Part shown: piece after piece, positions 1 through 64,000 of the stretch
Layout of the letters: each line of letters starts with the position of its first letter
Position numbering within the stretch: the first letter of the stretch is position 1
NCBI GenBank assembly: GCA_964373805.1
Contig: CAYJWF010000002.1
Location: forward strand, 13,861 to 77,860
Origin: an uncultured Planctomycetia bacterium
GTDB taxonomy: Bacteria > Omnitrophota > Gorgyraeia > 1-14-0-20-64-10
DNA length: 64,000 bases
Reading direction: 5' to 3'
Notes under the pieces: model-generated
Told to the model about the DNA's origin: nothing
The model's database searches: none
Seen by the model: the letters and a program-made list of their open reading frames with translations, nothing else
Program-made: the position numbers and the translations under genes

Positions 1-655
1 GACGCCGGATACGCTCGCAGCGCGATGTCGAAAATTCCGCGGTCGGTGGATGGAAAACACAGGATGCGTTGGGTTCTGCGCCTTGTTGCCCCGGCACGTG
101 AGGAATCGAGTGGGTTACTTTGACGAGACCCTTCAGCCGATGTATTTTGAGGATGCCGACTACTCCCTTCGAATCCAAAACGCCGGTTTTCTCTGCGGGA
201 TCGCCCAAGGGGCCTACGTCTACCATCACGGCGGCGCTACCCTTCGGCACGATGGCTTACGGGGCAAGCGTTTTCAGGAGAATGAGGACCGCTTCTTTAA
301 GAAGTGGGCGAGACCCCGACCTCTGCGGATTGCCTGGATTCTTCCCCCTTCAGGTGAGGTGGACTCCCCCGAAGAAGCCAGGGAACGGATCCGTTCCCTG
401 GCCAATCAGGGACATAAGATCTGGGTCTTCTTGACCTCGAAGAATCGTCCTCTCGTGCCGGACCATCTGCAAGTCGTTCCGGTCCTGCTTCCCCGACTCG
501 GCTTTTCTCTTTTTGCGCGCTGGAAGATCCTCACCAGGAAGAAAAAGTACCACCAGATCCTTCATGGGGCGGCTGGGGCTGAAGGAAGCCCCACCACGGC
601 CCTCAGGCCGGCGGCTGTGGGCCGACGGGGATTCGAACCCCGCTCACAAGATTAA
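1..655 (+). CDS. Glycosyltransferase family 2, C-terminal portion (5' end outside window; 3' end uncertain, ORF runs into opposite-strand tRNA)
   Basis: Translation contains GT2 C-terminal signature (GCVGFCALLPRHV...FDETL...FEDADYSLRIQNAGF...YHHGGAT) resembling the ED-x-D...YH(K)GG region of family-2 glycosyltransferases; tail after ~residue 150 is low-complexity and overlaps tRNA-Lys. Confidence 0.45.
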   Translation, partial: TPDTLAARCRKFRGRWMENTGCVGFCALLPRHVRNRVGYFDETLQPMYFEDADYSLRIQNAGFLCGIAQGAYVYHHGGATLRHDGLRGKRFQENEDRFFKKWARPRPLRIAWILPPSGEVDSPEEARERIRSLANQGHKIWVFLTSKNRPLVPDHLQVVPVLLPRLGFSLFARWKILTRKKKYHQILHGAAGAEGSPTTALRPAAVGRRGFEPRSQD

Positions 656-689
656 AAGTCTCGTGCTCTTCCTACTGAGCTATCGGCCC
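618..689 (-). tRNA. tRNA-Lys (anticodon UUU)
   Basis: Reverse complement GGGCCGATAGCTCAGTAGG...GACTTTTAATC...GGTTCGAATCCCCGTCGGCCCA folds as cloverleaf: 7-bp acceptor, D arm AGCTCAGTAGGAAGAGC, anticodon loop CU-UUU-AA, T arm GGGGTTCGAATCCCC. Confidence 0.8.
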
Positions 690-690
690 G
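671..690. repeat. 20-bp direct repeat CCTACTGAGCTATCGGCCCG, left copy (inside 5' end of tRNA-Lys); putative att site
   Basis: Identical 20-mer recurs at 2987..3006. Confidence 0.6.
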
Positions 691-783
691 TCCCGCCATT
701 TTAACGGATTTTTCTCTTCGTTGCTAACCTTTGATGCTGTTCTGAGTTACTGCCGAGGTGTCTTGTTGTTGTTTGATGCTGTT

Positions 784-1060
784 TTAGGCTGTTGCGGAGT
801 GATTTGTTAGCGCTACGTTAGCAGGGACCAGGGAACCAAAAACCAAGTCGTCAAGCCTCCGTCCCATCTCTCCCTGTGCATCCGGCAACAGGTGCCCGTA
901 GACGTTAAGGGTGGTGGCCACCGAAGCGTGGCCAAGCTGATTCTGAATGAATTTTACGTTCTCCCCCTGGGCGATCAATAGCGCAGAGAAGGTGTGCGCA
1001 GGTCGTGGAATCGGATCCGACGTAATCCCGCCATCGCACCGGAGAACTTGCGATAATCAC
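784..1060 (-). pseudogene. Tyrosine recombinase (phage integrase) C-terminal remnant, frameshifted and N-terminally truncated
   Basis: Frame 1 (784..978) encodes IAQGENVKFIQNQLGHASVATTLNVYGHL (integrase box II with catalytic Tyr); adjacent frame (975..~1040) encodes GLRRIRFHDLRTPS (HxLR box). The two are consecutive but in different frames; no N-terminal/core-binding domain present. Confidence 0.55.
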
Positions 1061-1086
1061 CCTTATCGCAAGTAATCTCTGAAACC

Positions 1087-1776
1087 TTAAGCCGCCTTCT
1101 GGAAAGCGTGCTTGGTCCTTGTACCCAACGGAAATACCCTGAGGGAGACGTGGTATCCCAAAACCCACACGATCTTCTGAATGGTCGATAGGTTGCTGAA
1201 ATCCCCCTCCTCAATCTTGGAAATGTACTGCTGGGTTACACCGACTCTCTTTGCGAGCTGCCCCTGGTTCAGATGATGGTCGGCGCGGTATTTGACAATG
1301 AGGGAGGCAACCTTGGCCTTTTCCTCCTCCAACTCAAGCAGCTCCCGGAAGCGGGGGTCCTTGCTCTTCTCCCTGAAATGCTCGTCTACGCTCTTTAATC
1401 GGACTCTCATGGTCTTTCCCTCCGATGGCGATAATTTTGAGCTTAGATAAAGACGCCTACGGTCAGCCGCTAACTCGATCTCGTTCCTCGGCGCCTTTTG
1501 GGTCTTTTTCTTGAAAGCATTCGTAAAAATCACCTTGTCCCCATCGAAGAAGTACAGCACACGGAAATCCGAATCCCTCCCTGAGAACCGGAGCTCAAAA
1601 ATCCCACTTCCTAAACTCTTGGCGTGCGGCTCCATCAGCCTCGGGCCGAGGCTCTCCAAGATGGAGCGTTTGTAGGCGAACTTACGCTGAGCCACTTGGT
1701 CTATGCCGTCAATGAACCCCTCCACAGGGTAACGGCCCTGCTCGGTCCCAAAGTATGAGCAATGGTATGTGGTCAA
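1087..1776 (-). CDS. RelE/ParE-superfamily toxin (Gp49/HigB-like) fused in-frame to XRE-family HTH antitoxin (HigA-like)
   Basis: N-terminal 124 aa carry the Gp49-like motif GSGIFELRFSGRDSDFRVLYFF...VIFTNAFKKKTQKAPRNEIELA; C-terminal part (from internal Met at 1410, preceded by GGAGGG) has HTH LNQGQLAKRVGVTQQYISKIEEG. No stop codon separates toxin and antitoxin. Confidence 0.6.
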   Translation of the reverse strand: MTTYHCSYFGTEQGRYPVEGFIDGIDQVAQRKFAYKRSILESLGPRLMEPHAKSLGSGIFELRFSGRDSDFRVLYFFDGDKVIFTNAFKKKTQKAPRNEIELAADRRRLYLSSKLSPSEGKTMRVRLKSVDEHFREKSKDPRFRELLELEEEKAKVASLIVKYRADHHLNQGQLAKRVGVTQQYISKIEEGDFSNLSTIQKIVWVLGYHVSLRVFPLGTRTKHAFQKAA

Positions 1777-2131
1777 CCTTTTCTCATCCTCTTTTAAGTA
1801 TACAACCGAAATGTTGTAACTTCAAGGGTAAAATGCTCACCCTGTCAGCCGGATGGTATCGGTCGCATTGTCCTCTAGGTTCTCATAGCCCCGGAAGTAC
1901 CACAATTGCCCGCATTTGGCGGGGCGAGAGCTCCAAAATTACCGTCTCGCCGAAGTAATTCCCCACCTCTCTTTCTCGTCGGAAGCACTTACCAAATCGC
2001 TGTTTGGCAAAGGTAAGTACCTTACCCTCGCGGCATGCACCGTATGGGGAAAAGCATTTCCATTCGAACCAAAAGGGACCGAGGAGTCTCCAATTCAGTC
2101 CCGTTTTGGACGATTCCGACCTGATCCGAGC

Positions 2132-2401
2132 TCATGTGGCGATCGGAACCCGCTCCTGGTGGTACTTCTCCACCGCCTTCGTGACGTAGGCCATTGGGTT
2201 CTTCACCCCGTTGGCCGCCACGACCTTATCAACCAAGCGCTGGAAATCGCTGGCTAGAAGCTCTGGCCCGGGCCGATTGCCTTTGAAGCCCATCGGGAAC
2301 TGCGTCAGGATGGGAGACGGGTCGGCCTGCATCTTGGCTTCCAGTCGACGGAGGGAGGCATTGATCTTGTCGGCTTCCGGTCCGTCCAAGCGATCTTTCA
2401 A
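2132..2401 (-). CDS. Hypothetical small protein inside the tRNA-Lys islet
   Basis: 89-aa ORF, no recognisable motif; only open frame of size in the 1.8-2.9 kb islet interior. Confidence 0.2.
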   Translation of the reverse strand: MKDRLDGPEADKINASLRRLEAKMQADPSPILTQFPMGFKGNRPGPELLASDFQRLVDKVVAANGVKNPMAYVTKAVEKYHQERVPIAT

Positions 2402-2986
2402 CAGGTCGTCCTGCCTTTCCGTATTCCCGTCAGAAGGACGGATAGGACGGTTAGGTATGGAAGGGACGGACGGACTGGAAGGGCATGGATTAGCAGGGTT
2501 CCTGGCAGGAATGCCGTCAGCATTGCTACCAGCATTGCTATCAGCATCCGCTGATTTCTCGGGGAGCTTCCCAGACTACAGGATCCTGAGGGTAAATCAT
2601 AACCCCGCCCGAGGCCTTGCGGCATGTCGAGCGGGGAGCAATTAAAATCATCAATGCTTGGTCCTGCCTAAAGTATACCCGAGTCGGGGGCTTTCAACAA
2701 GGGAATTCTGTGTCCTAGATAGGTTTCGCGGGGGAGGGGGGCGTAGCCAGAAAAAGATCCTAACACGCTCGCTGGCACTGGCTCCCACCGATCTATAAGT
2801 TACAGTAAGAGGGTACCGGTTAGATCCAACAGGGTACGGGTGGTTGCCATGAATCTCCCCTAGGGTTATATAGCCCCACTTTGAGGCCAAAAAGGGACCT
2901 GGCGGAGAATCTTGTTAGCAGGGTGTTAGCGGGAAAGGAATTGCTAAAATACAACTATCTGGCATCCTTAAGGTTATGGGGGGTAA

Positions 2987-3006
2987 CCTACTGAGCTATC
3001 GGCCCG
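2987..3006. repeat. 20-bp direct repeat, right copy (orphan 5' tRNA-Lys fragment); putative att site
   Basis: CCTACTGAGCTATCGGCCCG identical to 671..690; flanks differ. Confidence 0.6.
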
Positions 3007-3117
3007 AGAAGCGAGAGCGGATACTAACACGATTCATGCAAGTTGATCCGTTCACCCTGAGCAAAGTCGAAGGGTGAACGGGATAGGACACAGAAGTTAA
3101 CACGTTTGTATTAGGCT

Positions 3118-3705
3118 CTAAACGACTTTGAGTTCCGCCTCTTTGGCGGCGAGCAGTTCTTCGACCTTAGCCTGATAGCGGTCGGTGAGTTTCTGAAGTT
3201 GATCCAATCCCTTAAACTTCTCGTCCTCGGGGATCGCCTTATCCTTGAAAAGCCTCTCGATGGCCTCCTTGGCGCCGTGGCGGATCGTTCGAAGGGAGAT
3301 CCGTCCCTCCTCGGCTTGGCCGTGGACCAATTTGGTCAACTCCTCCCGCCTTTCCGTCGATAAAGGAGGAATCGAAACCCGCAAGACCTTCCCATCGTTC
3401 AAGGGAGTAAGCCCCAGACTGGATTTTAAAATCGCCTTCTCCATCTCCGGTAGAATCTTCAAATCCCACGGCTGAACGATGAGAAGCTGGGGATCAGGAC
3501 AGTGGATCGAGGCCAACTGCTTAAGCGGCGTAGGCGTCCCGTAGTACTCGACCCGAACTCCCTCCACCAAGGCCGGGGTGGCTCGTCCGGTGCGAACGCT
3601 CGAGAATTCCCGGATCACCGCTTCCAATGCCCTTTGCATCTTGGCTTCGGTTTCTTTTAAAACCGTTGGGACATTGATGACGATCGGCTTCGATTCGGTT
3701 GACAT
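3118..3705 (-). CDS. frr: Ribosome recycling factor
   Basis: 195 aa; VRTGRATPALVEGVRVEYYGTPTPLKQLASI... typical RRF; synteny frr-pyrH-tsf-rpsB. Confidence 0.9.
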   Translation of the reverse strand: MSTESKPIVINVPTVLKETEAKMQRALEAVIREFSSVRTGRATPALVEGVRVEYYGTPTPLKQLASIHCPDPQLLIVQPWDLKILPEMEKAILKSSLGLTPLNDGKVLRVSIPPLSTERREELTKLVHGQAEEGRISLRTIRHGAKEAIERLFKDKAIPEDEKFKGLDQLQKLTDRYQAKVEELLAAKEAELKVV

Positions 3706-3717
3706 TTTTAGAATCCT

Positions 3718-4452
3718 CTATTGAACCACGGTTCCAATCGCTTCCCCCAGGACCACCCGCTTGATGTTTCCTGAGCGCGCCAAGTTGAACACGATGATCG
3801 GCAACCGGTGCTCCATGCAGAGGGTCACCGCGGCCGCGTCCATCACTTTAAGCTCCTTCTTCAGCAAATCGATGTAGTGCAGGGAGGTGTACTTCGTGGC
3901 TTTGGAGTATCGGTGGGGATCGGCCGAATAGATCCCGTCCACTTTAGTGGCTTTTAGAACCGCCTCCGCGTCCACCTCCATGGCCCGAAGGGCCGCGGCG
4001 GTATCGGTGGAAAAATAAGGATTGCCGGTTCCTGCGGCGAATACCACCACCCGCCCTTTCTCCAGATGGCGGATCGCCCGGCGGCGGATGTACGGCTCGG
4101 CCAACTCCTCCATCTGAATCGCCGTTAAGACCCGGGTGAAACAGCCCTGCTTCTCTAAGGCATCCTGCAGCGCCATGGCGTTGATCACGGTGGCCAACAT
4201 CCCCATGTAATCGGCGGTCGTGCGATCAATCCCCTGGGAACGGGCCGTCGCCCCGGTGCCTCGGAAAATGTTCCCCCCCCCAATCACGACACCAATCTGA
4301 ACGCCTAAGCCCTGGATCTCTTTGAGCTGTGCGGCAATGCGGTGGGTGACGACGGCATCGATCCCAAAACCGGTTTCACTGGACGCCAACGCCTCGCCGC
4401 TTAACTTGAGCACAATCCGGTGGTAAACGGGGCGAGGGGCCTTCTTAGGCAT
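3718..4452 (-). CDS. pyrH: UMP kinase
   Basis: 244 aa; [11 protein letters not shown]...[11 protein letters not shown] amino-acid kinase fold signature of PyrH. Confidence 0.9.
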
Positions 4453-4454
4453 GG

Positions 4455-5039
4455 TCAGCCGGAGGCAGCTTCCGAGGAATTCAACCGTTCCCCAAGAGAG
4501 AACCGGACGAATCGCCGAATCACGATGTTCTCTCCGAGGGCTAAAACGGAATCGTGGAGCAGATCCTGGATCGTCTTGGTGGGATCCTTCACGTACGGCT
4601 GGTCGAGCAAGACCCGCTCTCGATAGAACTCCTCCATGTGGGCCTGCTGCATCGGCTGGGCGGCTTCGTCGTCAACGTCCTGAATCTCTTCGTGAAGATC
4701 CGTCAACGCCTCGCTAATCTCTTCCGGAGAGACCTCTTCTCGACGGACGTGGCGAGGGTTCATGGAAGCCACCTGGAGGCAGAGCGCCTGAACGAAATCC
4801 TTGAAAAGATCCGTGCGGGCCACCGAATCGGTCTCGCAGCTGACCTCCACGAGAACCCCGATGCGGCCCTGATGCACATAACTGGCGATCAAACCGAACT
4901 TCGCCTCTCGCTCAGCGATCTGCGCCGCGAGGGAGGCCCCTTTCGCCCGCAGGCGCTTCACCGCCTCTTCCATATCCCCGCCCGTCTCGGTGAGGGCTTC
5001 CTTGCAGGCTAAGTAGCCGGCGCCGGTTCTCTCCCGCAA
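4455..5039 (-). CDS. tsf: Elongation factor Ts (short form); start uncertain (TTG at 5039, or ATT/ATA at 5069/5075 directly after rpsB stop)
   Basis: [34 protein letters not shown] = EF-Ts N-terminal UBA-like motif; in-frame upstream extension ILTTEQIRT is open to the rpsB stop. Confidence 0.85.
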
Positions 5040-5071
5040 GGTCCTGATCTGTTCCGTCGTAAGGATAATCC

Positions 5072-6016
5072 TTATTCCTCTTTCCCTTTAACCTTGGGGT
5101 CAGCCTTAGGTTTGGCCACCCGCTTCTTCTTAGGGATAACCGGCCCCGTCTCCTCCACCTTCAAGACCTCCTCAGGAACAACGATCTGCTCAACCACTTC
5201 GTCCCCTACGGGAAGCCCCTCCACGGGAGGAATCGCCGTCTCCACCGGCGCCGCCTCCGGGGACTCTTCTGGTGCAGGAATCGGATCCACTGGACTCTCC
5301 GCCTCCGCGGCCGGCGGCGCCAGACCCGCCCGGTAAACTTGGACCCCTTCCAAGATCGCGTCGGCTAAAAGAGAGGTGACGAGCTGGATGGAGCGGATCG
5401 CGTCGTCGTTGCCGGGGATCACATGGGCAAAGGGATCCGGATCGCTGTTCGTGTCCACCAAACCGACGATCGGGATCCCCAATCGGCTCGCCTCCTTGAC
5501 GGCCGTTTCTTCCCGCTTGGCGTCGATCACGTAGAGGGCCTTCGGGAGATGATCCATCTCGATGATTCCGGTTAAGGCCTTCTCCAATTGGGCCAATTTC
5601 TTCTCTTTTCGGGAAGCCTCCCGCTTCTTCAGGCGGTCCAAGGTCCCATCCTGGCTCCACATGCGCAGGGTCTTCAGCCGCTCCACCGACTTGCGGATCG
5701 TTTGAAAGTTGGTCAAGAGCCCTCCCAGCCAGCGCAGGTTCACGTAAAACTGCCCGCAGCGGGTAGCCTCTCGCGCGATGATCTCCTGCCCTTGACGTTT
5801 GGTTCCCACGAAAAGGATTGCCCCTCCCTGGGTGGCCACGGAACGGAGGAACTCGCGCGCCCCGGCGAGGGCGGCGTTCGTCTTCTCGAGATCCAAGATG
5901 TAAATCCCGTTCTTCTGGCCAAAGATGAACCGCTTCATCTTGGGGTTCCAACGGCGGGTCTGGTGCCCAAAATGGACCCCGGCTTCCAGCAGATCCTTAA
6001 TCAATGGTTCGACCAT
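5072..6016 (-). CDS. rpsB: 30S ribosomal protein S2 with ~85-aa Pro/Glu/Ala-rich C-terminal extension
   Basis: MVEPLIKDLLEAGVHFGHQTRRWNPKM... canonical S2; tail AEAESPVDPIPAPEESPEAAPVETAIPPVEG...KKKRVAKPKADPKVKGKEE. Confidence 0.9.
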   Translation of the reverse strand: MVEPLIKDLLEAGVHFGHQTRRWNPKMKRFIFGQKNGIYILDLEKTNAALAGAREFLRSVATQGGAILFVGTKRQGQEIIAREATRCGQFYVNLRWLGGLLTNFQTIRKSVERLKTLRMWSQDGTLDRLKKREASRKEKKLAQLEKALTGIIEMDHLPKALYVIDAKREETAVKEASRLGIPIVGLVDTNSDPDPFAHVIPGNDDAIRSIQLVTSLLADAILEGVQVYRAGLAPPAAEAESPVDPIPAPEESPEAAPVETAIPPVEGLPVGDEVVEQIVVPEEVLKVEETGPVIPKKKRVAKPKADPKVKGKEE

Positions 6017-6042
6017 AGTAAACCAAGAGTATACCTTAAAAG

Positions 6043-6078
6043 GGTGCCAGGCACCATTTTAAAAAGGTGCCTGGCACC
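6043..6078 (-). terminator. Stem-loop (13-bp perfect stem GGTGCCAGGCACC / GGTGCCTGGCACC, 10-nt AT loop) between msbA-like gene and rpsB; candidate terminator/operator
   Basis: Perfect inverted repeat seen directly; on minus strand followed by CTTTTAAGG. Confidence 0.4.
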
Positions 6079-6080
6079 TA

Positions 6081-7946
6081 TCAAGGCGCAACCTGCAATT
6101 CGTAGAGGCGACGATAGACGGAAGAGGCCTCCATCAGCTCCTGGTGACGTCCGCTTCTCGTGGCCCGGCCTTGGTCCAGCACGACGATCCGATCGACGTT
6201 TCGAATGGTCGAGAGACGGTGTGAGATGATGAAAACGGTCCGCCCCCGCATCAATCGATCCAAGGCCTCTTGCACCAGAGCCTCCGATTCCGAATCCAAC
6301 TGGGATGTCGCCTCATCGAGAATCAGGATCGGCGGATCCTTGAGCAGCGCCCGGGCAATGGCAATCCGTTGACGTTCCCCGCCTGATAAACGGGCGCCTA
6401 ATTCCCCTACGGCGGTGTCGTAGCCTTGGGGGAGACGTCGGATAAAACCGTCCGCGTTGGCTGCCTGGGCGGCTCGAACGACTTCTTCCAAGCTGGCCGT
6501 CGGCTTTCCAAAAGCGATGTTGTTCCGGATCGTGTCGTGGAACAGAAACGGCTCTTGGGTCACCAGACCGATTTGGTTCCGAAGAGAAAGTAGGGTGACC
6601 TTCCGAAGGTCCAGGCCATCGATGGAGACGCGGCCGCGGGCCGGATCGTAGAAACGAGGGAGGAGGTTCACCAACGTCGTCTTCCCCGATCCACTCGATC
6701 CCGCAATGGCCACCACCTCCCCCCTGCGGACGGTGAGGTCCACCCCTTGAAGCACAAAGGAGCCCCTCGCTGAGGCTCGGGACTTTTCTGGACTGGCCGC
6801 TGGCGCAGTCAGAAACGTAGAGGAAGGAGCCTGGCTGGCAGGCCGGTACTGAAACCAAACCTCTTCAAATCGGATCTCCCCCTTAAAACCTGGAAGGTCA
6901 AAAGCCCCGGGCTCCTCTCGGACAGAGGGTTGAATCTCCAGCGTCTCCACCACCCGTTTGGCCGCGGTCAAGGCCTGTTGGTTGACCGAATGGAGCCGGC
7001 TCAATCGTTTCACCGGCTGGTAGAGGGAGAGGAGGGCCGCCAGGAAGAAAACGATCGTTCCGGGCGAAAGTTGGCCGTTCAGCACCGCCCGGCCTCCCAC
7101 CTCCAGCACGATCAGCCCTCCGGCCATGCTGATCAAGTCGGTGATTCCGGCTAGGGCCTCCCGGCGCTTGACCGTCTTGACGTTGGCCTTGTAATACTGC
7201 TGGTTGATCGCCGCGAAACGGGCCCCCTCCTTCTCCTCAGCGGAAAAGGCCTTGACGACTCGGATCCCCTGCAAGGTCTCGATGAGCCGACTGTTCAAGT
7301 CGGCCATCCGATCCTGCACCTGGAATCCTAACTTCCGCAGGGCCTTGCCGATCCGGACAATCGGATAGCCCAGAGCCGGCAACAACAGAAGCGTCACAAA
7401 AGCCAGCTTCCATTGGATGGAAAAAACGATTCCCAGGAAAACGGCCACCTGGGCCGTCTGGTAAACCAGGTCGGTGATCCCCTCGGTGATCGTGTTCTGC
7501 AGCACCGAAACATCGTACGTGATCCGTGAGACCAATTCCCCGGTCCGCTCACCGCTGAAGAAATCCAGCGACAGCCGATGGTACTGGCGGTAGAGGGCGT
7601 TTCGGACGTCCCTTAAGAACCGGGCCGAGACATCGTTCATCAGGTAGGTCTGGTAGAAGAGAACCAGGTTCTTCAAGAGGAACAGGACCACCATGGCGAT
7701 CGCCAGAAGGTGCAGCCGCTGGGCGGGATCTACCGCTTGGAACCGTTCGATCCACCCCACCACCGGGCCCGGAACCCAAGGGGGAAGCTGGACCGTTCGG
7801 TTTAAAAGGACGATGTCCACCAACGGGACCAGCATCCCGAGTGATACCCCTTTAAAAAGACTGGACACCAGCATGCAGAACGCGGCCACCCCCAACAGGC
7901 CAACGTGGGGTTTAAGAAACGGAAGTAATTTGGTGTAAATCTTCAC
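6081..7946 (-). CDS. ABC transporter permease/ATP-binding protein, MsbA-like lipid exporter, carrying an in-frame ~20-aa repeat-element insertion
   Basis: Six-TM N-terminal domain plus NBD with Walker A GSSGSGKTT, LSGGERQR signature, Walker B ILILDEATS; extra segment ASQAPSSTFLTAPAASPEKSRASARGS between the YRP motif and the VLQGVDL strand. Confidence 0.85.
   Translation of the reverse strand: MKIYTKLLPFLKPHVGLLGVAAFCMLVSSLFKGVSLGMLVPLVDIVLLNRTVQLPPWVPGPVVGWIERFQAVDPAQRLHLLAIAMVVLFLLKNLVLFYQTYLMNDVSARFLRDVRNALYRQYHRLSLDFFSGERTGELVSRITYDVSVLQNTITEGITDLVYQTAQVAVFLGIVFSIQWKLAFVTLLLLPALGYPIVRIGKALRKLGFQVQDRMADLNSRLIETLQGIRVVKAFSAEEKEGARFAAINQQYYKANVKTVKRREALAGITDLISMAGGLIVLEVGGRAVLNGQLSPGTIVFFLAALLSLYQPVKRLSRLHSVNQQALTAAKRVVETLEIQPSVREEPGAFDLPGFKGEIRFEEVWFQYRPASQAPSSTFLTAPAASPEKSRASARGSFVLQGVDLTVRRGEVVAIAGSSGSGKTTLVNLLPRFYDPARGRVSIDGLDLRKVTLLSLRNQIGLVTQEPFLFHDTIRNNIAFGKPTASLEEVVRAAQAANADGFIRRLPQGYDTAVGELGARLSGGERQRIAIARALLKDPPILILDEATSQLDSESEALVQEALDRLMRGRTVFIISHRLSTIRNVDRIVVLDQGRATRSGRHQELMEASSVYRRLYELQVAP
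6759..6817 (-). repeat. Family-1 ~58-bp repeat element, copy inside msbA-like CDS (in-frame)
   Basis: Reverse complement CGTTTCTGACTGCGCCAGCGGCCAGTCCAGAAAAGTCCCGAGCCTCAGCGAGGGGCTCC matches copies at 15504, 49480, 50754, 55066. Confidence 0.75.
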
Positions 7947-7975
7947 CGAGACCTACATTTTATCATGCTATACTA

Positions 7976-8950
7976 TTGCACCACAATATGAAACCGATAG
8001 GAGCCAAACCGATTAAGGTCGCCGTGATTGGGTGCGGCCATTTAGGAACCATTCACGCCCGGATCTATTCGGAACTTCCTTTTGCGCAATTGGTTTCGGT
8101 CTGTGACATCCTTCCAGATCGGGCCGAGTCGGTCGCCCGCCAATATGGCGGCCTTCCCCTCACCCATTTTCGAGAGCTGCTGGATCGGGTGGAGGCGGTT
8201 TCGATCGCGGTACCCACCCCCCTTCACTTTTCCTTGGCCAAGGCTTTTCTCTCCCGGGGAATCCACGTCTTAGTCGAAAAACCGATCACCCGCACGGTCC
8301 GAGAAGCAGATCGGCTTCTTCAACTGGCCAACGAATCCAAAGCGATCTTCCAGGTCGGCCACGTGGAACGATTCAACGCGGCCCTTCGGAAGGTGACCGA
8401 TCTCTTGAAAGACCCGCGGTTCATCGAGGTCCATCGCCTCGCCCCCTTTCAGCCCCGTGGAACCGAGGTGGGCGTCGTTCTGGATCTCATGATCCACGAC
8501 ATCGACATCCTCTTGGGGCTCGTGAAGAGCCCCATCCACCGCATCGAGGCGGTGGGGGTGAAGGTTCTTACCCCTTTTGAAGACATCGCCAACGCTCGAA
8601 TCTCTTTTGTAAACGGGGCCGTGGCCAATCTAACCGCGAGCCGGATCTCTAAAGAGGCGATGCGGAAGTTCCGGATTTTCCAAACCGACGCCTACGTGTC
8701 GATCGATTTCTTAAGTCCCGCGGCCGACCTCTACCAACATCGGGACGGTCAAATCCTCCATGAGACTCTCGCCATCCCTCAGGAAGAGCCGCTCAAGGCG
8801 GAGCTGGAGGCTTTCCTGGAATCGATCCATCATCGCCGTCCTCCGGTGGTCTCGGGGCCTGAGGCCCGCGAAGCCTTGAACGTGGCCTTAAAGATCACCC
8901 GCCAAATCGAGCGTCAGGTCCAGAAGGGGCTCATCCCCTCCCACAGATGA
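7976..8950 (+). CDS. Gfo/Idh/MocA-family NAD(P)-dependent oxidoreductase (GnnA-like candidate), translationally coupled to lpxB; likely true start ATG at 7988
   Basis: N-terminal Rossmann motif IKVAVIGCGHLGTIHA, EKP motif (VLVEKPIT); stop overlaps lpxB start (8947..8950). Confidence 0.8.
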   Translation: MHHNMKPIGAKPIKVAVIGCGHLGTIHARIYSELPFAQLVSVCDILPDRAESVARQYGGLPLTHFRELLDRVEAVSIAVPTPLHFSLAKAFLSRGIHVLVEKPITRTVREADRLLQLANESKAIFQVGHVERFNAALRKVTDLLKDPRFIEVHRLAPFQPRGTEVGVVLDLMIHDIDILLGLVKSPIHRIEAVGVKVLTPFEDIANARISFVNGAVANLTASRISKEAMRKFRIFQTDAYVSIDFLSPAADLYQHRDGQILHETLAIPQEEPLKAELEAFLESIHHRRPPVVSGPEAREALNVALKITRQIERQVQKGLIPSHR

Positions 8951-10095
8951 GCCGGAGGATTTTCCTGGTCGCCGGGGAATCCTCTGGGGATCTCCACGGC
9001 GGTACCTTAAGTCGCGCCCTCCTTCAACTTCAACCGGATCTCACCCTTTTAGGGATCGGAGGCTCCCAAATGCGGGAAGCCGGGGTGAAGATCCTGGTCG
9101 ATCCGACGCCCCTTGCCGTGGTCGGGTTGGTGGAGGTTTTCCGACATCTTCCTTTCTTTCGGAAACTTTTCCGATCGGCTTGTCAAGCCTTAGACGAACA
9201 TCGACCGGATCTGGTGGTGCTGATCGACTATCCCGGCTTTAACCTCCGATTCGCTCACGAGGTCAAACGCCGAGGCATTCGCCTCGTCTACTACATCTCT
9301 CCCCAGATCTGGGCCTGGGGCCGCGGCCGGATCCACAAGATCAAGCGGCTCGTCGACCGGATGATCGTGGTGTTTCCCTTTGAGAAAGAGCTTTACGAGA
9401 AAGCGGGAGTGCCGGTCACCTTCGTGGGACACCCCCTTCTGGATCTTGCTCACCCGACCTTGTCCCGTTTAGAGGCCTTGGAACGGCTGGGCTTATCCGA
9501 TGGGATGCCGATCATCGGGCTCTTGCCGGGTTCCCGGGAAGTGGAAGTCCGCCGCATCTTGCCGGTCCTGCTCGAAAGCGGTGAGAGGATGCGAGACCGC
9601 CTTCCTTCCACGGCGCAATTCCTTCTCATCAAGGCGCCGCATCTGGCGTGGGAGATTTACAAGACGATCCTGGACCGCTCTTCCCTGAATCCCAAGGTGG
9701 TGGAGCGCTGGGACTACGACGGCATAGCCGCCTGCGACCTGGTCCTGGTCGCCTCCGGCACCGCGACCCTGGAGTGCGCCCTCTTGAACCGCCCCATGCT
9801 GATCGTCTACAAAACCTCCTGGCTCACTTACCTCGCCTCCCGACTCCTCATCCGGATTCCAACCATCGGTCTGGTCAACGTGGTCGCCGGCAGACGAGTC
9901 GTTCCAGAGTTCATTCAGCATCGGGCTACGTCGGAAACCATCGCCACGGCTGCCCTCCAGCTCTGGAGTTCAGCCGGTCAACGAGAAGCGATGCGGGATG
10001 CCTTTTCCCAGATCCGCCGCAGCCTAGCCGAACCCGGCGCCAGCCTTCGCGCCGCCCAAGCCATCCTCTCCGGGTTGGATAGAAAGATGGTATAA
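8947..10095 (+). CDS. lpxB: Lipid-A-disaccharide synthase
   Basis: 382 aa; IFLVAGESSGDLHGG...LLGIGG...LVDYPGFNLR GT19 LpxB signature. Confidence 0.85.
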   Translation: MSRRIFLVAGESSGDLHGGTLSRALLQLQPDLTLLGIGGSQMREAGVKILVDPTPLAVVGLVEVFRHLPFFRKLFRSACQALDEHRPDLVVLIDYPGFNLRFAHEVKRRGIRLVYYISPQIWAWGRGRIHKIKRLVDRMIVVFPFEKELYEKAGVPVTFVGHPLLDLAHPTLSRLEALERLGLSDGMPIIGLLPGSREVEVRRILPVLLESGERMRDRLPSTAQFLLIKAPHLAWEIYKTILDRSSLNPKVVERWDYDGIAACDLVLVASGTATLECALLNRPMLIVYKTSWLTYLASRLLIRIPTIGLVNVVAGRRVVPEFIQHRATSETIATAALQLWSSAGQREAMRDAFSQIRRSLAEPGASLRAAQAILSGLDRKMV

Positions 10096-10106
10096 TTGAG
10101 ATTGAG

Positions 10107-10468
10107 ATGGGCGTCTTCTACCAAACAGCAACGGTATCGAATCCACAGACTCCTGAGCGACGGGAAGCGTTTAAGTTTCTCGTCGCTACAGGGGTTTTTT
10201 TACCGTAGTTCCGCGGAATCACCTTTCCAAACTGGGTATAAAACCGACCCGTGAGGAAACCGTCCAATTCGCTGACGGCCGCAAAGCCCAATGGAAGGTG
10301 GGAGAGGTTTACCTGCGTCTGGACGGCCGTTCTACTCACACCTGGGTTCTGTTCGGAAAACCTGGAACCCAACCACTTCTGGGAGCCTACACCTTGGAAG
10401 GCCTGGGTTTAACCGTCGATCCCCGCCGAAAGCGGCTCGCCCCCATGCCGGTCGTCATCGTCGCCTAA
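10107..10468 (+). pseudogene. Retropepsin-like (clan AA) aspartic protease, ~120 aa if repaired; frameshift in a T7 homopolymer and catalytic Asp replaced by Ala
   Basis: Frame 0 10107..10208 MGVFYQTATVSNPQTPERREAFKFLVATGVF; frame 2 continues TVVPRNHLSKLGIKPTREETVQFADGRKAQWKVGEVYLRLDGR...LLGAYTLEGLGLTVDPRRKRL (retropepsin C-terminal pattern). The shift sits in the TTTTTTT run at 10195..10201; VATG occupies the position of the usual DTGA motif. Confidence 0.4.
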
Positions 10469-10560
10469 GTCCCCAGGATCGTTCCCATTCAATGGGTGTT
10501 CTTGGTTTTGTTTTAAGGTCGCCATTTGTGACCATCTGGCCGTGACGAGAAAATGGGGGG

Positions 10561-11670
10561 TTATGCCTCTCGATCCAAAACGGCGTAGCGGCGCTCTTGG
10601 AATGTTTGGTAAGTAACCGTTCCCACGTTGAGGAACCGCCCTTCTTCAAGCCCCGCGGCCCGAATGAGGGCCTCCAGGCCGGCTGCCCCAGCTACGGAAA
10701 GATCCTCTACGGCTTTACGGGAGGCACGGATGATGGCGTAAGGCTCCACCCCATTGAGCTTCCAGGCATTGACTTCCTCTAGGCCAACCATCTGGGCATT
10801 CAAGAGAATGACATCCCCGTTGGCTACAGCGAGTTTCGGCATATCCTCTTCTTGGGGCCTGGGGCTCTTCGACAGGGGAATCCGCTTGACCCCAAGTGGA
10901 AGCACCCCCTCCAGTCCTACCTGATCAAACAGAAACCGCCCCTCAAGCTCTCCGGCTTGTTCCACATCAACGTAGATCTTGTTCCCCCTGTGGAGGACTC
11001 CCCCGTTGCCCTCAATCGCCCGAACCAACTCCCCCTCCTCCAGGCCGGCCCTGAACGAAGTCGAAGAGCCGGTGGGGGAATGAAGCTTGGCCAATAATCG
11101 CTGGACCGTTTCGGACTTCAGGAGGTCGCCCAAAAGCGAGGGGATCTGACCGGGATTGTTGGTACTTCTCGAATCGATAAGTACATCCGAATATCCTAGA
11201 TTATCTGGATGAGATTGTCTCACCTGTTTTCTCTCCAACACAGAAACGTAGTACCGCTGCGGCTCATCATCCCAGCGGCGGGCTTGCCCTACAACAATCC
11301 GTATCCCCGCCGGGTTACCCTGTTCCGCCACCCTGGGATTCCAAATCCAAACGCCCCAATCTTCCCCTCGCCCACCTTGTTCACCCTTTACCGGTACCGC
11401 AGATACCCTGGATCGCAATCCTAGATAGTCACTCAGAGACCTGTTCACCACCGACTCGATTTGATTCCGGTCAGGAGAGCTCGCCACACGGCCACCGACG
11501 ATCCCCTCCTCCAAGCCGGCGCGGACCTCTTTTCGAACCTCTTGGGAAGCGGGACCTTGAATGCGTAGGGCAAAGGAAGGAGATGGCAGGGTGAGGCTTA
11601 AGATGAGGAGAAACGCAACGATTCGGGGAGTGGGGTTATCCATCGATTCGTCGGGTTGCCTGCTGACCAT
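10561..11670 (-). CDS. Hypothetical secreted protein (signal peptide), function unknown
   Basis: 369-aa ORF; N-terminal hydrophobic segment VAFLLILSLTLPSPSFA; good coding statistics; no confident domain call. Confidence 0.5.
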   Translation of the reverse strand: MVSRQPDESMDNPTPRIVAFLLILSLTLPSPSFALRIQGPASQEVRKEVRAGLEEGIVGGRVASSPDRNQIESVVNRSLSDYLGLRSRVSAVPVKGEQGGRGEDWGVWIWNPRVAEQGNPAGIRIVVGQARRWDDEPQRYYVSVLERKQVRQSHPDNLGYSDVLIDSRSTNNPGQIPSLLGDLLKSETVQRLLAKLHSPTGSSTSFRAGLEEGELVRAIEGNGGVLHRGNKIYVDVEQAGELEGRFLFDQVGLEGVLPLGVKRIPLSKSPRPQEEDMPKLAVANGDVILLNAQMVGLEEVNAWKLNGVEPYAIIRASRKAVEDLSVAGAAGLEALIRAAGLEEGRFLNVGTVTYQTFQERRYAVLDREA

Positions 11671-11749
11671 TAAATTTACATCAAAAAGTCCGGGTTGTCA
11701 AATTAAATTACTAGGACAGATTACGACTAACTAATCTTCGATAATTTGT

Positions 11750-12049
11750 TTAGGAGCCGACGATGTCGAAGAGTCCCTCTACCACGCGGTTGCCCTCTTC
11801 CTCTGGAAGATGGGTTAGCTTGGAACCCAGTCGCTCGGAAGAGAGGGTCCGAATCTGACTGATCTTAATCCAGGAAGGCTTGGGAAGCAGCCGTTCGGGG
11901 GGTTCATACGTTAAGGGAAACCCAGCCCGCTGCGGCCGGCTGGTGATGGCCAGCGCCATCACCGTGCCCGAGTGGGCGTTGAAGGTCTCGTGGCTGATCA
12001 CCACTATCGGCCGGCGGCCCGCCTGTTCTCTGCCACGAGTGGGCTCCAT
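11750..12049 (-). CDS. MazF/PemK-family endoribonuclease toxin; N-terminal strand apparently frameshifted (first 13 codons MARILRGDIYWAD lie in another frame, ORF 11904..12086)
   Basis: EQAGRRPIVVISHETFNAHSGTVMALAITS matches MazF core; upstream frame carries RGDIYWAD, the typical first beta strand, separated by a +1 shift near 12049. Confidence 0.6.
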   Translation of the reverse strand: MEPTRGREQAGRRPIVVISHETFNAHSGTVMALAITSRPQRAGFPLTYEPPERLLPKPSWIKISQIRTLSSERLGSKLTHLPEEEGNRVVEGLFDIVGS

Positions 12050-12070
12050 CGGCCCAATAGATGTCCCCTC

Positions 12071-12316
12071 TTAGGATACGGGCCATGCGTCAGCTGAGAA
12101 AGATTCTTTCGCTAGGCCACGTTCTTCCTTCACGTTGAGTTTCTTGACCTCTTCGGCCAGGCGGCTGTGCTTCCAATGTTCAACCTTTTCGCGCAGCGTC
12201 TGTCTGAAAACCTGGCTTCGGCTGGCAACCCGCCTTTGGGCAACCCATCGGTCGACCCACCGCAACAGTTCTTGATCCACCGTAATGGCAATCTTGGCAG
12301 CGCTCATCCCATTCAC
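12071..12316 (-). CDS. Ribbon-helix-helix (CopG/MazE-like) antitoxin
   Basis: 81 aa; MSAAKIAITVDQELLRWVDRWV RHH motif; immediately upstream of MazF-like gene. Confidence 0.6.
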   Translation of the reverse strand: MNGMSAAKIAITVDQELLRWVDRWVAQRRVASRSQVFRQTLREKVEHWKHSRLAEEVKKLNVKEERGLAKESFSADAWPVS

Positions 12317-12389
12317 CTCCAGTATTCTGTTTTATCATACCAACGGCTTTTCGTTGGAAAAACTTGGGCTCTTAAGCTTGATGGGGGCG

Positions 12390-13727
12390 TTACAGCAGGG
12401 GGAGGTAGGTTTTCAGTTCGTAGTCGGTGACGGCGGCGCGGTAGCGCTGCCACTCGATCCGCTTGTTCTGCAAGAAGGAGGTGAAGATGTGGTCTCCCAA
12501 CGCCTCTTTGAGGAGGCTCGAACCCTCCGCAACCTCAATGGCCTCTCCCAAATCCCGGGGCAAGGCTTGGACCTTCAGCCGACGTCGTTCCTCCTCGGTC
12601 AAGGCCGACACATTCGTTTCCGCCGCCGGAGGAAGCGGCTCGTTGTCCTTTAATCCCTTCAAGCCGGCCGCCAAAATTGCGCTAAAGGCCAGATACGGAT
12701 TGCAGGCCGGATCCGGGGATCTCAACTCCAGCCGACAGGCCGACTCCTTCCCTGGCTTCGTCCGAGGAATCCGAACGAGATCGGCTCGATTGGTCAGAGC
12801 CCAGGTCACATAGACCGGCGCCTCGAATCCAGGGGTGAGCCTCTTGTAGGAATTGACCCATTGGTTGGTGACGACGGTAAACTCCCGAACATGTTTTAAC
12901 ATCCCAGCAAGGAACTTCTTCGCGACGTCCGACAAGCCGGTGGGATCGTTCGCATCGAAGAAGGCGTTCCGTTCTCCCTTAAAGAGAGAGATGTTGACGT
13001 GCATCCCGGAGCCGTTTTCTCCTTTTAAAGGTTTCGGCATGAAGGTGGCGTACACCCCATTTTTCAAGGCGATCTCCTTGACGACGAGGCGGTAGGTCAT
13101 TACCGAGTCGGCCATGGTGAGGGCGTCCGTGTAGCGAAAGTCGATCTCATGTTGGGAAGGGGCCACCTCGTGGTGACTGAACTCCACCCCCATCCCCAAC
13201 TCCTCCATGGCCAGGATCGTCTCCCGCCGAAGATCGCTGGCAAAGTCCAGGGGGGTAAGATCGAAGTAACCGCCGATGTCGAGTGGTGTCGGATCCTCGG
13301 ACGATTTGAAGTAGAAATGCTCCAGCTCCGGCCCCACGTAAAAGGTGTAGCCCAACTCCGCGGCCTTCTTTAAGTTCTGCTTTAAGATGGTGCGGGGATC
13401 CCCTTCAAACGGCTCTCCACCCGGCTTGACGATGTCGCAGAACATCCGGGCCACCGCGTTCTCCTTAGGCCGCCAAGGCAAGATCGCAAAGGTGTTGGGG
13501 TCCGGGAGGGCCACCATGTCCGATTCCTCCACTCGGGTAAATCCCTCCACGGCGGAGCCGTCGAAGCCGACCCCCTCCTCGAGCGCCTCCTCCAGCTCCT
13601 CGATGGTAATGGCCACATTCTTTAGCAGCCCTAAGATGTCGGTAAACCAGAGCCGAATGAACTTGACGCCCAGATCGCGGGCCGACTTTAAAACGTACTC
13701 TTTGTCTTTGAGTGTGACTGCTGGCAT
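12390..13727 (-). CDS. glnA: Glutamine synthetase type I (GSI-alpha-like, 445 aa)
   Basis: GS beta-grasp and catalytic motifs: FDGSAVEGF, HHEVAPSQHEIDF, KPLKGENGSGMHVNISL, NPYLAFSAILAAGLKG. Confidence 0.85.
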   Translation of the reverse strand: MPAVTLKDKEYVLKSARDLGVKFIRLWFTDILGLLKNVAITIEELEEALEEGVGFDGSAVEGFTRVEESDMVALPDPNTFAILPWRPKENAVARMFCDIVKPGGEPFEGDPRTILKQNLKKAAELGYTFYVGPELEHFYFKSSEDPTPLDIGGYFDLTPLDFASDLRRETILAMEELGMGVEFSHHEVAPSQHEIDFRYTDALTMADSVMTYRLVVKEIALKNGVYATFMPKPLKGENGSGMHVNISLFKGERNAFFDANDPTGLSDVAKKFLAGMLKHVREFTVVTNQWVNSYKRLTPGFEAPVYVTWALTNRADLVRIPRTKPGKESACRLELRSPDPACNPYLAFSAILAAGLKGLKDNEPLPPAAETNVSALTEEERRRLKVQALPRDLGEAIEVAEGSSLLKEALGDHIFTSFLQNKRIEWQRYRAAVTDYELKTYLPLL

Positions 13728-13750
13728 GGAAACCTTTTCTTAGAAGAATA

Positions 13751-13778
13751 GGGGGACAGCTTTAAAGACCTGTCCCCC
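13751..13778 (-). terminator. Hairpin GGGGGACAG(N10)CTGTCCCCC followed on minus strand by U-rich tract; terminator of glnA(beta) before glnA(alpha)
   Basis: 9-bp GC stem then TATTCTTCT on the transcribed strand. Confidence 0.45.
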
Positions 13779-13875
13779 TTCTTGAGATCCCTCGTCCTCC
13801 TCGTTTCACTCGGAGTCCTCGGGATGTAATTCGGCCTGGCACTTACGTCGTTTCACTCCGTAAGTGCCGGCCTCA

Positions 13876-15483
13876 TTACACGTCAAAATACAGATAGAAC
13901 TCGTACGGATGGGGTCGGAGCTTGACCTTCGGAATCTCCTGCCGCTTGTACTCGAGCCACACCTCGATCACGTCCTTGGTGAAGACGTCCCCTTTAAGGA
14001 GAAAGGCGTGATCCCTTTCCAAGGCGTCTAAGGCTTCTTCCAGTGAACCGGGCACCGTTGGGATCTTGGCCGCTTCCTCCCGGGAGAGCTCGTAGGTGTT
14101 CTTATCCAGAGGCTGACCCGGATCGATCCGGTTCTGAATCCCATCCAACCCGGCCATCAGCATGGCTGGGAAGGCGAGGTACGGGTTGCAGGAAGGATCC
14201 GGCGGCCGGAACTCCACCCGCTTCGATTTCGGATAGTCCACGTAGACCGGGATTCGGCAGGCGGCCGACCGGTTCCGGGCCGAATAGGCCAAGTTCACCG
14301 GCGCCTCGTAACCCGGCACCAACCGCTTGTACGAGTTGGTTGTGGGGGCCGCGAAGGCCAGGATCGAAGGGGCATGCTTGATCAGGCCCCCGATGTACCA
14401 CTTGCACAGCTGGCTGATCAAGGCATAGCCGTTCTTGTCGTAGAAGAGGTTCTTGCCCTCTTTCGCCAAGCTCTGGTGGGTATGCATCCCCGATCCGTTG
14501 TCGCCGTAAAGCGGCTTCGGCATGTAGGTGGCCACCTTGCCGTGCTTGCGGGCCACATTCTTGATGATGTATTTCAACATCAACAAGTGGTCGGCCATCT
14601 TGGTTAAGGAGGCGTACCGCATGTCGATCTCCGCCTGACCGGCCGTCGCCACTTCGTGATGGTGCTTCTCCACCGGAACCCCAGCCGCCCGTGCCGTATT
14701 CATGATTTCGCTGCGGATGTCCTGGAAAGTGTCGTGGGGGGGCACCGGGAAGTAACCCTCCTTGAATCGGGGTTTGTAGCCTAAGTTCGGCTTCTCCTCC
14801 CGACCGGAGTTCCACTCCCCCTCGATTGAATCCACATAGTAATAGCTGGAATTTTCCGTGGAATCGAAGCGGATGTCGTCAAAGATGAAGAACTCCGGTT
14901 CCGGCCCCCAGTAGCTGACGTCGGCGATGCCGGTCTTCTTAAGATACAACTCCGCTTTCTTCGCGATGTAGCGGGGATCCCGACTGTACGGCTGTTTGGT
15001 CAAAGGGTCAAAGATGTCGCAAACCAAGCTTAAGGTGGGAACGCCACACACCGGATCCAGCACCGCGGTGGAAGGGTCTACGAAAAGGTTCATGTCCGAC
15101 TCCTGGATCTTCTGGAACCCACGAATCGAGGAGCCATCGAATCCAATCCCATCCACCCAAATCCCTTCTTTGGAATTCTCGCTCAGTTCCGAGACCGGAA
15201 TCGAGAAGTGCTGCCACATCCCAGGCAGGTCGTTAAACTTAAGATCCACGACCTGGATGTTGTGGTCCTTGATCAGTTTAAACAGGCGCCGAATCTCGCT
15301 TTCGTCCACTTTCGCCGGACCGGCGGCCGCCTGGGTTTGAGTCGTCCCTTCAACACGCGCTCGGCTTCTTGCCATCGTTTCCTTTACCCTTTCCCTTTCT
15401 AGGGTCATTGTACCACCACGCCCTTGTGCCATGTCGCTCGTTCCTCCACTGTTCTTACTTCGGGTTACGGTTGATCGAGCCAT
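13876..15483 (-). CDS. glnA: Glutamine synthetase type I (GSI-beta-like); annotated start gives ~65-aa N-terminal extension, true start may be downstream
   Basis: [59 protein letters not shown]; adenylylation-loop region present. Confidence 0.8.
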
Positions 15484-15503
15484 AAAAAGGCAGCCTCCTA
15501 TAA

Positions 15504-15561
15504 GTTTTTGGCTGCGCCAGCAAACAGTCCAGAAAAGTCCCGAGCGGAGCGAGGGGCCTCC
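15504..15561 (+). repeat. Family-1 ~58-bp repeat element, intergenic copy (glnA-glnK spacer)
   Basis: GTTTTTGGCTGCGCCAGCAAACAGTCCAGAAAAGTCCCGAGCGGAGCGAGGGGCCTCC. Confidence 0.75.
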
Positions 15562-15562
15562 C

Positions 15563-15901
15563 CTATAACGCCGCTTCGCTCATCTCCCCGGTGCGAATCC
15601 GGATGACCTCCTCCACGGTTGAGACGAAGATCTTCCCATCCCCCACCGAACCGGTCTTGGCGGCCTCTTGGATCGCGCGGACGATTTTGCTGACGTCCTT
15701 GTCGCTCACCACAATCTCCAGCTTAACTTTCGGCAACAGTTCCACCCGGTACTGCTCCCCTCGCCACTGCTGAACCACCCCTTTCTGCTTGCCGTGGCCT
15801 TCCACTTCGGAGATGTTGAGGCCCGGGAAGCCCACCTTTTCTAAGGCCCGACGAACTTCATCCACCTTCTCAGGACGAACGATGGCTTCGATCTTCTTCA
15901 T
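15563..15901 (-). CDS. glnK: Nitrogen regulatory protein P-II
   Basis: 112 aa [20 protein letters not shown]...GDGKIFV; overlaps amtB start by 4 nt (glnK-amtB pairing). Confidence 0.9.
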
Positions 15902-17268
15902 CGTTTGCTCCCTTCATGAACCATCTCCCCATGGCTATCGTTGCTCCGCGCCACCGCCGTAGCATAGGAGTAGGAGGGCTTCCGAATCACAAATTCTGGG
16001 TAGGCGGCATTGCCGTGTTCCCCCACATCCAGACCGGCAATCTCCTCTTGAAGAGGAACCCGGATCCCCACGGTAACCTTCAAGATGGCCCAAGCTAAGA
16101 CAGAGATCAGAAACACATACAATCCCACACCAAACACCCCTGTGGCTTGGGCGGCCAAAAGCTTAGATCCTCCCCCAAAGAAGAGGCCGTTACCGGTCGT
16201 TCCAGGGACAAACATATCCTGCGCAAAAAGGGCCAGCGACAAGGTACCCCAGACGCCGTTGACCAGGTGAACCGAGATCGCTCCCACCGGATCATCCACC
16301 CGCATCCGGTCAAAGGCCATGACCGACACGACGACCAACGCCCCGGCCACCAAACCAATGAGGAGAGAACTTTCGACACTGACGAAAGCGCAGGGAGCCG
16401 TGATGGCCACGAGGCCGGCCAAACAGCCGTTTAACGTCATCCCGAGATCCGGTTTGCCCAATAAAAACCACGAGGTGACCGTAGCGCTTAAAATCGCCGC
16501 TGCGGCCGCGGAGTTCGTGGTGATGCAGATCCGGGAAATCGCCTCCGGATCGGCCGCCATGGTAGAACCTGGGTTAAAGCCAAACCACCCCAGCCACAGG
16601 ATGAAGGTCCCGAGGGTGGCTAAACTCAAATCGTGCCCAGGGGTTGGGCTAATGCGGCCGTTGGGCCCGTACTTCCCGAATCGTGGCCCCAGCATCAAGG
16701 CCCCAGCCAAAGCGGCCCATCCTCCCACCGAGTGGACCACCGAGGAGCCGGCAAAGTCCCACATCCCGGCCTTGGCCAACCACCCCCCTCCCCAAATCCA
16801 GTGACCGGTCACCGGATAGATCAAGATCCCCATGACAAAGGAGAAGAGGATGAACGAAAGATACTTGATCCTTCCTCCCACCGCTCCGGAGACGATCGTC
16901 GCCGCCGTCCCAGCAAAGACCAACTGGAAAAAGAACTTGGCGAACAAGGGGACGCCGGTCCAGTTCATCGAGCCGTAAACCCCTTTGTAGGCCGCGCTGG
17001 TGGCCGGGGAGTTATCGGCCCCGTGAAGACCGAACAACCCCTGCATGCCAAACCACGGGGTACCATCCCCAAACATGAGACCAAACCCCAAGAACCAGAA
17101 GGCGATCGAGGTCACGGCGAACACCACGAAGTTCTTGGAGAGCACATTGACACAGTTCTTGGACGGCTGAAAACCAGCCTCCACCATCGCGAAGCCGGCG
17201 TTCATCCAGAAAACCAGCATCGCCGTCAGCAATGTCCACATCGTATCCATCATCACCTTTGGATCCAT
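15898..17268 (-). CDS. amtB: Ammonium transporter
   Basis: 456 aa, ~11 TM; Amt signature regions (GAVAERIRF-like GAVGGRIKY, HGxxGxxG). Confidence 0.9.
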   Translation of the reverse strand: MDPKVMMDTMWTLLTAMLVFWMNAGFAMVEAGFQPSKNCVNVLSKNFVVFAVTSIAFWFLGFGLMFGDGTPWFGMQGLFGLHGADNSPATSAAYKGVYGSMNWTGVPLFAKFFFQLVFAGTAATIVSGAVGGRIKYLSFILFSFVMGILIYPVTGHWIWGGGWLAKAGMWDFAGSSVVHSVGGWAALAGALMLGPRFGKYGPNGRISPTPGHDLSLATLGTFILWLGWFGFNPGSTMAADPEAISRICITTNSAAAAAILSATVTSWFLLGKPDLGMTLNGCLAGLVAITAPCAFVSVESSLLIGLVAGALVVVSVMAFDRMRVDDPVGAISVHLVNGVWGTLSLALFAQDMFVPGTTGNGLFFGGGSKLLAAQATGVFGVGLYVFLISVLAWAILKVTVGIRVPLQEEIAGLDVGEHGNAAYPEFVIRKPSYSYATAVARSNDSHGEMVHEGSKR

Positions 17269-17283
17269 GCTTTAACCTCCTTA

Positions 17284-17342
17284 GAGAACGCTTCTCTCGG
17301 GGACACTTCCTTCTCAGAGAAGTGTCCTTTTAAGAAGCGTTC
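17284..17342 (-). promoter_or_regulatory. Nested inverted repeat (AGAACGCTTCT...GGACACTTC / GAAGTGTCC...AGAAGCGTTCT) between porin gene and amtB; terminator/attenuator candidate
   Basis: Two concentric perfect inverted repeats seen in sequence, directly upstream of the amtB RBS AAGGAGG. Confidence 0.35.
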
Positions 17343-17350
17343 TTGTTACC

Positions 17351-18607
17351 TTAAAAATAGACGTACGCCGCCACCCCCACCGTGTGCTGCGTGGTATCAG
17401 ACCTGAAAGTGTTCCGGCTGGTGAAGAAATTCTCCGAAGTTTTATCGAACCTATACTCCGGTCGAATCAAAAGGTTGAATCCCTTGCCTAAGGCCATCTT
17501 ATAATTCAGTGTCGCCGTCACCCCGTAAAGGGTCTGATCCACGCCGCTGGCAAAGCCGTCCTGGTCGTGGAGGTATTCTAACCGAACAGCCGGCTCCAGA
17601 TGGTCTGTTAGCTGATACCGTACCACGCCGGCCAATCCGTGCCAGACCGCGTTTTGGGTATTGGAGGCCAGCGCATTCTCCTCCAAGCCAACATCTCCAT
17701 ACAACAAGAGGTTCAGCTTTGGAATCGGCGTGTTGAAGAAGGCCTGGAAATCCACGAGGTGCCGGAGGTTATTCTGGATATTCCGCTGCTCCGGACCCAC
17801 CAGATAGTTTAGGTACAAATTAAACCAGGAGCAGGGCAGCCACCCGATGGAAGGTCCTACGGTAATCCCCCGATTATTGTCACCCGTAGTCACGTTCCAA
17901 CCCCGCAGAAGGTACAGCTCCGTATAGAACTTGTCGCTCCAAGGATAATTCAAACGGACCCCCGTGTCTTGGAAGGGGATCGCGTAGCTGTAGAGGAAAC
18001 TTCGAGAATGATTGTTGTTCTTGATCGTCTCAATGGTCTCCCCCCCGATGTGGGTGACGAATTTGCCTGCATCGATTCTTACGCCCTTGCCCACGGGAGC
18101 CACCCAGCCCACCGAGGCATGGGAGATCCATTTGTCGGCGTGGTGAACCACCCCTTCTCCCAAAGCCCCCTGAATCGTGTCGTAGATGATCTCCGGGGTA
18201 TCGCCCCAGTTGACATCCAGTTTGAAACCGGCCCCGCCCCACTCTCCTAAGGTCGGAACCTTCTCCAGCTCCACCTCCACCAAGGAGAGGCCCAACTCAT
18301 CGTTCTGGATGTCGAATGTTCGACCCTCGATGGTGACATTGGTGGCCTTCACCACCGAGGAGCTTTGATTGGCATTCACCGTGCTCCGAGAGGGCTGGTT
18401 GACGTTGTGCACGAAGTGGGTGTCGAGCCACCCGCGGATCTTGATTTTCCTCAACCACTCCAGACCGGTCCACTCACCGGCATCCTTGGTGGCCGCCTCG
18501 GTCCAGATTCCATTGACCTCTGCCGCGTGGGCAAATGGGAATGGAACCACCAAGACGCCGATGATCGCTACGAACAGAAGAAACCTTAGAGAAAATGCTT
18601 GAAACAT
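17351..18607 (-). CDS. Outer-membrane beta-barrel porin (signal peptide, C-terminal aromatic residue)
   Basis: 418 aa, N-terminal signal FLLFVAIIGVLVVPFPFAHA, alternating amphipathic strands, ends ...AAYVYF. Confidence 0.6.
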   Translation of the reverse strand: MFQAFSLRFLLFVAIIGVLVVPFPFAHAAEVNGIWTEAATKDAGEWTGLEWLRKIKIRGWLDTHFVHNVNQPSRSTVNANQSSSVVKATNVTIEGRTFDIQNDELGLSLVEVELEKVPTLGEWGGAGFKLDVNWGDTPEIIYDTIQGALGEGVVHHADKWISHASVGWVAPVGKGVRIDAGKFVTHIGGETIETIKNNNHSRSFLYSYAIPFQDTGVRLNYPWSDKFYTELYLLRGWNVTTGDNNRGITVGPSIGWLPCSWFNLYLNYLVGPEQRNIQNNLRHLVDFQAFFNTPIPKLNLLLYGDVGLEENALASNTQNAVWHGLAGVVRYQLTDHLEPAVRLEYLHDQDGFASGVDQTLYGVTATLNYKMALGKGFNLLIRPEYRFDKTSENFFTSRNTFRSDTTQHTVGVAAYVYF

Positions 18608-18822
18608 CGGGGAGCACCTCCTTTTCTATTTTAAGGTTTGAGGGAGATTTTACGCCAGGACGTTACCGAAAGATAACGGCAACGTTAAATCTTTGTTACG
18701 AGCAGAAGTGAGCGAAGCGAACGCAGCGAGTGGTTTCGTCTCCTTTAACGAAAGCCACGAGCAGCGCCAGCGCCGAAGCTACGAGGTAGGCAGCCGAGTA
18801 GTGAGGCTTCCATTAGCCGAAG

Positions 18823-21378
18823 CTAAGAAACAGGCGCAGGTGCCGGGCCCCGTTCAAAGAGGTACCGTAAAAGATAGAGAGAATCTTCGGGGCCGATTTT
18901 TCCATCCCCATTGACATCCGCCGCCTCCGGGATGGGCGGGGCTGGAATCCGCTGAGCCAGGTAGCTGTTGATGAAGGCTGCGTCCGAGATGTTGACCTCT
19001 CCGTCTGCGTTGGAGTCTCCCCGGATGAAGCCCACCGGGGCGGGCCCGCGTTGAAAGATATAGGCCAACAGGTAACGTACATCGGCTAGGGTGATCCTCA
19101 AGTCCCCGTTTGTATCGGCCGAAGCTGGAGCCGCCAGGGTAGGCTTGCGCCCCATAAGATGGAGCTGGATCCAGACGCAGTCGGTGATGTTGATCCGGCC
19201 ATCCCCGTCCACATCCCCCCGAACATATTCCACCGGGGCCTGTCCGCCCTGGAACAGATAGCGCAACAGGAGCTGAAAGTCGCCTGCCGTAATCTTGCCA
19301 TCTCCATCGACATCGGCGCGGGGAGTGGCCGGTGGGCGCCCTCCACGAAACAGATAGTTCATGATGAAGATGGGATCCGCGATGTTGATCCGCCCATCCC
19401 CATTGGCATCGCCCCGCAGGGGTCCACGAGTGACGTTCCTCACCGTGATGAGAACCGTCTCTTGGGTATCTCCCCCTTTACCATCGCTGGCTTCCAACAA
19501 AACGATCACCGTCCGGATCCCCTCCTTGGGGCTGACAAAAGAAAAGGGAGGGGGCCATTGAAAGGTCCCGGCTCCACTCGCCGGGTCCGCCGTAAAGGTT
19601 GCCCCGATCTTCTCCAACGGATCCCCGTTGGCCAGCCGAGCCGTCAACGTCAGACGATCCCCATCCGGATCGGTGGCCTGTACCGTAAACCGCAAGGTCT
19701 GGCCTTCATCGACCAACTGCCGAGGAATCGGCTGGATTTTCGGGGCAGCATTCGGCCGCGGAGCCAGCGGAAATACGCCCGATCGCTGTGCATCGTGTCG
19801 ATCCTGCGGCCACGGGAGTCGGTCAGGGTCATACCGCCCTGGCAGATGGAAGGCGTTCATGGACTGAGAAACCCCCTGAGGGACAACGATCTCAACGGTT
19901 CCATCTCGATCCAGATCGACGATGGAGGGGGCGGCCATCCAGCGGATAGCGGAGACTCCCAGTAGAACATCTCCGCTCAGTGGAAGAGGAAAACCGTTGA
20001 CCGGACTCCCATCCTCGTGCCAAGCGGCTAAGGTATACTTCACTGAAAGCAGTCCAGCCAGATTAAAGAATTCAGTGGCTAAGATCTCCAACCTCTGATC
20101 CCCATCGATATCCCCCACAATGGGGCCCTCCAAGATCCCCGTTGCACCGATCCCATCGGCTTCCATCTGGACGGGCCAACCGTCACGGACATTCCCCTGC
20201 GGATCGAACACCGTTAGGGTTACATTCTCATCTCTCTGTAGATACCGATGGGCCGACGAGCCAACCACCAACTCCGGCTGTCCATCCCCCTCAAAATCGG
20301 CCAGGGCAATCACCGGAGACCGGCCGGTCGGTCTCGGCCACCCTGGCATCGCTTCTCCATTCCCGCGCAATACGGAAACGAGCCCTATCCTCTCGCTTTC
20401 CGAGGAAACCCCTCCCAGCACAATCTCCATTACGCCATCTTTGTCCAGGTCACCCAGGACGGGTGGCCTTGTAGTAGAGGAAGTCATCCGAGAGACCGGT
20501 TGGTTAAGGAGAACCTTTCCCTGTTGATTGAAAACCACCAAGGAAACGGAAAACGGCCCAGGTGTCAGCTGCCTGGAGACCACCAATACCAGCTCCGGCG
20601 CTTGATCCCCTCGCACATTTCCTATGGCTACCCCATGACCTGTAAAAAGGTCATCCCCTGGGATCATCACCGGCCATCCAGCCAGGGGGGTACCGGAGGC
20701 GTCCCATACATAGACGAAGACGCCGTTTTCTCCAGCCGGACGAAACCGCGTCGAGGTGACCACGACAACCTCCAGGTCACCATCGCCATCGACATCCGCG
20801 AGGGTTTGATACGGTGGAGGAAATCGATCGGATCGGTCCAACCGGATGGGCCAGCCAGGCAACAGAGTTCCATCCTGCCTCCAGGCATGAACCGCCGAAG
20901 TTATGATCTGGGGAGACTCCTCTCGCCAAAAAGCGGTCTGCACAATCTCCAACCGTCCATCCCCGTCCAAGTCGCCCAACAAAGGGGAGGAATCGGTCAG
21001 GGCGTTTAACCCAAAGCCAAGGGGGGTTCCGTCGATCGGTTGAGGCCACCCCGGATGCGGCTGACCGTCCCATCGGTAGACCGCTACGACTGGCCTGCCG
21101 AATGGCTGCGGCGGGAAGATTTCTGGCGGGAAGCCCTCTGCGATATTGCCCTCCACCACAACCTCCGGATAACCGTCCCCATCCAGGTCGGCAATCGTTG
21201 GAGAATTTCTCACCCAAGGATGCTGGATCTGGCCCCCCTGTTGGATCGTCACCCGCACCGGCCAGCCGGGAAGCTGCTCCGGCGGCTCCGCGGCAAAAGC
21301 TGGAGTTAAGAACGAAAGAGTCCCAAGAAACAACCCTAGAGCGAAACTTCTCTTCTCGATGATCGCGGTCCGCTTCAC
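18823..21378 (-). CDS. Secreted FG-GAP/VCBS beta-propeller protein with cadherin-like Ig domain and six C-terminal type-I dockerin-like Ca-binding repeats
   Basis: Signal peptide; seven DxDxDGxxE blades (DLDGDGYPEVVV, GDLDGDGRLEIV, ADVDGDGDLEVVVV ...); six DxNxDGxIxxxD repeats each followed by LxYLF (GDANGDGRINIADPIFIMNYLF ... ADVNGDGKIGPEDSLYLLRYLF). Confidence 0.7.
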   Translation of the reverse strand: MKRTAIIEKRSFALGLFLGTLSFLTPAFAAEPPEQLPGWPVRVTIQQGGQIQHPWVRNSPTIADLDGDGYPEVVVEGNIAEGFPPEIFPPQPFGRPVVAVYRWDGQPHPGWPQPIDGTPLGFGLNALTDSSPLLGDLDGDGRLEIVQTAFWREESPQIITSAVHAWRQDGTLLPGWPIRLDRSDRFPPPYQTLADVDGDGDLEVVVVTSTRFRPAGENGVFVYVWDASGTPLAGWPVMIPGDDLFTGHGVAIGNVRGDQAPELVLVVSRQLTPGPFSVSLVVFNQQGKVLLNQPVSRMTSSTTRPPVLGDLDKDGVMEIVLGGVSSESERIGLVSVLRGNGEAMPGWPRPTGRSPVIALADFEGDGQPELVVGSSAHRYLQRDENVTLTVFDPQGNVRDGWPVQMEADGIGATGILEGPIVGDIDGDQRLEILATEFFNLAGLLSVKYTLAAWHEDGSPVNGFPLPLSGDVLLGVSAIRWMAAPSIVDLDRDGTVEIVVPQGVSQSMNAFHLPGRYDPDRLPWPQDRHDAQRSGVFPLAPRPNAAPKIQPIPRQLVDEGQTLRFTVQATDPDGDRLTLTARLANGDPLEKIGATFTADPASGAGTFQWPPPFSFVSPKEGIRTVIVLLEASDGKGGDTQETVLITVRNVTRGPLRGDANGDGRINIADPIFIMNYLFRGGRPPATPRADVDGDGKITAGDFQLLLRYLFQGGQAPVEYVRGDVDGDGRINITDCVWIQLHLMGRKPTLAAPASADTNGDLRITLADVRYLLAYIFQRGPAPVGFIRGDSNADGEVNISDAAFINSYLAQRIPAPPIPEAADVNGDGKIGPEDSLYLLRYLFERGPAPAPVS

Positions 21379-21522
21379 TGGTTTTCTCCTCTTTTCATGG
21401 GTGGCTGCGATGTAAACCTTTGTAAGTGGGATTTACTCTTATACTCTTCTTTAAGTGGCCCGATGCTACTCTATTTTAATATGGATGTCAAATAAATAAT
21501 AAAACCGGCTGGATAGGGAGAT

Positions 21523-22347
21523 CTAGGCGTAGTGCCGAAGCAGGCTCTTTACCTTAGGAAACTTCAAATGCTCAAGCTCATTTGGATCCAGCACGAAACG
21601 CTCCAGTTCCAAGCGCACCGCTTTCCAATCCACTGCTTCGAGTTCATCCTCCACCCACCCGGGAAACTCTCGCTCCTTAATCTCACTCCCACCTCCCTGC
21701 GTCTGGCGAATGGCGTTGTTGAGCAGTTTCAGGTTGGGCATGACACCCCGCCCCAGATACCAGACCAGATCGTAAACATCCCTTCCCTTCCGGTAGCGAC
21801 GAAAGAACAAGGCGTGGAGCTTCAGCGCGAAAAGCGAAGGCAGATCAAAGACGGTCACCGCGTAAGAAATGGGGGTCGTCACCAGCTCCACCTCGGTCTT
21901 TCCTCCCTTAGGGGGACGGGTGTCGATCTCCCACTTGAGCGTGAGTTTCTGCTCCGGCAGGTCCGAGAGATTGAACTCCTTCAATAAACCGGGGAATCGG
22001 CAATCGGCCGTCCGGACCGTCTTCTCTTTCCGGGGATAAACCTCGCATCCCAGCCCTTGAAGCTTAAGATCCTTGGCTACCTTCTCAAGGAGGGTCTGAA
22101 ACTCAAACCCTTCCGAATGGAGGAGGGAAAAATCCAGATCCTCCGAATAGCGATTCGTCCGATACAGCAGCCTCAAGGCGGTCCCACCGGTAAAGACAAG
22201 GTTTTGAAAGGCTCCATGACGGGACAGGCTCTGCAGCGTGAGATGTTGGAGGATCTCCGCGAGGGCCAGACGCTTCAAGTGAGGCTGAGGAACCCGGTCC
22301 AACTCTCGACGGATCAGATCCTTCAACGCAGCACCTCCTGGATCCAC
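21523..22347 (-). CDS. AbiEii/AbiGii-family nucleotidyltransferase toxin (type IV TA / abortive infection)
   Basis: 274 aa with FTGGTALRLLYRTNRYSEDLDF motif diagnostic of DUF1814/AbiEii. Confidence 0.75.
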   Translation of the reverse strand: MDPGGAALKDLIRRELDRVPQPHLKRLALAEILQHLTLQSLSRHGAFQNLVFTGGTALRLLYRTNRYSEDLDFSLLHSEGFEFQTLLEKVAKDLKLQGLGCEVYPRKEKTVRTADCRFPGLLKEFNLSDLPEQKLTLKWEIDTRPPKGGKTEVELVTTPISYAVTVFDLPSLFALKLHALFFRRYRKGRDVYDLVWYLGRGVMPNLKLLNNAIRQTQGGGSEIKEREFPGWVEDELEAVDWKAVRLELERFVLDPNELEHLKFPKVKSLLRHYA

Positions 22348-22952
22348 CGCCTGACCACGGAGATCAACCTTTGGGATCCGAATCGCTCTGCACAGGCCCT
22401 GACCTTCTGGGGATCCAGCCCCTCACAATTCTGAAAACGATAAGACTCTTTGAACACCGCCCCCTCCATAGCTGAAAGTCGGGAGAGATTTAAATACAGA
22501 AAGTCAACCACCGCCTTCTCCGGTGTAGCCACCAGAATGGAAAGCCCTCCCGCCGCCGAGATCGACTCGAACCCTCCGTAACCGGCCGGAAGCAGATGCT
22601 GATAAATAAAGATCCCAAACTCATTCTCGAAACGACAGGTCTTCCGGGGGGTGATCGACGTTGTCGCCGCGACAAACTCGGGGATCATCCCATGATACGC
22701 CAAGGCGGACTCCAGGCTCACATAGGACGGCAGATAGATCTGATTGGCGAGGTAAAAGCGAGACGGCTCCACCTGCCGATCCTCGTCATTAAGGACATAG
22801 AGCCCCTTGCGCAACGGCCGGATAAGCCCCTTCTTTTTCCAACCCGCCAGTTGGACCCGAAGCGTTCCCACCTGGTCCGTCAGAGAAACCAGCATGCTGG
22901 ACGAAAAGAGGGGGTACCTCCTCATCTTCCGACGAAACTCGTTGTATTTCAT
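22323..22952 (-). CDS. AbiEi-family antitoxin/transcriptional regulator
   Basis: 209 aa; YVSLESALAYHGMIPE core of AbiEi; overlaps abiEii by 25 nt in the canonical order. Confidence 0.7.
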   Translation of the reverse strand: MKYNEFRRKMRRYPLFSSSMLVSLTDQVGTLRVQLAGWKKKGLIRPLRKGLYVLNDEDRQVEPSRFYLANQIYLPSYVSLESALAYHGMIPEFVAATTSITPRKTCRFENEFGIFIYQHLLPAGYGGFESISAAGGLSILVATPEKAVVDFLYLNLSRLSAMEGAVFKESYRFQNCEGLDPQKVRACAERFGSQRLISVVRRWIQEVLR

Positions 22953-23045
22953 TTCATTATACTTTTCTATAATCTACAGAAATGATACCATCCCCGGCCT
23001 TCTTCATCAAGCGCTCTTAGCACACGCAGATTATTTCGTGGGTTT

Positions 23046-26000
23046 CTATCCCAATCCGTCCGGGGTGGGATCGGCGCCGGGATTCGGATACGGCGGGACC
23101 GGCGGTGGGCCGCCTTTGAATAGGTGGCTCACCAAACGGAGAGCATCCGTGACATCGATCCATCCGTTATCATCGACATCGCAGGGATCTAAGGAAGGGA
23201 CCTTCTGCCCCCGGTACAGATAAAGCAGGATCGTCACCACATCGGAGATGTCCACCCGACCATCCCCATTGGCATCGCCGCGGATAAACGACGGTTGGGC
23301 AGTCACTGTAACCGTTACTTCTTCGGTATCGCTGAAGTCGCTCGGATCCATGACCCGGAAGAAGAAGGTGTTGGTGCCCACCTGGTCTGCCCCCGGCATC
23401 CATCGGAGAATTTTCGTCAACGTACCGGGCTCGGAACGGACCGTTTCCAAGCTTGCCCCTCTAGGTAGTGGGGAAGGACGTGTCGCCAACACCAATGGAT
23501 CTCCATCCGGATCGGTGGCGGAAATGGGGAATTGGAGCGTCTCCCCAACACGAGCCGTTCTAGAACCGATCGGCTCTAGAACGGGTGAACGACTAGAAGG
23601 CCCGAACTCAGACACGTAGACCTGTCCCGTCAAAGTCATCCGGCTACTCACACCTATCCAGGCCACTCGATTACCGGAAAGGGAAGGCGCTGCATTAATC
23701 TCAAACAACGAAGAGATAACCCGGTGCGTCTCCCCTGTCGTCAAATCCTGGAGGAACGTAAGAGGAGGGATTCGGAATTGACCCCAAAAATCTTCCCAGA
23801 CCACCTGATTCCCTGCAACATCCGGACGGATCTGGGTAGCCGGGTGAGAGGTAAGCTGCCGTTCCCTCCCAGTTCGCAAGTCGTAGAGAAAAAGATCAGC
23901 GGGATCAGGATCAAGCGCATCCTGTTCCCGGTGATCCTCGTAGATGATCCAGTCACCCCAGATCACTGGTCTAACCTGGTCAGACGGATGGTCGGTAATC
24001 CGACGTTCCGTATCGGTAGACAGATCGTAGAGGTAAACGTCGACGTTTCCGCCTTCCGCATGAGAATAAACGATTCGGTCGCCGGACACCCCAACCTGAG
24101 GCCGCGGGTTTGCGAAGCCTGGATCCTCAAAGACAGGTTTCTGCAGACGCTCCCTGAACGTGGTTAAATCGTAGACCTCTAGAATGTGATCGACTGTCAC
24201 ATAAACGAGCCAATGACCAGACATAACAGGAGGCGAATCAAAGGGTAGATTCCCTGCGATTCCTCCCTGATTCACGATGCGCTCCTGCTTGGTGTTGAGG
24301 TTGAATAGATGAATCCTGCTTTGCTGGCCTAACCAAACAATCCAATCTCGCCAGATGGTTGGAGGCGATAACCAAGTGAGATCGGAGGAGATTGACCGCT
24401 TTGTGTCGGTAGGTAGGTCATAGAGATAAAGATGGTTCGAGGTGGGGTCTCTATCCCCTGTGGTTTCTTCCCCCCAAACGATCCGGTCTCCTGAGATCGA
24501 AGGCCCCCACTTCTGTTGGGGGCCGTCCGTAAGCCGTCTGGGGGTAACCCATTCCAAGTAGTACTGCGCTACCTCTTGGAACCGTTGTCCACTTGATGTC
24601 GTAACTGAAAGGAGAACCAAGCTAGGGCCATCCGGTAGATCTCCGATCAGCCAATTTCCCAACACCCCATCCACCACGGGGGTAAACACCGGGCCCCCCA
24701 TCGATCGCCACGGTCCTACGGGGATATCGGTCTGATAGAGCAACTCATACTGCTGAAACCCGGGTCCTGCCGCTGTTCCGGTAACCATTACGGAGCGATC
24801 CCGTCGGCTGAGGATCGCCTTATCTTGCGGGCTGGTGAGGTATACCTGTGGGACCGAATCGATCGTCAGGGCCCGAGCAGCGTTAACGCGTCCAAATCCG
24901 GTCTCCCAATCAAAGCCTGGGGTCCCTACATCATCCGCAGAAATCTGCAATACCCGTCGAACCTCTTCATTGGAAAACTCGGGATGCCTGGACAAGACCA
25001 ACGCGCACACACCGGCCACATGGGGAGCCGCCATGCTGGTCCCTCGAGCCCTGTAATAGGATCCCCCTACCACCATCCTGCCCGCAAAGGCTGGACCACA
25101 ACTTTCCCGATAAATATCGGTTCCCATAGCGCGGAGGGACAGAATCGATGGGGTCACTTCCGAACAACCACCTCCTGACTCACCCCCCGGAGCTGCTACA
25201 TCGATCTCTGCTCCTAGGTTAGAGAAACTGCTCCTCTGATCCAAGTGGTCCAGGGATGCCACCGAGATGACCTCGGATGCGTTCTGGGGACTGAAGGCAG
25301 CTACATCGTCCCGACTATTTCCACCCGCAAATACCAATACCAAGCCGTTGGCGTAGGCCAGACGTATAGCTTCCATAACGAGCGGATTCTCTGGGCACCG
25401 ACCCATACATCCCCAACTGTTGTTGATCACATCCGCTACCCCGTGGTTCACGGGGTAGCGGATACCCTGTGCCAGAACACTGGAAGTGGAGATGCCACGA
25501 TCATCTAGTACCTTAACCGGCATAACCTTTGCCCGGGGCGCCACCCCAACGACCCCGATCCCATTGTTAGCTACTGCAGCAATCGTACCGGCTACATGGG
25601 TCCCGTGTCCATTAAGGTCCATGGGATCCTTATCCCCGTAAATCACATCCCAACCAAACATGTGATCACCAATCTCATTCCATTCCACCTGCCTGTTGCC
25701 ATTAAGATCTACATCGTCCAGATCAACGACTCCATCCCCATTGCGATCCGGAACGATCCCAGGATCCACCCAGACGTTCTTCCAGATGTCCGGATGGTTA
25801 TAGTCCAAGCCGGTATCGACGACAGCCACCACGATCCCTTCCCCTTGGGAAATCTTCCAAGCTTCGTCGGCTTTGATCTTCTTTAATCCCCACAGATCCC
25901 CGTACTCTTGGCCCCAGGCCCCGGTTGACCAGACCCCATCTTGATCTGGATCGACATACGTATCGTTGGGAAGGGTATCCGGGAAGGCTTGGATCTTCAT

Positions 26001-26651
26001 AATGTAGTCTGGCTGAGCGTATTCTACTGCCGGATCATCTTGATAGGTACGCACCATCGATGGGATATCGGTCGATTCATCCACCTTAAGGAGATACGTC
26101 CCATCCAAAGAGGGAACCACCGCATCCTTCGGGGCACGCTTCTGCCGACGCTCTAAGCGGGCTATGAGTCCTTCCTGGCCTTTAATCCGGGAATCCAACT
26201 CCGCTTTCTCCTTCTCGATCCGAGTCTGGTATTCCTTGGATTCTGGGGAATCCTTATCCTTCCACCAGTACCAGCTCGGATGCTCCTGACCCTCCAGACC
26301 TGCTCGCTTCTTCTTTAACTCCTGCAACCGTTCCTGGGCGGTCGGCTCCTTCGGAAAAACCTCTGTCACCGAGCTCACACCAAATCGCTGATTCAACGGC
26401 TCGATCGCCGAAAGGTCGTACCCTTCCTTGACCTTGACGATGATCTGACCAGGGGCATAGGTAGGAGCTGTCGGCCTGCCCTCCTCTACTTCCTGATGGG
26501 AATCAGGTTCCCCCTCTACCCCGCCAAAGGCAGAAGGCTGACAAAGGATGAGGGAAAAAACCAAAGAAACGGCTAGGGCTGTGTGCTTATGGCCCATTGC
26601 CAAAATGCGATCCCCCTTTGTCGCCATGGTACTTCTATAAACCCGATTCAC
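23046..26651 (-). CDS. Secreted subtilisin-like serine protease (S8) with N-terminal I9 propeptide, beta-propeller, cadherin-like Ig domain and C-terminal dockerin-like repeat
   Basis: Catalytic triad motifs VAVVDTGLDYNHPD, HGTHVAGTIAA, GTSMAAPHVAG; repeated DRIVW/LYDL blades; C-terminal GDANGDGRVDISDVVTILLYLY...DVDDNGWIDVTDALRLVSHLF. Confidence 0.85.
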   Translation of the reverse strand: MNRVYRSTMATKGDRILAMGHKHTALAVSLVFSLILCQPSAFGGVEGEPDSHQEVEEGRPTAPTYAPGQIIVKVKEGYDLSAIEPLNQRFGVSSVTEVFPKEPTAQERLQELKKKRAGLEGQEHPSWYWWKDKDSPESKEYQTRIEKEKAELDSRIKGQEGLIARLERRQKRAPKDAVVPSLDGTYLLKVDESTDIPSMVRTYQDDPAVEYAQPDYIMKIQAFPDTLPNDTYVDPDQDGVWSTGAWGQEYGDLWGLKKIKADEAWKISQGEGIVVAVVDTGLDYNHPDIWKNVWVDPGIVPDRNGDGVVDLDDVDLNGNRQVEWNEIGDHMFGWDVIYGDKDPMDLNGHGTHVAGTIAAVANNGIGVVGVAPRAKVMPVKVLDDRGISTSSVLAQGIRYPVNHGVADVINNSWGCMGRCPENPLVMEAIRLAYANGLVLVFAGGNSRDDVAAFSPQNASEVISVASLDHLDQRSSFSNLGAEIDVAAPGGESGGGCSEVTPSILSLRAMGTDIYRESCGPAFAGRMVVGGSYYRARGTSMAAPHVAGVCALVLSRHPEFSNEEVRRVLQISADDVGTPGFDWETGFGRVNAARALTIDSVPQVYLTSPQDKAILSRRDRSVMVTGTAAGPGFQQYELLYQTDIPVGPWRSMGGPVFTPVVDGVLGNWLIGDLPDGPSLVLLSVTTSSGQRFQEVAQYYLEWVTPRRLTDGPQQKWGPSISGDRIVWGEETTGDRDPTSNHLYLYDLPTDTKRSISSDLTWLSPPTIWRDWIVWLGQQSRIHLFNLNTKQERIVNQGGIAGNLPFDSPPVMSGHWLVYVTVDHILEVYDLTTFRERLQKPVFEDPGFANPRPQVGVSGDRIVYSHAEGGNVDVYLYDLSTDTERRITDHPSDQVRPVIWGDWIIYEDHREQDALDPDPADLFLYDLRTGRERQLTSHPATQIRPDVAGNQVVWEDFWGQFRIPPLTFLQDLTTGETHRVISSLFEINAAPSLSGNRVAWIGVSSRMTLTGQVYVSEFGPSSRSPVLEPIGSRTARVGETLQFPISATDPDGDPLVLATRPSPLPRGASLETVRSEPGTLTKILRWMPGADQVGTNTFFFRVMDPSDFSDTEEVTVTVTAQPSFIRGDANGDGRVDISDVVTILLYLYRGQKVPSLDPCDVDDNGWIDVTDALRLVSHLFKGGPPPVPPYPNPGADPTPDGLG
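23059..23097 (-). repeat. 39-bp segment at 3' end of S8 protease gene (encodes PPYPNPGADPTPD), duplicated at 27881..27919
   Basis: 38/39 identical to 27881..27919. Confidence 0.7.
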
Positions 26652-26705
26652 CCGATTTTATTCCAGGATTATCCTTGAAAAGTGGCAGGTCGACTTTAGA
26701 CCCCT

Positions 26706-26939
26706 TTAACCCAAAAGCTGACGGAGATCTTTGGCTGTCAACTGCACACCGCGTAAGATGGCTCGGAGGGTTCCTGGTTTGATTGGCTTCGAACCGTGGA
26801 GGATAATCGTTGCCCGGCGGGATAGGTCTCCCTTATGTCTCATGAGCACGTGAGACCCTCGTTGACGGAGAACGATAAAACCGGCTTTCTCAAGAGCACG
26901 AACAACTCGCTGGCCAGGAACTTGTGGGAGGTCGCTCAC
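26706..26939 (-). CDS. hicA: HicA-family mRNA interferase toxin
   Basis: 77 aa; GFIVLRQRGSHVLMRHK...GTLRAILRG typical HicA. Confidence 0.7.
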   Translation of the reverse strand: MSDLPQVPGQRVVRALEKAGFIVLRQRGSHVLMRHKGDLSRRATIILHGSKPIKPGTLRAILRGVQLTAKDLRQLLG

Positions 26940-27175
26940 GCAGCGACACGAACCTCCCGCAGGAAGACATCGGACGATGGGATCGGTTGATGGTCTGCCT
27001 CTAATCCTCCCAGGTAGAGAACGATGGCCTCTTTAATGTTAGCAAGGGCTTCTTTCTCGGTTTCCCCTTGACTGGCACAGCCAGGAAGTGCCGGTACATA
27101 GACCGAAAAACCGCCTTCCGACTCTGTCTGAAAGACCACACCGAATCGCCGAATCACGGATTTCACCTCCTTCAT
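26936..27175 (-). CDS. hicB: HicB-family antitoxin
   Basis: 79 aa; FSVYVPALPGCASQGETEKEALANIKEAIVLYL (HicB/UPF0150 fold); overlaps hicA by 4 nt. Confidence 0.7.
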   Translation of the reverse strand: MKEVKSVIRRFGVVFQTESEGGFSVYVPALPGCASQGETEKEALANIKEAIVLYLGGLEADHQPIPSSDVFLREVRVAA

Positions 27176-27356
27176 TACAGTTTACCACAGACAAACCCAT
27201 CAGGAGGTCTGTTGACACAAAGATTGCCTCGGTCCCGCTTCGGCTAAAGCCTCGCGGTCCCTCGCAATGACTTAAAGGGGCTACAGCGAGTCGAGGAATT
27301 GGGTGCCTTTCGTTAAAGGACGGTGGACAAACTTCTCTAGGTTCCTGGAACCTTTT

Positions 27357-27530
27357 TTAGAATCCAACTCGCAAAGCGCTGGGCAGTCTCGCAGCACGCA
27401 TGGGCCTCCTCTGCTGAGGGCAATGCTCCAACTGCTGGATACCGTTCAATCGCCGAGCTGCTCGATGGGGATCCTGCTGCGCTTTCTGCAGCCACTCGGC
27501 AGGATAACCGGAAGGCTTACGACTTGGCAT
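27357..27530 (-). pseudogene. HEPN-domain toxin remnant (57 codons, truncated/frameshifted) downstream of MNT gene
   Basis: ATG overlapping MNT 3' end; encodes PAEWLQKAQQD...LNGIQQLEHCPQQRRPMRAARL resembling PF05168 HEPN N-terminus (AEWLxKAxxDL...FHAQQAAEKALKALL) then stops; a second frame continues with EEAHACCETAQRFASWILKK. Confidence 0.35.
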
Positions 27531-27843
27531 AGAGAACTTTACCGGACTGCAAAATATCCATCAGGAACTGGTCGCCTAAGGCCAGACGCCGGCTAAGTTC
27601 TTGAGGGGTCAGCACGATCGGATCAAAGGGGATACCTCGCCTTAAAGGCGAGACGAGCTGGCGGACGGTCGCCAACCGCTGATGAAACGTCTGCGGCGTC
27701 CGTTTGACGATCAAAAGGTCGATGTCGCTTTCAGCCTTTTGCCGACCCGTGGCAAACGAGCCAAACAGAACGATCCGTTCCGGCTGATAACGGGTCTTTA
27801 AAACCTCCCGAATGCGCTGTATCACTCGCTTGGACTTATTCAT
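27517..27843 (-). CDS. Minimal nucleotidyltransferase (MNT) antitoxin of HEPN/MNT module
   Basis: 108 aa; IVLFGSFATGRQKAESDIDLLIV (GS...DxD polymerase-beta-like NTase motif). Confidence 0.7.
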   Translation of the reverse strand: MNKSKRVIQRIREVLKTRYQPERIVLFGSFATGRQKAESDIDLLIVKRTPQTFHQRLATVRQLVSPLRRGIPFDPIVLTPQELSRRLALGDQFLMDILQSGKVLYAKS

Positions 27844-27880
27844 GCTACCTTCTATTTTACCACAAGCTTAATTGAGGTTA

Positions 27881-27919
27881 TCCGGCGTGGGATCGGCGCC
27901 GGGATTCGGATACGGCGGG
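27881..27919 (-). repeat. Orphan 3' fragment of a dockerin-type gene (…PPYPNPGADPTPDNLN*) duplicating the S8 protease 3' end
   Basis: 38/39 nt identity to 23059..23097; open only ~17 codons (TGA immediately upstream). Confidence 0.7.
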
Positions 27920-27924
27920 GCTGG

Positions 27925-27950
27925 GGGTCAGACCCCGAGGGGTCTGACCC
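27925..27950 (-). terminator. GC-rich hairpin GGGTCAGACC-CCGAGG-GGTCTGACCC downstream of response-regulator gene
   Basis: 10-bp perfect stem; T-run only on the plus-strand side, so terminator function for the minus-strand gene is uncertain. Confidence 0.3.
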
Positions 27951-27958
27951 TTTATAAT

Positions 27959-28633
27959 TTACAGGGATTCGAGGAACTTGTAGCCGACGTTGCGGACGGT
28001 GTCGATGAGGCTGGCGTACTTGGGGCCCAGTTTGGCCCGGAGGCGGCGGATGTGGACATCCACGGTCCTCGTACCCCCTATGAAGTCGTAGTCCCAGACC
28101 TGGTTAAGGAGCTGATCGCGGCTGAAGACCCGGGTGGGGTGGGTGGCCAGGAATTTCAAGAGCTCAAACTCCTTGTAGGTGAGCTCCAACGGTTCGTCTT
28201 TTAAGGTCACCTCGTATTGATCGACGTCCAATCGGAGATCCCCAATCTCAATGCCGGTCCCTGGGGCAGCGTGATTGAGGCGCTTCAGCACAAACCGAAT
28301 TCGAGTCTCCAACAGCTCTGGATCCGCTGGACCTACGAGGAAATCCTCCAACCCGCTGATCGATGGAAGCTCCCTAAGATGATCTGGCTTCAAGAGGACC
28401 AAAAGTGGCAGATCTTTCGCCGGTGGTTGGCTCCGCAGCCGAGCCACCAGCTCCGCCAATCGGCCAACGGCTGTCGCATCGAGAAGCCCAAAGTTGAACC
28501 GGTCCTTGACCTCTTCCAGCCGGTCCAATTCGTCAACGGAAAAGGCGCTCACCCGAAAACCTCGCCGAACCAGGTAGCTCTTCAGCCGCTTTAAGCCGGC
28601 CTCCTCAGAACCGATCAACAGTAAGGTTTCCAT
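27959..28633 (-). CDS. OmpR/PhoB-family winged-helix response regulator with atypical receiver domain; orphan (no kinase adjacent)
   Basis: C-terminal wHTH LTYKEFELLKFLATHPTRVFSRDQLLNQVWDY...TVDVHIRRLRAKL; receiver lacks the usual N-terminal DD acidic pair (LLLIGSEE). Confidence 0.7.
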   Translation of the reverse strand: METLLLIGSEEAGLKRLKSYLVRRGFRVSAFSVDELDRLEEVKDRFNFGLLDATAVGRLAELVARLRSQPPAKDLPLLVLLKPDHLRELPSISGLEDFLVGPADPELLETRIRFVLKRLNHAAPGTGIEIGDLRLDVDQYEVTLKDEPLELTYKEFELLKFLATHPTRVFSRDQLLNQVWDYDFIGGTRTVDVHIRRLRAKLGPKYASLIDTVRNVGYKFLESL

Positions 28634-28653
28634 AGCGGATCAGCGCTCGTTCG

Positions 28654-30363
28654 TTAAAGGGATTTCTCCGTGTACCGGTTGGTGATCGGCATCCGCCGAT
28701 CCTTGCCAAAAGCCCTAGGGGTTATTTTAATCCCAATCGGGGCCTGCCGGCGCTTATATTCGTTTAAGTCGATCATTCGAAGGACACGGTCTGTCTCACG
28801 AGGAGGGCTTTTAAGCCTCCGTCGGATCTCCGAGGCAGTTTGATTCTCCTCAACGTAGGCCTTGACGATGGAATCCAGCCGATCGTACGGAGGCAACGTA
28901 TCCTGATCCCGTTGGTTCGGCCTCAACTCCGCGGTGGGAGGCCGCCGGAAAACCGATTCCGGGATCACCGGCTTGCCAAAGATTCGGTTGGCGGTCCGAC
29001 CCAAACGATAGACCCAGGTCTTAGGCAGATCTTTAATCACCGCGAATCCCCCCACCATGTCGCCGTAAAGGGTGCAGTAACCGGTGGAAAGTTCCGACTT
29101 GTTCCCGGTGGCCAAGGCCAGCCAATGGAACTTGTTGGCGAGGGCCATCAAGAGAGTTCCCCGAATCCGGGCTTGGAGATTTTCCTCGGTGACGTCGACC
29201 GGTCGATCCCTAAAGACCGGTTTCAAGGTAGCGAGAACCGTTTGGAACATCCGCTCGATGGGAATTTCCAAAAACGGGATTCCGAGATTCAACGCCACGG
29301 CCTTGGCATCGGCTTGGGTCTCATTGGAAGAGTAACGGGAAGGCATGGAGACCCCGGTGACCGCTTCCTTTCCTAACGCGGCGACGGCGACGGCCGCGGT
29401 CAGGGCCGAGTCGATTCCTCCGCTTAGGCCGATCACCACGTGGGAGAAACCGTTTTTCCGAACGTAATCCCGGGTGCCTAAGACCAGGGCTTGAAAGACC
29501 TCTGCATCGGAATCCAGAACCGTCAAAACGGTGTCTGACACCTCGCGGCTGCGAGAAGCGGTGCCAGACACTTTGAGAGGAACTTCCACGAGAAACAAGC
29601 CCTCTTGAAATTGGGGAGCCCGAAATACGATCCTCCCCGAAGGGCTGGCGACCAGGCTTCCCCCATCGAAAACCAACTCATCCTGGCCACCGACTAAGTT
29701 GACGTAAACCACCCAACTCTTACACCGACCGGCCCAATCCTGGATAAGCCGCTCCCGTTCCCGGAGCTTGCCGGCATGGTACGGCGAGGCCGACAGGTTG
29801 ACCAGGATCTGAGCCCCCGCCTTCGCCTCGGCCAAGGGAGGCCCGGTTTTAACCCAGATATCCTCACAGATCGACACTCCAATAAGAACGGTACCAGGTA
29901 CATTTTTCGCGAAACTTTTATAAAGTTGAGCCGTTTTTGTACCTGGTACCATTTCTACGACAAGTGGATCGCCACCCGGGGTGAAGTACCGCTTCTCATC
30001 GAACACCCCGTAGTTGGGGAGCATCATCTTGTGGTAACCCGCCGCCCTGCGGCCGTTGGACAAGACGGCGGCCGCGTTGTACAGCGAGCCCTTCTGGTCT
30101 CTATCGACAAAACCAACGAGCGCCGTGATCCCTCGGGTTAAGGGGACCAACTTTTTCAGTGAGGCCAAATTCCCTCGGATAAAGGCCGGGTTAAACAAAA
30201 GGTCCTCCGGCGGATAGCCGGTCAAGGCCAATTCTGGAAAGACCACGAGATCCGCCGCCTGTTGTTTCGCTTGGGCGAGAAAACAAGCGATTTTCGTGCG
30301 GTTCCCATTTAAGTCCCCGACGGTCACGTTGATCTGGGCCAAGGCAATCCTCAACTTCCTCAT
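28654..30363 (-). CDS. nadE: Glutamine-dependent NAD+ synthetase (N-terminal nitrilase/CN-hydrolase domain + NadE domain)
   Basis: 569 aa; LRIALAQINVTVGDLNGN (CN hydrolase), SGGIDSAL P-loop of NAD synthetase. Confidence 0.9.
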   Translation of the reverse strand: MRKLRIALAQINVTVGDLNGNRTKIACFLAQAKQQAADLVVFPELALTGYPPEDLLFNPAFIRGNLASLKKLVPLTRGITALVGFVDRDQKGSLYNAAAVLSNGRRAAGYHKMMLPNYGVFDEKRYFTPGGDPLVVEMVPGTKTAQLYKSFAKNVPGTVLIGVSICEDIWVKTGPPLAEAKAGAQILVNLSASPYHAGKLRERERLIQDWAGRCKSWVVYVNLVGGQDELVFDGGSLVASPSGRIVFRAPQFQEGLFLVEVPLKVSGTASRSREVSDTVLTVLDSDAEVFQALVLGTRDYVRKNGFSHVVIGLSGGIDSALTAAVAVAALGKEAVTGVSMPSRYSSNETQADAKAVALNLGIPFLEIPIERMFQTVLATLKPVFRDRPVDVTEENLQARIRGTLLMALANKFHWLALATGNKSELSTGYCTLYGDMVGGFAVIKDLPKTWVYRLGRTANRIFGKPVIPESVFRRPPTAELRPNQRDQDTLPPYDRLDSIVKAYVEENQTASEIRRRLKSPPRETDRVLRMIDLNEYKRRQAPIGIKITPRAFGKDRRMPITNRYTEKSL

Positions 30364-31163
30364 AGCGCGACGATGGACATCCCTTTCCGGTCGGCCTCAG
30401 CGACGAGTTGAGGAAGCTGAAACAAGAGTGTCCGCTTCGCCTCCACCCCTAACACAGACACCCGGGCTTCCTCCATGGCTTGGATTGTTTCTAAGCCGAC
30501 CACCGGGATATCGAACCGCATATCGTGCTCCGGGCCGCAGGCCTTGACCACCACACATCCTACACCGGCCACCTCGCCTGCCCTTCGGATAGAGGCATCG
30601 GTCCCCTCCATCCCCTCGACGGCGACCACCGCTTTGCGTCGAACCACGAGAGTCTGACCGATCCCCAGTCTGGAAAGTTGTCTAGCCAACGGGAGCCCAA
30701 AGGCAAGATCGGCCTGTTCTTCTTGGGTAGGAACTCTTTGGGTCAAGGGTCCCGGACCAGGGATCCAATCCTTCAAGAACGTCCCAGAATCCAACACCCG
30801 GAACCCCTGGGCCTCTAAGTAATGGACCGCCATCTTCATCGCTGAAGTCCCGGATCGGTCCGGCAACAGCTTAAGCAACTGCTGGACCACTGCCTCAAAT
30901 CGACCCTCCCCTTGAAGGAGTCGCTCCGGCTTGATCTGACCGGCGAGGATCACCTCCTGAACCCCTTCCTTCTTCAATAGATCAGGCACCTGCCCGATCT
31001 GGGAGAAAGTCAACCAATGCATCCGATCCACTTCTTGCTCCAAGGAAGAGGAGGTTTCTTCCTTGAAACCGATCGCGACGACCTCGTAGCCTTGGGCCTT
31101 GGCCGCCCTGGCCACGTAAATGGGAAAGGTTCGGTTTCCTGCGATAATCCCAAGTTTAGGCAT
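30360..31163 (-). CDS. lpxI: UDP-2,3-diacylglucosamine diphosphatase LpxI (DUF1009)
   Basis: 267 aa; N-terminal LGIIAGNRTFPIYVARAA and C-terminal VVAVEGMEGTDASIRRAG...VVVKACGPEHDMRFDIPVVG match the LpxI family; located in lipid A cluster. Confidence 0.65.
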   Translation of the reverse strand: MPKLGIIAGNRTFPIYVARAAKAQGYEVVAIGFKEETSSSLEQEVDRMHWLTFSQIGQVPDLLKKEGVQEVILAGQIKPERLLQGEGRFEAVVQQLLKLLPDRSGTSAMKMAVHYLEAQGFRVLDSGTFLKDWIPGPGPLTQRVPTQEEQADLAFGLPLARQLSRLGIGQTLVVRRKAVVAVEGMEGTDASIRRAGEVAGVGCVVVKACGPEHDMRFDIPVVGLETIQAMEEARVSVLGVEAKRTLLFQLPQLVAEADRKGMSIVAL

Positions 31164-31198
31164 GGGAGTTGGCTAGAACCAAATGGGGTAAGACCCCA

Positions 31199-31471
31199 TC
31201 ATCCCTAGTTACTTAGCCTTCCTTCGGAAAGGGGGGTGTGTTGGGGCGTGCTGAGGAAACGGACGATCCCCCCATGGGAATTTCCCCCCAACGAGACCGA
31301 TTGCTTTTGCCTGCCTGCGCCGAGCAACGCGAGGCAGGCAGGCCGGATGGGGGAGTACGGAGGGGGAAACCAGGCAGTGGTTTCCCCCTCCGAGAGGCTG
31401 GGCGACTAACGATGGTGGCCACTCCACCGAAGCCGGGAGGCACACGATAACCGATGGATTCATCCCTAGTT
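31199..31471. repeat. Structured intergenic element (~260 bp) flanked by 12-bp direct repeats TCATCCCTAGTT (31199..31210 and 31460..31471), containing GC-rich hairpins; MITE-like or structured RNA
   Basis: Direct repeats seen; internal palindromes GCCTGCCTGC(N15)GCAGGCAGGC at 31309..31343 and GGAAACCA-GGCAG-TGGTTTCC at 31365..31385; sits between lpxC-fabZ stop and lpxI start. Confidence 0.5.
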
Positions 31472-31480
31472 GCCCAGCCT

Positions 31481-32830
31481 CTAAAGCTTCCCGTCCCCTT
31501 CCAACAAGGCAAACATGAGATCCCCCTCCGCCACGACCTTCTCCTCCACCAGGGCCCGGGTCCGCATCTGGCCGGTTTTGGAGCGAAGCTTCAGCACCTC
31601 CGCCTCCAGGCGAAGGGTGTCCCCGGGTAAGACGGTCCGCCGAAACTTGACGTTATCCATCGCCACAAAATAGGCGTACTTGCCCAGATTCTCCGGCTTA
31701 TTCAACAAGAGGATGCCCGACACCTGGGCGAGGGCCTCGATGATCATCACCCCCGGCATCACCGGACGCTTGGGGAAATGACCGGCAAAGAACGGCTCGT
31801 TGATGGTCACGTTCTTCAACCCCACCGCCCGCTGATCGGGAACCAACTCGACGATCCGATCCACCAAAAGAAACGGATAGCGGTGGGGGAGAATCCGCTC
31901 AATGGCGAAGATGTCGAGGGCGGTCGCCTCCGGTTCGACGAACTGCGCCTGGATCCCCCCTTCCCTGCCGCGCTCCAACGTTTGCCGGAGCTTCTGAACG
32001 AGCCGTAGGTTCAACGCATGGCCGGAACGGATGGCGATCACATGCGCTTGAAGGGGCCGGCCCAGAAGGTACAGATCCCCAATGAGATCGAGGACCTTGT
32101 GTCGGACGAACTCATCTGGAAAACGCAAGCGGTTGTTGATCACCCGCCCCTCGGCATCGACCACCACGGTGTTCTCGTAATTGGCTCCCCGGCCCAACCC
32201 GATGCGACGCAGCGCCTCCACCTCCTGGGCAAGACAAAAGGTTCGGGAAGGGGCCAGCTCCGTTTCCAAGAATGGAGAGGTCAAGTTCGCCGAAAAAAAC
32301 TGGGCCTTTAAACCGGGGATGGGATAGCTCAACGTGTAGGAAACGCGAAAGGCTTCGTCGGGCAACACCGCTACGATGGCCGAGTCCTCCTCGATCCAAA
32401 CCGGCTCCCGCACCGGGATCACCTGACGCGGAGCCTCCTGTTCCTGGAAACCAGCCTGCCGAAGGAGCTCCACAAAGGGATAGGCCGATCCATCGAGTCC
32501 CGGGACCTCTTCACCATTTAACTCCACGAGAAGGTTATCCACCCCGGAAGCGTAACAGCCGGCCATGAGGTGTTCGATGGTATGAACCTCAACGGCCCCC
32601 TGGCCGATCGAGGTCCGCCGAGGCCGACGAGAGGCGTCGAGGATGTTGGTGATCGAGGCGGCCACAGGCTGGGAACCGGCCAAGTCGGTCCGAATAAAAG
32701 CGATCCCATTGTCGGACGGAGCTGGCTTAAACTCCACTTGGGAACGCCGCCCGGAATGAAGGCCCACCCCTTCTACCCGGGCCGGCCGACGGATGGTGCG
32801 CTGTCGACTAAGGGGGGCCTTGTCTTCCAA
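31481..32830 (-). CDS. lpxC-fabZ: Bifunctional UDP-3-O-acyl-GlcNAc deacetylase / 3-hydroxyacyl-ACP dehydratase (LpxC-FabZ fusion)
   Basis: N-terminal LpxC (TIRRPARVEGVGLHSGRRSQVEFKPA...HTIEHLMAG) and C-terminal FabZ hotdog (ILPHRYPFLLVDRIVEL...EPFFAGHFP..PVMPGVMIIEALAQ). Confidence 0.85.
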   Translation of the reverse strand: MEDKAPLSRQRTIRRPARVEGVGLHSGRRSQVEFKPAPSDNGIAFIRTDLAGSQPVAASITNILDASRRPRRTSIGQGAVEVHTIEHLMAGCYASGVDNLLVELNGEEVPGLDGSAYPFVELLRQAGFQEQEAPRQVIPVREPVWIEEDSAIVAVLPDEAFRVSYTLSYPIPGLKAQFFSANLTSPFLETELAPSRTFCLAQEVEALRRIGLGRGANYENTVVVDAEGRVINNRLRFPDEFVRHKVLDLIGDLYLLGRPLQAHVIAIRSGHALNLRLVQKLRQTLERGREGGIQAQFVEPEATALDIFAIERILPHRYPFLLVDRIVELVPDQRAVGLKNVTINEPFFAGHFPKRPVMPGVMIIEALAQVSGILLLNKPENLGKYAYFVAMDNVKFRRTVLPGDTLRLEAEVLKLRSKTGQMRTRALVEEKVVAEGDLMFALLEGDGKL

Positions 32831-33914
32831 GCTGCTTCTCCAAGGCCGCTATCTTCCGATTCAACTCTTCTACCGCCCGGTGCAACTCGGGCAGCCGCTG
32901 AAGGGCGGCGTTCACCCGTTTCGCTTTGACCAGAGGCTTGGCCGGGGTTCCCCAGACCGAGACGTTGGCGGGGACCGACTTCGACACGCCGGCCTGAGCC
33001 CCTACGTTCACATGGTCTCCGATGGTGATGTGCCCCACCACGCCCGCCTGACCGGCGAGGACCACGTGGTGGCCTAAAACCGTGGAACCGGAGATCCCGG
33101 CTTGGGCCACCACCATACAGTTGCTTCCCATCACCACGTTGTGCGCGATCTGGACGAGGTTGTCGATCTTGGTCCCCTGGCCGACCACCGTCTTGCCGAA
33201 TCGGGCTCGATCGATGGTGACGTTGGCCCCAATCTCCACGTCGTCTTCGATCACCACGGTTCCGATTTGGGGAATCTTCTGGTGGACCCCCTCCACCGTG
33301 GCGAAGCCGAATCCATCCGAGCCGATGACCGTACCGGAATGAACCACGACCCGGTTCCCGATCTCGACCTTTTCTCGAATCGAGACGTGAGGGTAGATCA
33401 AGCAGTCGTTGCCGATGTGGGCTTGGCACCCGACGTACGCGCCGGCGTAGAGAACCGTTCGGTCCCCGATTTCGACGCCGTCCTCAATCACCACAAACGG
33501 ACCGATCGCCACCCCTTTGCCTAAATGGACCTTAGCCCCCAGAACCGCCTTGGGGCTAATCCCTTGGGGATGCTGAGGCATCACGGGCGACAAGAGGGTG
33601 ACCAGCTTGGCGAAGGCGAGCGACGGATTTTCCGTTCGGATAATCGGCTTCAAGCCGGCCGGAACCTCTGGGGAGGTAATCACGGCGGAGGCTCCTGTTT
33701 CCTTGATCAAATGGAGATATTTGGAGTTCGCCACAAAGGTGAGATCCCCGGCCTTCGCCTCCTTAATGCCGCCGAGGCCCGTAATGAGCGTCCGGCCGTC
33801 TCCAAGGAGATCTCCTCCAATGAGTTTGGCGATCTCCTTTAACGTGCGGGGTTTAAGGGCCCCGTTGCTTCTTGTAGCTCGCGTTGAGGGTTTCCAGGAC
33901 TTCGTCGGTGACAT
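32808..33914 (-). CDS. lpxD: UDP-3-O-acylglucosamine N-acyltransferase; annotated start probably too far upstream (overlaps lpxC-fabZ by 23 nt)
   Basis: TLKEIAKLIGG N-terminus, long left-handed beta-helix hexapeptide repeats (IGDRTVLYAGAYVG..., IGNDCLIYPHVSI...). Confidence 0.85.
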   Translation of the reverse strand: MSPTKSWKPSTRATRSNGALKPRTLKEIAKLIGGDLLGDGRTLITGLGGIKEAKAGDLTFVANSKYLHLIKETGASAVITSPEVPAGLKPIIRTENPSLAFAKLVTLLSPVMPQHPQGISPKAVLGAKVHLGKGVAIGPFVVIEDGVEIGDRTVLYAGAYVGCQAHIGNDCLIYPHVSIREKVEIGNRVVVHSGTVIGSDGFGFATVEGVHQKIPQIGTVVIEDDVEIGANVTIDRARFGKTVVGQGTKIDNLVQIAHNVVMGSNCMVVAQAGISGSTVLGHHVVLAGQAGVVGHITIGDHVNVGAQAGVSKSVPANVSVWGTPAKPLVKAKRVNAALQRLPELHRAVEELNRKIAALEKQLGRQGPP

Positions 33915-34467
33915 CGGTCGTTTCTTTCTCGTAATAGAGAACCGCCTTTTCGCTCAAGATGAGCTCAAATCCGTGGGCCTTGGCATAGGAGGTCACGGCC
34001 GTTTCGATCTCATCGAGGATTCGCTTCATGGATTCGTCCCATTGCTTTTTAAGGGACTCCTTGGCCTGCTGATCAAAGTTGGCGAGCCCTTTCAGCTTTT
34101 CTTCCATCTGGCCTTGACGCACCCCTCTGGCCTGCTCGTTCAAGAGGGCCAGCTCCTCTCGAAGGTTCTTGATCTCTGAGACCACCCGTTCCCGCTCGCC
34201 CTGCTTGGTATTGGAAAGCTGCTCCATCTGGGCGTTGGCGGCTTTCGTCCGCTCGTACTCCTGAAACAGTTTTTCTACGTTGACCACCCCAATCTTGTGA
34301 ACCGACGAGGTGGACTCCTCGGCGCGAAGGACAGGAGACAGAAGACAGAGAACAGAGAACAGAAAACAGAAAACAGACGGTCTGACCCCTCCCCTCTGTC
34401 CTCTATCCTCTAATATCTGATCTCTGAGATGTCCAACCTCTGACCTCTGCCCTCTGTCCTCTGACAT
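33853..34467 (-). CDS. skp: Periplasmic chaperone Skp (OmpH family); start codon uncertain because the 5' end lies in a large inverted repeat
   Basis: Signal peptide VFCFLFSVLCLLSPVLRA then coiled-coil OmpH body (KIGVVNVEKLFQEY...); lies between bamA and lpxD as in many diderms. Confidence 0.7.
   Translation of the reverse strand: MSEDRGQRSEVGHLRDQILEDRGQRGGVRPSVFCFLFSVLCLLSPVLRAEESTSSVHKIGVVNVEKLFQEYERTKAANAQMEQLSNTKQGERERVVSEIKNLREELALLNEQARGVRQGQMEEKLKGLANFDQQAKESLKKQWDESMKRILDEIETAVTSYAKAHGFELILSEKAVLYYEKETTDVTDEVLETLNASYKKQRGP
34336..34465. repeat. Large imperfect palindrome: tandem CAGAGAA/CAGAAAA heptamers (34336..34378) opposed to CT-rich complement (34398..34465) overlapping the skp 5' coding region
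   Basis: Seen directly; the two arms are reverse complements around GACGGTCTGACC. Confidence 0.6.
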
Positions 34468-34478
34468 CTTTCTTCTCC

Positions 34479-36908
34479 TTAAAAGCCCCTGCTGGCCGAG
34501 AAGTGCAGCCGTCCGCTCTTTCGTTCCCCCTTATCCGGATTGATGGGCCAACCGTAATCCAGTTTCACCGGCCCAAACGGCGTTTTAATCCGAACGCCCC
34601 CACCCACCCCTGATTTGAAACCTTCCTGGGCAAACTCCCCCACGTTGTTCCAAACGTTCCCCACATCGAAAAAGGCCGCCCCTTTCAAAAACTCTACGAT
34701 GGGAACGGTGTACTCGGCATTGAAGACCGCTAGGGCCTCTCCCCCAATGGGATCGCTGGTCACGCCATCCTTAGGGCCGATCCGCCGTTCCCGATACCCA
34801 CGGACCGAATCGGCCCCCCCGGCGAAGAATCGCTCGAAGATCGGTACCGCCTTGGAATCTCCAAACTCGTTGGCGAGTCCTACGTTTAAGTGGAATTCCA
34901 ACACCTGATTCTCCCAAAGGGGCTCGAAAAAGACCGCCCCGGAACTGGTCCACTTCCAAAAATCTTTCTGTCCGCCGAGGAACGACCCGGCGGTCTCGAT
35001 GTCGTTGTCGAGGAGGTACCCCTGCTTGGGGTTAAAGACGCTGTCCCGCGTATCCCGCGTGTATCCCAATCGAATCGAAGCGACGGTGTTCCGTCCCACC
35101 TCATCCCGCAACGCCGAGGAGGCGGTATCCGAAACTTCGCTGACCGAAACCCGCTCCAGCCGATACATCGCGTCCACCCGATCGTAATCCCCGAAGGCGC
35201 GGCCCAACCGCAGGTCACCTCCTCGGCGAGTCAAGTCGAAGCTGAAACCCTCTCCACGGGTTCGGGTCGTGTTGAACAGATCAAACCCAAAGAGGTAAGG
35301 CCGGTCAAAGACCCAGGGCTCGGTGAAGGAAAGCTCGAAATCTCGACGACGGGTACCGGCCATCACCCGAAATTTAAGTTCCTGGCCACCTCCGACAAAC
35401 GTGGGCCAGTTGAACAGATCGAAGTTTCGCTGGGAAATCTCGGCGAAGCCGATCAGTTTGTCCAAGGAGCTGAAGCCCCCTCCAAAAGAGAACTCGCCGG
35501 TCTTCGACTCCTTGACCGTTACGACGAGGTTGCGCCGGTCCGGCCGATCGGAAGGGGCGGTCTCTAAGCTCACTTCTTCAAAAAACCCCAAGTTGTACAA
35601 CCGCTCTTTGGAGCGTCGAAGCTTCTCCCCATCGAAACGCTCTCCCGGAGCGATCCGAAGTTCCCGGCGAATCACCAGATCCCGCGTCTTGACGTTGCCC
35701 TGAATCAGGATCTGACCCACATAGGCCACCGATCCTTCCGCGATCTGGTAGGTCACGTCGACGCGGTGGGTCGCGGGGTTCAGGGCCGTCGCCGGTTCCA
35801 CCGATGCGGCCATGTATCCTCTGGCGAAATAGACCGATTGCAGGGAAGCCACCTCCTGGGCCAACCGCTCCTGACTAAAGGGCTCCCCCTCGATCAGTTT
35901 CAATCGGGATTTAAGCTCCTCCACAGGAATCTGTTCCGCTCCCTTTAAGAGCGTCTGGCCCACCAGGTAGCGAGGGCCTTCGGCGATCGTCACAGCGACC
36001 GTCAGCCAACGTCTCTTCTCATCAAAGGAGGTCTCGGCCCCCACCTGGACGTCGCTGTAGCCCTCCACCCGGTAAAGCTCCTTCAGGCGCTCCACATCCT
36101 CCTCCAAGACCTCAGAGCGATAGTAGCCAGAGGTCAGCCACCCTCCCTGTTTGGTGGCCATGGCCTTTCGGAGTCGCCGATCGGAGAGACGAACGTTCCC
36201 AACGAATTGGATCCGACGAACCCGTACCTTTCGCCCTTCGGTGATGGCGATAAAGACCGTGGCCTTGTTGGTCGCCTCATCCACCTTCACCTCCTGCGCC
36301 ACCTCGACCAGGTGAAACCCCTTCGTCCGATAAAGCTGGCGGATCCTTTCCAAGTCCTCCTTCAGTTCTCGACGATCCAACAGCTCCTGTTCCTTGGTCT
36401 TCAGCTCCTCCCGAAGCTTGGCCTCTCGGAAGTGCCGACTGCCGGTGATCACGACCCCACTCACCAAGGGCCGCTCCTTGACCCGGAACCGAACGAGAGA
36501 TCCCTCCCGATAGGGCCGGACCTCCGCTGAGACGTCGGTAAAGAACCCGGTGCCGTAGAGCCTTTTGATGTCCTCATCCACGGTGGGTTGATTCACCCGA
36601 TCCCCCGGGCGGGTCTTAATCTTGGCCAGAATCGTAGCGGATGATACGATCGAGTTCCCTTCCACCTCGACCGCCGTCACCTTGCCCTCGGCCGGTGGTT
36701 CAGGAGCCTGCTGAAGAGATGGCTCTGCCCTCTCCGCCTCCTGGGAAACCGGTTCCTCCCTTGGAGGCTCCTCATCGGCCCTCGCCCCCCCACCGGCGGC
36801 TAGAAGGGCCACCAACAGATAGACGGTTCGTTTCATGGAAAGAGGAAACAGCTTAGCACACCCGACGGTCAATGGCAACGGCGGGTTCCTAGGTGGGTGT
36901 ACAGCCAA
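34479..36908 (-). CDS. bamA: Outer membrane protein assembly factor BamA (Omp85); likely true start at internal MKRTVYLL (about 36836)
   Basis: Signal peptide, Pro/Glu-rich linker, five POTRA-like segments, C-terminal 16-strand barrel ending ...HFSASRGF. Confidence 0.85.
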   Translation of the reverse strand: MAVHPPRNPPLPLTVGCAKLFPLSMKRTVYLLVALLAAGGGARADEEPPREEPVSQEAERAEPSLQQAPEPPAEGKVTAVEVEGNSIVSSATILAKIKTRPGDRVNQPTVDEDIKRLYGTGFFTDVSAEVRPYREGSLVRFRVKERPLVSGVVITGSRHFREAKLREELKTKEQELLDRRELKEDLERIRQLYRTKGFHLVEVAQEVKVDEATNKATVFIAITEGRKVRVRRIQFVGNVRLSDRRLRKAMATKQGGWLTSGYYRSEVLEEDVERLKELYRVEGYSDVQVGAETSFDEKRRWLTVAVTIAEGPRYLVGQTLLKGAEQIPVEELKSRLKLIEGEPFSQERLAQEVASLQSVYFARGYMAASVEPATALNPATHRVDVTYQIAEGSVAYVGQILIQGNVKTRDLVIRRELRIAPGERFDGEKLRRSKERLYNLGFFEEVSLETAPSDRPDRRNLVVTVKESKTGEFSFGGGFSSLDKLIGFAEISQRNFDLFNWPTFVGGGQELKFRVMAGTRRRDFELSFTEPWVFDRPYLFGFDLFNTTRTRGEGFSFDLTRRGGDLRLGRAFGDYDRVDAMYRLERVSVSEVSDTASSALRDEVGRNTVASIRLGYTRDTRDSVFNPKQGYLLDNDIETAGSFLGGQKDFWKWTSSGAVFFEPLWENQVLEFHLNVGLANEFGDSKAVPIFERFFAGGADSVRGYRERRIGPKDGVTSDPIGGEALAVFNAEYTVPIVEFLKGAAFFDVGNVWNNVGEFAQEGFKSGVGGGVRIKTPFGPVKLDYGWPINPDKGERKSGRLHFSASRGF

Positions 36909-36920
36909 ACCATGAGAGAG

Positions 36921-39900
36921 TTACACGCTAACCTTGGCCAATTCCTTCAGGTGGTCGGCGAGTTTGTTGAGACGGATGCCGTAGAAGGACTCGACCTCAG
37001 ACTGTGAGAGGCCCTCTTCCAATCCGGCCAGATTGCCGAGGATTCGCTTGAGCACAAAAGGGAGGTCGCCCATTGGAAGATGGGTAACCGTAATCGGAAC
37101 TCCGCGCGATTGGAGGAGTCGATTCAGAGCCTCAGCCCCATCCTCGGTGTCCAAATATCCCATCCGTCCAGCACCGAGGAGAGCCAGCGAACCGGCAGCT
37201 TCTTCCAGCCCCCCTGCTGCCAAAAGGACGCTGGGGTGATCCGCGTACGAAGGTGCCTCCGGGCCAATGACAACGAGGAACGGACCCAGCGCCGGCACCT
37301 GAGCCTTCAGGCGATCCAGGAATCCGATGAGTTCTGGCCCATCGGTTTTTAGCCCACTTGGCCCAATCCCGATCAAGGGCTGGGTTTTAAGTTCCGTCGC
37401 CAGGACCCGAGCGATCCGGACCATATCCTCCTCCAATCCAGCACTTGGTTTCCACTCATCGGGAGAAAAGGTCTGAATGCCGTCTTTGACCTTGACCAGT
37501 ACGGTGTCAGACTCTGGGTCATAGTGAATGGTCGTGGGTTCATTGAGCGCTTTACTCGGCAACTCCGCGGGAGGCTCGGTCGCCATATCATAGACGCGGA
37601 GCTTCTCCCGGTCATCGGTCACAAACAGGAGCTTTCGATCAGAAACATAGGCCATATCGCCAGTAAACCTGTATTCTCCAAAAGGCTCCCCAATCTGCTC
37701 TCCCGTCGTCGCATCAAAGCGGAGTAAGCGACAAATCGAAAGCTGACCAGGAAGATCAGGACCGACGGGGACAAGAAGGGTGTTATCATCCGCATCATAG
37801 ACAACCACGCTAGGGTTCAATGTGGAAATCGTTGGAGCTATCTCCTGTCCGGTTTCTGGGTCAAAGGTCCGTATCTGACTAACGAAGGCCACGAAGAGCC
37901 TCCGGTTTCGTAAATCCTGAGCGACGTCATTCACAGCCTCCAGAGAACGTACCGGAATGTTCTTGATCAGTTCTCCGGTCTCTCCTTGAAATAGCCGAAT
38001 CTCCCGCGTATTCTTAAATATTCCGGAAACTCCCTCCACCAGGATATCCGTATCCGGATCGTAATCTGCCTTGCGTAGCGTCACAACCTGCCGAACGGTC
38101 TCGGAAGGTTCCATTCTCTTTGGCTTGAACCATGGAGCAGCTTCTCCATTGGTCAGCTTCTCCAAAGCCTCCAATTGCGTCCTCACTTGGCTCAAAATCG
38201 GCTCCTCCAGATGCTGACTCGGTTCAACTCCCAGACCGATCAGCCGACCGGTCAGCTCCGCTAGTTTGGTGTCGTCCGACCCCAACCAGTCGGCCGGATT
38301 ACCACCGTAGAGGCTCATGGCATGCACCGCCCGCTGCGGCTTGGAACCCCTATCGACAAATTCCCGACGACCCCACCGAATCAGGGCTGCTTTAGAGATC
38401 GGTGGCCTTCCAGAATAAGGAGAAAGCGACAGAGAAGAGGCGTTACTGATTCTCTCCATAGCCTCCTTGAAAGCAGGGCCCGCGTGCCTTAAGGCTCCAT
38501 GGACATGTGGCCAATCAAAGTGATGTGCCAAAAGAATTAAGTTCTCTACCGCCAAGATATCCCGGCGCAACAGCCTGGGAGTCGACCGGAGCCACTGGGT
38601 AGTCTCGTTAAGTTTCTGATCGGCATACTCCACATTCGTAGGACCGTATCGAGGTCTTTCCAAGATTACACGCAGTTCATCCGACAGCTCTTCCAGGCCG
38701 GTCTTAGGCTCCGTTGGTGGATCGGGTGGGACTTGGCCTCTGAGTTGCGCGATCTCTTCATCCACGAGGCGCTCCACATCCGCTGGAGCTGCGCCTGGCT
38801 GTACCCCACGCTGCACCAAAGCCTCCACGTACCGGTCTATGGGGCGAAGCTGGGCGTTGGTATCCAGCTCTTCCATGCGGACCATCTCCACATTGGAAAA
38901 ACGCCCTTTAAGCAACCGCTCCGTCTGAAAGGCATGCATTCGGCCTCGGGGGACGACCATGACTGTACTTTCAGGTTCAGGATCTTCTTCCAGATACATC
39001 AAGGCCTTCAAGGCTGAGATCAGTTCCAGGCCGATCTGAACATCGTCCCTCTGGTAAGCGCTGGCTAGTTTTTCCTGTGCAGCATGAAGCAGATCGGCCT
39101 TCACCTGGGATTCAGCGGAAGGGTCCTTCACCTGTTGGAGAGCCAGATTCTCCCGCTCACGGGCCAAGAGAAATCTCCACCAGGATTCAAAGGAGGGTTC
39201 CTCCCGTAACGGGACGACGTTGATCCCTCTCTTCTGCTTCTCCACCAGAATCTCGAACAACCGGCGGTTCCAATCGGATGGAATAGGCGGATTAAACGAT
39301 GTCGACCCGGCCCGGATCTGGCTCACCCAGCCATCCATGAACTCGTTGACTCCTTCCATCGCCTGATGAAACGCCGGACGAACGATTTGGTCCACTCCCT
39401 GGGGATCCCTCCTAGCCGCCGCGATCAGATCTCCTGGTTGAAGGCCGGCGATCTGAAGCAACTCTGTCAGGAACGGTCCACCCACTTCCAACGGGACGAC
39501 CAGATGTTTGACGCCTGGTCGGGCACTCAAGAAACCATCCAACCGCTTTTTGAACTCCTCCAGCACCTTCATGGACAAGGGATCATCTCCATGCAGCAGG
39601 AAGCCGGCCAGAACCGGAATCTGAGAGATCCTTGTGGTACCAAGACCCGTTTGGGCAATCAACCACACTGGCCTAAGCTGTGGGAAACTCTGAACAAGCT
39701 GCCGAAAAAGTCCAGCCTCTAAAGTAGTGGGATCTTCGTGACGGTGGTGAGCTACCTCCCCTGCAACCAAATCGACCAAACGGGATAGGCTAAGAGGCGA
39801 ATCGGCAGAAATGTAAAAGTTAACCCGATTATCTTCAGGATCACCCGGCTTGGTGTACCTTACGACAGACAGCGCGTTCTTTCCATGCGAATCGCGATGG

Positions 39901-42900
39901 GTGACGACAGAACCTCTCGGATCGGTCACGGGAATAGGGTCTTGGAGGATGGCCCTAAATCTGTAAGACTCCCCATACCCTGTATTTGGATCCTCCGTAG
40001 ATAGATACTGTGAGCTGAGCCAATTTCGGAGAACAATCTCAATATCTTTAGGAGTCAAACCAGCCCAGTCATCTCCCAAAGTGGCAGGAGCTCCCCTGGT
40101 TTCCTCCTCCGGTGGGATCGGTTTCTCTAGCTCAGCCTTAATCTTGGCCAGCGCTTCCTCGGTTGGGAGTATATCGGCTGGGATCCCCAGACCGATCAGC
40201 CGACCGGTCAGCTCCGCCAGTTTCGTGTCATCCGACCCCAACCAGTCGGCCGGCTTGCCGCCGTAGAGGCGCATCGCCTGCACCGCCCGCTGGGGCTTGG
40301 TCCCTTTTCCAAACTCTTGACGACCAGAACGGATGAGCTCCGTCGAAGTGGGTTCCTCCTCCAGACCGGAGGCGGGGCCGGCGCTTAACCAGGTCAGGAG
40401 ACGGTCCATGCGGGGATCGCTGTAAAGATCCCCTGGCATGGCGATGGGATTGCTGTTGGAATCAAGCCGTTGCCATGCCAGAGCTCTCTGGAAGGTACTC
40501 CGCAATCGGTCGTCCGGCTGACTCAAGAAGGCATCCACCACCTCCAGGAACTGGGCCCAGCTCTGGCTCGTGGCCAACCGGTAGAGGTGATCCTTGAGCT
40601 GCTCGGTGGACAACCGTTGGGGAAGGTCAGGAAAGGAACCGGTGAGAACCAGCCCCTTTTGCGTGTCGGTTGGAGCGGGAAGGTGCCGCCCCAGGGCGGC
40701 TGCCTGAATGGTTTTAGCTTGGGAGTCGGTCTCTCTGGAAAAGGCCTCTAAGAGAGCAGGCACCAGTTGAGGCGATAAGGAGAGGTCCGAGCCTAAGCCC
40801 AGCTTGGCCGCCTCTCTCCGAGCAGCCACGTCTGGATCCGTTATCTTGGCGATGAGGGTCCTGAGGGCTGCTTCCGGAGAAGGGTTTACCTGGATATCGA
40901 GTTTGGCATCTTGAAGGGCCTTCCGGATCGTCTCGGGTTCCCCTTCCTTCAGGGGAACGTAGGTTCGCAGGATCAAATCGATCAGAGGAACGGATTGATC
41001 GGGCCTAAGGCTTAAATTCCCGACAGCCGCCTCAGTCAGGCGCATGTCGGGCGGCTCATACAGCTCCCCCTGTCGGAATAAGGGACGCAACACGTTGGCG
41101 GCCTTGACCACACTCCGGATGGCTTCCTCAGGAATCGTGGGATGGTCCTCGCGGAGGATCGCCACCTCATCGTTCTCCTCCGGATAACCGTAGCGATGGA
41201 TCGCCCAGCGATCTACAAATTCAGCGGAAAGCTCGTATACCTCATACGGCGGCCGAGGGGGATTCATGTTCAGACCCACGACCGCCCCCTCCGGTAAAAC
41301 AAACTCCTCGCCGTTGTCCATGAGGACTCTGCGCTCAGCCAGGAAGTCATTGAAGGCGGCCAACGTTCCTGGCAGGGCTTTGTTCCCTTCGTCCCAAACA
41401 ACGATGGGCGGACCTTCTCTCGCCACTCTGTCCGGCCTGAGGTAGGCCAGTGGTAAGGAATCTCTCCAGAGGGTCTTTCCCTTCTCGTACCATCGGATCA
41501 CCAGCATGTCCCGGACCTTAAAGTCCTTGCTCATTCCGAGGACGATGAGGTTCCGTTTTAAGGTCCTGGCCAAAATCTCCATAAAATAGTTCTTACCGGT
41601 TCCGGCATCTCCAATGTTCAGGAGGTGTTCTCCTAACGCCACCGACTTGAGTAGATCTTCCAGTTTCCTGAGGTTCCCGGCACTCTTCCGGAACAGCTTG
41701 GTGGGAATTAACCCTCCGGTTCCAGTGGCCAGGGAAATCCGGACATCCGCCGGCCAGTGAGGATACCGGATGAAACTCGAGGAATCGGTCTGAGGGTCCG
41801 ATGGAACCACGATCGGCTCCACAGCAAGAGACCTGGCGGCTGGCCAAGGCTGACCCGCAGGCCAGTGGGTCGGTTTAAAGACCCGCTCCAGGAGGTCCTG
41901 GACGTGTTGTTCCATCCCATCCCCATGGACCGTATCGTCCACCCAGTAGCTTTTGAAGAAGATATCCGGTATTCGGGCCAGATCCTCCGGAAAGGTATCG
42001 AGATGCCGAACCATCCGGACTAAGGCTCGGGTGGTCACCACAAAAGGAGATTCTGCCTGCCGGGCATCTGCCCGAAGCAACCGGGCCGCCTCCAGGAGGC
42101 CATCGATGATTCCATCGGAGACCACCCAATCTCCATCGGTGGTCTTGCGCCTCCTCTGCTGGCGAAGGATCTGCCGCTCGTGTTCTTGAAAGAGCGCAAA
42201 TTCCAGGTTGTCCTTCCCATCGGCCAGTTTCTCCGATGGATAATCCAGTCGGAGCTTGCCGAAACGGGTGAGAAACTCACCCGGAAGTTGCCTCCCCTTA
42301 TACTGCATGAGGGAAACAATATCCCCTTCCGGCGGGTTGATCGCTGCGACGAATCGGCTGTTGGGATGGAACCTGGCCACCCGGTCATGGAGAACTTTGA
42401 CTCGGCTTTGCAAGGGATCGTTCAGTTCCGCCAGAACGGAGCCTGGTGCCCGGTTGACTTCCGATAGAATCACTAAATCCCCCAATTCCCCTCCTTCCAC
42501 GATATCCGAGGTGGACCATTCCATTTCCTCTCCTCGATGGGAGAGGCGCTCGGTGACGTTGGGCTTACGCATGTTCTCGTTGAAGGTCACCACCCGAACC
42601 CGGGTTTGGTGAACGTAATTCAGCAGTTGGGAGCGGACCGTTGCCAACGTGGAATCGGTCATCTGGGTCGCCTTCCCTTGCAGCCACCCCCGATAGATCT
42701 CCCAGATGTATCGGGCGTAGAGGCTCTTGCCGATCCCGGCCTGCCCGATCAACAGGAGGTTGTTCCGAGTCGGATGCCGCAGGACATCCCACATCTGTTT
42801 CAGCTTCAGCACCGTCCAGTCAGAGAGTTCTATCTTCAGAGTATTCGGCGGATCGATCCGGATCCCATCGATCTCAAACCAAGCCTGGTCCCCTTGCCTG

Positions 42901-45900
42901 TGAAACAAAAGCTCCCCAGCGCCCGGCAAGCCCTCAAACGGGGAAAGCCGCGGGAAGGCCAACGGCAGACGCTCGGACGCTACCTCCTCCAAGCCAGCCT
43001 CTGGTCCAGCCTGGGGACTGGGGCCGCTGGGCTTCCAGGGGCGGACTGGGCGGCGCATCTCCTGGTTCATGGTGAAGATCCCTTTGCGGACCAGTTGGTG
43101 CATCTGGGGAATATGGATCCCGTAAGGGCCGTAGGTCTGTTTCACCGCGGCCATGGCAGGACCCAGGCCCCAGCCGAAAATCCGGATGTCCGGGTTTTTC
43201 TCCATCAACTGGGCCATGGCGGAAGCTCCACCTGCCCCGGAAAGCCCATCGGAGATCACCCAGAGGATCTTCTCGGTCTCGGTATCGGCCCCTTCTCGAA
43301 GGCGAGCCATCTCCTCGGCGACAGCACCGACATCGTCCGTTCCGCCGTGGGTTAGGTTCAGCGCCTGGTCGACTACGAATGCGGCCTTCTGCTCGTCCCA
43401 CTTCTCATCGAATCTCTTGACCACAATGGAGGCGTTAGGTGTCCAATTCGAAAAGAGGGTGATCTCAAACTGTTGCCCTGGAACTGGGGCAACCGCCTCG
43501 GCCAAGGTGACCAGGAGATCCAGGGCATGGTCGATCTTTCGCTCCTCCTTCTCGACGGCCTCCTTCTTTTTCCTGAGTAACTCTTCCAAATCCAGTCCTT
43601 GGCTCTTCCAATTCTCCCAATCCACCGGATTCTGCATGCTGCCGCTGACATCCAGCAGGAAGGAACGGCGCTGCTTGACCTTTCCTGGGTCCAGGACATC
43701 CTGGAAGATAAAAGGCCAACCGGTAGAGGCCAGCGGCAGCTCTTCCTCATCCAGGTCGTCCCCTTCCCGGAGGCCACCGACGTATTCGGTCGTCTCTCTC
43801 ATCTGTACCGATTGGAAAAGATGGGCCCTAGCGACAGAGATGAGTGAGAGTCTCTTGGCTACGTATCTGCGGTACCGATCCCGCTGATCGGTCAACGCCT
43901 CCTTGCGGACCTTCCGCTGCTCCTGTTGGCGTTGAACAGCTTGCCTTTCTCGTCCCCTTCGCTCCTGTGGAGAAACCTCGAACTCCCGCTGGAGCTTCGC
44001 CATGTCGCCCAGCTCCACGGGGGATAATGGGACCTCGGCCGGTTTCGGGGCTGCTGGGGGGAGTACCTTGAGAAGCTCCTCGCCGATTAACTCCGGCAAG
44101 GTCTCTCCAAGGCCGCCGGGTGAAAAATCGGGTGGCGTCGGAGCTGTTGGGATAGGAATCCCCGATTCCTGGGCTTGGGATCGGGCCTGCTGACCAGCCT
44201 GACGAATTCCTTCTGAAATGGATGCCGCCTGCTCACCCAATGATTGACTTTGCTGAGAGAGCTTCTGGGCCGTATCCGCCATCGGCGTTCCAGAGGATTC
44301 TTGAGCCAGTTGATTGAAACGGCTCTGAATCACGATCACCTGCGCCTGGATCCGGCCAGCCTGCTGACCAGCCTCATCCATTCCCTCGATGATGAGGATG
44401 ACCTGAAGCGGGACACCTGGATCTCCTTGAGCCATCCCTTTGAGGTTCTTAAGCCTTTCGGCCAGTTGGGCCAGCATCTGAAGAAGCTCGTGGAGTGCGC
44501 CGGAAATCGATTTCGCATCCTGACCGGCCTGTTTGGCCTCTGCTGCAAGCTCCGGTTTTCCTTGGGCCTGCGCTTGGGGCCACACCCCTTGCGCCAGTTC
44601 CTGTAAAATCCGACGGAGGGTCAGAGCCATGGCCTCGGCCTGTTGCCTCTGTTTCTTTAATTCCGGATTGGCCCATTCGGCGATCGAGCGGGCTGCCTCA
44701 AAGATTCGCTCCTGAGGAGATTTCCTGCTGGAGATATTTTTCGATTCTCGCGCCACCGCGCCCGCGGTGGACTCCGCCCCTTGAGCCAAGTCCTGGATCT
44801 GGCCCGCCTGTTGGGCTACAGAGGCAGCCTGTTCCTGAACGGAACGGGCCAGATCCCGCAAGGTGGAAACATCCGGCTTGGGCTGATTTCCTTCCTTAGC
44901 CAACGCCTGCGCCTGATCCGGAAGCCTCTCTGCCTTCTCGGTAAGCTCCTTGGCTTGGGCCTCGATCTGCTCAAACTGACCCGGCAGACGATGGGCCAGA
45001 TCTCGAAGCTTCTGGACAGGACCCGGAGCCAACTGGCTTAACCGTTCGGCATACTCGGGAACCTGTTTAGCTTGAGCCGCAGATTCTTGGGCTTGGGTGC
45101 AAAGATCCCCAACCTCCTTTTGGAGGATCTGCGACATCTGGGTAAGATTTTCCAATTGCTTAGAAGGGATCGGCGCGGCGCCGGCTGCATGACGGACCTC
45201 CTGGGCCCCTGAGCCCAATCCACCGGCTGATTGCTCAGCGGTTTTCGCCTCCCCAACGATCTCTTGAGCGGCCCGGGAAAGGTCCCGGGCCAGTTGACCA
45301 ACCTTCTCGGCCCGGCGCTGAAGATCCTCATGTAATTTCCCCATGGCTTCCGGGGAAGCCGAGCCGGGGCGACCCGATAAGAGACCCTGCGGGATTACCC
45401 CAGCCAAAGGAAATTTCGGCGCCATTTGCCGGACGGTTTCCTCCAACCGCTGGTCTCTCATGCGGGGATCGAACTGAAGCAGCCGTTCGGCAACTGGCCA
45501 GAGGTCGTCTCGGACCATCCGATACAAGGAGCTGAACTCTATCCCAACGGATTTCTGACGCGTCAGCCGGGTTTGATCCAACGCCTCACGGACTTCGGGG
45601 GAAACGATCCTCTCATCCTTGACCTGTTCTCCCGGCTTGGCCACCGTCTGCCTGCGGCCTTCGTAGAGGATCCCTTCCAAGAACTGGAGGAAGAGAGGCA
45701 GTTGTCCCATCGCACCTTGGGCGGCCTCAAGTTTCTGGCTGTAAAGCGCCGTATCCAGATTCACGAAGTCAGCCTGCATGCCGGGAAGCCGGGCCGTCAC
45801 CCGAGCGCGGGCCCAGGGAATTCCCGTAGCACGCAAAAGAGCCAGAAACGCTCCGTTGGTGGCCAGAGGAGGGTCTACCACGGAAAAATCCAGGTGGATC

Positions 45901-46265
45901 GCTGCCGCTACCGCCTCCATCAGGAAGGCAAGGAGAACCTGATCAGGCTGATCGCTGTACCGCTTGAAATCCTCTGGCGCATACTGGAGGATGTGGAGGC
46001 TTGGGATGTACCGCCACTGGGGCCAGTCCCCTTCCCAGAGCGCCTCCCAGGTCCGAAGCTGAAGCTTGTAGTCGCCGGTAAATGTACGGGCTAATCGAGT
46101 TAGGCGATCCAGAAATTGCGGATCGATCTCTCGGAGGGCCTCCTCAAGCCCCGACTCGACCGTCGCAGAACCCACTCCCTGTGTCCGGAGAGCCCACGCA
46201 GGATGCGGCAGACTGAGGATGACTGCAAGCAAAAGCGCTACAGACGTGCGCCAGAATCTTGGCAT
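36921..46265 (-). CDS. Giant (3114 aa) multidomain protein: N-terminal signal/anchor, ~500-aa Gln/Ala-rich helical region, VWA (MIDAS) domain, two MoxR/midasin-like AAA_5 ATPase modules, duplicated ~55-aa module, beta-propeller-like repeats, C-terminal domain
   Basis: MIDAS LLDVSGSMQNP...THGGTD...VISDG; Walker A LLLIGQAGIGKS and second P-loop NIGDAGTGKN; Walker B VVWDEGNKALPGTLAAFNDFL; repeated SLYGG-PADWLGSDDTKLAELTGRLIGLG; single uninterrupted ORF ending 12 nt before bamA. Confidence 0.8.
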   Translation of the reverse strand: MPRFWRTSVALLLAVILSLPHPAWALRTQGVGSATVESGLEEALREIDPQFLDRLTRLARTFTGDYKLQLRTWEALWEGDWPQWRYIPSLHILQYAPEDFKRYSDQPDQVLLAFLMEAVAAAIHLDFSVVDPPLATNGAFLALLRATGIPWARARVTARLPGMQADFVNLDTALYSQKLEAAQGAMGQLPLFLQFLEGILYEGRRQTVAKPGEQVKDERIVSPEVREALDQTRLTRQKSVGIEFSSLYRMVRDDLWPVAERLLQFDPRMRDQRLEETVRQMAPKFPLAGVIPQGLLSGRPGSASPEAMGKLHEDLQRRAEKVGQLARDLSRAAQEIVGEAKTAEQSAGGLGSGAQEVRHAAGAAPIPSKQLENLTQMSQILQKEVGDLCTQAQESAAQAKQVPEYAERLSQLAPGPVQKLRDLAHRLPGQFEQIEAQAKELTEKAERLPDQAQALAKEGNQPKPDVSTLRDLARSVQEQAASVAQQAGQIQDLAQGAESTAGAVARESKNISSRKSPQERIFEAARSIAEWANPELKKQRQQAEAMALTLRRILQELAQGVWPQAQAQGKPELAAEAKQAGQDAKSISGALHELLQMLAQLAERLKNLKGMAQGDPGVPLQVILIIEGMDEAGQQAGRIQAQVIVIQSRFNQLAQESSGTPMADTAQKLSQQSQSLGEQAASISEGIRQAGQQARSQAQESGIPIPTAPTPPDFSPGGLGETLPELIGEELLKVLPPAAPKPAEVPLSPVELGDMAKLQREFEVSPQERRGRERQAVQRQQEQRKVRKEALTDQRDRYRRYVAKRLSLISVARAHLFQSVQMRETTEYVGGLREGDDLDEEELPLASTGWPFIFQDVLDPGKVKQRRSFLLDVSGSMQNPVDWENWKSQGLDLEELLRKKKEAVEKEERKIDHALDLLVTLAEAVAPVPGQQFEITLFSNWTPNASIVVKRFDEKWDEQKAAFVVDQALNLTHGGTDDVGAVAEEMARLREGADTETEKILWVISDGLSGAGGASAMAQLMEKNPDIRIFGWGLGPAMAAVKQTYGPYGIHIPQMHQLVRKGIFTMNQEMRRPVRPWKPSGPSPQAGPEAGLEEVASERLPLAFPRLSPFEGLPGAGELLFHRQGDQAWFEIDGIRIDPPNTLKIELSDWTVLKLKQMWDVLRHPTRNNLLLIGQAGIGKSLYARYIWEIYRGWLQGKATQMTDSTLATVRSQLLNYVHQTRVRVVTFNENMRKPNVTERLSHRGEEMEWSTSDIVEGGELGDLVILSEVNRAPGSVLAELNDPLQSRVKVLHDRVARFHPNSRFVAAINPPEGDIVSLMQYKGRQLPGEFLTRFGKLRLDYPSEKLADGKDNLEFALFQEHERQILRQQRRRKTTDGDWVVSDGIIDGLLEAARLLRADARQAESPFVVTTRALVRMVRHLDTFPEDLARIPDIFFKSYWVDDTVHGDGMEQHVQDLLERVFKPTHWPAGQPWPAARSLAVEPIVVPSDPQTDSSSFIRYPHWPADVRISLATGTGGLIPTKLFRKSAGNLRKLEDLLKSVALGEHLLNIGDAGTGKNYFMEILARTLKRNLIVLGMSKDFKVRDMLVIRWYEKGKTLWRDSLPLAYLRPDRVAREGPPIVVWDEGNKALPGTLAAFNDFLAERRVLMDNGEEFVLPEGAVVGLNMNPPRPPYEVYELSAEFVDRWAIHRYGYPEENDEVAILREDHPTIPEEAIRSVVKAANVLRPLFRQGELYEPPDMRLTEAAVGNLSLRPDQSVPLIDLILRTYVPLKEGEPETIRKALQDAKLDIQVNPSPEAALRTLIAKITDPDVAARREAAKLGLGSDLSLSPQLVPALLEAFSRETDSQAKTIQAAALGRHLPAPTDTQKGLVLTGSFPDLPQRLSTEQLKDHLYRLATSQSWAQFLEVVDAFLSQPDDRLRSTFQRALAWQRLDSNSNPIAMPGDLYSDPRMDRLLTWLSAGPASGLEEEPTSTELIRSGRQEFGKGTKPQRAVQAMRLYGGKPADWLGSDDTKLAELTGRLIGLGIPADILPTEEALAKIKAELEKPIPPEEETRGAPATLGDDWAGLTPKDIEIVLRNWLSSQYLSTEDPNTGYGESYRFRAILQDPIPVTDPRGSVVTHRDSHGKNALSVVRYTKPGDPEDNRVNFYISADSPLSLSRLVDLVAGEVAHHRHEDPTTLEAGLFRQLVQSFPQLRPVWLIAQTGLGTTRISQIPVLAGFLLHGDDPLSMKVLEEFKKRLDGFLSARPGVKHLVVPLEVGGPFLTELLQIAGLQPGDLIAAARRDPQGVDQIVRPAFHQAMEGVNEFMDGWVSQIRAGSTSFNPPIPSDWNRRLFEILVEKQKRGINVVPLREEPSFESWWRFLLARERENLALQQVKDPSAESQVKADLLHAAQEKLASAYQRDDVQIGLELISALKALMYLEEDPEPESTVMVVPRGRMHAFQTERLLKGRFSNVEMVRMEELDTNAQLRPIDRYVEALVQRGVQPGAAPADVERLVDEEIAQLRGQVPPDPPTEPKTGLEELSDELRVILERPRYGPTNVEYADQKLNETTQWLRSTPRLLRRDILAVENLILLAHHFDWPHVHGALRHAGPAFKEAMERISNASSLSLSPYSGRPPISKAALIRWGRREFVDRGSKPQRAVHAMSLYGGNPADWLGSDDTKLAELTGRLIGLGVEPSQHLEEPILSQVRTQLEALEKLTNGEAAPWFKPKRMEPSETVRQVVTLRKADYDPDTDILVEGVSGIFKNTREIRLFQGETGELIKNIPVRSLEAVNDVAQDLRNRRLFVAFVSQIRTFDPETGQEIAPTISTLNPSVVVYDADDNTLLVPVGPDLPGQLSICRLLRFDATTGEQIGEPFGEYRFTGDMAYVSDRKLLFVTDDREKLRVYDMATEPPAELPSKALNEPTTIHYDPESDTVLVKVKDGIQTFSPDEWKPSAGLEEDMVRIARVLATELKTQPLIGIGPSGLKTDGPELIGFLDRLKAQVPALGPFLVVIGPEAPSYADHPSVLLAAGGLEEAAGSLALLGAGRMGYLDTEDGAEALNRLLQSRGVPITVTHLPMGDLPFVLKRILGNLAGLEEGLSQSEVESFYGIRLNKLADHLKELAKVSV
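38230..38344. repeat. Intragenic 115-bp direct repeat, copy 1 (inside giant gene)
   Basis: ~90% identical to 40186..40300. Confidence 0.7.
40186..40300. repeat. Intragenic 115-bp direct repeat, copy 2 (inside giant gene)
   Basis: ~90% identical to 38230..38344; both encode the PKPQRAV-A-LYGG-PADWLGSDDTKLAELTGRLIGLG module. Confidence 0.7.
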
Positions 46266-46421
46266 CTATGGGTTTGCCTTTTCGGGGAACTCTCTATCGC
46301 TTCTTCCAACTATAATATATTCTAACTACACTTTCCAAGTATAGCCGATAGGGCCCATAGAAATCAAGAGGAATTTACGGGGTGAAAAATATCAAGGCAA
46401 GGTGCCAGGTCGACCCGACCC

Positions 46422-47804
46422 CTAGCCGGGACGGCGGGAGAGGTTCTCGAAGCGAGTGAACTCCTTGAGGAAGGTGAGGTGAATAGAGCCGACCGGGCCG
46501 TTTCGCTGTTTGGCGATGATGATCTCCGCCCTGCCCCTGTTCTCATCGCTGGGATGGTAGAGCTCTTCTCGGAACAGCAGGACCACCACATCGGCGTCTT
46601 GTTCCAGCGCACCTGATTCTCGGAGATCGGCGAGTTGGGGACGACGGTCCTCCCGCTGCTCGGGGGCGCGGGAAAGTTGGCTGATGGCGATCACCGGAAC
46701 GTGGAGCTCCTTGGCCATGGCCTTCAAAGAGCGGGAGATCTCGGAGATCTCCTGCTGCCGATTCTCCAGGCGTAGCGGTCCGCGCATCATCTGAAGATAA
46801 TCCACGATGATGAGGCCCACCTTATGTTGGCTTTTGAGGCGCCTCGCCTTCGCCCGAAGCTCCAGCGCCGAGATGGCCGGGGTGTCGTCCACGAGGATCG
46901 GGGCCTCGGACAGCTTTCCCGCGGCGTTGGTCAGCCGCGGCCAGTCCGACTGAGAGAGGAACCCGGTCCGGGCCTTGTGCACATCCACCCGGGCATGGGC
47001 ACAAAGCATCCGATGGACCAGTTGCTCCTTGGACATCTCCAGGCTAAAGATCGCGACCGGGATCCGTTCCACCACCCCCGCGTGTTCGGCCATGCAGGCG
47101 GCCAAGGCCGATTTCCCCATGGAAGGGCGGCCGGCGACGATGATGAGATCCGACGGCTGCAACCCAGCGGTCTGAACGTCCAGGTCGTGGAGACCCGTTG
47201 GGATCCCCGTCACCAGCTCCTTGCGCTGGTAGAGGCGCTCGATCGTTTCAATGGAATCTTTGAGCATCTCCTTCAAGAAGATCGCTTCGGAGGTGGTGGA
47301 CTTGGTGGTGAGCTCGAAGAGGATCTGTTCCGCTTTATCTAAGAGGGCCTCAACGTCGTCCTGGTTTTCGTAACATTCCCCGACGATCTGGGTGGCCGTG
47401 GCGATGAGGCTGCGCAGGAGCCCCTTCTCCTTGACGATCTTGGCGTAATGCTGAACGTTGGCCGCTGTGGGAACCACCGTGGTGAGGGAGGCCAAGTAAG
47501 AGGCGCCGCCCACTTCTTCCAACAGGCCTTGGGATTTGAGTTCCTCCCTGACGGTCACCAGATCCACCGCCTTCTGCCGAGTAAAGAGATTCGACATCGC
47601 CTGAAAGATCTTGCGGTGGTCTTCGCGATAGAAGGCGCCGGCGATCAACAGCTCGAGGCCGATGGGAACGGCCTCCTCGTCCATCAGCATGGATCCCAAA
47701 ACCGCCATCTCCGCCTCAACGTTTTGAGGCGGAACCCTTTCGATCAGCTGTTCAACGGTGAGAATCGGCATGGGAGGATTTGGGGATGATTTCAATCCTG
47801 ACAC
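46422..47804 (-). CDS. dnaB: Replicative DNA helicase DnaB (true start probably Met at ~47771 to avoid overlap with rplI)
   Basis: N-terminal PPQNVEAEMAVLGSML, Walker A GRPSMGKSA, arginine finger/RecA-like C-terminal domain. Confidence 0.9.
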   Translation of the reverse strand: MSGLKSSPNPPMPILTVEQLIERVPPQNVEAEMAVLGSMLMDEEAVPIGLELLIAGAFYREDHRKIFQAMSNLFTRQKAVDLVTVREELKSQGLLEEVGGASYLASLTTVVPTAANVQHYAKIVKEKGLLRSLIATATQIVGECYENQDDVEALLDKAEQILFELTTKSTTSEAIFLKEMLKDSIETIERLYQRKELVTGIPTGLHDLDVQTAGLQPSDLIIVAGRPSMGKSALAACMAEHAGVVERIPVAIFSLEMSKEQLVHRMLCAHARVDVHKARTGFLSQSDWPRLTNAAGKLSEAPILVDDTPAISALELRAKARRLKSQHKVGLIIVDYLQMMRGPLRLENRQQEISEISRSLKAMAKELHVPVIAISQLSRAPEQREDRRPQLADLRESGALEQDADVVVLLFREELYHPSDENRGRAEIIIAKQRNGPVGSIHLTFLKEFTRFENLSRRPG

Positions 47805-48219
47805 GGGCCAACACCCCGGCGGCTACCCGAATGGGAACTTCGGAACCTCCCAGACGGGTGATCGGCTGTTCCATCACCAGCTGCTGCTTCTCGATGGAGA
47901 TCCCCTGTCGCTTAAGTTCCTGAACGATGGCAGCGGCGGTCACGGCCCCGTGGAGTTTGCCCTGATCTCCTACGGATACCGCGATCGTAAGGGAGGTTTC
48001 CTCAAGACGCTGTTTCAGTTGCAGGGTCTTTTGGCGCTGACCCTCGGCTTGACGCAGCAGCGTTAACCGCTCAGCCTCCATTCGGGATCGATTGGAGGCG
48101 GTCGCCGGCAAGGCGAGGCCCCTTGGGAAAAGGAGGTTGCGGGCGTAGCCGTCCTTGACCTCCACCACCTCACCCATCTTTCCCAGATGGCCAACGTCCT
48201 TGAGTAAAACGATTTTCAT
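47752..48219 (-). CDS. rplI: 50S ribosomal protein L9
   Basis: MKIVLLKDVGHLGKMGEVVEVKDGYARNLLFPRGLA canonical L9 N-domain. Confidence 0.85.
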   Translation of the reverse strand: MKIVLLKDVGHLGKMGEVVEVKDGYARNLLFPRGLALPATASNRSRMEAERLTLLRQAEGQRQKTLQLKQRLEETSLTIAVSVGDQGKLHGAVTAAAIVQELKRQGISIEKQQLVMEQPITRLGGSEVPIRVAAGVLARVRIEIIPKSSHADSHR

Positions 48220-48231
48220 GGCTCGCCCGTT

Positions 48232-48507
48232 TTATTCCGCCAGATACGGCAGAAGCGCCATCGCCCTCGCCCGCTTAATCGCCCGGGCCAGCTGACGTTG
48301 ATGACCGGCGCAGTTGCCGGAGATGCGGCGAGGCAGAATCTTGCCCCGTTCCGAGGTAGACTTTAAAAGCCGGGCGGTATCGAGGCCATCGATGAGGGTA
48401 ACCCTCTCCTGACAAAATTTGCAGACCTTCTTTCGGAAGGGACGGCGGCGATCCAATCGGTCGGCCTTCCCCTTCTCCCGATCTCGGGCCCTTCCCATCG
48501 CGCGCAT
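48232..48507 (-). CDS. rpsR: 30S ribosomal protein S18
   Basis: FRKKVCKFC...[12 protein letters not shown]...[20 protein letters not shown]. Confidence 0.85.
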
Positions 48508-48508
48508 T

Positions 48509-48991
48509 TTAAAAAGGAACCTCTCCGGACTCCGCCTCCGGTGGAAGCCCGGGAACGTCGGCGGATCCGACGGCCTCCTCCACGGTAGGAGCGGTCCGCT
48601 CCCGAGAAACTTGTTCCGGAACCTCTTCCAAAGAAGAACCTCCCTCGGCCCCTGGTTTGGGAGCCTTGCTCAAAAACTGGATGTTCTGGGCGACCACCTC
48701 GATGGTGGACCGTTTTTGGCCTTCGGGCGTCTCCCACGACCGACTCTGCAAGCGGCCTTCCACAAAGAGCGGAGATCCTTTTGAAAGGTACTCTCCGCAG
48801 AGCTCCGCTTGTCGGGCCCACGCCACCACCCGAACAAAGCAGCTCTCCTCCCGTTTCTCCCCTGAGGCCAAGGTATAAGCCCGGTTCGTGGCTACGGTGA
48901 AGGTCGCCACCGCCGTTCCACTGGGGATGTAGCGCAGCTCCGGATCCCTCGCCAGCCTTCCAATCAAGAACACCTTATTCAGATTTGCCAT
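48509..48991 (-). CDS. ssb: Single-stranded DNA-binding protein
   Basis: [23 protein letters not shown]-fold N-terminus; Gly/Pro-rich linker; acidic tail ending ...EVPF. Confidence 0.85.
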
Positions 48992-49313
48992 CGGACGTCT
49001 CCCGTTTAGTCTCTTGCGGAGGTTTACCCCCTTGAAAGATCGTCAAGCGCACCAGCGACTCCATGGAAGCAATCGTCTTCCTCAAAGAGGAGATTTCCAA
49101 AGGGGGCACCTCAAAGTTCACTTTGAGATAGATCCCTTCGGTCACCCGCTTGATTCGGTAACTGAGTCTCCTTTTCCCTAAAGGGGTGCACCCCAAAACC
49201 TTTCCCCCGAGACGGAGCACCTGTTCGCCAAACTGATGGGTGAACTCCGTCAGAGCCTGTTCACTCAAATCGGGGGCCGCGATGATCAGCGCCTCGTACT
49301 CTCTCATGGGCAT
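48975..49313 (-). CDS. rpsF: 30S ribosomal protein S6
   Basis: MREYEALIIAAPDLSEQ...; rpsF-ssb-rpsR-rplI order. Confidence 0.85.
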   Translation of the reverse strand: MPMREYEALIIAAPDLSEQALTEFTHQFGEQVLRLGGKVLGCTPLGKRRLSYRIKRVTEGIYLKVNFEVPPLEISSLRKTIASMESLVRLTIFQGGKPPQETKRETSDGKSE

Positions 49314-49320
49314 TTTCTCT

Positions 49321-49956
49321 CTAAACCCTCACCTTCTGGTTAAAAAGATTCATGGCAGCGGTCAAACCTTTCTGGACCCAAACCTCACAGGCCAACCCGG
49401 CGGCCCGTAAACCTTCCTCCAAGGGCTTCTTCTCCTCCAGACGGAAACGCCCCAAAACAAAAGGGGTCAACTCCCTTTTGCTTTTGGCTGCGCCAGCGAC
49501 CAGTCCAGAAAAGTCCCGACCATCAGCGAGGGGCTCCTCCAGGCCTGGATGGGCCCCAATCCCCACTCGGAGCCGCGCCACGTGATCGGAGTCTAACGCC
49601 TCTAAGATGGAACTTAACCCCCGATGCCCGCCGGCCGATCCCTGGCCCCGCAGTCGAATGGCGCCTAAGGGGAGCCGAACGTCGTCGCAAACAACGAGCC
49701 AACCGGACCGATCCAACTTCCATCGACGGACGAGACACCCTACCGCCTCCCCTGAGGCGTTCATCCAGGCGCGCGGCTGAACCAACCGGACCGAATGACC
49801 GTCGACAACCCCTTCCCCTACCCGACAGCGGCAGAGGGATTTTTTTAACGGGATCGACCATCGCTCCGCCAGTCGACCAACCACCGAAAACCCAACGTTG
49901 TGTCTCGTGCCGGCGTACGTCCTTCCAGGGTTGCCCAGCCCGATGATCACCTTCAC
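49321..49956 (-). CDS. pth: Peptidyl-tRNA hydrolase carrying an in-frame 20-aa repeat-element insertion
   Basis: MKVIIGLGNPG...TRHNVGF...GGHRGLSSIL...RLRVGIGAHPG; between GIGAHPG and FVLGRF lie 27 residues instead of the ~7 in E. coli Pth, encoded by repeat copy 49480..49540. Confidence 0.85.
   Translation of the reverse strand: MKVIIGLGNPGRTYAGTRHNVGFSVVGRLAERWSIPLKKSLCRCRVGEGVVDGHSVRLVQPRAWMNASGEAVGCLVRRWKLDRSGWLVVCDDVRLPLGAIRLRGQGSAGGHRGLSSILEALDSDHVARLRVGIGAHPGLEEPLADGRDFSGLVAGAAKSKRELTPFVLGRFRLEEKKPLEEGLRAAGLACEVWVQKGLTAAMNLFNQKVRV
49480..49540 (+). repeat. Family-1 ~58-bp repeat element, copy inside pth CDS (in-frame, translated as EEPLADGRDFSGLVAGAAKS)
   Basis: GCTTTTGGCTGCGCCAGCGACCAGTCCAGAAAAGTCCCGACCATCAGCGAGGGGCTCCTCC. 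Confidence 0.75.
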
Positions 49957-50729
49957 CCCTTCTGCTCTTGCGGCTTCTGCTGGGCTTTGGCCTTCTCCTT
50001 TTCTTTCGCCTTCTCCTTCGATTTTTCCTCAGCCTCCTCGGCGGCAATCTCTTCCGGCTTCTTCTGCTTCAAGACCTCCGGCTCTGCCGCCTCAGCGGGA
50101 GCCTCTGCCGCCGGCAACGCCTCTTCTTTCTTCGGCAAGACGCAGGCCGCCACCGGCAACTCCGGATCGGTGATCAACCGAATCCCCGGCGGTAAGGAAA
50201 CGGCCTTCACCAAGAGGGTCTTCCCCAAGCTTAAACCGGACACCTCCACCAGAATCTCGGGCGGAATCTCCGTAGGCAGACACTCGACCTGGAGATCCCA
50301 CCTAAGGTGCTCTAAGATCCCGCCCTCTTGCCTGACCCCGAGCGGCTCCCCTTTAAAGACGAGGGGAACCGTCACCGTAATCCTCTTGGTCAACGAGACC
50401 CGGTGGAAATCCACGTGGATGATCTGATGAGAAACGGGATGATGCTGGAGTTCCTTAATCAACACGGAGCCTTCCTTGAGCCGGCGTTCCCCACGGCCTT
50501 GGAGCTCTTCTTTAAGCTTCAGGGTGATCAAGACGTTCCCCCCGGCCTTGGTGCGCAGGATTTTTGAAAACCCCTTGGCTCCTACACGAATGGAAACCGA
50601 AGGCTCCTTCTCGCCGTAGACGATTCCCGGTATCCACCCCTCCCGGCGCAAGGACCGGGCCGCCCTCTTCCCACCGCCTTCTCGCGCCAACCCCTCCAAG
50701 ACGACTTGACTCGACGGCTTAGGGTTCAT
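49953..50729 (-). CDS. rplY: 50S ribosomal protein L25/general stress protein Ctc with Lys/Glu/Ala-rich C-terminal extension (start at MNPKPSS, not the upstream in-frame Met at 50849)
   Basis: GGKRAARSLRREGWIPGIVYG L25 N-terminus; ATG at 50727..50729 preceded by AAAGGAG and overlapping prs stop (TGATG); upstream 40 codons are repeat-derived. Confidence 0.8.
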   Translation of the reverse strand: MNPKPSSQVVLEGLAREGGGKRAARSLRREGWIPGIVYGEKEPSVSIRVGAKGFSKILRTKAGGNVLITLKLKEELQGRGERRLKEGSVLIKELQHHPVSHQIIHVDFHRVSLTKRITVTVPLVFKGEPLGVRQEGGILEHLRWDLQVECLPTEIPPEILVEVSGLSLGKTLLVKAVSLPPGIRLITDPELPVAACVLPKKEEALPAAEAPAEAAEPEVLKQKKPEEIAAEEAEEKSKEKAKEKEKAKAQQKPQEQKG

Positions 50730-51802
50730 CAACGCCTCCGAAGCTTCTCCTTTGTTTTTGGCTGCGCCAGCGGCCTGTCTAGGAAAGTGCCGCGCATCAG
50801 CGCGGCCTTCTCCATGGGTTCCTTGGCCAAAGGCGGGGCTTCCTCCCAATGGTCGTGAAAGAGAACGCTGAGCGACTCCTCCTGGTGGATCCGCCGGATC
50901 GCCTCCGCGAACAAGCCGGCCACGGAGAGAACCTTGACCTTCGGCATCCCTCGCCCGGCAGGGATGGGAATCGTATCGGTGACCACCAACTCCTTTAAAG
51001 GGGAGGCGGTCAACCGTTCCTTGGCCGGACCGGAAAGAACCGCGTGGGTCACGGCCGCGAACACCTCCTTCGCTCCAGCCTCCTTCAAGGCCCGCACCGC
51101 TTCCACGAGAGATCCGGCAGTGGAGACGAGGTCGTCCACGATGAGGGCGTTCTTGCCGTTGACCTCGCCCATGATGTCCATCACCTCGGCCTCCTCGTGA
51201 CTGATCCGACGTTTATCCACCATCGCCAAGGCGGACTGAAGGCGCTTGGCGTAGGCCCGGGCCATCTTAATGCCCCCCACATCCGGGGAGACCACCACCA
51301 GATCCGGAATCGGCCGCTCGGTCGTGAAGTATTCCACGAAGGTGTTCACCGCGAACAGATGATCCAAGGGAATGTCGAAGAATCCTTGGATTTGGCCCGC
51401 GTGCAGGTCCATCGTCAACACCCGATCGGCCCCGGCCACGGTAATGAGATTGGCCACCAGCTTCGCCGTGATCGGCACGCGCGGTTGGTCCTTGCGATCC
51501 TGGCGGGCGTAGCCATAGTAAGGAAGAACCGCCGTGATGCGCCGAGCCGAGGCCCGTTTCAACGCGTCGAGAAGGATGAGCAGCTCCATGAGATGGTCGT
51601 TCACCGGGGGTGCCGTCGGTTGGATCACAAAAACGTCCAGCCCCCGCACGTTCTGTTGGATCTTGACCCGAATCTCCCCCTCGCTAAAGCGCCCCACCAG
51701 CGCCTGACCCAGGGGAACCCCCAGCGCCTCGGCGGCCCTCGCCGCAAAAGCGGGGTGGGCGTTTCCACAAAAGAGAACCGGCGGATCCGTCTTAACTCCC
51801 AT
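50729..51802 (-). CDS. prs: Ribose-phosphate pyrophosphokinase with ~35-aa C-terminal extension read through a repeat element
   Basis: Prs motifs (VVSPDVGGIKMARAYAKRL, DLHAGQIQGFF); normal end near ...SLSVLFHD; tail MEKAALMRGTFLDRPLAQPKTKEKLRRR is encoded by repeat copy 50754..50813. Confidence 0.9.
   Translation of the reverse strand: MGVKTDPPVLFCGNAHPAFAARAAEALGVPLGQALVGRFSEGEIRVKIQQNVRGLDVFVIQPTAPPVNDHLMELLILLDALKRASARRITAVLPYYGYARQDRKDQPRVPITAKLVANLITVAGADRVLTMDLHAGQIQGFFDIPLDHLFAVNTFVEYFTTERPIPDLVVVSPDVGGIKMARAYAKRLQSALAMVDKRRISHEEAEVMDIMGEVNGKNALIVDDLVSTAGSLVEAVRALKEAGAKEVFAAVTHAVLSGPAKERLTASPLKELVVTDTIPIPAGRGMPKVKVLSVAGLFAEAIRRIHQEESLSVLFHDHWEEAPPLAKEPMEKAALMRGTFLDRPLAQPKTKEKLRRR
50754..50813 (+). 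repeat. Family-1 ~58-bp repeat element, copy at 3' end of prs (in-frame)
   Basis: GTTTTTGGCTGCGCCAGCGGCCTGTCTAGGAAAGTGCCGCGCATCAGCGCGGCCTTCTCC; contains hairpin GCCGCGC-ATCA-GCGCGGC. Confidence 0.75.
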
Positions 51803-51806
51803 GACT

Positions 51807-53087
51807 TTATCGCCCCCCCACGGTGGAACCGGCCTTGACCACCTGTCCGGGAGGAATTTGAAGAGGTCCTAAAATCAAGGTCCCCCCTTCCATCCGGGCT
51901 CGATCTCCAATTCGAATCGGATGGCTTAGAGAAGCCGCTGGCCCGAGGGCCGTGGTGAGGCTTCCTCTAGCCGAAGCCGCTTTCCGATGATTTCCCCCGA
52001 TGGTCACCGTCCCTACCCCCACGAAGACGCCCCGTCCAATGTGGGCGTGCGTGATGAAGCTGTGGTGGAGGATCCGACTCTTGGCCCCCACCCGACATTC
52101 GGCCAATTCCACAAAGTTGCCCACCTCCACCCCATCCTCTAAAATCGTCCCGGCCCCTACCCGACAAAAAGGGCCCAAGTGACAGCGGCGTCCAATCCGA
52201 ACCCCCTTTTCAATGACCGTGTGCGGATAGACCACGGTGTCCTGCCCAATCAAGGCCGATCCATCGATGTAGGTCGTATAGGGATCCACGATCGTCACCC
52301 CACCCAACATAAATTTTTCGAGCACACGGCTGCGCATGACGGTCTGCACGCGGGCCAGGTCCGCCCGGGTGTTGATCCCCAGGAACTCCCCCACGGACCG
52401 GGTAGACGCCGAGGCCAAGGGGGCTCCCTGCTTGACCAAGTAGGCGACCGTGTCGGTGAGGTAATACTCGCCGTTGCGCGCTGGCCGAATCCGCTTTAAA
52501 CTTTCCCTCAGGGCATTGGCCTTGAAGCAGTAGGCCCCGACGTTGATCTCCTCAATGGCCCGCTCCGTTGGGGTGGCATCGGCCTCCTCAACAATCCGGA
52601 CGACTCGACTGGTCTCATCCCGAACGACTCGACCGTAGCCGGTCGGCTCCTTAAGGAAAGCCGTCAGCAACGTACAGGCGGCCCTTTCCCGATGATGGGT
52701 CTCCATCAATCCCCGGATGGTTTGTGCCGTCAACAGGGGGGTATCCCCATACAGAACGACGATATCCCCTTGAAAGCCGGCCAAGCGTGGCAGGGCCTGT
52801 TGAACCGCGTGGGCGGTTCCTTTCAAGGGCCGTTGGACTACAGTCTTGACCGCCGGTCCGATTTGATCCTGAACCAAATCGGACCGGTAACCGACCACCA
52901 CGACGATCCGTTCAATACCGACCTCCTGGACCGCCTCCAGCACATGGCAAATCAACGGCTTGCCATAGAGGGAATGAATCACCTTGGGGATTTGGGAAAG
53001 CATCCGCGTCCCATCCCCGGCCGCCAGGACGATGGCCGCCACGTTCTTCTCTTCCTTACGCCTAGGCGACGGCCGCCTGTTTTCCAT
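51807..53087 (-). CDS. glmU: Bifunctional GlcNAc-1-P uridyltransferase / GlcN-1-P acetyltransferase
   Basis: N-terminal [13 protein letters not shown] nucleotidyltransferase motif; C-terminal left-handed beta-helix. Confidence 0.85.
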
Positions 53088-54333
53088 CTCGGTAGACCAA
53101 AATCGGCATCGCCCGCTGGGTCACACAGGCCGGGGTCACGATACATTCCGCCACGTCGCTCTGGCTGGGAAGCTGAAACATCACCTCCAGCATGATCTCC
53201 TCCAAAATCGCCCGGATCGCACGGGCCCCGGTCTCCTTGGAGATCGCCTCCTCAGCGATCAGCTCCAAGGCCTCCTCTTCCACGGTCAGCTTCACATTCT
53301 CCAACTCGAAGAACTTCATGTATTGCCGGACGACGGCGCTCTTGGGCTTCAACATCACGTCGATCAATTCCCTCTTGGTCAAAGGACTGAACGCCGCCAC
53401 CACGGGAAAACGTCCCACAAACTCCGGAATCATCCCGAACTTAATGAGATCCGCCGGCTCCACGTGCCTTAAGAGATCTCCTCGATTCTCTCCAGAATTC
53501 GAACCGGAACCGGCCTGCCCGGAATCGGCCTGAAAACCGATGACCTTCCCCCCTATCCGCCGGTGAATGATCTTGTCCAACCCCACAAAGGTCCCCCCAC
53601 AGATGAATAAGATGTTGGAGGTATCGATCTGGAGGTATTCCGCTTGGGGGTGCTTGCGGCCCCCCTGGGGTGGAACGTTGGCCACCGTTCCCTCCACAAT
53701 CTTGAGGAGCGCCTGCTGAACTCCCTCTCCCGAGACGTCGCGGGTGATGGAAACGTTCTCGTGGGTCTTTCCGATCTTATCGATCTCATCGATGTAGACG
53801 ATCCCGGCCTGGGCCCTCTTCACGTCAAAGTTGCAGTTCTGCAGCAGCCGAAGCAGAACGGTCTCCACATCCTCCCCCACGTAACCGGCCTCCGTCAAAG
53901 GGGTGGCGTCGCACAAGGCGAACGGGACGTCCAGGATCTTCGCCAGGGTGCGGGCCATCAGCGTCTTTCCACAGCCGGTGGGCCCCATGAACAAGAGGTT
54001 CGACTTCTCCAACTCCACGTCACTCACCGTCGGGCCGGCCCAGGTCCGTTTGTAATGGTTGTAGACGGCCACGGCCACCTGGCGCTTAGGCATTTCCTGA
54101 CCGACGACGTACTGATCCAGTTGGCGCTTCATCTGGGCCGGGGTGGGCAGTTCCCCTAAGGTCGCCGTCTTCTTCGGAGCGTGGGTGAAATCCTCTTCTT
54201 TGGAAAGGATCTGACCGCAGAGCTTGATGCAAAGGTCGCAGATGTAGACGCCGCTCGGTCCACTGAACAGCTTGTGGATCCGCTCCCGGCCTCGTCCGCA
54301 AAAAGAACACCGCTCCCGTGTCGTGGTAGTCAT
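53062..54333 (-). CDS. clpX: ATP-dependent Clp protease ATP-binding subunit ClpX (no clpP in window)
   Basis: N-terminal C4 zinc finger CSFCGRG...CDLC, Walker [12 protein letters not shown]-like loop, sensor motifs. Confidence 0.9.
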
Positions 54334-54513
54334 TTCCTCTTCGTTTCTCGATCACCTGAAGGTGATCGGTTCCAGGAAAATCCCGCCCTCGGGGGATCCC
54401 CCTAGGTTCTCGTCCAGGCTAAGCCAACTCTTCCTCTCCCGTGAAACTCCTATTCGTCGTTTCACGGGACTTTCCTGGGCCGGCCCCTACGGGGCCTCAA
54501 ATCTTAGAGGACG

Positions 54514-54584
54514 TTGCCCCGCTAGGACTCGAACCTAGATAACCAGACCCAAAATCTGGCGTCCTACCATTGGACGACAGGGCA
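54514..54584 (-). tRNA. tRNA-Gln (anticodon UUG)
   Basis: Reverse complement TGCCCTGTCGTCCAATGGTAGGACGCCAGATTTTGGGTCTGGTTATCTAGGTTCGAGTCCTAGCGGGGCAA folds as cloverleaf with anticodon loop UU-UUG-GG; followed by GC hairpins. Confidence 0.7.
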
Positions 54585-54645
54585 GAAGACTATAGACGGC
54601 CCCCCGGGTAGGACACTGGGGGACAGCCCTGCGGGGGACACTCTG

Positions 54646-55062
54646 CTACGCAGGGTGTCCCTCTGGGGAGGGTCCCCGTTTCAGTTCCGCCTCGTACGCC
54701 TGAAGAACCTTCTCTTGAATCGCCTGCCGACACTCAACGGTGATGGGATGGGCAATGTCCCGGTGCTCGGTGGAACCTTCCCCGTGGGATTCCGGGCCCG
54801 AATCTTTGGGGAGCGTCGTCGGATTGAACGCCCCCCCACACTGATTGCAGAATCGGCACCGGACGACGTTCCGGAACCCACATTGGGGACAGGGCCTCTT
54901 CGCCCGTTCCGAGGGCATAGCCACAAAGAGGCCTTTGTTGCCCTCAATGACCTTGACGTTTCGAACGACGAAACAACCGTCGAAGGTGATCGTCGCATAG
55001 GCCTTCAATTTCGATCCGGCCTCAGGGTTTCTCAAAAAAATGCGAACGTCTGTGACTTCCAC
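54646..55062 (-). CDS. spoVG: SpoVG-family protein with ~42-aa zinc-ribbon insertion
   Basis: MEVTDVRIFL...VIEGNKGLFVAMPSE and HRDIAHPI flank an inserted segment KRPCPQCGFRNVVRCRFCNQCGGAFNPTTLPKDSGPESHGEGST (CxxC-x7-CxxCxxC). Confidence 0.8.
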   Translation of the reverse strand: MEVTDVRIFLRNPEAGSKLKAYATITFDGCFVVRNVKVIEGNKGLFVAMPSERAKRPCPQCGFRNVVRCRFCNQCGGAFNPTTLPKDSGPESHGEGSTEHRDIAHPITVECRQAIQEKVLQAYEAELKRGPSPEGHPA

Positions 55063-55065
55063 TAC

Positions 55066-55123
55066 GTTTCTGGCCGCGCCAGTGGCCGTCCAGGAAAGTC
55101 CCGCGCATCAGCGCGGGGCTTCC
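55066..55123 (+). repeat. Family-1 ~58-bp repeat element, intergenic copy filling the ispE-spoVG spacer
   Basis: GTTTCTGGCCGCGCCAGTGGCCGTCCAGGAAAGTCCCGCGCATCAGCGCGGGGCTTCC; hairpin CCCGCGC-ATCA-GCGCGGG. Confidence 0.75.
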
Positions 55124-55127
55124 ACGC

Positions 55128-56129
55128 CTACCCTCTCGTGGCGGCAACGAACATCTGCCACCCCGTCTCTCTCTCTCTCAAACGCTGGGCAACCCTCTGC
55201 GCCTCTTGTTCAGTGGCGCAGAGGGCCAGCACCGTCGATCCGGACCCCGACACCAAGGGCCGCGAATGGGTAACCCTTCGAATCGTCGCCTTCACCTCCC
55301 GGACGACCGGGTAAAGGGCTTCTACGGTGGGCTCCAAGGCATTAAAGAGGAGCTCCTCAACTTGACGCACGTGGTTCTCTCTTAAGGCGCGGCAGATGAG
55401 TGTAACATCGGCCCCAGGGGCTGTCAAGCCTGTCCTGAGCGAGGGTGCATCCCAGATTCGTCGGCGCTTTTGGCTGTCATCCTCATGAAAATGAGGATCT
55501 GATTCCCACTTTCGCGGGAATGACAACCGATAAACTTGGGATGCACCCCTGAGCCGAGCCGAAGGGGTGAAAGCCTGGTAAACGGCTCTCGTTGAAATGG
55601 GAACGTTGGGGTATACCAAAAGATGCCACAGGGACATCGGAAAAGTAACCGGTTCCAGCTCCTCGCCCCTGCCCCGGCCCAACGCCCAGGGCCGTTGGGC
55701 AAGAAAGAAAGGGACGTCCGAACCGAGCTGCCGGGCGATGCGATCCAGTTCAGCCTCCGACAATCGGTTGGAACTTAGTTGCTGGAGGGCCAACAGGGTG
55801 GCGGCGGCGTCGGAGGAACCTCCGCCCAATCCGGCCGCGACTGGAATCTGTTTTTTAAGTTGAATCCGAATCCCAAGGGAGTCGTTGGTCGCCTGTCGAT
55901 AAGCGAAAGCCGCTCGGACCGCCAGGTTGGTCCCGTCCACCGGAACTTGGGGGCTGTCGCAGAGGCATTCGATCCGGCCGTCCCCGGTCAACTCCACGGT
56001 GAGGCGATCGGCCAGATCGATCCGCTCAAATAAAGTGACGAGGCTGTGGTAACCGTCCGGGCGTTTGCCCACCACATCGAGAAAGAGATTCACCTTGGCG
56101 TACGCCGGAACGCTCACCGCTCGCTTCAC
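55128..56129 (-). CDS. ispE: 4-diphosphocytidyl-2-C-methyl-D-erythritol kinase with an in-frame 38-codon insertion derived from a MITE-like element
   Basis: GHMP kinase motifs (KVNLFLDVVGKRPDGYH, PVAAGLGGGSSDAAA); 333 aa vs ~285 typical; extra segment LSFPRKWESDPHFHEDDSQKRRRIWDAPSLRTGL maps to 55441..55554. Confidence 0.8.
   Translation of the reverse strand: MKRAVSVPAYAKVNLFLDVVGKRPDGYHSLVTLFERIDLADRLTVELTGDGRIECLCDSPQVPVDGTNLAVRAAFAYRQATNDSLGIRIQLKKQIPVAAGLGGGSSDAAATLLALQQLSSNRLSEAELDRIARQLGSDVPFFLAQRPWALGRGRGEELEPVTFPMSLWHLLVYPNVPISTRAVYQAFTPSARLRGASQVYRLSFPRKWESDPHFHEDDSQKRRRIWDAPSLRTGLTAPGADVTLICRALRENHVRQVEELLFNALEPTVEALYPVVREVKATIRRVTHSRPLVSGSGSTVLALCATEQEAQRVAQRLRERETGWQMFVAATRG
55441..55547. 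mobile_element. 107-bp MITE-like element with 13-bp terminal inverted repeats (GGGTGCATCCCAG / TTGGGATGCACCC) and 7-bp flanking direct repeat CCTGAGC (55434..55440 and 55548..55554); inserted in-frame in ispE
   Basis: TIRs 12/13 complementary; internal hairpin ATCCTCA-TGAAAA-TGAGGAT; element plus duplication = 114 bp = 38 codons. Confidence 0.65.
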
Positions 56130-56143
56130 GGGTTACCCTCTTT

Positions 56144-57394
56144 TTAAGGAAGTGCCGCAGGAGTGGTGGAATTGCGTCGACGGTAAATCGGAAGATCCTT
56201 GGCTGGAACGGCCCAACGGGTCCCCTTCAACGCGTCGGTGACCTTGAGCTCCTCAAAATCGGAGAAACGATAGCTGTGCAAGAGATAGGCGCTCGTTTCC
56301 ATGAGGACCCGGCTCACCTCTTCTGGGGGAATCGGCTTTAAAGCGGCACCTTCTTCCTCTTCTAAAGGGATAAACTCAGCGGAAACCCGTTTCGCGATCT
56401 GCTCCGACAAAAATTGGGCGAGATCCATCGGCTCCAAATAGAAGCCTCCCTTCCACTTCTCCGGGGCCCCAAACGACTCATAGGCAGCCGGCATCTTCAA
56501 AGATTCCAACCGCTCGAGGTTTAACAGCTTCCCCTGACCCTCTTTTAACTCCACGGTAAACAAAACGGCCCCAGGCTCTTCCAAGGGGGCCAGGGAGACG
56601 TAGACCAAACAGCGATCGGATTGGATCTGGCGCACCGGCCAATCCTCCTCGATCAAATTCAACCCTCGGCCCTGGAGCTCCACGGCGAGCCTCAAGATTT
56701 TTTGCAGAAGCTCCTTAAACTGCTGGGTCGAGGCCACATACCGGGTCAAAAGCTGAGGCAATGGCTTTCGAAACAGATCCGCGAGAAAAGCCCTCACCGT
56801 TTCCCGGGCGGCCCCCTCCGGTTGAGGACGCACCTGCACGCGCGAGCGCTGTTGAAGTTCCCCGATGGAGATGTCCAAGTACTGAACCCTCTTTAAGTCG
56901 TTCAGGTGCCCTGAGAAGACCACCTCCAGGCCGGTCGGCCCCGGATCCCGGGCGATCAACACGTAAAATTCCAAGTGGGCGTCCGTTGAGAGGGCGACTC
57001 GGCGTAAAGCGGTCGAGACCCGATCCAATTTCGTTAAGGCTTCCGATTTCTTCTCCGAACGGGGCCCCGATTCCTTTTCCTTCTTATCGGCCCGGACAAA
57101 AGGGGCCCGGGCTAAGAATTGGAAGTCAAACGCCTTCTCCTCATACTGGCCTTCCACAAAAACCACGGTGGCAGGAGGCGGCCCGGAGGATTGCTTCATC
57201 AACTCCTCGATCAAACCCGGGATGGGAACCTGCACCCCCACGGTGGTCTTGACCACCTGGGAAAGCACATCGATCCCGTACTCCCGCTTGCACAGCCCGA
57301 CCAACGACTCGGCCACCCGTTCCTTCGGATAGCTCGGCCCACAGGAGCTTAAGAGAAGCGTCGCCCCTAAAAGGGCGATGGAGCGGCTCAACAT
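56144..57394 (-). CDS. Hypothetical lipoprotein (lipobox LLSSC)
   Basis: 416-aa ORF; MLSRSIALLGATLLLSSCG signal/lipobox; no domain recognised. Confidence 0.5.
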   Translation of the reverse strand: MLSRSIALLGATLLLSSCGPSYPKERVAESLVGLCKREYGIDVLSQVVKTTVGVQVPIPGLIEELMKQSSGPPPATVVFVEGQYEEKAFDFQFLARAPFVRADKKEKESGPRSEKKSEALTKLDRVSTALRRVALSTDAHLEFYVLIARDPGPTGLEVVFSGHLNDLKRVQYLDISIGELQQRSRVQVRPQPEGAARETVRAFLADLFRKPLPQLLTRYVASTQQFKELLQKILRLAVELQGRGLNLIEEDWPVRQIQSDRCLVYVSLAPLEEPGAVLFTVELKEGQGKLLNLERLESLKMPAAYESFGAPEKWKGGFYLEPMDLAQFLSEQIAKRVSAEFIPLEEEEGAALKPIPPEEVSRVLMETSAYLLHSYRFSDFEELKVTDALKGTRWAVPAKDLPIYRRRNSTTPAALP

Positions 57395-57414
57395 GGGAAG
57401 GTTTCCTTGAACCC

Positions 57415-59061
57415 CTAAGAACCGGAAGGGGAATCCTTCGAGGAGGGAAGAGGCATCCGAGACTTCCCGTACTCGGCAAAGATCGCCTCAATCTCGTCGT
57501 ACTCCAGCTCCTCCTTCTCCAGGAGTTCCTTGGCGAAACGGTCCAGGATCATCCGCTCTTTGGTCAACAGCTGTTCCACCTCCTCGGCGCAGGTTCGGAA
57601 GATGGCGTTGGTCTCGGCGTTGAGCTCACTCTTGACCGTATCGGAGAGCTGAGAGGAATTGCCATCGGCCAGCATCGCCCAATCGCCCAGATATTTGGTT
57701 CCCATCCCGAAACGCCAAACCATGTTGTGGGCGCGGCCCATGGCGTCCCGAAAGTCGCTGGCTACCCCACTGCAGGTGGTTCCAGAAACCAGCTTCTCCG
57801 CCATGTAGCCGCCTAAGTCGACCTTGATGTCGGCCAAAAGCTGATCCTTACTTTGGGTATGAAGCTCCTCCCTGGGACTGGGCCAGACGACTCCCAAGGT
57901 TCCCCGGCGAGCGATGATGGAGGCCTTGAAGACGTCGTCGATCGGATGGAGCAGGTACATGACGATCAGGTGTCCCGCCTCATGGTAAGCGGTCATGCGC
58001 CGCTCCGTCTGACTCATGCTCTTTCGATGTTTGATCCCCAGATCGATCCGCTCCAGCGCCTCGGAGATGTCGCCGTAGGTCACCTTTTCCCGCTTGTACC
58101 GAGTGGCAATGAGGGCTGCTTCTTTGACAATGTTTTCAATCTCCGCCGGAGTTTTTCTGACGGCGCGCCGAGCCACACGCCCGACATCGATGTTCGGCTC
58201 GGCCTGGACCTTGCCCAGATAATAGGTAAACAGCTTCTCCCGCCCTTCCAGGTTGGGTCGATCCACGTAGATCTTCCGGTCAAATCGGCCTGGCCTTAAC
58301 ATCGCTATATCCAACACCTCTTCCGCCGCATTTGTCGCCCCGATCACCACGACGTTCTCCTGGGCTCCCTGGAGGCCGTCCATCTCCACGAGAAGGGCGT
58401 TTAAGGTGGAGTTCGTCTCCTGGCCCCCCATCCAGCTAAAGCTTCGGGATCGACCAACGGCATCCAACTCATCGATGAAGATGATGCAGGCCCCCTGGGC
58501 ATACGACATCCGTCGGGCATCCTTGAACAGCTTTCGGACCCGGCTGGCTCCCACTCCCACGAACACCTCGACGAAATCGCTGGCGGCTAAGGAAAGGAAG
58601 GGGATCCCAGCCTCTGTCGCGATCGCCTTGGCGAGGTACGTCTTCCCGCAGCCGGGAGGGCCCACCATCAAGATCCCCCGTAGGATCTTCCCACCCATCT
58701 TTTTCAAGCGGGCCCGATCCCTTAAGAGCTGCACCACCTCCCAGGCCTCCTCCTTGGCCTCGTCAATCCCGATGACGTCCCTAAAATGCACATTGACCTG
58801 TTGCCCCTTGACCTGCTTTCGGTTCTGCTTGGAGAAATAGCCGAACAGGACCCAGACGTAGATGAAGGCGGAGATGGCGCCCATCAACAGCCACACCAGG
58901 ATCGTCATCGGCAGGGTGGCCAACTGCATGTTCCGGTAGAACGACTCCAACTTGGACATCCCGTACCAGGTCAACCCAAAGCAGATCACCGCCGTTAAGG
59001 TGATCGCAATGCCCAGCCAGTGATCCTGACAAAAGATCTTAAGTTTTCGCCACCCACGCAT
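57415..59061 (-). CDS. ftsH: FtsH-like membrane-anchored AAA+ zinc metalloprotease (short paralog, 548 aa)
   Basis: Two N-terminal TM helices, Walker A GPPGCGKT, Walker B IIFIDELD, second region of homology, HEAGH zinc motif. Confidence 0.8.
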   Translation of the reverse strand: MRGWRKLKIFCQDHWLGIAITLTAVICFGLTWYGMSKLESFYRNMQLATLPMTILVWLLMGAISAFIYVWVLFGYFSKQNRKQVKGQQVNVHFRDVIGIDEAKEEAWEVVQLLRDRARLKKMGGKILRGILMVGPPGCGKTYLAKAIATEAGIPFLSLAASDFVEVFVGVGASRVRKLFKDARRMSYAQGACIIFIDELDAVGRSRSFSWMGGQETNSTLNALLVEMDGLQGAQENVVVIGATNAAEEVLDIAMLRPGRFDRKIYVDRPNLEGREKLFTYYLGKVQAEPNIDVGRVARRAVRKTPAEIENIVKEAALIATRYKREKVTYGDISEALERIDLGIKHRKSMSQTERRMTAYHEAGHLIVMYLLHPIDDVFKASIIARRGTLGVVWPSPREELHTQSKDQLLADIKVDLGGYMAEKLVSGTTCSGVASDFRDAMGRAHNMVWRFGMGTKYLGDWAMLADGNSSQLSDTVKSELNAETNAIFRTCAEEVEQLLTKERMILDRFAKELLEKEELEYDEIEAIFAEYGKSRMPLPSSKDSPSGS

Positions 59062-59081
59062 GTTAAGGAAGTCCTTTCCTT

Positions 59082-60590
59082 TTATCGGTGCCTGGCACCG
59101 TTACCGGCACCGTTTAAGGCCCCTTCGGCCTCCTTCTGTTTGCCCAGTGATAAGTATACCTGACCCAAATGCTCAAAAACCTCCGGATCTGGCCTCTGAA
59201 CCGAGGCCTCTTTCAGAAGAATCTCAGCCTCCTCCAGCCGGCCCAACTTGAAGTAGATCCAGCCCAACGAATCGAGATACGCCCCGTTCTCAGGATCCAA
59301 CGCCAACGCCTGCTCCACGAGGCCGGCGGCCTCTGGAAGGTGGACCCCCCACGTCGCGTAGAGATACCCCAGACTGTTCATGAGATCCGGGTCGTTGGGC
59401 TCCAATTCCAGTGCCTGGCGGAAGGCCCCCTCCGCCTCCGGGTAACGGCCCCACTGAAAGTACAAGCTCCCTAACCCTAAGAAGATCCTCGCTTCGTGAG
59501 GGGCGATTTCCACCGCCTGCTGAAAGGCGGCTTCCGCCTCCGGTTTCTGGTCGCCGGTCTCAAAGGCCAGTGCCAAAACCAACCAGAGTTCGACCGAATT
59601 CTCCTCCGCGGGCGTCTGAACTTCCAGACCAGTCTTGACCAGCTCCACCGCATCCTTCCAACGACCCTGCTCGAGGCGAAGCTGTCCAAGCTCCAGATAC
59701 CCCGTCGGATCTCGGGGAGAAAAGCTCAAATACCGGTTCAGCCACCGGTCGGTCTCCTCCAGATCTCCCAATCGATACGAAAGGGCGGCCAAGTAGCGGA
59801 TCAACCGCGTATTGGCCGGCTCCAATTCCAGCGCCTTGACGAACTCCTCCTTCGCCCCTTTCAAATCCCCGGTTAACTCCAAGCCGACGCTCAAACCCAA
59901 TCGAGCCTCCACGCCCTCGGGATCGAGGGTGATCGCCCGACGGAAATGATCCACCGCCTCCTCCCATCGGCCGACCTTCGCATACAAGACCCCGACGTTG
60001 CAATGGCCGACCGAGGAATCGGGTCTCTCCTTCAGCAACCGTTCGTAGATCGCGAGAGCTTCCTGCACCTTTTCCTGGAGGAGGTAAAGATCGGCCAAGT
60101 GACTGAGCGCCCCCAAATGACCCGGATCGCGGAGCAAGATCTGGCTGTATTGAACGGCCGCCTCCTCGAATCGTTCTTCGTTGGTGTACAGGATCCCTAA
60201 GAGGAAGTGGGAGCGCGGATCCGCCGGATCAAGCCGGGTGGCTGTTTCGAAAAGCTCGGTCGCGTGGGGCCCATCGTCCATCTGGAGGTAGACCGTCCCC
60301 AAGCGCAACGCCATCTGGACGCTCTCCGGTCGGTATTGGATCGCCTGTCGGTACGCTTGTTCAGCCGCTTTCCAATCGCCTTGACCCTCGGCAAGGAGAC
60401 CCGCTAGGTAACGGCTTAATCCCTGAGCCTGGAGAAGGGACTTCCCTTCCAAGCCGATCCCCGGAGCGGGCCAGTGGAGGAAAGAGACCGAACGGGCCTC
60501 GGCGGTCATCATCATCCGACCGACCGGCTTGCAGCCAGCCAGCGTTCCCACAAAAAGGAATAACCCTATAACGATAAGCTTCATCGCCAC
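59082..60590 (-). CDS. TPR-repeat lipoprotein
   Basis: Lipobox LAGC; ~12 tandem 34-aa TPR units (W/LG-Y-A-F-P pattern). Confidence 0.7.
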   Translation of the reverse strand: MAMKLIVIGLFLFVGTLAGCKPVGRMMMTAEARSVSFLHWPAPGIGLEGKSLLQAQGLSRYLAGLLAEGQGDWKAAEQAYRQAIQYRPESVQMALRLGTVYLQMDDGPHATELFETATRLDPADPRSHFLLGILYTNEERFEEAAVQYSQILLRDPGHLGALSHLADLYLLQEKVQEALAIYERLLKERPDSSVGHCNVGVLYAKVGRWEEAVDHFRRAITLDPEGVEARLGLSVGLELTGDLKGAKEEFVKALELEPANTRLIRYLAALSYRLGDLEETDRWLNRYLSFSPRDPTGYLELGQLRLEQGRWKDAVELVKTGLEVQTPAEENSVELWLVLALAFETGDQKPEAEAAFQQAVEIAPHEARIFLGLGSLYFQWGRYPEAEGAFRQALELEPNDPDLMNSLGYLYATWGVHLPEAAGLVEQALALDPENGAYLDSLGWIYFKLGRLEEAEILLKEASVQRPDPEVFEHLGQVYLSLGKQKEAEGALNGAGNGARHR

Positions 60591-60613
60591 TCGTGTACGG
60601 TTTACCGTTTACC

Positions 60614-60703
60614 CTATTTCTTCTTATGCCGATCGCGCCGCAGCCGCTTCTTCCGCTTATGTTTGGCCATCTTCCTGCGGCGCTTTTTCCGTAAGTTGGG
60701 CAT
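60614..60703 (-). CDS. Candidate 29-aa highly basic peptide immediately downstream of hisG (TAG-ATG junction)
   Basis: MPNLRKKRRRKMAKHKRKKRLRRDRHKKK; 19 of 29 residues are Lys/Arg; no homology assignable from sequence alone. Confidence 0.2.
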   Translation of the reverse strand: MPNLRKKRRRKMAKHKRKKRLRRDRHKKK

Positions 60704-61582
60704 CTAGTAAATCACCTTATTCAAGGAGTATTCGATGATCCCCTCGGCCCCTGCCTTCTTAAGCTCCGGAACGAGGCTGCGCACCACCTTCTCGTCCAGG
60801 ACCGTCTCCACGGCAAACCAGCCGTTGGAGCTTAAGGGGGAAACCGTCGGCTTCTTGATGGCCGGCAGAACCTCCAGCACCTTCTTCAGACTCTTCTTGG
60901 AAACGTTCATCTTGAGTCCCACCTTATCCCGGGCGGCGATGGCCCCCTTCAACAGGGTGGCGATCGATTCCAATTTCTTTCGCTTGAACGGATCCTTCCA
61001 AGCCGCCTTGTTGGAGATGAGCTGGGTCGTCGAGGTGCAGATCGTATCGACGACCCGCAATTTATTCGCCCGCAAAGAGGCCCCGGTTTCGGTGAGCTCC
61101 ACAATGGCGTCCACGAGATCCGTTCCCACCTTGGCCTCGGTGGCGCCCCAGGAAAACTCTACCACGGCGTTGACCTTGTGAGACTTTAAGTACGACTTGG
61201 TGAGCGCCACCAATTCGGTGGCGATCCTTTTGCCCTCCAGATCCTTCGGCCTCTGGATCTTGGAATCCACCGGGACCGCTAAGACCCATCGAACCGGTTG
61301 GAACCCCTGCTTGGAATAACTCAGATCCGTCACCTTGACCACGTCGGAGCCGTTTTCCATGATCCAGTCGTTGCCGGTAATTCCTCCATCGAGGACTCCC
61401 GCCTCAACGTACCGAGACATCTCCTGGGCTCTTAACAGCACCACCTCCAGCTCTTCGTCATCGATGGAGGGGAAATACGACCGATCCGTAATATTCAAAT
61501 GAAAGCCGGCCTGCCGCAACAATTGAACGGTAGACTCCTGAAGGCTCCCTTTGGGCAGCCCTAATTTAAGCCTCATTCCCAC
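60704..61582 (-). CDS. hisG: ATP phosphoribosyltransferase (long form)
   Basis: 292 aa; [12 protein letters not shown]...GNDWIMENG...; C-terminal regulatory domain present. Confidence 0.85.
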
Positions 61583-61721
61583 CCTCCTCTAATAAAAAGG
61601 CCTCTTTGATCTGACGCTTGACCTTGGGCCTTCGGTAGACCCTCTTCGAAGGCTTCACCCGAGTGCGCGGATGAATCCGCCAGAAGCGACGGACCTTCAC
61701 GGTCCGTTTCCGTTTTGCCAT
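61566..61721 (-). CDS. Candidate 51-aa basic protein overlapping hisG start by 17 nt
   Basis: [51 protein letters not shown]; ribosomal-protein-like composition but no confident family match. Confidence 0.25.
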
Positions 61722-61790
61722 AAAACGGCTATTCTACGGGAAAGCTGCCTTTAAGTCAACTCAAAGAACGCTGCTTAAGGGCAGTGTGAA

Positions 61791-62834
61791 TTGATAACTA
61801 ATTTTAAAATTAATATGTCTACTAACCATAACAAAAAACCTTCCCCTTGCCTTCTCTTGGGCCTTATGGGTACAATAGGTTTTGTGAAGTGGATTCGAAA
61901 GCGAGTGGGGATCGTGGCGGGGGCCGCCATTGCAGGATTCCTCCTTTGGCTCGTGGGAACCGTGGTCTCCATCCAGACCACCCAGGCGGAGTCGGTGGGT
62001 CTTTTATTCGGCAAGAAGGTGCCTTTCAAGGAGTTCATGGAGGCGTCCCAAGCGGTCACCCATCAGGCGATCTTGACCCATGGAGACCGGTTCCAACAGG
62101 AAGTCACCAACGACCTCCTGGAAGCCCAAGCTTGGGAAAGATTGACCTACCTGGCCGAAGCCAAACGTCTTAAGATCCGAGTTTCCGACCAAGAGGTGGT
62201 CGAAGAGATCCAGAACCTCTTCCAGAGCAATGGTCAATTCGACCGAAAGGGGTACGAGACGGTGGTTCAATACCTGCTGGGAACCTCGCCTCGTGCCTTC
62301 GAGGAGGGGATCCGCGGGACCTTGACCATTCGGAAGCTGCTCGATCAAGCTCTCGAAAATCCCACCGTCACCGAGGAGGAATTGAAGAAAACCTTCCACG
62401 AGCGGGAAGACAAGATTCAGATCAGTTACCTGGTCCTTTCGCAAGAGCCGCTGGCTCGGGAGATCGCCGAAAGCGTGCGTCAAGATTGGGCGAGGATGAA
62501 GCCGATCGCCAAACAACTGGACGCCAAGATCCAACGGTTGGAATACTTCAAACGGACCGAGGATCTCCCGGAGTTGGGCTACGCCGGATCCACCTTTGGG
62601 CCGGCCTTCTCGCTTCAACCCGGGGAGGTGACCGGTCCTGTCTCCTCCCAAAAGGGGTGGCTGGTGGTCAAACTCGAGGACCAACGTCCGGCCGATGAGG
62701 AAAATCTGCCGGCGATGCGGGAAACTCTGGAAAAACAGATCACCAACCAGAAGCGGCTGATGGCCTATTTCAGCTGGTACTCCGACCTACGCAAGCGGGC
62801 CAACCTCAAGAAGAAGCTAGAGGCTAAGAGCTGA
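61791..62834 (+). CDS. SurA/PpiD-like periplasmic chaperone with parvulin-type PPIase domain (true start likely downstream of annotated Met)
   Basis: N-terminal TM (IVAGAAIAGFLLWLVGTVV), SurA_N-like helical domain, C-terminal parvulin-like segment GSTFGPAFSLQPGEVTGPVSSQKGWLVVKL. Confidence 0.6.
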   Translation: MITNFKINMSTNHNKKPSPCLLLGLMGTIGFVKWIRKRVGIVAGAAIAGFLLWLVGTVVSIQTTQAESVGLLFGKKVPFKEFMEASQAVTHQAILTHGDRFQQEVTNDLLEAQAWERLTYLAEAKRLKIRVSDQEVVEEIQNLFQSNGQFDRKGYETVVQYLLGTSPRAFEEGIRGTLTIRKLLDQALENPTVTEEELKKTFHEREDKIQISYLVLSQEPLAREIAESVRQDWARMKPIAKQLDAKIQRLEYFKRTEDLPELGYAGSTFGPAFSLQPGEVTGPVSSQKGWLVVKLEDQRPADEENLPAMRETLEKQITNQKRLMAYFSWYSDLRKRANLKKKLEAKS

Positions 62835-62964
62835 GCAGGGAAGAGGTAAGACGAAAAATAAAAATGTATTGATAAATCTCTGTAACGTATTGTATACTTT
62901 TTAGGGGGGAGGCCCCGCCTTTGGCGGGACATCCGCTGGCGCCGGCAAGAGCGCCAACGAGAAG

Positions 62965-63279
62965 ATGCCCGCCTCCACCGCTAGGGGACAGGCCCGTATT
63001 CCATTCATCGCCTTTGCTGAGATGTATGCCGCCTTGTGGCTTCGATTCGGGCAGGCAAAAGCCGATGAAGCCATCGCCTCTATCCAACAGTGGCAGTTAC
63101 CTTGGGCCTGGCCTACGGAAGAGGTCGTCTTGCTAGCGGGGCGATGGCGGGCCGTTTACCGTCTGGGGGTGGCCGACAGCTTCATCGCTGCCCTAGCCTT
63201 CAGACACCAAGCCACGTTGGTCACCAAAGACCCAGACTTCCGCCCCCTTCAACAGGACCTCAAGCTCCTGTTTCTTTAA
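62965..63279 (+). pseudogene. PIN-domain (VapC-like) toxin remnant, C-terminal part only
   Basis: [28 protein letters not shown] = PIN C-terminal motif; upstream frame lacks the N-terminal Asp-containing strand; 3' end overlaps nrdR on opposite strand. Confidence 0.4.
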
Positions 63280-63741
63280 AAGGCATCTGCTTCTTGGTAA
63301 GCAGTTCTCGAAGCTCCTTGAGGAATTGTTGAGGTCCTTAAAGGAGCGGTAGACCGAGGCGAAACGGACGTAGGCCACCTCGTCCAGCTCGTGGAGCCGC
63401 TTCATGAGCCTCTCCCCGATTTCCACCGATGGGATCTCCCGCTCAAATTCTCGCGCGATCTCCTGTTCCAGTTCGCCTACCATCGACTCGATCCGCTCGG
63501 TGGGAATGGGTCGTTTCTCACAAGCCTTGAGAAGGCCGCTTAGAATCTTCTTCCGATCAAACGGCTCCCGGCGGCCATCCCGTTTGACCACCAAAAGAGG
63601 AGATTCCTCGAGCCGTTCGTAGGTGGTGTACCGCCGCTGACATTTCAGGCATTCCCGTCGCCGCCGGATCGCGGCTCCATCCGGCGACTCCCGCGAGTCG
63701 ATGACTTTACCTTCCCCGAACCCGCAATACGGGCACCTCAC
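63193..63741 (-). CDS. nrdR: Transcriptional repressor NrdR (C-terminal end possibly over-extended)
   Basis: [17 protein letters not shown]...[17 protein letters not shown] zinc ribbon + ATP-cone. Confidence 0.85.
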
Positions 63742-63754
63742 GAAAGTCCACTCT

Positions 63755-64000
63755 TCATCCGCGGGGGAGACGGCTATCCTCGGTAACGATCTGAATATCC
63801 AAACCGATCTGCTGAAGGGGTAGGAAATCGTGATCCGCTGTGATCAGCTTCACCCGATGGACTTGGGCCACAGCGGCTAGAAAGATATCCCTGAAACCAA
63901 CCGATTTCTTCCTTCGGCGAAGCTGCCGCCAAAGATCACCCGCCTTTGAGGAAACCTCCCGGGTAAACTCCAAAACCGGCAGATGGGAAAACCGATGATC
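63755..64000 (-). CDS. PIN-domain (VapC-like) protein, partial (5' end beyond window)
   Basis: [24 protein letters not shown] matches PIN C-terminal motif; reading frame stays open to the window edge. Confidence 0.4.

Follow-up and report, generated by a model that had tools for sequence, protein, structure and literature searches.

The lpxC-fabZ/lpxI spacer

The DNA studied here, which we call the window, is a stretch of 64,000 nucleotides deposited as part of an uncultured Planctomycetia bacterium (GCA_964373805.1, CAYJWF010000002.1:13861-77860). On its minus strand the genes run in the order bamA, skp, lpxD, lpxC-fabZ, lpxI and nadE, and a spacer of 317 nt (31164-31480) separates lpxC-fabZ, a fused gene for a bifunctional LpxC/FabZ (31481-32830, minus strand), from lpxI (30360-31163, minus strand). 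The first-pass annotation had placed a structured element between exactly these two genes, and the flanking genes are as it stated.

The RNA sense of the element is the minus strand of the window, and all features below are described on that strand, 5' to 3'. The stop codon of lpxC-fabZ, TAG, lies at 31481-31483, and a closing stem, P1, begins at the next base. Its 5' strand doubles as the upstream copy of a 21-nt direct repeat (AGGCUGGGCAACUAGGGAUGA in RNA sense, 31460-31480); the stem encloses a loop domain of ~46 nt (31415-31459) that contains the motif GUGUGCCUCCCGGCUU at 31430-31445, and in its 3' strand (31393-31414) the outer 14 nt are complementary at 13 of 14 positions to the post-stop sequence of lpxC-fabZ. 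Then come hairpin H2 (CGGAGGGGGAAACCA-loop-UGGUUUCCCCCUCCG, 31358-31392), the hallmark of the family described below, with basal pairs that covary among copies; a conserved C-rich linker, CUCCCCCAUCC (31345-31355), between H2 and H3; a GC stem of 10 bp at the variable H3 position (31309-31343), an insertion particular to this copy; hairpin H4 (31240-31292), with the outer stem GUUGGGG/CCCCAAC and an inserted sub-hairpin; and a C-rich tail, CCCCCCUUUCCGAAGGA (31220-31236), with an SD-like AGGA at its end, closing the family core on its 3' side. The tail is followed by the downstream copy of the direct repeat (AGGCUAAGUAACUAGGGAUGA, 31199-31219), differing from the upstream copy by three transitions, and by a part of the spacer that we regard as ancestral (31164-31198), a hairpin GGGGUCUUACCCC and then AUUUGGUU, which aligns with the 75-nt spacer of a related locus, L006. 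The AUG of lpxI is at 31161-31163.

Much of this had been glimpsed in the first reading. The 12-mer TCATCCCTAGTT reported at both ends of the element occurs exactly twice in the 64-kb window (31199-31210 and 31460-31471), against 0.24 matches expected by chance when up to one mismatch is allowed, and the repeat extends to 21 nt (31199-31219 and 31460-31480) with 18/21 identity. The 10-bp GC stem is present, GCCTGCCTGC at 31309-31318 pairing with GCAGGCAGGC at 31334-31343. The second hairpin also exists and is longer than had been claimed, a perfect stem of 15 bp (31358-31372/31378-31392) around a loop of 5 nt. A third inverted repeat had not been listed: 31393-31414 pairs with 31461-31482 over 22 nt at 86% complementarity, and the upstream copy of the direct repeat thus serves as one arm of a stem, the 5' arm of P1. 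The open reading frames predicted inside the element, which had been dismissed as artefacts of GC content, indeed look like such, as none of the four has a Pfam match even at E <= 1.

The spacer folds far more stably than its composition predicts. Its minus strand (31164-31480) reaches -146.9 kcal/mol compared with -121.7 +/- 5.1 in shuffles (z = -4.98), the plus strand has z = -4.28, and on either strand the gain over dinucleotide shuffles is ~25 kcal/mol. Close to lpxI, the minus strand also has an upstream reading frame of nine codons, AUGAUGGGGUCUUACCCCAUUUGGUUCUAG (31173-31202), that starts inside the downstream direct-repeat copy, runs over the ancestral part of the spacer and ends 9 nt before the lpxI AUG, in frame with lpxI. 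The lpxI gene of the window has no obvious Shine-Dalgarno sequence, and loci L005, L006 and L007 differ in this.

An interspersed family in Omnitrophota

An exact pattern of the H2 hairpin, a 15-bp stem with a free loop, was scanned against species-representative genomes and hit five loci in two MAGs, four of the five in one of them. BLAST and a reading of these loci revealed shared sequence well beyond the hairpin, together with two further, diverged copies, and a looser pattern brought up 44 loci in groundwater and sediment metagenomes. From 31 non-redundant copies we built an alignment, A2, and a covariance model, R1, which recovers 43 full-length or near-full-length copies at 80-140 bits. 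The search for other copies that the first-pass annotation had proposed as a check has therefore turned up ~45 relatives of the element in Omnitrophota MAGs and in groundwater and sediment metagenomes, with at least five copies in CAYJUA01 and at least two in CAYFHV01. The single-copy element with a protein-coding signal that had been named as the contrary outcome is not what we see: the element is multicopy and its four reading frames lack Pfam matches. Within the 64-kb window itself, R1 has exactly one match (31217-31396, minus strand, 103 bits) and a second family copy was not found; viral contigs and plasmid and phage collections gave no family match.

The window holds other repeats. One of them, a dispersed repeat of ~60 nt built around the core GGCTGCGCCAGC..GTCCAGAAAAGTCCCG, has no relation to the element and occurs in both orientations at 6758-6832, 15488-15555, 49472-49538, 50744-50805, 54465-54501 and 55067-55116; it probably corresponds to another of the MITE families that the first-pass annotation had in view. 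Direct repeats are also seen at 38230-38344 and 40186-40300 (115 nt, 91% identity) and at 23059-23106 and 27881-27928 (48 nt, 92% identity).

The element region has a GC content of 0.62-0.63, and in such sequence repeats and hairpins could conceivably be the products of chance. We give this idea practically no credence: the 12-mer statistics, the z-scores against shuffles and the 80-140-bit matches in dozens of unrelated loci exclude it.

Known RNA families offer little. The covariance scan of the window, another check proposed at the outset, left the element unmatched and returned only two tRNAs at or above the Rfam gathering thresholds; extended to 20 loci of the family with Rfam 15, the scan at gathering thresholds yielded only tRNAs and one cobalamin riboswitch (L015). 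At permissive E-values, the best sub-threshold matches of the window element and other copies were miRNA-like hairpin noise and BjrC80, an sRNA (RF02354). A copy at L029 aligns over the whole of that model with a similar order of G/C-rich hairpins and scores 24.7 bits, against a gathering score of 80, and the window copy reaches 13.6 bits; in 12 further copies, the only match was at L030, on the opposite strand and with E = 2.6. We dismissed membership in BjrC80 as hairpin noise, far below the gathering score and not reproduced. Models of group I and group II introns had no match at E <= 10, and the element is intergenic rather than intragenic. Literature searches for repeats or structured RNAs of Omnitrophota brought up nothing relevant.

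The genomes carrying the family are labelled 'Planctomycetia', and exact look-up of proteins yielded no host names, yet by homology of ribosomal protein L3 their closest relatives with a name all belong to Omnitrophica/Omnitrophota, as do the named relatives of the window LpxI. Judged by these protein relationships, the hosts of the family are Candidatus Omnitrophota. We consider it likely that the family has gone uncatalogued until now and that the element in the lpx operon is one of its copies and no lipid-A-specific regulator.

Traces of the family are also visible in assemblies. Logan contigs of the same strain from independent samples end inside the element, at 31246 and 31374, as a repeat spanning ~31217-31403 would explain if k = 31, which we take to be the Logan setting. 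In each of the two MAGs, a run of ten Ns lies inside a family copy (L009 867-876 and L011 ~2135-2144); we interpret these runs as gaps left in scaffolding, in keeping with the repeat having interrupted the assembly.

A second subfamily is found at L015, L016, L017, L028, L040 and L041 (e.g., L040 5849-5967). Its copies carry the H2 loop UUUUGAAAAAG, differ in the 3' half and score 31-47 bits with R1, and some of their hosts are AT-richer. At L015, L040 and L041 they lie directly 3' of a typical intrinsic terminator hairpin, and at L015 the cobalamin riboswitch (89-289, 110 bits) is immediately 5' of the subfamily-2 copy.

Structure and covariation of the family

Across the family, the parts follow one another from 5' to 3' as P1, an optional loop domain, H2, the linker, H3, H4 and the tail. 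The repeated core is ~125 nt long and comprises H2, the C-rich linker, the variable H3, H4 and the C-rich tail ending in AGGAA; with the copy-specific closing stem, total lengths are 190-300 nt. H2 has the consensus NNGA-GGGGGAAACC-loop-GGUUUCCCCC-UCNN, H4 reads, for instance, UUGCGGGGGAG-UUUCCCA-CUCCCCCGCAA, and the tail has the form ..CCCCCUCUCC-RRAGGAA. The domain enclosed by P1 is of three kinds: short; ~62 nt with the same motif as the window copy; and ~80-100 nt with CUGACGUUCAACCGUCGCG. The motif of the second kind is common to L009, L011, L022, L023, L035, L038, L045, L048 and L052.

In the window copy, which is a mosaic, two insertions are private: the GC stem at H3 and the sub-hairpin in H4. 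The latter interrupts the H4 loop, which is UUUCCCA in nearly all other copies, and the part of H4 that includes it is 90% identical to a copy at L009 (3932-4014). The small palindrome that makes up the GC stem recurs in three places, at 31309-31343 of the window, at L038 1390-1412 and at L048 21-55, and its contexts differ: it sits within H3 in the window and within the H4 loop in another copy, and stands alone at the third locus. We take this as a hint of a second REP-like unit, smaller than the element and inserting into it.

The stems of H2 and H4 are well conserved as stems. In A2, 96.2% of their cells are paired, compared with 45-69% when the partners are slid, and both sides have changed in 57 cells against 14.6 +/- 3.5 in shuffles. 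One-sided changes of the G-U type are almost absent, and the stems are ~98% Watson–Crick. They are, in other words, maintained by paired substitutions almost without G-U intermediates, and the sequences of loop and linker (UUUCCCA and CUCCCCCAUCC) are more conserved than the stems themselves, as might be expected under selection for a function at the RNA level.

Counts of G-U versus A-C mismatches could in principle tell which strand functions, and they bear on the idea of an independent small RNA, possibly read from the plus strand and thus antisense to lpx, that would start with the anti-SD-like UUCCUUCGG and carry several GGAG/GGA motifs. Read on the plus strand, a small number of A-C mismatches, located in H4 and at the foot of H2, would turn into G-U pairs, and where copies are linked to a tRNA gene, that gene runs in the same direction as their plus-like strand. 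Informative pairs are few, however, and the counts are too small to carry the argument, being 3 versus 1 in H4 and 7 G-U versus 6 A-C in P1. As, in addition, neither strand of the window copy has a sigma-70-like promoter or a terminator and the weak BjrC80 match does not recur in other copies, we regard such a small RNA as very unlikely.

Insertion into a once-short spacer

In the related loci the corresponding gap between lpxC and lpxI is mostly short. It measures 12 nt in L007, 50 nt in L061 and 75 nt in L006, L058 and L060, all five without the element, and the LpxI proteins of these relatives are 75-78% identical to that of the window. R1 found nothing at E < 0.1 in L005 and L057-L062 with its filters off, and nothing at E up to 1 in L006 and L007 with the default filters; the element is missing from the lpxC-lpxI spacer in 7/7 related loci (L005, L006, L007, L057, L058, L060 and L061). 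Since the last 35 nt of the window spacer can be aligned with L006, the inserted DNA is that between the two copies of the 21-mer. Going by these alignments, the element is an insertion into a once-short lpxC-fabZ/lpxI spacer.

The two closest relatives, with LpxI identities of 84% and 86%, have other GC-rich and palindrome-rich inserts in the same spacer (L057 337-561, 225 nt; L005 1-187, >187 nt, the contig ending inside the insert). We considered these as family members and rejected them, as they are unrelated to the family and to each other; their presence does indicate that the lpxC-lpxI spacer repeatedly accepts structured inserts. The spacer is not alone in having grown: copies at L009 fill the rpsJ-rplC and rpsL-rpsG junctions, which in relatives measure 0 and 7 nt.

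These comparisons speak most directly to the suggestion, made in the first-pass annotation, of a regulatory RNA or attenuator that splits the lipid A operon, which we took as an attenuator or riboswitch within lpxD-lpxC/fabZ-lpxI. The location inside a lipid A gene cluster and the high degree of structure make the thought a natural one. An element serving lipid A synthesis should nevertheless recur upstream of lpxI, and it does not, being missing at this spacer in all relatives examined; moreover, it has no expression platform, with no terminator-like site in 31164-31480 and no promoter-like site in the window copy, it matches no Rfam family, and its relatives sit beside unrelated genes. The suggestion fails on these counts, and we hold a lipid-A-specific device to be highly improbable.

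The direct repeat and the closing stem

When the 5' strand of P1 is compared with the downstream flank by Smith-Waterman alignment, the window copy scores 27, against a mean of ~11 for the window strand aligned to the flanks of other copies; the ungapped comparison of the direct repeat gives 15 against 5.5 +/- 1.2. Elsewhere, flanking repeats are weak (11/13 at L052, 10/12 at L035 and about 15/19 with a gap at L023), and without the window the permutation test for copy-specific flanking repeats gives a marginal p = 0.04. In this comparison across the family, only the window stands out against cross-copy nulls. With counterparts in other copies this weak, the 21-nt repeat is most simply read, on the evidence of the alignments, as the target-site duplication of this one insertion and not as a hallmark of the family. 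Its two copies differ by the three transitions, all of them at positions at which bases of the upstream copy form Watson–Crick pairs within P1, which fits a history in which pairing in P1 kept the upstream copy intact.

P1 itself consists of 9-22 bp, mostly perfect, and abuts H2, and its sequence differs in nearly every copy, to the point that the stems are unrelated even between copies whose cores are ~95% identical. Elsewhere in the family, one arm or both often take in the final codons of the upstream gene and its stop codon; at L044, both arms fall in conserved C-terminal codons of an ABC permease (..IIEGLTRGSTVG), of which more distant homologues end in ..GLTAGATKG. The copy-specific stem could stem from templated palindrome formation, from target-guided insertion or from selection. 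A bolder reading is that P1 arises anew at each site out of the sequence present there, either by a templated mechanism that couples insertion to the stop-start junction of translationally coupled genes, for which target guidance or a fold-back with template switching would be possibilities, or as part of a new class of intercistronic RNA device that would replace native stop-start overlaps. We offer it tentatively and think it rather unlikely.

Genomic context of the copies

Naive ORF-based gene calling was abandoned as unreliable in GC-rich DNA, and the orientation of neighbouring genes was therefore assessed with a codon-usage model trained on the long ORFs of the window. Among 28 copies, 19 are in the sense orientation to both neighbours, 7 are antisense to both and 2 are mixed; 26 of the 28 lie between co-directional genes. 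The sense copies are placed with some precision. The upstream stop codon is found from -6 to +30 nt of the first base of P1 in 12 of the 14 sense copies measured, exactly at -1 in five of them, the window included, and it reads TGA in 12; in 10/14, no more than 0-10 nt separate the AGGA of the tail from the next start codon. The window copy is among the exceptions, lpxI starting 56 nt beyond the tail and behind the ancestral hairpin, as the insertion landed upstream of that hairpin.

The downstream genes have no common function and include rplC, rpsG, prfA, pstB, recJ, hisH, ispD, folA, gcvH and a gene for a BtuF-like protein. An all-against-all BLASTP of the ORFs around the copies, looking for a recurrent neighbour such as a transposase or RAYT, found only syntenic orthologues, and the family is accordingly considered non-autonomous. 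At one type of site, next to and divergent from a tRNA gene, the copies have been kept across several species, with core identities of ~76-95% and diverged far flanks; this conserved position argues for retention and not only for recent mobility.

Copies with the 5' module of ~100 nt adjoin tRNA genes divergently at L018, L024, L027, L039, L042, L049, L050 and L055. The tRNA genes involved are of at least three kinds, and a conserved linkage joins tRNA, module and core, but the sequence after the tail varies from locus to locus. At L011, two family copies of the same orientation (801-965 and 2077-2197) lie on both sides of prfA, the gene for release factor 1 (357 aa).

The arrangement at gene junctions invites a functional reading, in which the element is a cis-acting RNA module, a general intercistronic device under selection at the RNA level, with mobility being secondary. 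P1, seated on the upstream stop codon, would be opened by terminating ribosomes, the tail would present the next SD, and the structure would set the translational coupling, or the processing and stability, of both cistrons. The precise placement from stop codon to SD and the sense bias of 19:7, with 26/28 copies between co-directional genes, are in line with such a role, against which must be set that roughly one copy in four is antisense to the genes on both sides and that the neighbouring genes share no function. Similarly, an invariant H4 loop and C-rich linkers next to covarying stems recall structured RNAs, yet stems that are ~98% Watson–Crick and have almost no G-U pairs are unusual among RNA families. 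The peripheral domains are modular and closed by P1, a design that would suit an RNA device, but the unrelated P1 stems on near-identical cores are not explained by gradual RNA evolution. Finally, the tRNA-adjacent position is retained across species, and read-through is expected as terminators are lacking, while at the corresponding junctions relatives lack the element. All in all, we find the RNA module possible but unlikely.

Discussion

Our analyses probably have their best explanation in an uncatalogued family of interspersed, modular and hairpin-rich intergenic repeats of Omnitrophota, one copy of which has been inserted between lpxC-fabZ and lpxI. By its features, we infer a DNA repeat that is non-autonomous and either mobile or spreading through recombination, of the REP/BIME, BOX, Correia or MIRU kind. 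Such a repeat accounts better than a dedicated regulator for the multiple copies, the empty sites, the presence in both orientations, the unrelated neighbours, the lack of a mobility gene nearby and the near-perfect palindromes. It counts against the repeat reading that a transposase, terminal inverted repeats and a target duplication common to the whole family were not found.

If the element is such a repeat, the course of events might be as follows. The repeat would insert at a gene junction and occupy the space between the upstream stop codon and the next ribosome-binding site. Having no terminator, it would be transcribed through, so that its presence in an operon would be tolerated, and its tail would supply a Shine-Dalgarno sequence anew for the next gene; the lack of terminator- or promoter-like signals and the SD-like AGGA near the next start codon can explain how copies persist even in essential operons. 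By analogy, the lpx operon would be transcribed through the element, and the hairpins may, in the manner of REP sequences, buffer the upstream mRNA against decay from the 3' end. They would probably also loosen the translational coupling of the two genes, and they may change how stable lpxC-fabZ and lpxI are, and how well they are translated, relative to each other.

Next to nothing has been described of the non-coding repertoire of Omnitrophota, which are uncultured. The family matters in practice, as it breaks assemblies and gives rise to spurious ORFs, and the core operons whose architecture it changes include those for ribosomal proteins, lipid A, pst and sec. Should the arrangement from stop codon to SD be functional, the element would be a natural cassette for placing ~200-300 nt of structured RNA between coupled genes with expression kept, and it would bear on the tolerance of gene junctions to insertions and on REP-like control of the relative output of cistrons. 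Should the closing stems be templated from the target, they would point to a mechanism of palindrome creation or target recognition not described for bacterial repeats.

Comparison with known systems

The family is reminiscent of MITEs in being short, non-coding, multicopy and non-autonomous and, in the window copy, in having a direct repeat. The suggestion in the first-pass annotation of a further MITE family thus holds as far as a dispersed, multicopy family, its insertion relative to related genomes and a direct repeat placed like a target duplication are concerned; there are multiple copies per genome as well as empty sites (lpx, rpsJ-rplC and rpsL-rpsG). It does not hold for the ends. Terminal inverted repeats are missing: if the direct repeat is made the boundary, the element begins with ACTTAGCCTTCC... 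and finishes with ...AACCGATGGAT, which are not inverted repeats, and an imperfect relation, GGAG(A)GGGGG / CCCCC(U)CUCC, exists inside the core only. The core occupies 31217-31396 instead of 31199-31471, the strong direct repeat is found only here, where it is 21 nt long and imperfect, and we found no parent insertion sequence among the ORFs around the copies or in the plasmid, phage and viral collections.

REP/BIME sequences of Enterobacteria and Pseudomonas and Br-REP1/2 of Bradyrhizobium are alike in being interspersed, palindromic, intergenic and present in many copies. They also share with the Omnitrophota family the near-perfect Watson–Crick stems of their palindromes and the transcription within operons, which for the Omnitrophota family is presumed. 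A REP unit, however, is a single palindrome of 20-40 nt and not a three-hairpin core of ~125 nt with P1, and REP copies have been demonstrated in hundreds per genome, compared with tens of loci seen in all for the Omnitrophota family. The functions ascribed to REP include the protection of upstream mRNA from 3' exonucleases and, for a REP less than 15 nt from the stop codon, ribosome stalling (PMC5082802).

The BOX elements of Streptococcus pneumoniae, ERIC and the Correia elements of Neisseria resemble the family in being modular, structured, non-autonomous and intergenic units of 100-300 nt that are co-transcribed with their neighbours and can alter the expression of these. They have no known sequence similarity to the Omnitrophota family. 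Terminal inverted repeats are a feature of Correia and ERIC, as are target duplications of a defined type, TA or short, and neither is seen here; BOX modules are not known to span exactly the distance from stop codon to SD. The mycobacterial interspersed repetitive units (MIRU) offer a further parallel: they reside inside operons, at gene junctions, with stop and start signals that preserve the expression of the flanking genes. MIRU are, however, tandem units of 40-100 bp that encode small coupling ORFs, whereas the Omnitrophota element, likewise at operon gene junctions, is a single, strongly folded and non-coding unit. We therefore file the element among the bacterial interspersed structured intergenic repeats, set apart from the others by a multi-hairpin core of ~125 nt, a closing stem P1 seated on the stop codon and a tail that carries the SD.

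Follow-up and report, generated by a model that had tools for sequence, protein, structure and literature searches.

AAA+/VWA pairs are widespread remodelling devices, and their bacterial clients are mostly obscure. In the MoxR/CbbQ/NorQ systems (RavA-ViaA, CbbQ-CbbO, NorQ-NorD and CoxD-CoxE), an AAA_5 ATPase works with a VWA domain whose MIDAS is intact, the 2 partners being separate proteins of about 300-500 aa. CobS of the cobaltochelatase is an AAA_5-type ATPase as well, and its partner CobT is built from an N-domain, a charged/helical linker, and a C-terminal VWA domain; BchI/BchD are the Mg-chelatase counterparts. Midasin and the chelatase D subunits are AAA+/VWA fusions; midasin (Rea1/MDN1), a nuclear protein of eukaryotes, is a giant single chain in which 6 dynein-related AAA modules form a ring and are followed by a long linker with a D/E-rich region and a C-terminal MIDAS. 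The mechanistic paradigm for MoxR and vWA components is that the MIDAS grips an acidic peptide while the AAA+ component remodels the client (PMC7159879).

Within the 64,000-nucleotide stretch of DNA analysed here (the window), a single minus-strand gene unites these elements in one chain, at exactly the coordinates and length given by the initial annotation. The gene and its parts, from N- to C-terminus, are the following.

36921..46265, minus strand: giant VWA-AAA ORF, 3114 aa, ATG start
46188..46265, minus strand: Sec-type signal peptide, aa 1-26, predicted cleavage AWA/LR (slash, cleavage site)
45423..46133, minus strand: zincin-like N-terminal domain, aa 45-281, MEAVA in place of the HExxH of active relatives
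43956..45368, minus strand: Q/A/E-rich helical (coiled-coil-like) stalk by composition, aa 300-770
43041..43688, minus strand: VWA domain with complete MIDAS (D872, S874, S876, T976, D1006), aa 860-1075
42327..42761, minus strand: AAA_5 module 1, aa 1169-1313, Walker A GQAGIGKS, Walker B ILSEVNR (Ser for Asp)
41208..41624, minus strand: AAA_5 module 2, aa 1548-1686, Walker A GDAGTGKN, Walker B VVWDEGNKA
40371..40898, minus strand: helical, HEAT-like region, aa 1790-1965, common to the giant and P0001 only
40116..40346, minus strand: duplicated ~75-aa module, copy 1, aa 1974-2050
38721..39623, minus strand: TIKI/erythromycin-esterase/ChaN-fold domain, aa 2215-2515, invariant H2226, E2260, E2355, and H2444
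38166..38393, minus strand: duplicated ~75-aa module, copy 2, aa 2625-2700
37446..38123, minus strand: region unique to the giant, aa 2715-2940, initially annotated as a beta-propeller
36924..37427, minus strand: C-terminal domain, aa 2947-3114, initially annotated as alpha/beta

This is a real single gene and no assembly chimera. Its N-terminus is fixed because an in-frame TAG lies directly 5' of the ATG. Logan contig L010 (ERR4904392) reproduces aa 1-2026 with 0 mismatches in 6,078 nt, and contigs from 3 sequencing runs (L019, L020, and L021) carry the last 445 aa together with bamA-skp, again with 0 mismatches. Independent assemblies cover aa 1-2026, aa 2670-3114, and the bamA junction, aa 2027-2669 excepted, and in them several genes joined by assembly error were not seen. 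Four relatives in all are collinear with the giant, including P0001 (4056 aa) and P0002 and P0006 (~2400 aa), with conservation peaking in the AAA region, at 58% identity to P0001 versus 36% in the N-terminal third.

The giant belongs to a 5-member clade in a broader family of bacterial giants that seems not to have been described. Neither the domain libraries nor the literature searched holds a description of this family, and NCBIfam and PADLOC searches with the whole giant returned coiled-coil noise and nothing more. Matches are rare: a word-indexed search through 5.8 billion protein clusters yielded 2, 185,579 species genomes yielded one locus, and metagenomes yielded 5 loci. The fusion of AAA+ and VWA is less unusual in itself than initially proposed, and that claim was overstated, since an exhaustive search turned up this core in dozens of further giant proteins of bacteria. 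In about 45 of the recovered proteins the VWA is preceded by the N-terminal domain seen here, and the arrangement zincin-like domain, coil, VWA, AAA_5, AAA_5 is met repeatedly among giants 3000-5600 aa long.

The proposal that a VWA/MIDAS domain and 2 AAA_5 modules are fused in this one giant gene is borne out. Both AAA_5 modules lie well above the Pfam cut-off for PF07728 (47.2 and 43.2 bits against 22, with 79.7 bits for the whole protein), and the nearest solved relatives of this region in the PDB are midasin, NorQ, and CbbQ. The Walker A of module 1 is invariant in the clade, and the GKN variant seen in module 2 is common across the wider family. Walker B reads VVWDE in module 2 and ILSE, with Ser-Glu and not Asp-Glu, in module 1 of the whole clade; module 2 itself is destroyed in P0002 and P0006 (GDTDTGQS, WDRGEKG). 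The VWA assignment, by contrast, holds at the family level and not for the giant taken singly: the 5 MIDAS residues are invariant in the giant, P0001, and P0002, a 14-member VWA profile reaches solved VWA domains at 1e-9 (integrin I domains, CobT, the midasin MIDAS (6qta), and BatB), and VWA_2 is matched at E<=0.01 by 12 of the 14 aligned members, whereas the giant alone scores 17-19 bits against Pfam VWA and VWA_2, under their cut-offs of 23.8 and 27, and its single-sequence VWA had no match in the PDB.

In coupling AAA_5 to a VWA with an intact MIDAS, the giant is like the MoxR-VWA pairs, but it does so in one 3114-aa chain, with 2 non-identical AAA modules, one of them with the Ser-Glu Walker B, and with a signal peptide and zincin-like, TIKI-fold, and adaptor modules added. 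Its best PDB sequence match is midasin (6or5, E 2e-5 over 64 residues), and it shares with midasin the great length of a single chain. It departs from the midasin architecture, however, having 2 AAA modules rather than 6, a VWA that is N-terminal to the AAA modules, and, as a bacterial protein, a signal peptide.

The N-terminal hydrophobic segment noted initially is a predicted Sec-type signal, kept in all 5 clade giants (LSLPHPAWA/LR). Its h-region is only 11-13 residues long and is followed by a Pro and a small-x-small cleavage site, with positive charges on the N-terminal side and a net acidic stretch afterwards. The zincin-like domain behind it had escaped the initial annotation. Several relatives carry HE(V/I/S)(W/F)H at the aligned position, in the manner of the minigluzincin/M48 zincins (selecase, Ste24, HtpX, and BepA), whereas the giant has MEAVA, which by its sequence should be unable to bind zinc in the usual way, and we read the domain as catalytically dead. 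The stalk matches Rad50, SMC/JetC, and talin weakly, and the composition of aa 301-770 (A 15%, Q 13%, L 10%, and E 10%) agrees with the Gln/Ala/Glu-rich helical stretch first described.

This N-terminal half parallels CobT in layout, and the wider family touches CobT at the level of sequence: Pfam CobT is matched by 3 of 23 N-terminal domains (5.8e-5) and CobT_C by 3 of 14 VWA domains. The giant itself, on the other hand, matches neither the CobT N-terminal model (PF06213) nor CobT_C (PF11775). A profile of the N-terminal domain gave no sequence match to solved structures, solved CobT included, and a Foldseek search of the domain against the PDB gave nothing significant and no match to the CobT N-domain. 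There are no cob genes or CobN near the giant or in the rest of the scanned window, and the HExxH peptidase-type motifs of its relatives are not known to be a CobT feature.

In the C-terminal half, the duplicated module initially sized at ~55 aa is indeed present twice, at about 75 aa, and has 6 copies in P0001. The TIKI-fold domain is an addition to the initial annotation. A predicted structure model gives it an alpha/beta fold with a parallel sheet core, in which H2226, E2260, E2355, and H2444 would each stand directly after one of 4 successive strands, and we regard it as a probable hydrolase. It is without a sequence-level match in Pfam, NCBIfam, or the PDB, and what sets it apart within the TIKI/erythromycin esterase/ChaN/TraB/RRSP superfamily is that it sits within an AAA+/VWA protein. 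The WD/YVTN beta-propeller could not be upheld: Pfam matches to such blades reach only E 0.08-0.13, below cut-offs, BLAST finds no internal repeats, and the [YF]D motifs of the region are irregularly spaced.

A short motif, A-G-[LMVA]-E-E, runs through the whole chain. It is found in 7 copies against 0.10 expected, a count that none of 5,000 shuffles reached, and neither it nor a second gene of the window that carries it had been noted initially.

46140..46154, minus strand: motif copy 1, SGLEE, aa 38-42, 13 residues past the predicted cleavage site
42984..42998, minus strand: motif copy 2, AGLEE, aa 1090-1094, at the VWA-to-AAA junction, in 5 of 5 clade members
40356..40370, minus strand: motif copy 3, SGLEE, aa 1966-1970
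38688..38702, minus strand: motif copy 4, TGLEE, aa 2522-2526, at a helix start in a low-confidence Pro-rich linker
37428..37442, minus strand: motif copy 5, AGLEE, aa 2942-2946
within 36924..37427, minus strand: motif copies 6 (aa 3018-3022) and 7 (aa 3080-3084), in the C-terminal domain
10561..11670, minus strand: 369-aa secreted protein, leader PSFA/LRIQG and 3 AGLEE copies

Four of the motif positions are conserved across orthologues, and the spacing from signal cleavage to motif is constant at 13 residues in all 5 giants. The copies are placed at module borders, often behind Pro-rich linkers; in P0001 a ~400-aa module inserted between VWA and AAA has the motif on both flanks, and in P0002 and P0006 the motif lies on both sides of the TIKI-fold domain, which is clade-specific, as the motif is. 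Other clades of the wider family carry RSE[LMIV]R as their junction motif instead. The copies in the giant do not share one Leu codon (CTT, TTG, and CTG are all used), so the motif is selected at the protein level, and we rejected an artefact of repeats or linkers in the DNA. In the DNA that flanks the relatives, the motif occurs inside the giants only, bar one opposite-strand frame within P0006. The last 2 copies of the giant (6 and 7), like those in the C-terminal domain of the 369-aa protein, lie inside apparently folded regions, where they could be a mere helix-capping habit. Literature searches on the motifs gave nothing relevant among the matches listed, which were author names or abbreviations. 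The 369-aa protein shares the P-x-x-A/L-R pattern with the 5 giants and has no cytoplasmic-type domains; its leader and motif make it a candidate partner or substrate of the giant. The C-terminal domains of the 2 proteins are not homologous by hhalign (probability 0.5%), where the motif alone aligns.

Our preferred reading, to which we give a probability of roughly 45%, is that the giant is a Sec-exported modular protein of ~340 kDa acting like a MoxR-VWA remodelling machine. Its core resembles, on the domain assignments above, a CobT-like half (zincin-like domain, coil, and VWA) joined to a CobS/MoxR-like half (the 2 AAA_5 modules). In such a machine, the MIDAS metal site would hold a client peptide by an acidic residue, the AAA_5 pair, presumably oligomerised into a ring, would change conformation on nucleotide binding, and this change would be passed through the helical and charged linkers so that the client is remodelled or released. 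To this the clade would add the TIKI-fold hydrolase domain, the repeated ~75-aa adaptors, and the border motif. Recognition within the system would, we infer, depend on the motif, which could be either the acidic ligand of the MIDAS or the site at which the TIKI-fold domain cuts. If the motif has that role, then the 369-aa protein, sharing both leader and motif with the giant, would count as a client or a partner.

Several observations weigh against this reading. With a cleavable signal, the nucleotide-binding modules would end up in the periplasm, a compartment expected to lack ATP. The Ser-Glu Walker B and the destroyed module 2 of P0002 and P0006 suggest that ATP hydrolysis may be unneeded, which weakens the view of the giant as a motor. 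In addition, the order of VWA before AAA is the reverse of that in midasin and BchD, and the client is putative.

On the other hand, the giant might be a self-processing secreted polyprotein, possibly toxin-like, in which A-G-[LMVA]-E-E is, after export, the cleavage site of the TIKI-fold domain or of a trans-acting protease. In this scenario, a 13-residue N-terminal propeptide would be removed, the 369-aa protein would be processed likewise, and the modules set free would be the zincin-like/coil/VWA unit, the AAA pair, the adaptors, the hydrolase, and the C-terminal domains; the AAA modules might then act only where ATP exists, for example inside a target cell. The placement of the motif at module borders and behind Pro-rich linkers, its constant distance from the signal cleavage site, the motif-flanked insert of P0001, and the restriction of both the motif and the 4-residue His/Glu domain to this clade all fit such a scheme, and site-specific endopeptidases are known within the TIKI family. 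Tiki itself is a Wnt-specific metalloprotease, and RRSP, a MARTX effector, cuts an acidic loop of Ras with a 2His/2Glu site and a conserved Arg for substrate recognition (PMC6254334). The MARTX toxins are likewise secreted modular proteins with a short conserved inter-module sequence and a TIKI-fold module, but they have a C-terminal secretion signal where the giant has a Sec signal, and RTX repeats, a cysteine protease domain, a translocation domain, and secretion-system genes (type I included) were not detected in or near the giant. Cleavage is moreover a prediction from the sequence, some motif copies lie within folded domains, and the RSE[LMIV]R motif of the other clades does not track a TIKI/TraB-like domain; a tie between that motif and the TraB/ChaN-like domain was rejected for lack of correlation. 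We consider the polyprotein scenario unlikely on balance.

A bolder version is that the motif is a module-border tag read by the giant's own TIKI-fold endopeptidase, which would release the VWA on its coiled-coil stalk, the AAA+ pair, and the adaptors and trim the 13-residue propeptide, that the same tag sits on other secreted proteins such as the 369-aa protein, and that related clades use RSE[LMIV]R or a membrane segment in its place. If this were true, the giant envelope proteins of the family would share a general code for marking the borders of their modules. We hold this to be speculative and rather doubtful.

Alternatively, the signal may be left uncleaved, or may fail to export the 3000-residue body, so that the VWA and AAA modules would act on the cytoplasmic side of the inner membrane as a membrane-tethered ATPase, like the classical MoxR-VWA pairs. 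Such a location would suit the strong conservation of Walker A and of the whole AAA region. It would also suit the hydrophobic segments at the VWA-to-AAA junction of many members of the wider family, which could be a membrane hairpin; one member with such a junction, P0023, is without an N-terminal signal. The short h-region, the Pro, the small-x-small site, and the charge pattern of the giant are those of a cleavable Sec signal, however, and not of an anchor, and the same leader is found on the 369-aa protein with its lack of cytoplasmic-type domains. A tethered cytoplasmic ATPase seems improbable to us.

The initial annotation had instead proposed an envelope chaperone that works with the BAM machinery and shares a transcript with bamA-skp-lpxD. 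The features on which this idea bears are the following.

34479..36836, minus strand: bamA, 5 POTRA + Omp85, the downstream neighbour, context and not part of the giant's system
46309..46367, minus strand: sigma-70-like promoter matches, consensus matches only, in a 156-nt AT-rich gap after dnaB

The giant and bamA are on the same strand with no terminator-like site between them, so read-through is possible, and the export signal would suit an envelope role. The reported distance of 12 nt holds for the longest bamA ORF only (TTG 36908); gene callers choose TTG 36878, and the BamA signal peptide, MKRTVYLLVALLAAGGGARA, begins at ATG 36836, 84 nt past the stop of the giant and probably the true start. 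The genes within ~5 kb of the giant are dnaB, rplI, ssb, bamA, skp, lpxD, and lpxC-fabZ, and 2 other loci also lie near envelope or housekeeping genes: the L005 copy is downstream of pyrG-kdsA, and P0006 follows pyrH-frr-serS and an M50B-like peptidase gene, with another giant ORF next. P0001, though, has an AbiEii gene on one side and a cytochrome c/cox operon on the other, and the next gene after a P0002-like copy is a solute-binding-protein/permease fusion. The bamA gene thus adjoins the giant in 1 of 5 loci and in 0 of the 4 others inspected, on which ground we rejected the synteny, and the functional link is unsupported. The giant also has its own AT-rich, promoter-like upstream region, and members of the family are much too scarce to serve as a general accessory factor of BAM. 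Because the adjacency is not conserved, the giant should not be annotated as such a factor. A chaperone or remodelling machine remains a fair analogy, but nothing ties the giant to outer-membrane biogenesis, and we think a role in BAM function very unlikely.

A vWA-MoxR conflict or anti-phage system of the type catalogued by Kaur et al. 2020 is the least probable of the readings, and extremely so: the giant does have a MoxR-vWA core with inactive peptidase-like and beta-rich accessory domains, P0001 adjoins the AbiEii toxin gene, and such systems are reported in planctomycetes (PMC7159879), but PADLOC gave no match beyond coiled-coil noise, the neighbourhood shows no VMAP, iSTAND, or FtsH third component, the signal peptide is conserved, and the gene sits in housekeeping neighbourhoods.

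Whichever reading is preferred, this family hard-wires an AAA+/VWA pair to peptidase-like and hydrolase modules, and in the present clade the export signal on the whole chain raises the question of what role a nucleotide-binding AAA+ protein would have outside the cytoplasm. The inter-module motif is short and highly specific. If it is a cleavage or docking code, it would offer a handle on the assembly, processing, and recognition of these giants, and their partner proteins would become identifiable from sequence alone.

The 3114-aa giant is encoded by one open reading frame (36921..46265, minus strand) without interruption, and a TAG directly 5' of its ATG fixes the N-terminus. Run ERR4904392, assembled independently by Logan (contig L010), carries dnaB followed by giant codons 1-2026 with 0/6078 mismatches, and contigs from three runs (L019-L021) carry the final 445 codons, then bamA and skp, again with 0 mismatches; independent assemblies thus cover the giant except aa 2027-2669. 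It is collinear with its relatives over its full length and matches the surrounding window in base composition. The giant is not an assembly chimera, and the coordinates and length first given for it are confirmed.

Features of the giant (encoded on the minus strand) and of a second secreted protein
Giant aa 1-26: Sec signal peptide, with two Arg, a hydrophobic core of 11-13 residues, Pro and AWA|LR
Giant aa 45-281: N-terminal domain, read as zincin-like and inactive
Giant aa 300-770: stalk, rich in A, Q, L and E
Giant aa 860-1075: VWA domain with a complete, invariant MIDAS
Giant aa 1790-1965: helical HEAT-like region, common to the 4056-aa relative P0001 only
Giant aa 2215-2515: TIKI-fold domain, assigned from predicted structure and invariant His/Glu
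Window 10561-11670, minus strand: 369-aa secreted protein, representing the other small family with the AGLEE motif

The signal-peptide pattern is present in every member of the giant's clade, in agreement with the hydrophobic N-terminal signal of the initial annotation, whose Gln/Ala/Glu-rich helical stretch corresponds to the stalk; library searches with the latter return only coiled-coil noise of the SMC, Rad50 and talin type. The N-terminal domain has no match in the domain libraries searched, and AlphaFold models it at pLDDT 88 with a 23-sequence alignment. The alignment is the stronger argument for a zincin-like reading: on the aligned helix several relatives carry HE(V/I/S)(W/F)H, with EDPRVN about 40 residues later, and because the giant has MEAVA and ATGIPWAR at these positions, its own domain would be inactive. 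The VWA domain does have the intact MIDAS proposed for it, but alone it scores under the Pfam cut-offs. A 14-member family profile does find solved VWA structures, with PTMP1 best (1e-9) and collagen VI, TRAP, integrin I domains, BatB, CobT and midasin MIDAS among the further matches.

Both proposed AAA_5 modules exceed threshold in the HMM search, and no other part of the protein is as well conserved as the AAA region. Module 1 has the Walker A GQAGIGKS and a Ser-Glu Walker B, and module 2 has GDAGTGKN and WDE; both motifs of module 2 are gone in the close relatives P0002 and P0006, and in the wider family a Ser/Thr-Glu Walker B is regularly found in one of the two modules. The signs on AAA function are opposed, with the highest conservation on one side and incomplete canonical catalytic residues across the clade on the other.

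Toward the C-terminus, the duplicated module described as ~55 aa is indeed present, in units of ~75 aa (2 copies in the giant, 6 in P0001). The TIKI-fold model has a pLDDT of 76 (core ~85), and H2226, E2260, E2355 and H2444, invariant in the clade, each lie directly after one of four successive strands. By its position in the model this set would match the 2His/2Glu signature known from RRSP. A beta-propeller of WD/YVTN-like blades had been proposed at aa 2715-2940, and we found no support for it; this region is unique to the giant, and a C-terminal domain follows it.

The close clade is very rare. A word-indexed search of 5.8 billion protein clusters gave two relatives, 185,579 species genomes contained one giant locus (in a MAG labelled "uncultured Planctomycetia"), and metagenomes contained five giant-type loci. 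At locus L017, a second ORF (11622-17993, plus strand) lies directly 3' of P0006; it has a hydrophobic N-terminus, exceeds 2124 aa and runs past the locus end, and its available part contains no AGxEE motif. The 840 matches (E<=1e-3) of an exhaustive profile search include many generic AAA_5 proteins; ~45 of the proteins recovered have a giant-type N-terminal domain upstream of a VWA. A common order, zincin-like, coil, VWA, AAA_5, AAA_5, is seen in giants of 3000-5600 aa; the AAA modules come first in P0011, P0020 and P0039, as in midasin. Family proteins of ~1250 aa have the CobT-like half only, and Pfam CobT and CobT_C match a few members. AAA_5 modules alternate with WD40 propellers in P0008 (2600 aa, four nearly identical units), P0020 and P0039. 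In P0021, P0027, P0013 and P0040 the VWA strand with the last MIDAS Asp (..LTDGNP..) follows the GIGIG segment, an order that suggests the VWA has been circularly permuted or rearranged.

The initial annotation had overlooked a short motif, A-G-[LMVA]-E-E. GLEE occurs 7 times in the giant; [AGST]G[LMVI]EE averages 0.10 in shuffled versions, and 0 of 5000 shuffles reach 7. The Leu codons differ among copies, which rules out a DNA repeat. In every clade member the motif occurs 13 residues past the predicted site of signal cleavage, where the VWA and AAA regions join, and at additional module borders; it lies on either side of a ~400-aa insert between VWA and AAA in P0001 and brackets the TIKI-fold domain in P0002 and P0006. 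The copy at giant aa 2522 is modelled in a low-confidence Pro-rich linker, at a helix start. Across 155 family proteins (362,164 residues), only the giant's clade and one other small family carry the motif. The VWA-to-AAA junction in other clades has either RSE[LMIV]R, recurring also at module borders (P0012, P0013, P0017, P0040, P0112), or hydrophobic membrane-like segments (P0014-16, P0021, P0023, P0027, P0034). The 369-aa protein has a leader near-identical to the giant's (..PSFA|LRIQG..), three AGLEE copies and no Pfam match; homology of its C-terminal domain to the giant's was rejected on comparison of the two domains. P0003 is identical to it in sequence (NCBI and Logan), and the metagenomic homologues P0004 and P0005 resemble it only over a ~150-aa C-terminal domain.

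Between dnaB and the giant lie 156 AT-rich nt with promoter-like matches, and bamA follows the giant on the same strand. No terminator-like site was found between the giant and bamA, so read-through is possible. The reported 12-nt gap rests on an upstream TTG: of the candidate bamA starts (TTG 36908, TTG 36878, ATG 36836), a signal peptide directly follows only ATG 36836, 84 nt past the giant's stop. The bamA-skp-lpxD cluster includes a fused LpxC-FabZ ORF (31481-32830, minus strand, 449 aa), with an LpxI gene (30360-31163) downstream. Elsewhere in the window lie two adjoining glutamine synthetase genes (445 and 535 aa), then an ammonium transporter and a BBP2-type porin (12390-18607, minus strand), and two large proteins of the secreted type that carry dockerin type I domains (18823-21378 and 23046-26651, minus strand), one with FG-GAP repeats and the other an S8 subtilase of 1201 aa.

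MoxR-VWA systems that have been characterised (PMC7159879) offer a model: the giant may work as a general machine of that type (probability roughly 0.45). Its MIDAS would capture an acidic peptide, and AAA modules of several chains would probably form a ring that passes a nucleotide-dependent change along the helical linker. The chief problem is the cleavable-looking leader, which would place the AAA modules outside the cytoplasm; they may bind nucleotide without turnover or act in another compartment, or the body may not be exported. A self-processing polyprotein, for which the TIKI-fold domain could supply the cutting activity, is an unlikely alternative, and a tethered ATPase that stays in the cytoplasm, at odds with that leader, is somewhat less probable still. 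A BAM-coupled chaperone is improbable, since a synteny check found bamA beside the giant in none of the four other loci, and a conflict system has least in its favour of all. The initial annotation was largely right in its observations, save the propeller and the gap, and right in spirit in its interpretation, save the tie to bamA.

Machines combining AAA+ and VWA are already known. In the domain libraries and literature searched, neither the architecture of the giant's family nor its export signal, its border motif or the TIKI-fold and dead zincin-like domains embedded in it has been described. The AGLEE motif, which could be a ligand of the MIDAS or the site at which the TIKI-fold domain cuts, is the best lead on how the giant works.

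Follow-up and report, generated by a model that had tools for sequence, protein, structure and literature searches.

The ispE gene lies on the minus strand of the window, by which we mean the whole 64-kb stretch of DNA that was analysed, and its reading frame, unbroken across all 333 codons, hosts an insertion whose features are collected in Table 1. The encoded protein matches the Pfam domains GHMP_kinases_N (5.6e-16) and GHMP_kinases_C (6.8e-10), aligns with solved IspE structures at 1e-38 to 5e-31, and has as its named homologues the IspE proteins of Candidatus Omnitrophica. With both GHMP domains, all of the columns that are invariant among IspE proteins retained in the alignments, and a confidently predicted fold, it can be assigned to IspE. 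The initial annotation had called this protein longer than usual, which is borne out by its homologues, most of which have 285-296 aa. An AlphaFold2 model of the whole protein, obtained with a 50-sequence alignment as input, has a mean pLDDT of 89.3 and a pTM of 0.86; low pLDDT (41-56) is confined to residues ~190-236, a segment that sits in the model between helices 180-186 and 242-250, and confidence exceeds 94 elsewhere.

Table 1. Features of the ispE locus and of the element inserted in it (positions in the window).
Feature	Position	Strand	Remarks
ispE (4-diphosphocytidyl-2-C-methyl-D-erythritol kinase)	55128..56129	-	intact 333-aa ORF, hosts insertion
Segment absent from L001 (138 nt, 46 codons, residues 189-234)	55429..55566	-	from DNA and protein alignments
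Target-site duplication, copy 1, CTGAGCGA	55435..55442		6/8 match to copy 2
MITE proper, 106 nt, GGGTGCATCCCA to TGGGATGCACCC	55443..55548		boundary from 240 family ends
Terminal inverted repeat, arm 1, GGGTGCATCCCAGATTCGTCGG	55443..55464	+	22 nt, 82% complementary
Inner module, two inverted 24-nt hairpin units, GTCATCCTCATGAAAATGAGGATC (plus) / GTCATTCCCGCGAAAGTGGGAATC (minus)	55476..55524		REP/REPIN-like double hairpin
Hairpin 1, ATCCTCAT-GAAA-ATGAGGAT	55479..55498	+	8 bp, 100% complementary
Second hairpin, ATTCCCGC-GAAA-GTGGGAAT	55502..55521	-	from the fold
Terminal inverted repeat, arm 2, CCGATAAACTTGGGATGCACCC	55527..55548	+	pairs with arm 1
Target-site duplication, copy 2, CTGAGCCG	55549..55556		6/8 match to copy 1

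For this site the initial annotation had postulated a MITE-like element, with inverted repeats at its termini and a duplicated target site, and the evidence now available, namely at least 119 loci that share these termini, duplications flanking them, and partner elements with an ISKra4-family transposase, supports that proposal. The inverted repeats described as matching at 12 of 13 positions are present, with GGGTGCATCCCAG occupying 55443-55455 and an inverted counterpart that differs at one position occupying 55536-55548, and the pairing extends to arms of 22 nt that are 82% complementary and whose outer 12 nt are perfect. The length of the element was corrected from 107 bp to 106 nt by means of 240 ends of the listed family copies: in 228 of these 240 ends a G adjoins the searched 11-mer on its outer side, and one position further out the bases are random, which places the edges of the element at GGGTGCA...TGCACCC (55443-55548). 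An element of 106 nt cannot encode a transposase, so that it is both short and devoid of a transposase gene, and it has the terminal inverted repeats, as is characteristic of MITEs. When compared with shuffled sequence, the 121-nt stretch first annotated folds strongly, both as RNA (-59.9 kcal/mol, z = -6.7) and as DNA (z = -4.75), into a long outer stem bearing two hairpins; the internal hairpin that had been noted earlier is found at 55479-55498, with a stem of 8 bp and a GAAA loop. A known RNA was rejected as the identity of the element because no Rfam family matches it: nothing reached the gathering score, and around the element there was only a chance match to a snoRNA (E = 0.3). The window holds a single copy. 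A second 12-mer at 49184, resembling the terminal repeat with one mismatch, was discarded since its partner arm is absent, and a search of the 64-kb window for the 13-mer with up to 2 mismatches returned matches no commoner than in shuffled sequence.

The direct repeat CCTGAGC, which had been described as a 7-bp target-site duplication, does occur at 55434-55440 and 55548-55554 with a spacing of 114, so that the repeat itself stands and its reading as the duplication does not: it borrows the last C of the element and is thus the 8-bp duplication shifted by one base, the true duplication being 8 bp long and imperfect (6/8). Nor do the other copies share a 7-bp length, a point that the initial annotation had suggested checking, since exact flanking duplications in the listed copies are of 8 bp (47/120) or 9 bp (20/120); in the 8-bp register, 18 more of the listed copies show one mismatch and 8 show two, and a control with shifted flanks gave 0 of 120 pairs within 2 mismatches. 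The target-site duplication is therefore of fixed length, with 8/9 bp in the family, 6/8 matching positions in the window, and 8/8 in the closest relative described below. The two mismatches in the window may point to an insertion of some age, and the sequence is just as compatible with a 9-bp duplication (CTGAGCCGA) from which one C was later lost.

Element and duplication together amount to 106 + 8 = 114 nt, that is, 38 inserted codons, in agreement with the earlier count, and the claim of an in-frame insertion between the two domains likewise holds, given an insertion of 114 nt, an open reading frame and a nearest orthologue without the segment. Deleting 55443-55556 (114 nt, the element and one copy of the repeat) leaves a loop, FTPSARLRTGLTAP, which resembles YRPSTELRAGLTHP of the homologue P0004. 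The DNA after removal reads TTC ACC CCT TCG GCT CGG CTC AGG ACA GGC TTG ACA and encodes FTPSARLRTGLT, a loop that aligns with YRPSTELRAGLT of P0004, and this match of the restored loop suggests that the pre-insertion state was an 8-residue loop, of a type known in other IspE proteins. The closest orthologue, P0002, is encoded at locus L001, a Logan contig of 2.8 kb that shares the ispE-spoVG order of the window, and is 90% identical to the window gene in protein and 92% in DNA, at a dS of 0.18. The 138 nt missing there comprise the 114-nt insertion and 24 nt of native loop, so that L001 is not a clean empty site; it may have undergone a separate loss of 24 nt, or a single deletion of 138 nt.

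These junctions also bear on whether the insertion could be an assembly artefact, with reads of a repeated element misjoined to the contig that carries ispE in a metagenome-assembled genome. The source does look like such a genome, the identical protein P0001 being encoded on a single 109-kb NCBI contig, and repeats are known to cause assembly errors. We nevertheless regard a misassembly as highly improbable, because the ispE sequence is continuous on both flanks, the junctions show the 8-bp duplication pattern of the family, the length preserves the reading frame, and removal of the insert gives a loop seen in a homologue; moreover, a target-site duplication is not created by a chimeric join.

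The terminal repeats are widely distributed. A scan of species-representative genomes for GGTGCATCCCA-N(67-97)-TGGGATGCACC identified the loci with the same termini, at least 119 in number, and the listed matches belong to four phyla, Omnitrophota, Bacteroidota, Chloroflexota and Cyanobacteria. Their hosts include, besides another Omnitrophota genome (locus L002), Ferruginibacter (Chitinophagales), Saprospiraceae, Caldilineaceae and many filamentous cyanobacteria, among which Hormoscilla, Nodosilinea, Leptolyngbya-like genomes and Phormidesmis are listed. Single assemblies can hold many loci, with at least 16 in a Caldilineaceae chromosome, at least 22 in Ferruginibacter and at least 13 in Hormoscilla. 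Family members of one lineage have similar interiors and those of different lineages have unrelated ones, and the 12-nt termini are identical. The closest relative of the window element among the listed matches is the copy at L002:1281-1383, which is 85% identical to it over the full length, has unrelated flanks and a perfect duplication, CCTGATAA (8/8), and lies between genes, directly past the stop codon of its neighbour; read on the minus strand, the window element runs in the same direction as this copy. Of the four mismatches that separate the two inverted repeat arms in the window, three recur in the aligned L002 sequence, and we read these three as a probable trait of the subfamily and not as decay. 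Among the listed matches, this exact subfamily with terminal repeats has 2 copies, those of the window and L002.

A relationship to another repeat of the window, the family-1 repeat, had also been suggested on the grounds of a shared motif, CTTTTGGCTG, and this similarity looks like chance. The motif occurs twice in the window, with 0.19 occurrences expected and 4 of 100 shuffles reaching 2, and it is not kept in L002. The family-1 repeat (15496, 49472, 50746) was consequently dismissed as a relative, with ~10 nt in common and termini that do not match.

The distribution of the family speaks against a loop specific to this lineage that grew by ordinary evolution or local duplication, with the inverted repeat incidental and no mobile element involved. 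Such growth has a precedent at this very position, where IspE homologues naturally vary in length by 0-16 extra residues. Ordinary growth would not account, however, for the 85% DNA identity with an intergenic Omnitrophota element in unrelated flanks, nor for the 12-nt termini shared with at least 119 elements elsewhere. Conservation of the segment in distant IspE proteins, which the initial annotation had named as evidence that would count against a mobile element, was not found: no other IspE protein in the alignments has it. The peptide is equally solitary, as a search of 1.84 billion protein representatives with the insert peptide returned a single, spurious match to a repetitive protein, and a word-index protein search with the 46-aa insert peptide gave no candidates. 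We therefore consider growth of the loop by ordinary means extremely improbable.

The termini of the element also connect it with transposases. Near-identical termini were found on four insertion sequences (ISs) that encode ISKra4-family transposases, three of them with clear 8/9-bp duplications. One, of 1311 bp, lies in Hormoscilla (L105:2670-3980), has the ends GGGAGCATCCCAGTTTTGCC / GGACAAAACTGGGATGCTCCC, starts with GGGAGCATCCCAG and is flanked by the 8-bp duplication TAAAAAAA; its open reading frame matches the ISKra4-family transposase model NF033572 of NCBIfam at 4e-73. The other three are annotated as ISKra4-family elements on cyanobacterial plasmids, and they are ISOni2 (ends GGGTGCATCTCA, duplication ATTGACAG), an ISNsp5-like element (ends GGGAGCATCTCA, duplication TTTGATGAT) and an IS of Dolichospermum (ends GGGAGCATCCCA, duplication unclear). 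The coding sequences annotated on these three plasmid ISs are 1067 nt long, a length that is not divisible by three and is consistent with the -1 frameshift that members of the ISMich2 group are described as using. The ISKra4-type elements correspond to prokaryotic Mutator-like transposases (Guérillot et al. 2014, PMC3942029), and according to the same study the inverted repeats of the family measure 18-39 bp and have a terminal base that is conserved, and the direct repeats measure 8 or 9 bp (PMC3942029); the ends and direct repeats of the window element and its family agree with this description. Ends in common with an autonomous, transposase-encoding element, a further characteristic of MITEs, are accordingly present in the form of the four ISs, and the closest relatives of the window MITE are the short ISs of 1.2-1.3 kb, e.g. 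ISOni2 and ISNsp5. The same 12-nt ends thus define a MITE superfamily that spans at least four phyla and is tied to ISKra4 (Mutator-like) transposases. In the literature that we searched, the coverage of which is incomplete, no published MITEs of the ISKra4-type family were found.

No ISKra4-family transposase was detected by tblastn in the 64-kb window. By analogy with the family, a transposase supplied in trans would recognise the terminal inverted repeats of ~20 bp beginning with GGGTGCATCCCA, the element would be inserted at a staggered break of 8 (sometimes 9) bp, and repair of this break would produce the flanking duplication. In ispE the element landed in the linker and, with the duplication, added 114 nt with no stop in the frame used, leaving the gene open. 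A targeting of promoters that is associated with the ISKra4 group, in which insertion takes place at a distance of 13-17 bp on the upstream side of a sigma-A -35 box, was also considered. In the window a TTGACA lies 15 nt from the end of the element and forms a sigma-70-like site; the sigma-70-like hexamers near the element belong to the original ispE sequence and recur in L001, and across 236 flanks of the listed family copies there was no enrichment of a -35 box at 13-17 nt, so that the site does not point to a target preference of the family as a whole.

The interior of the element has affinities of its own. In a metagenome scan, one 24-nt unit of the inner module matched six contigs, four of which (L121, L122, L123 and L126) hold the two-unit module alone, without the GGGTGCATCCCA ends, and across the six sequences the pairing of hairpin 1 is kept through two compensatory changes. 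In a plasmid collection, the unit GTCATTCCCGCGAAAGCGGGAATC is present exactly in replicons of Azospirillum and Sphingopyxis, at 16 places in one Photobacterium replicon, and near-exactly at 40 or more places in records of Neisseria gonorrhoeae; we take the matching Neisseria repeats to be dRS3. The module shows what distinguishes REP/REPIN sequences, namely imperfect palindromic units of 20-40 nt arranged in inverted pairs and found at many sites, and the inner doublet would appear to be a separate REP/REPIN-like unit, repeated independently in distant bacteria.

It could accordingly be asked whether this inner double hairpin is itself the mobile unit, moved by a RAYT-type or IS110-type enzyme, with the outer repeats being local sequence. 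The 49-nt module standing alone in four metagenome contigs, the repetition of the 24-nt unit in unrelated bacteria and the compensatory changes in hairpin 1 are compatible with that idea. Against it, the similarity between the window and L002 includes the outer repeats and breaks off at the GGG/CCC ends, it is these outer ends and not the module that the duplication borders, and other subfamilies pair the same termini with quite different interiors. Mobility of the hairpins on their own is for these reasons very unlikely, and the inner module is not needed to explain the transposition of the MITE; its presence fits either cargo of the MITE or a nested insertion. A more elaborate possibility is that the Omnitrophota subfamily is a chimera, a Mutator-type MITE that captured the doublet and spreads it, and that the charged loop in IspE owes its retention to some usefulness. 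What is observed for the window element is its chimeric anatomy and its persistence in frame, and we consider this whole scenario unlikely. The doublet is known from two phyla or more, its dRS3/REP-like 24-mer being present also in Neisseria, Azospirillum, Photobacterium and others, and spread of the doublet by such a chimera would include spread into coding sequence.

The insertion point corresponds to the linker that joins the two GHMP-kinase domains, equivalent to residues 175-184 of the Thermus IspE (1UEK), and IspE has there gained ~38 residues that are rich in charge and are predicted by the model to form a disordered loop. The gene, which belongs to the MEP pathway, is assumed to be essential in its host, and under this assumption only in-frame insertions in a tolerant loop could persist. 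The opposite possibility is that the insertion inactivated ispE, that the open frame is coincidental or very recent, and that the function comes from a second ispE or is dispensable. A 38-residue insert between domains, together with an mRNA hairpin of -59.9 kcal/mol, could harm the enzyme or its translation. Furthermore, of the six frames that cross the element three are free of stop codons, which means that an open frame is not rare for such an element and constitutes, by itself, weak evidence. These points are to be weighed against the 333 unbroken codons, the complete set of invariant residues and a dN/dS of 0.28 between the window gene and L001, a value that averages both lineages as well as the time before the insertion. 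The insert also occupies a loop that is naturally variable in length, with the rest of the fold modelled at pLDDT >94, and although the two mismatches in the duplication may point to an insertion of some age, neither a stop nor a frameshift has accrued. Inactivation of ispE seems to us unlikely on balance. Judging from the sequence and the model, the IspE of the window is most likely still active, with the 38 residues forming a tolerated disordered loop, and the insert is most likely a tolerated passenger and not an adaptation.

Altogether, we think it very probable that 55443-55548 is a non-autonomous MITE derived from the ISKra4 family of prokaryotic Mutator-like DDE transposons, inserted in frame in the linker of ispE, with an enzyme that is likely active and an insert that is tolerated. 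The main points of interest are the breadth of the family, the link to Mutator-like transposases and the permissive site in IspE; the ispE case leaves the understanding of MITEs unchanged. The insertion can be viewed as a natural experiment that marks a permissive site in IspE, an enzyme studied as an antibacterial drug target, and it documents the lengthening of a protein by a transposon in an uncultivated phylum. Copies of the family can also be misannotated as small ORFs or as extensions of genes.

With the ISKra4 family (p-MULT 4, and in particular the short ISMich2-type elements such as ISOni2 and ISNsp5) the window element shares termini of the form GGG(T/A)GCATC(C/T)CA, inverted repeats of ~20 bp and direct repeats of 8 or 9 bp. 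The ISKra4 ISs sampled are cyanobacterial, and cyanobacteria also hold the short elements. Unlike these ISs, the window element has 106 nt and no transposase, and only the ends are common to both. The REP/REPIN doublets and the dRS3/NIME repeats of Neisseria offer a second comparison, which concerns the interior and is one of sequence resemblance only: like them, the element contains an inverted pair of 24-nt hairpin units, and unlike them its doublet is enclosed by the inverted repeats of a transposon and located inside a gene.

In-frame insertion of MITEs is already well documented, e.g. in Rickettsia (PMC10969869), and RPEs, Correia and ERIC elements are short palindromic mobile repeats found in frame in coding genes, to which they add a peptide compatible with the fold (PMC10969869). 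The window element resembles the RPEs and the intragenic ERIC and Correia copies in lying in frame within a gene, a likeness in behaviour only. For the RPEs such insertion is routine, whereas in the MITE family it is rare, the window copy being the one clear case inside a conserved gene among the 121 copies examined; other candidate in-gene copies were set aside, since the element either preceded the probable start codon or fell at the very C-terminal end, or else the ORF was unconvincing. The two systems differ as well in the phylum of the host and in the partner transposon.

The double hairpin inside the MITE, which consists of two 24-nt hairpin units in inverted orientation (window 55476-55524), is not confined to this element: four metagenome contigs carry it on its own, with no terminal inverted repeats around it (table below). 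Its 24-nt unit recurs at 16 places in Photobacterium and at least 40 in Neisseria replicons, and is further repeated in replicons of Azospirillum, Sphingopyxis, Legionella and Francisella, so that one hairpin is common to very distant bacteria. Two copies of the MITE family on the Caldilineaceae chromosome OZ244877.1 (L028:3220-3321 and L042:850-951) have identical immediate flanks, to which those of a further copy (L040:4032-4133) are similar. Since additional terminal-repeat arms also lie 213 nt away from the L028 and L042 copies, these two appear to be part of a larger repeated unit or of nested or tandem MITE arrays.

Within ispE, a good sigma-70-like site lies close to the MITE end, with TTGACA and TACACT separated by 17 nt and a TG preceding the -10 hexamer. 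Both hexamers are native ispE sequence and are also present in L001, the locus of the closest ispE orthologue, which lacks the inserted segment. Given that no promoter targeting was detected across the MITE family as a whole, the proximity of this site is probably a coincidence.

Coordinates of repeat, promoter-like and solitary hairpin features
Feature	Location	Strand	Remark
Family-1 repeat, ~60 nt	window 15496-15555		three copies; core TTTTGGCTGCGCCAGCnnCCnGTCnAGnAAAGTnCCG
Family-1 repeat	window 49472-49531
Family-1 repeat	window 50746-50805
Sigma-70-like site in ispE	window 55399-55427	minus	15 nt from MITE end
Solitary inner double hairpin	L121:244-294		metagenome contig
Solitary inner double hairpin	L122:3353-3403		metagenome contig
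Solitary inner double hairpin	L123:2638-2689		metagenome contig
Solitary inner double hairpin	L126:1605-1655 and 1034-1057		metagenome contig

A search of the window with the 13-mer terminus, allowing 2 mismatches, gave no more matches than shuffled sequence; at 49184-49196, GGGTGCACCCCAA is the MITE terminus with one base changed, and its partner arm is absent. Unlike the MITE, the three family-1 copies in the window do not have GGGTGCATCCCA ends. One lies directly upstream of a 535-aa ORF (13876-15483), presumably a glutamine synthetase by resemblance, and another where two ORFs of the minus strand overlap (50729-51802 and 49953-50849), the former of which we take to resemble ribose-phosphate pyrophosphokinase. 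The remaining copy falls within the C-terminal portion of an ORF of 211 aa, a putative peptidyl-tRNA hydrolase, and may there add extra residues in-frame. The window also holds a 115-nt direct repeat of 91% identity (38230-38344 and 40186-40300, spacing 1956 nt).

Among the ISKra4-family elements, ISOni2 (L128:1158-2336), on plasmid pOSC7112.02 of Oscillatoria nigro-viridis PCC 7112, is flanked by two large annotated ORFs, for an Ig-domain protein and an RHS-repeat protein, and this position together with its duplication ATTGACAG suggests that the insertion split one giant gene. The transposase of the Hormoscilla IS (L105:2889-3960) is split between two frames: a short ORF for the N-terminus precedes a 271-aa ORF that matches positions 107-421 of the transposase model. 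Such a layout agrees with the -1 frameshifting that has been reported in elements of the ISMich2 group.
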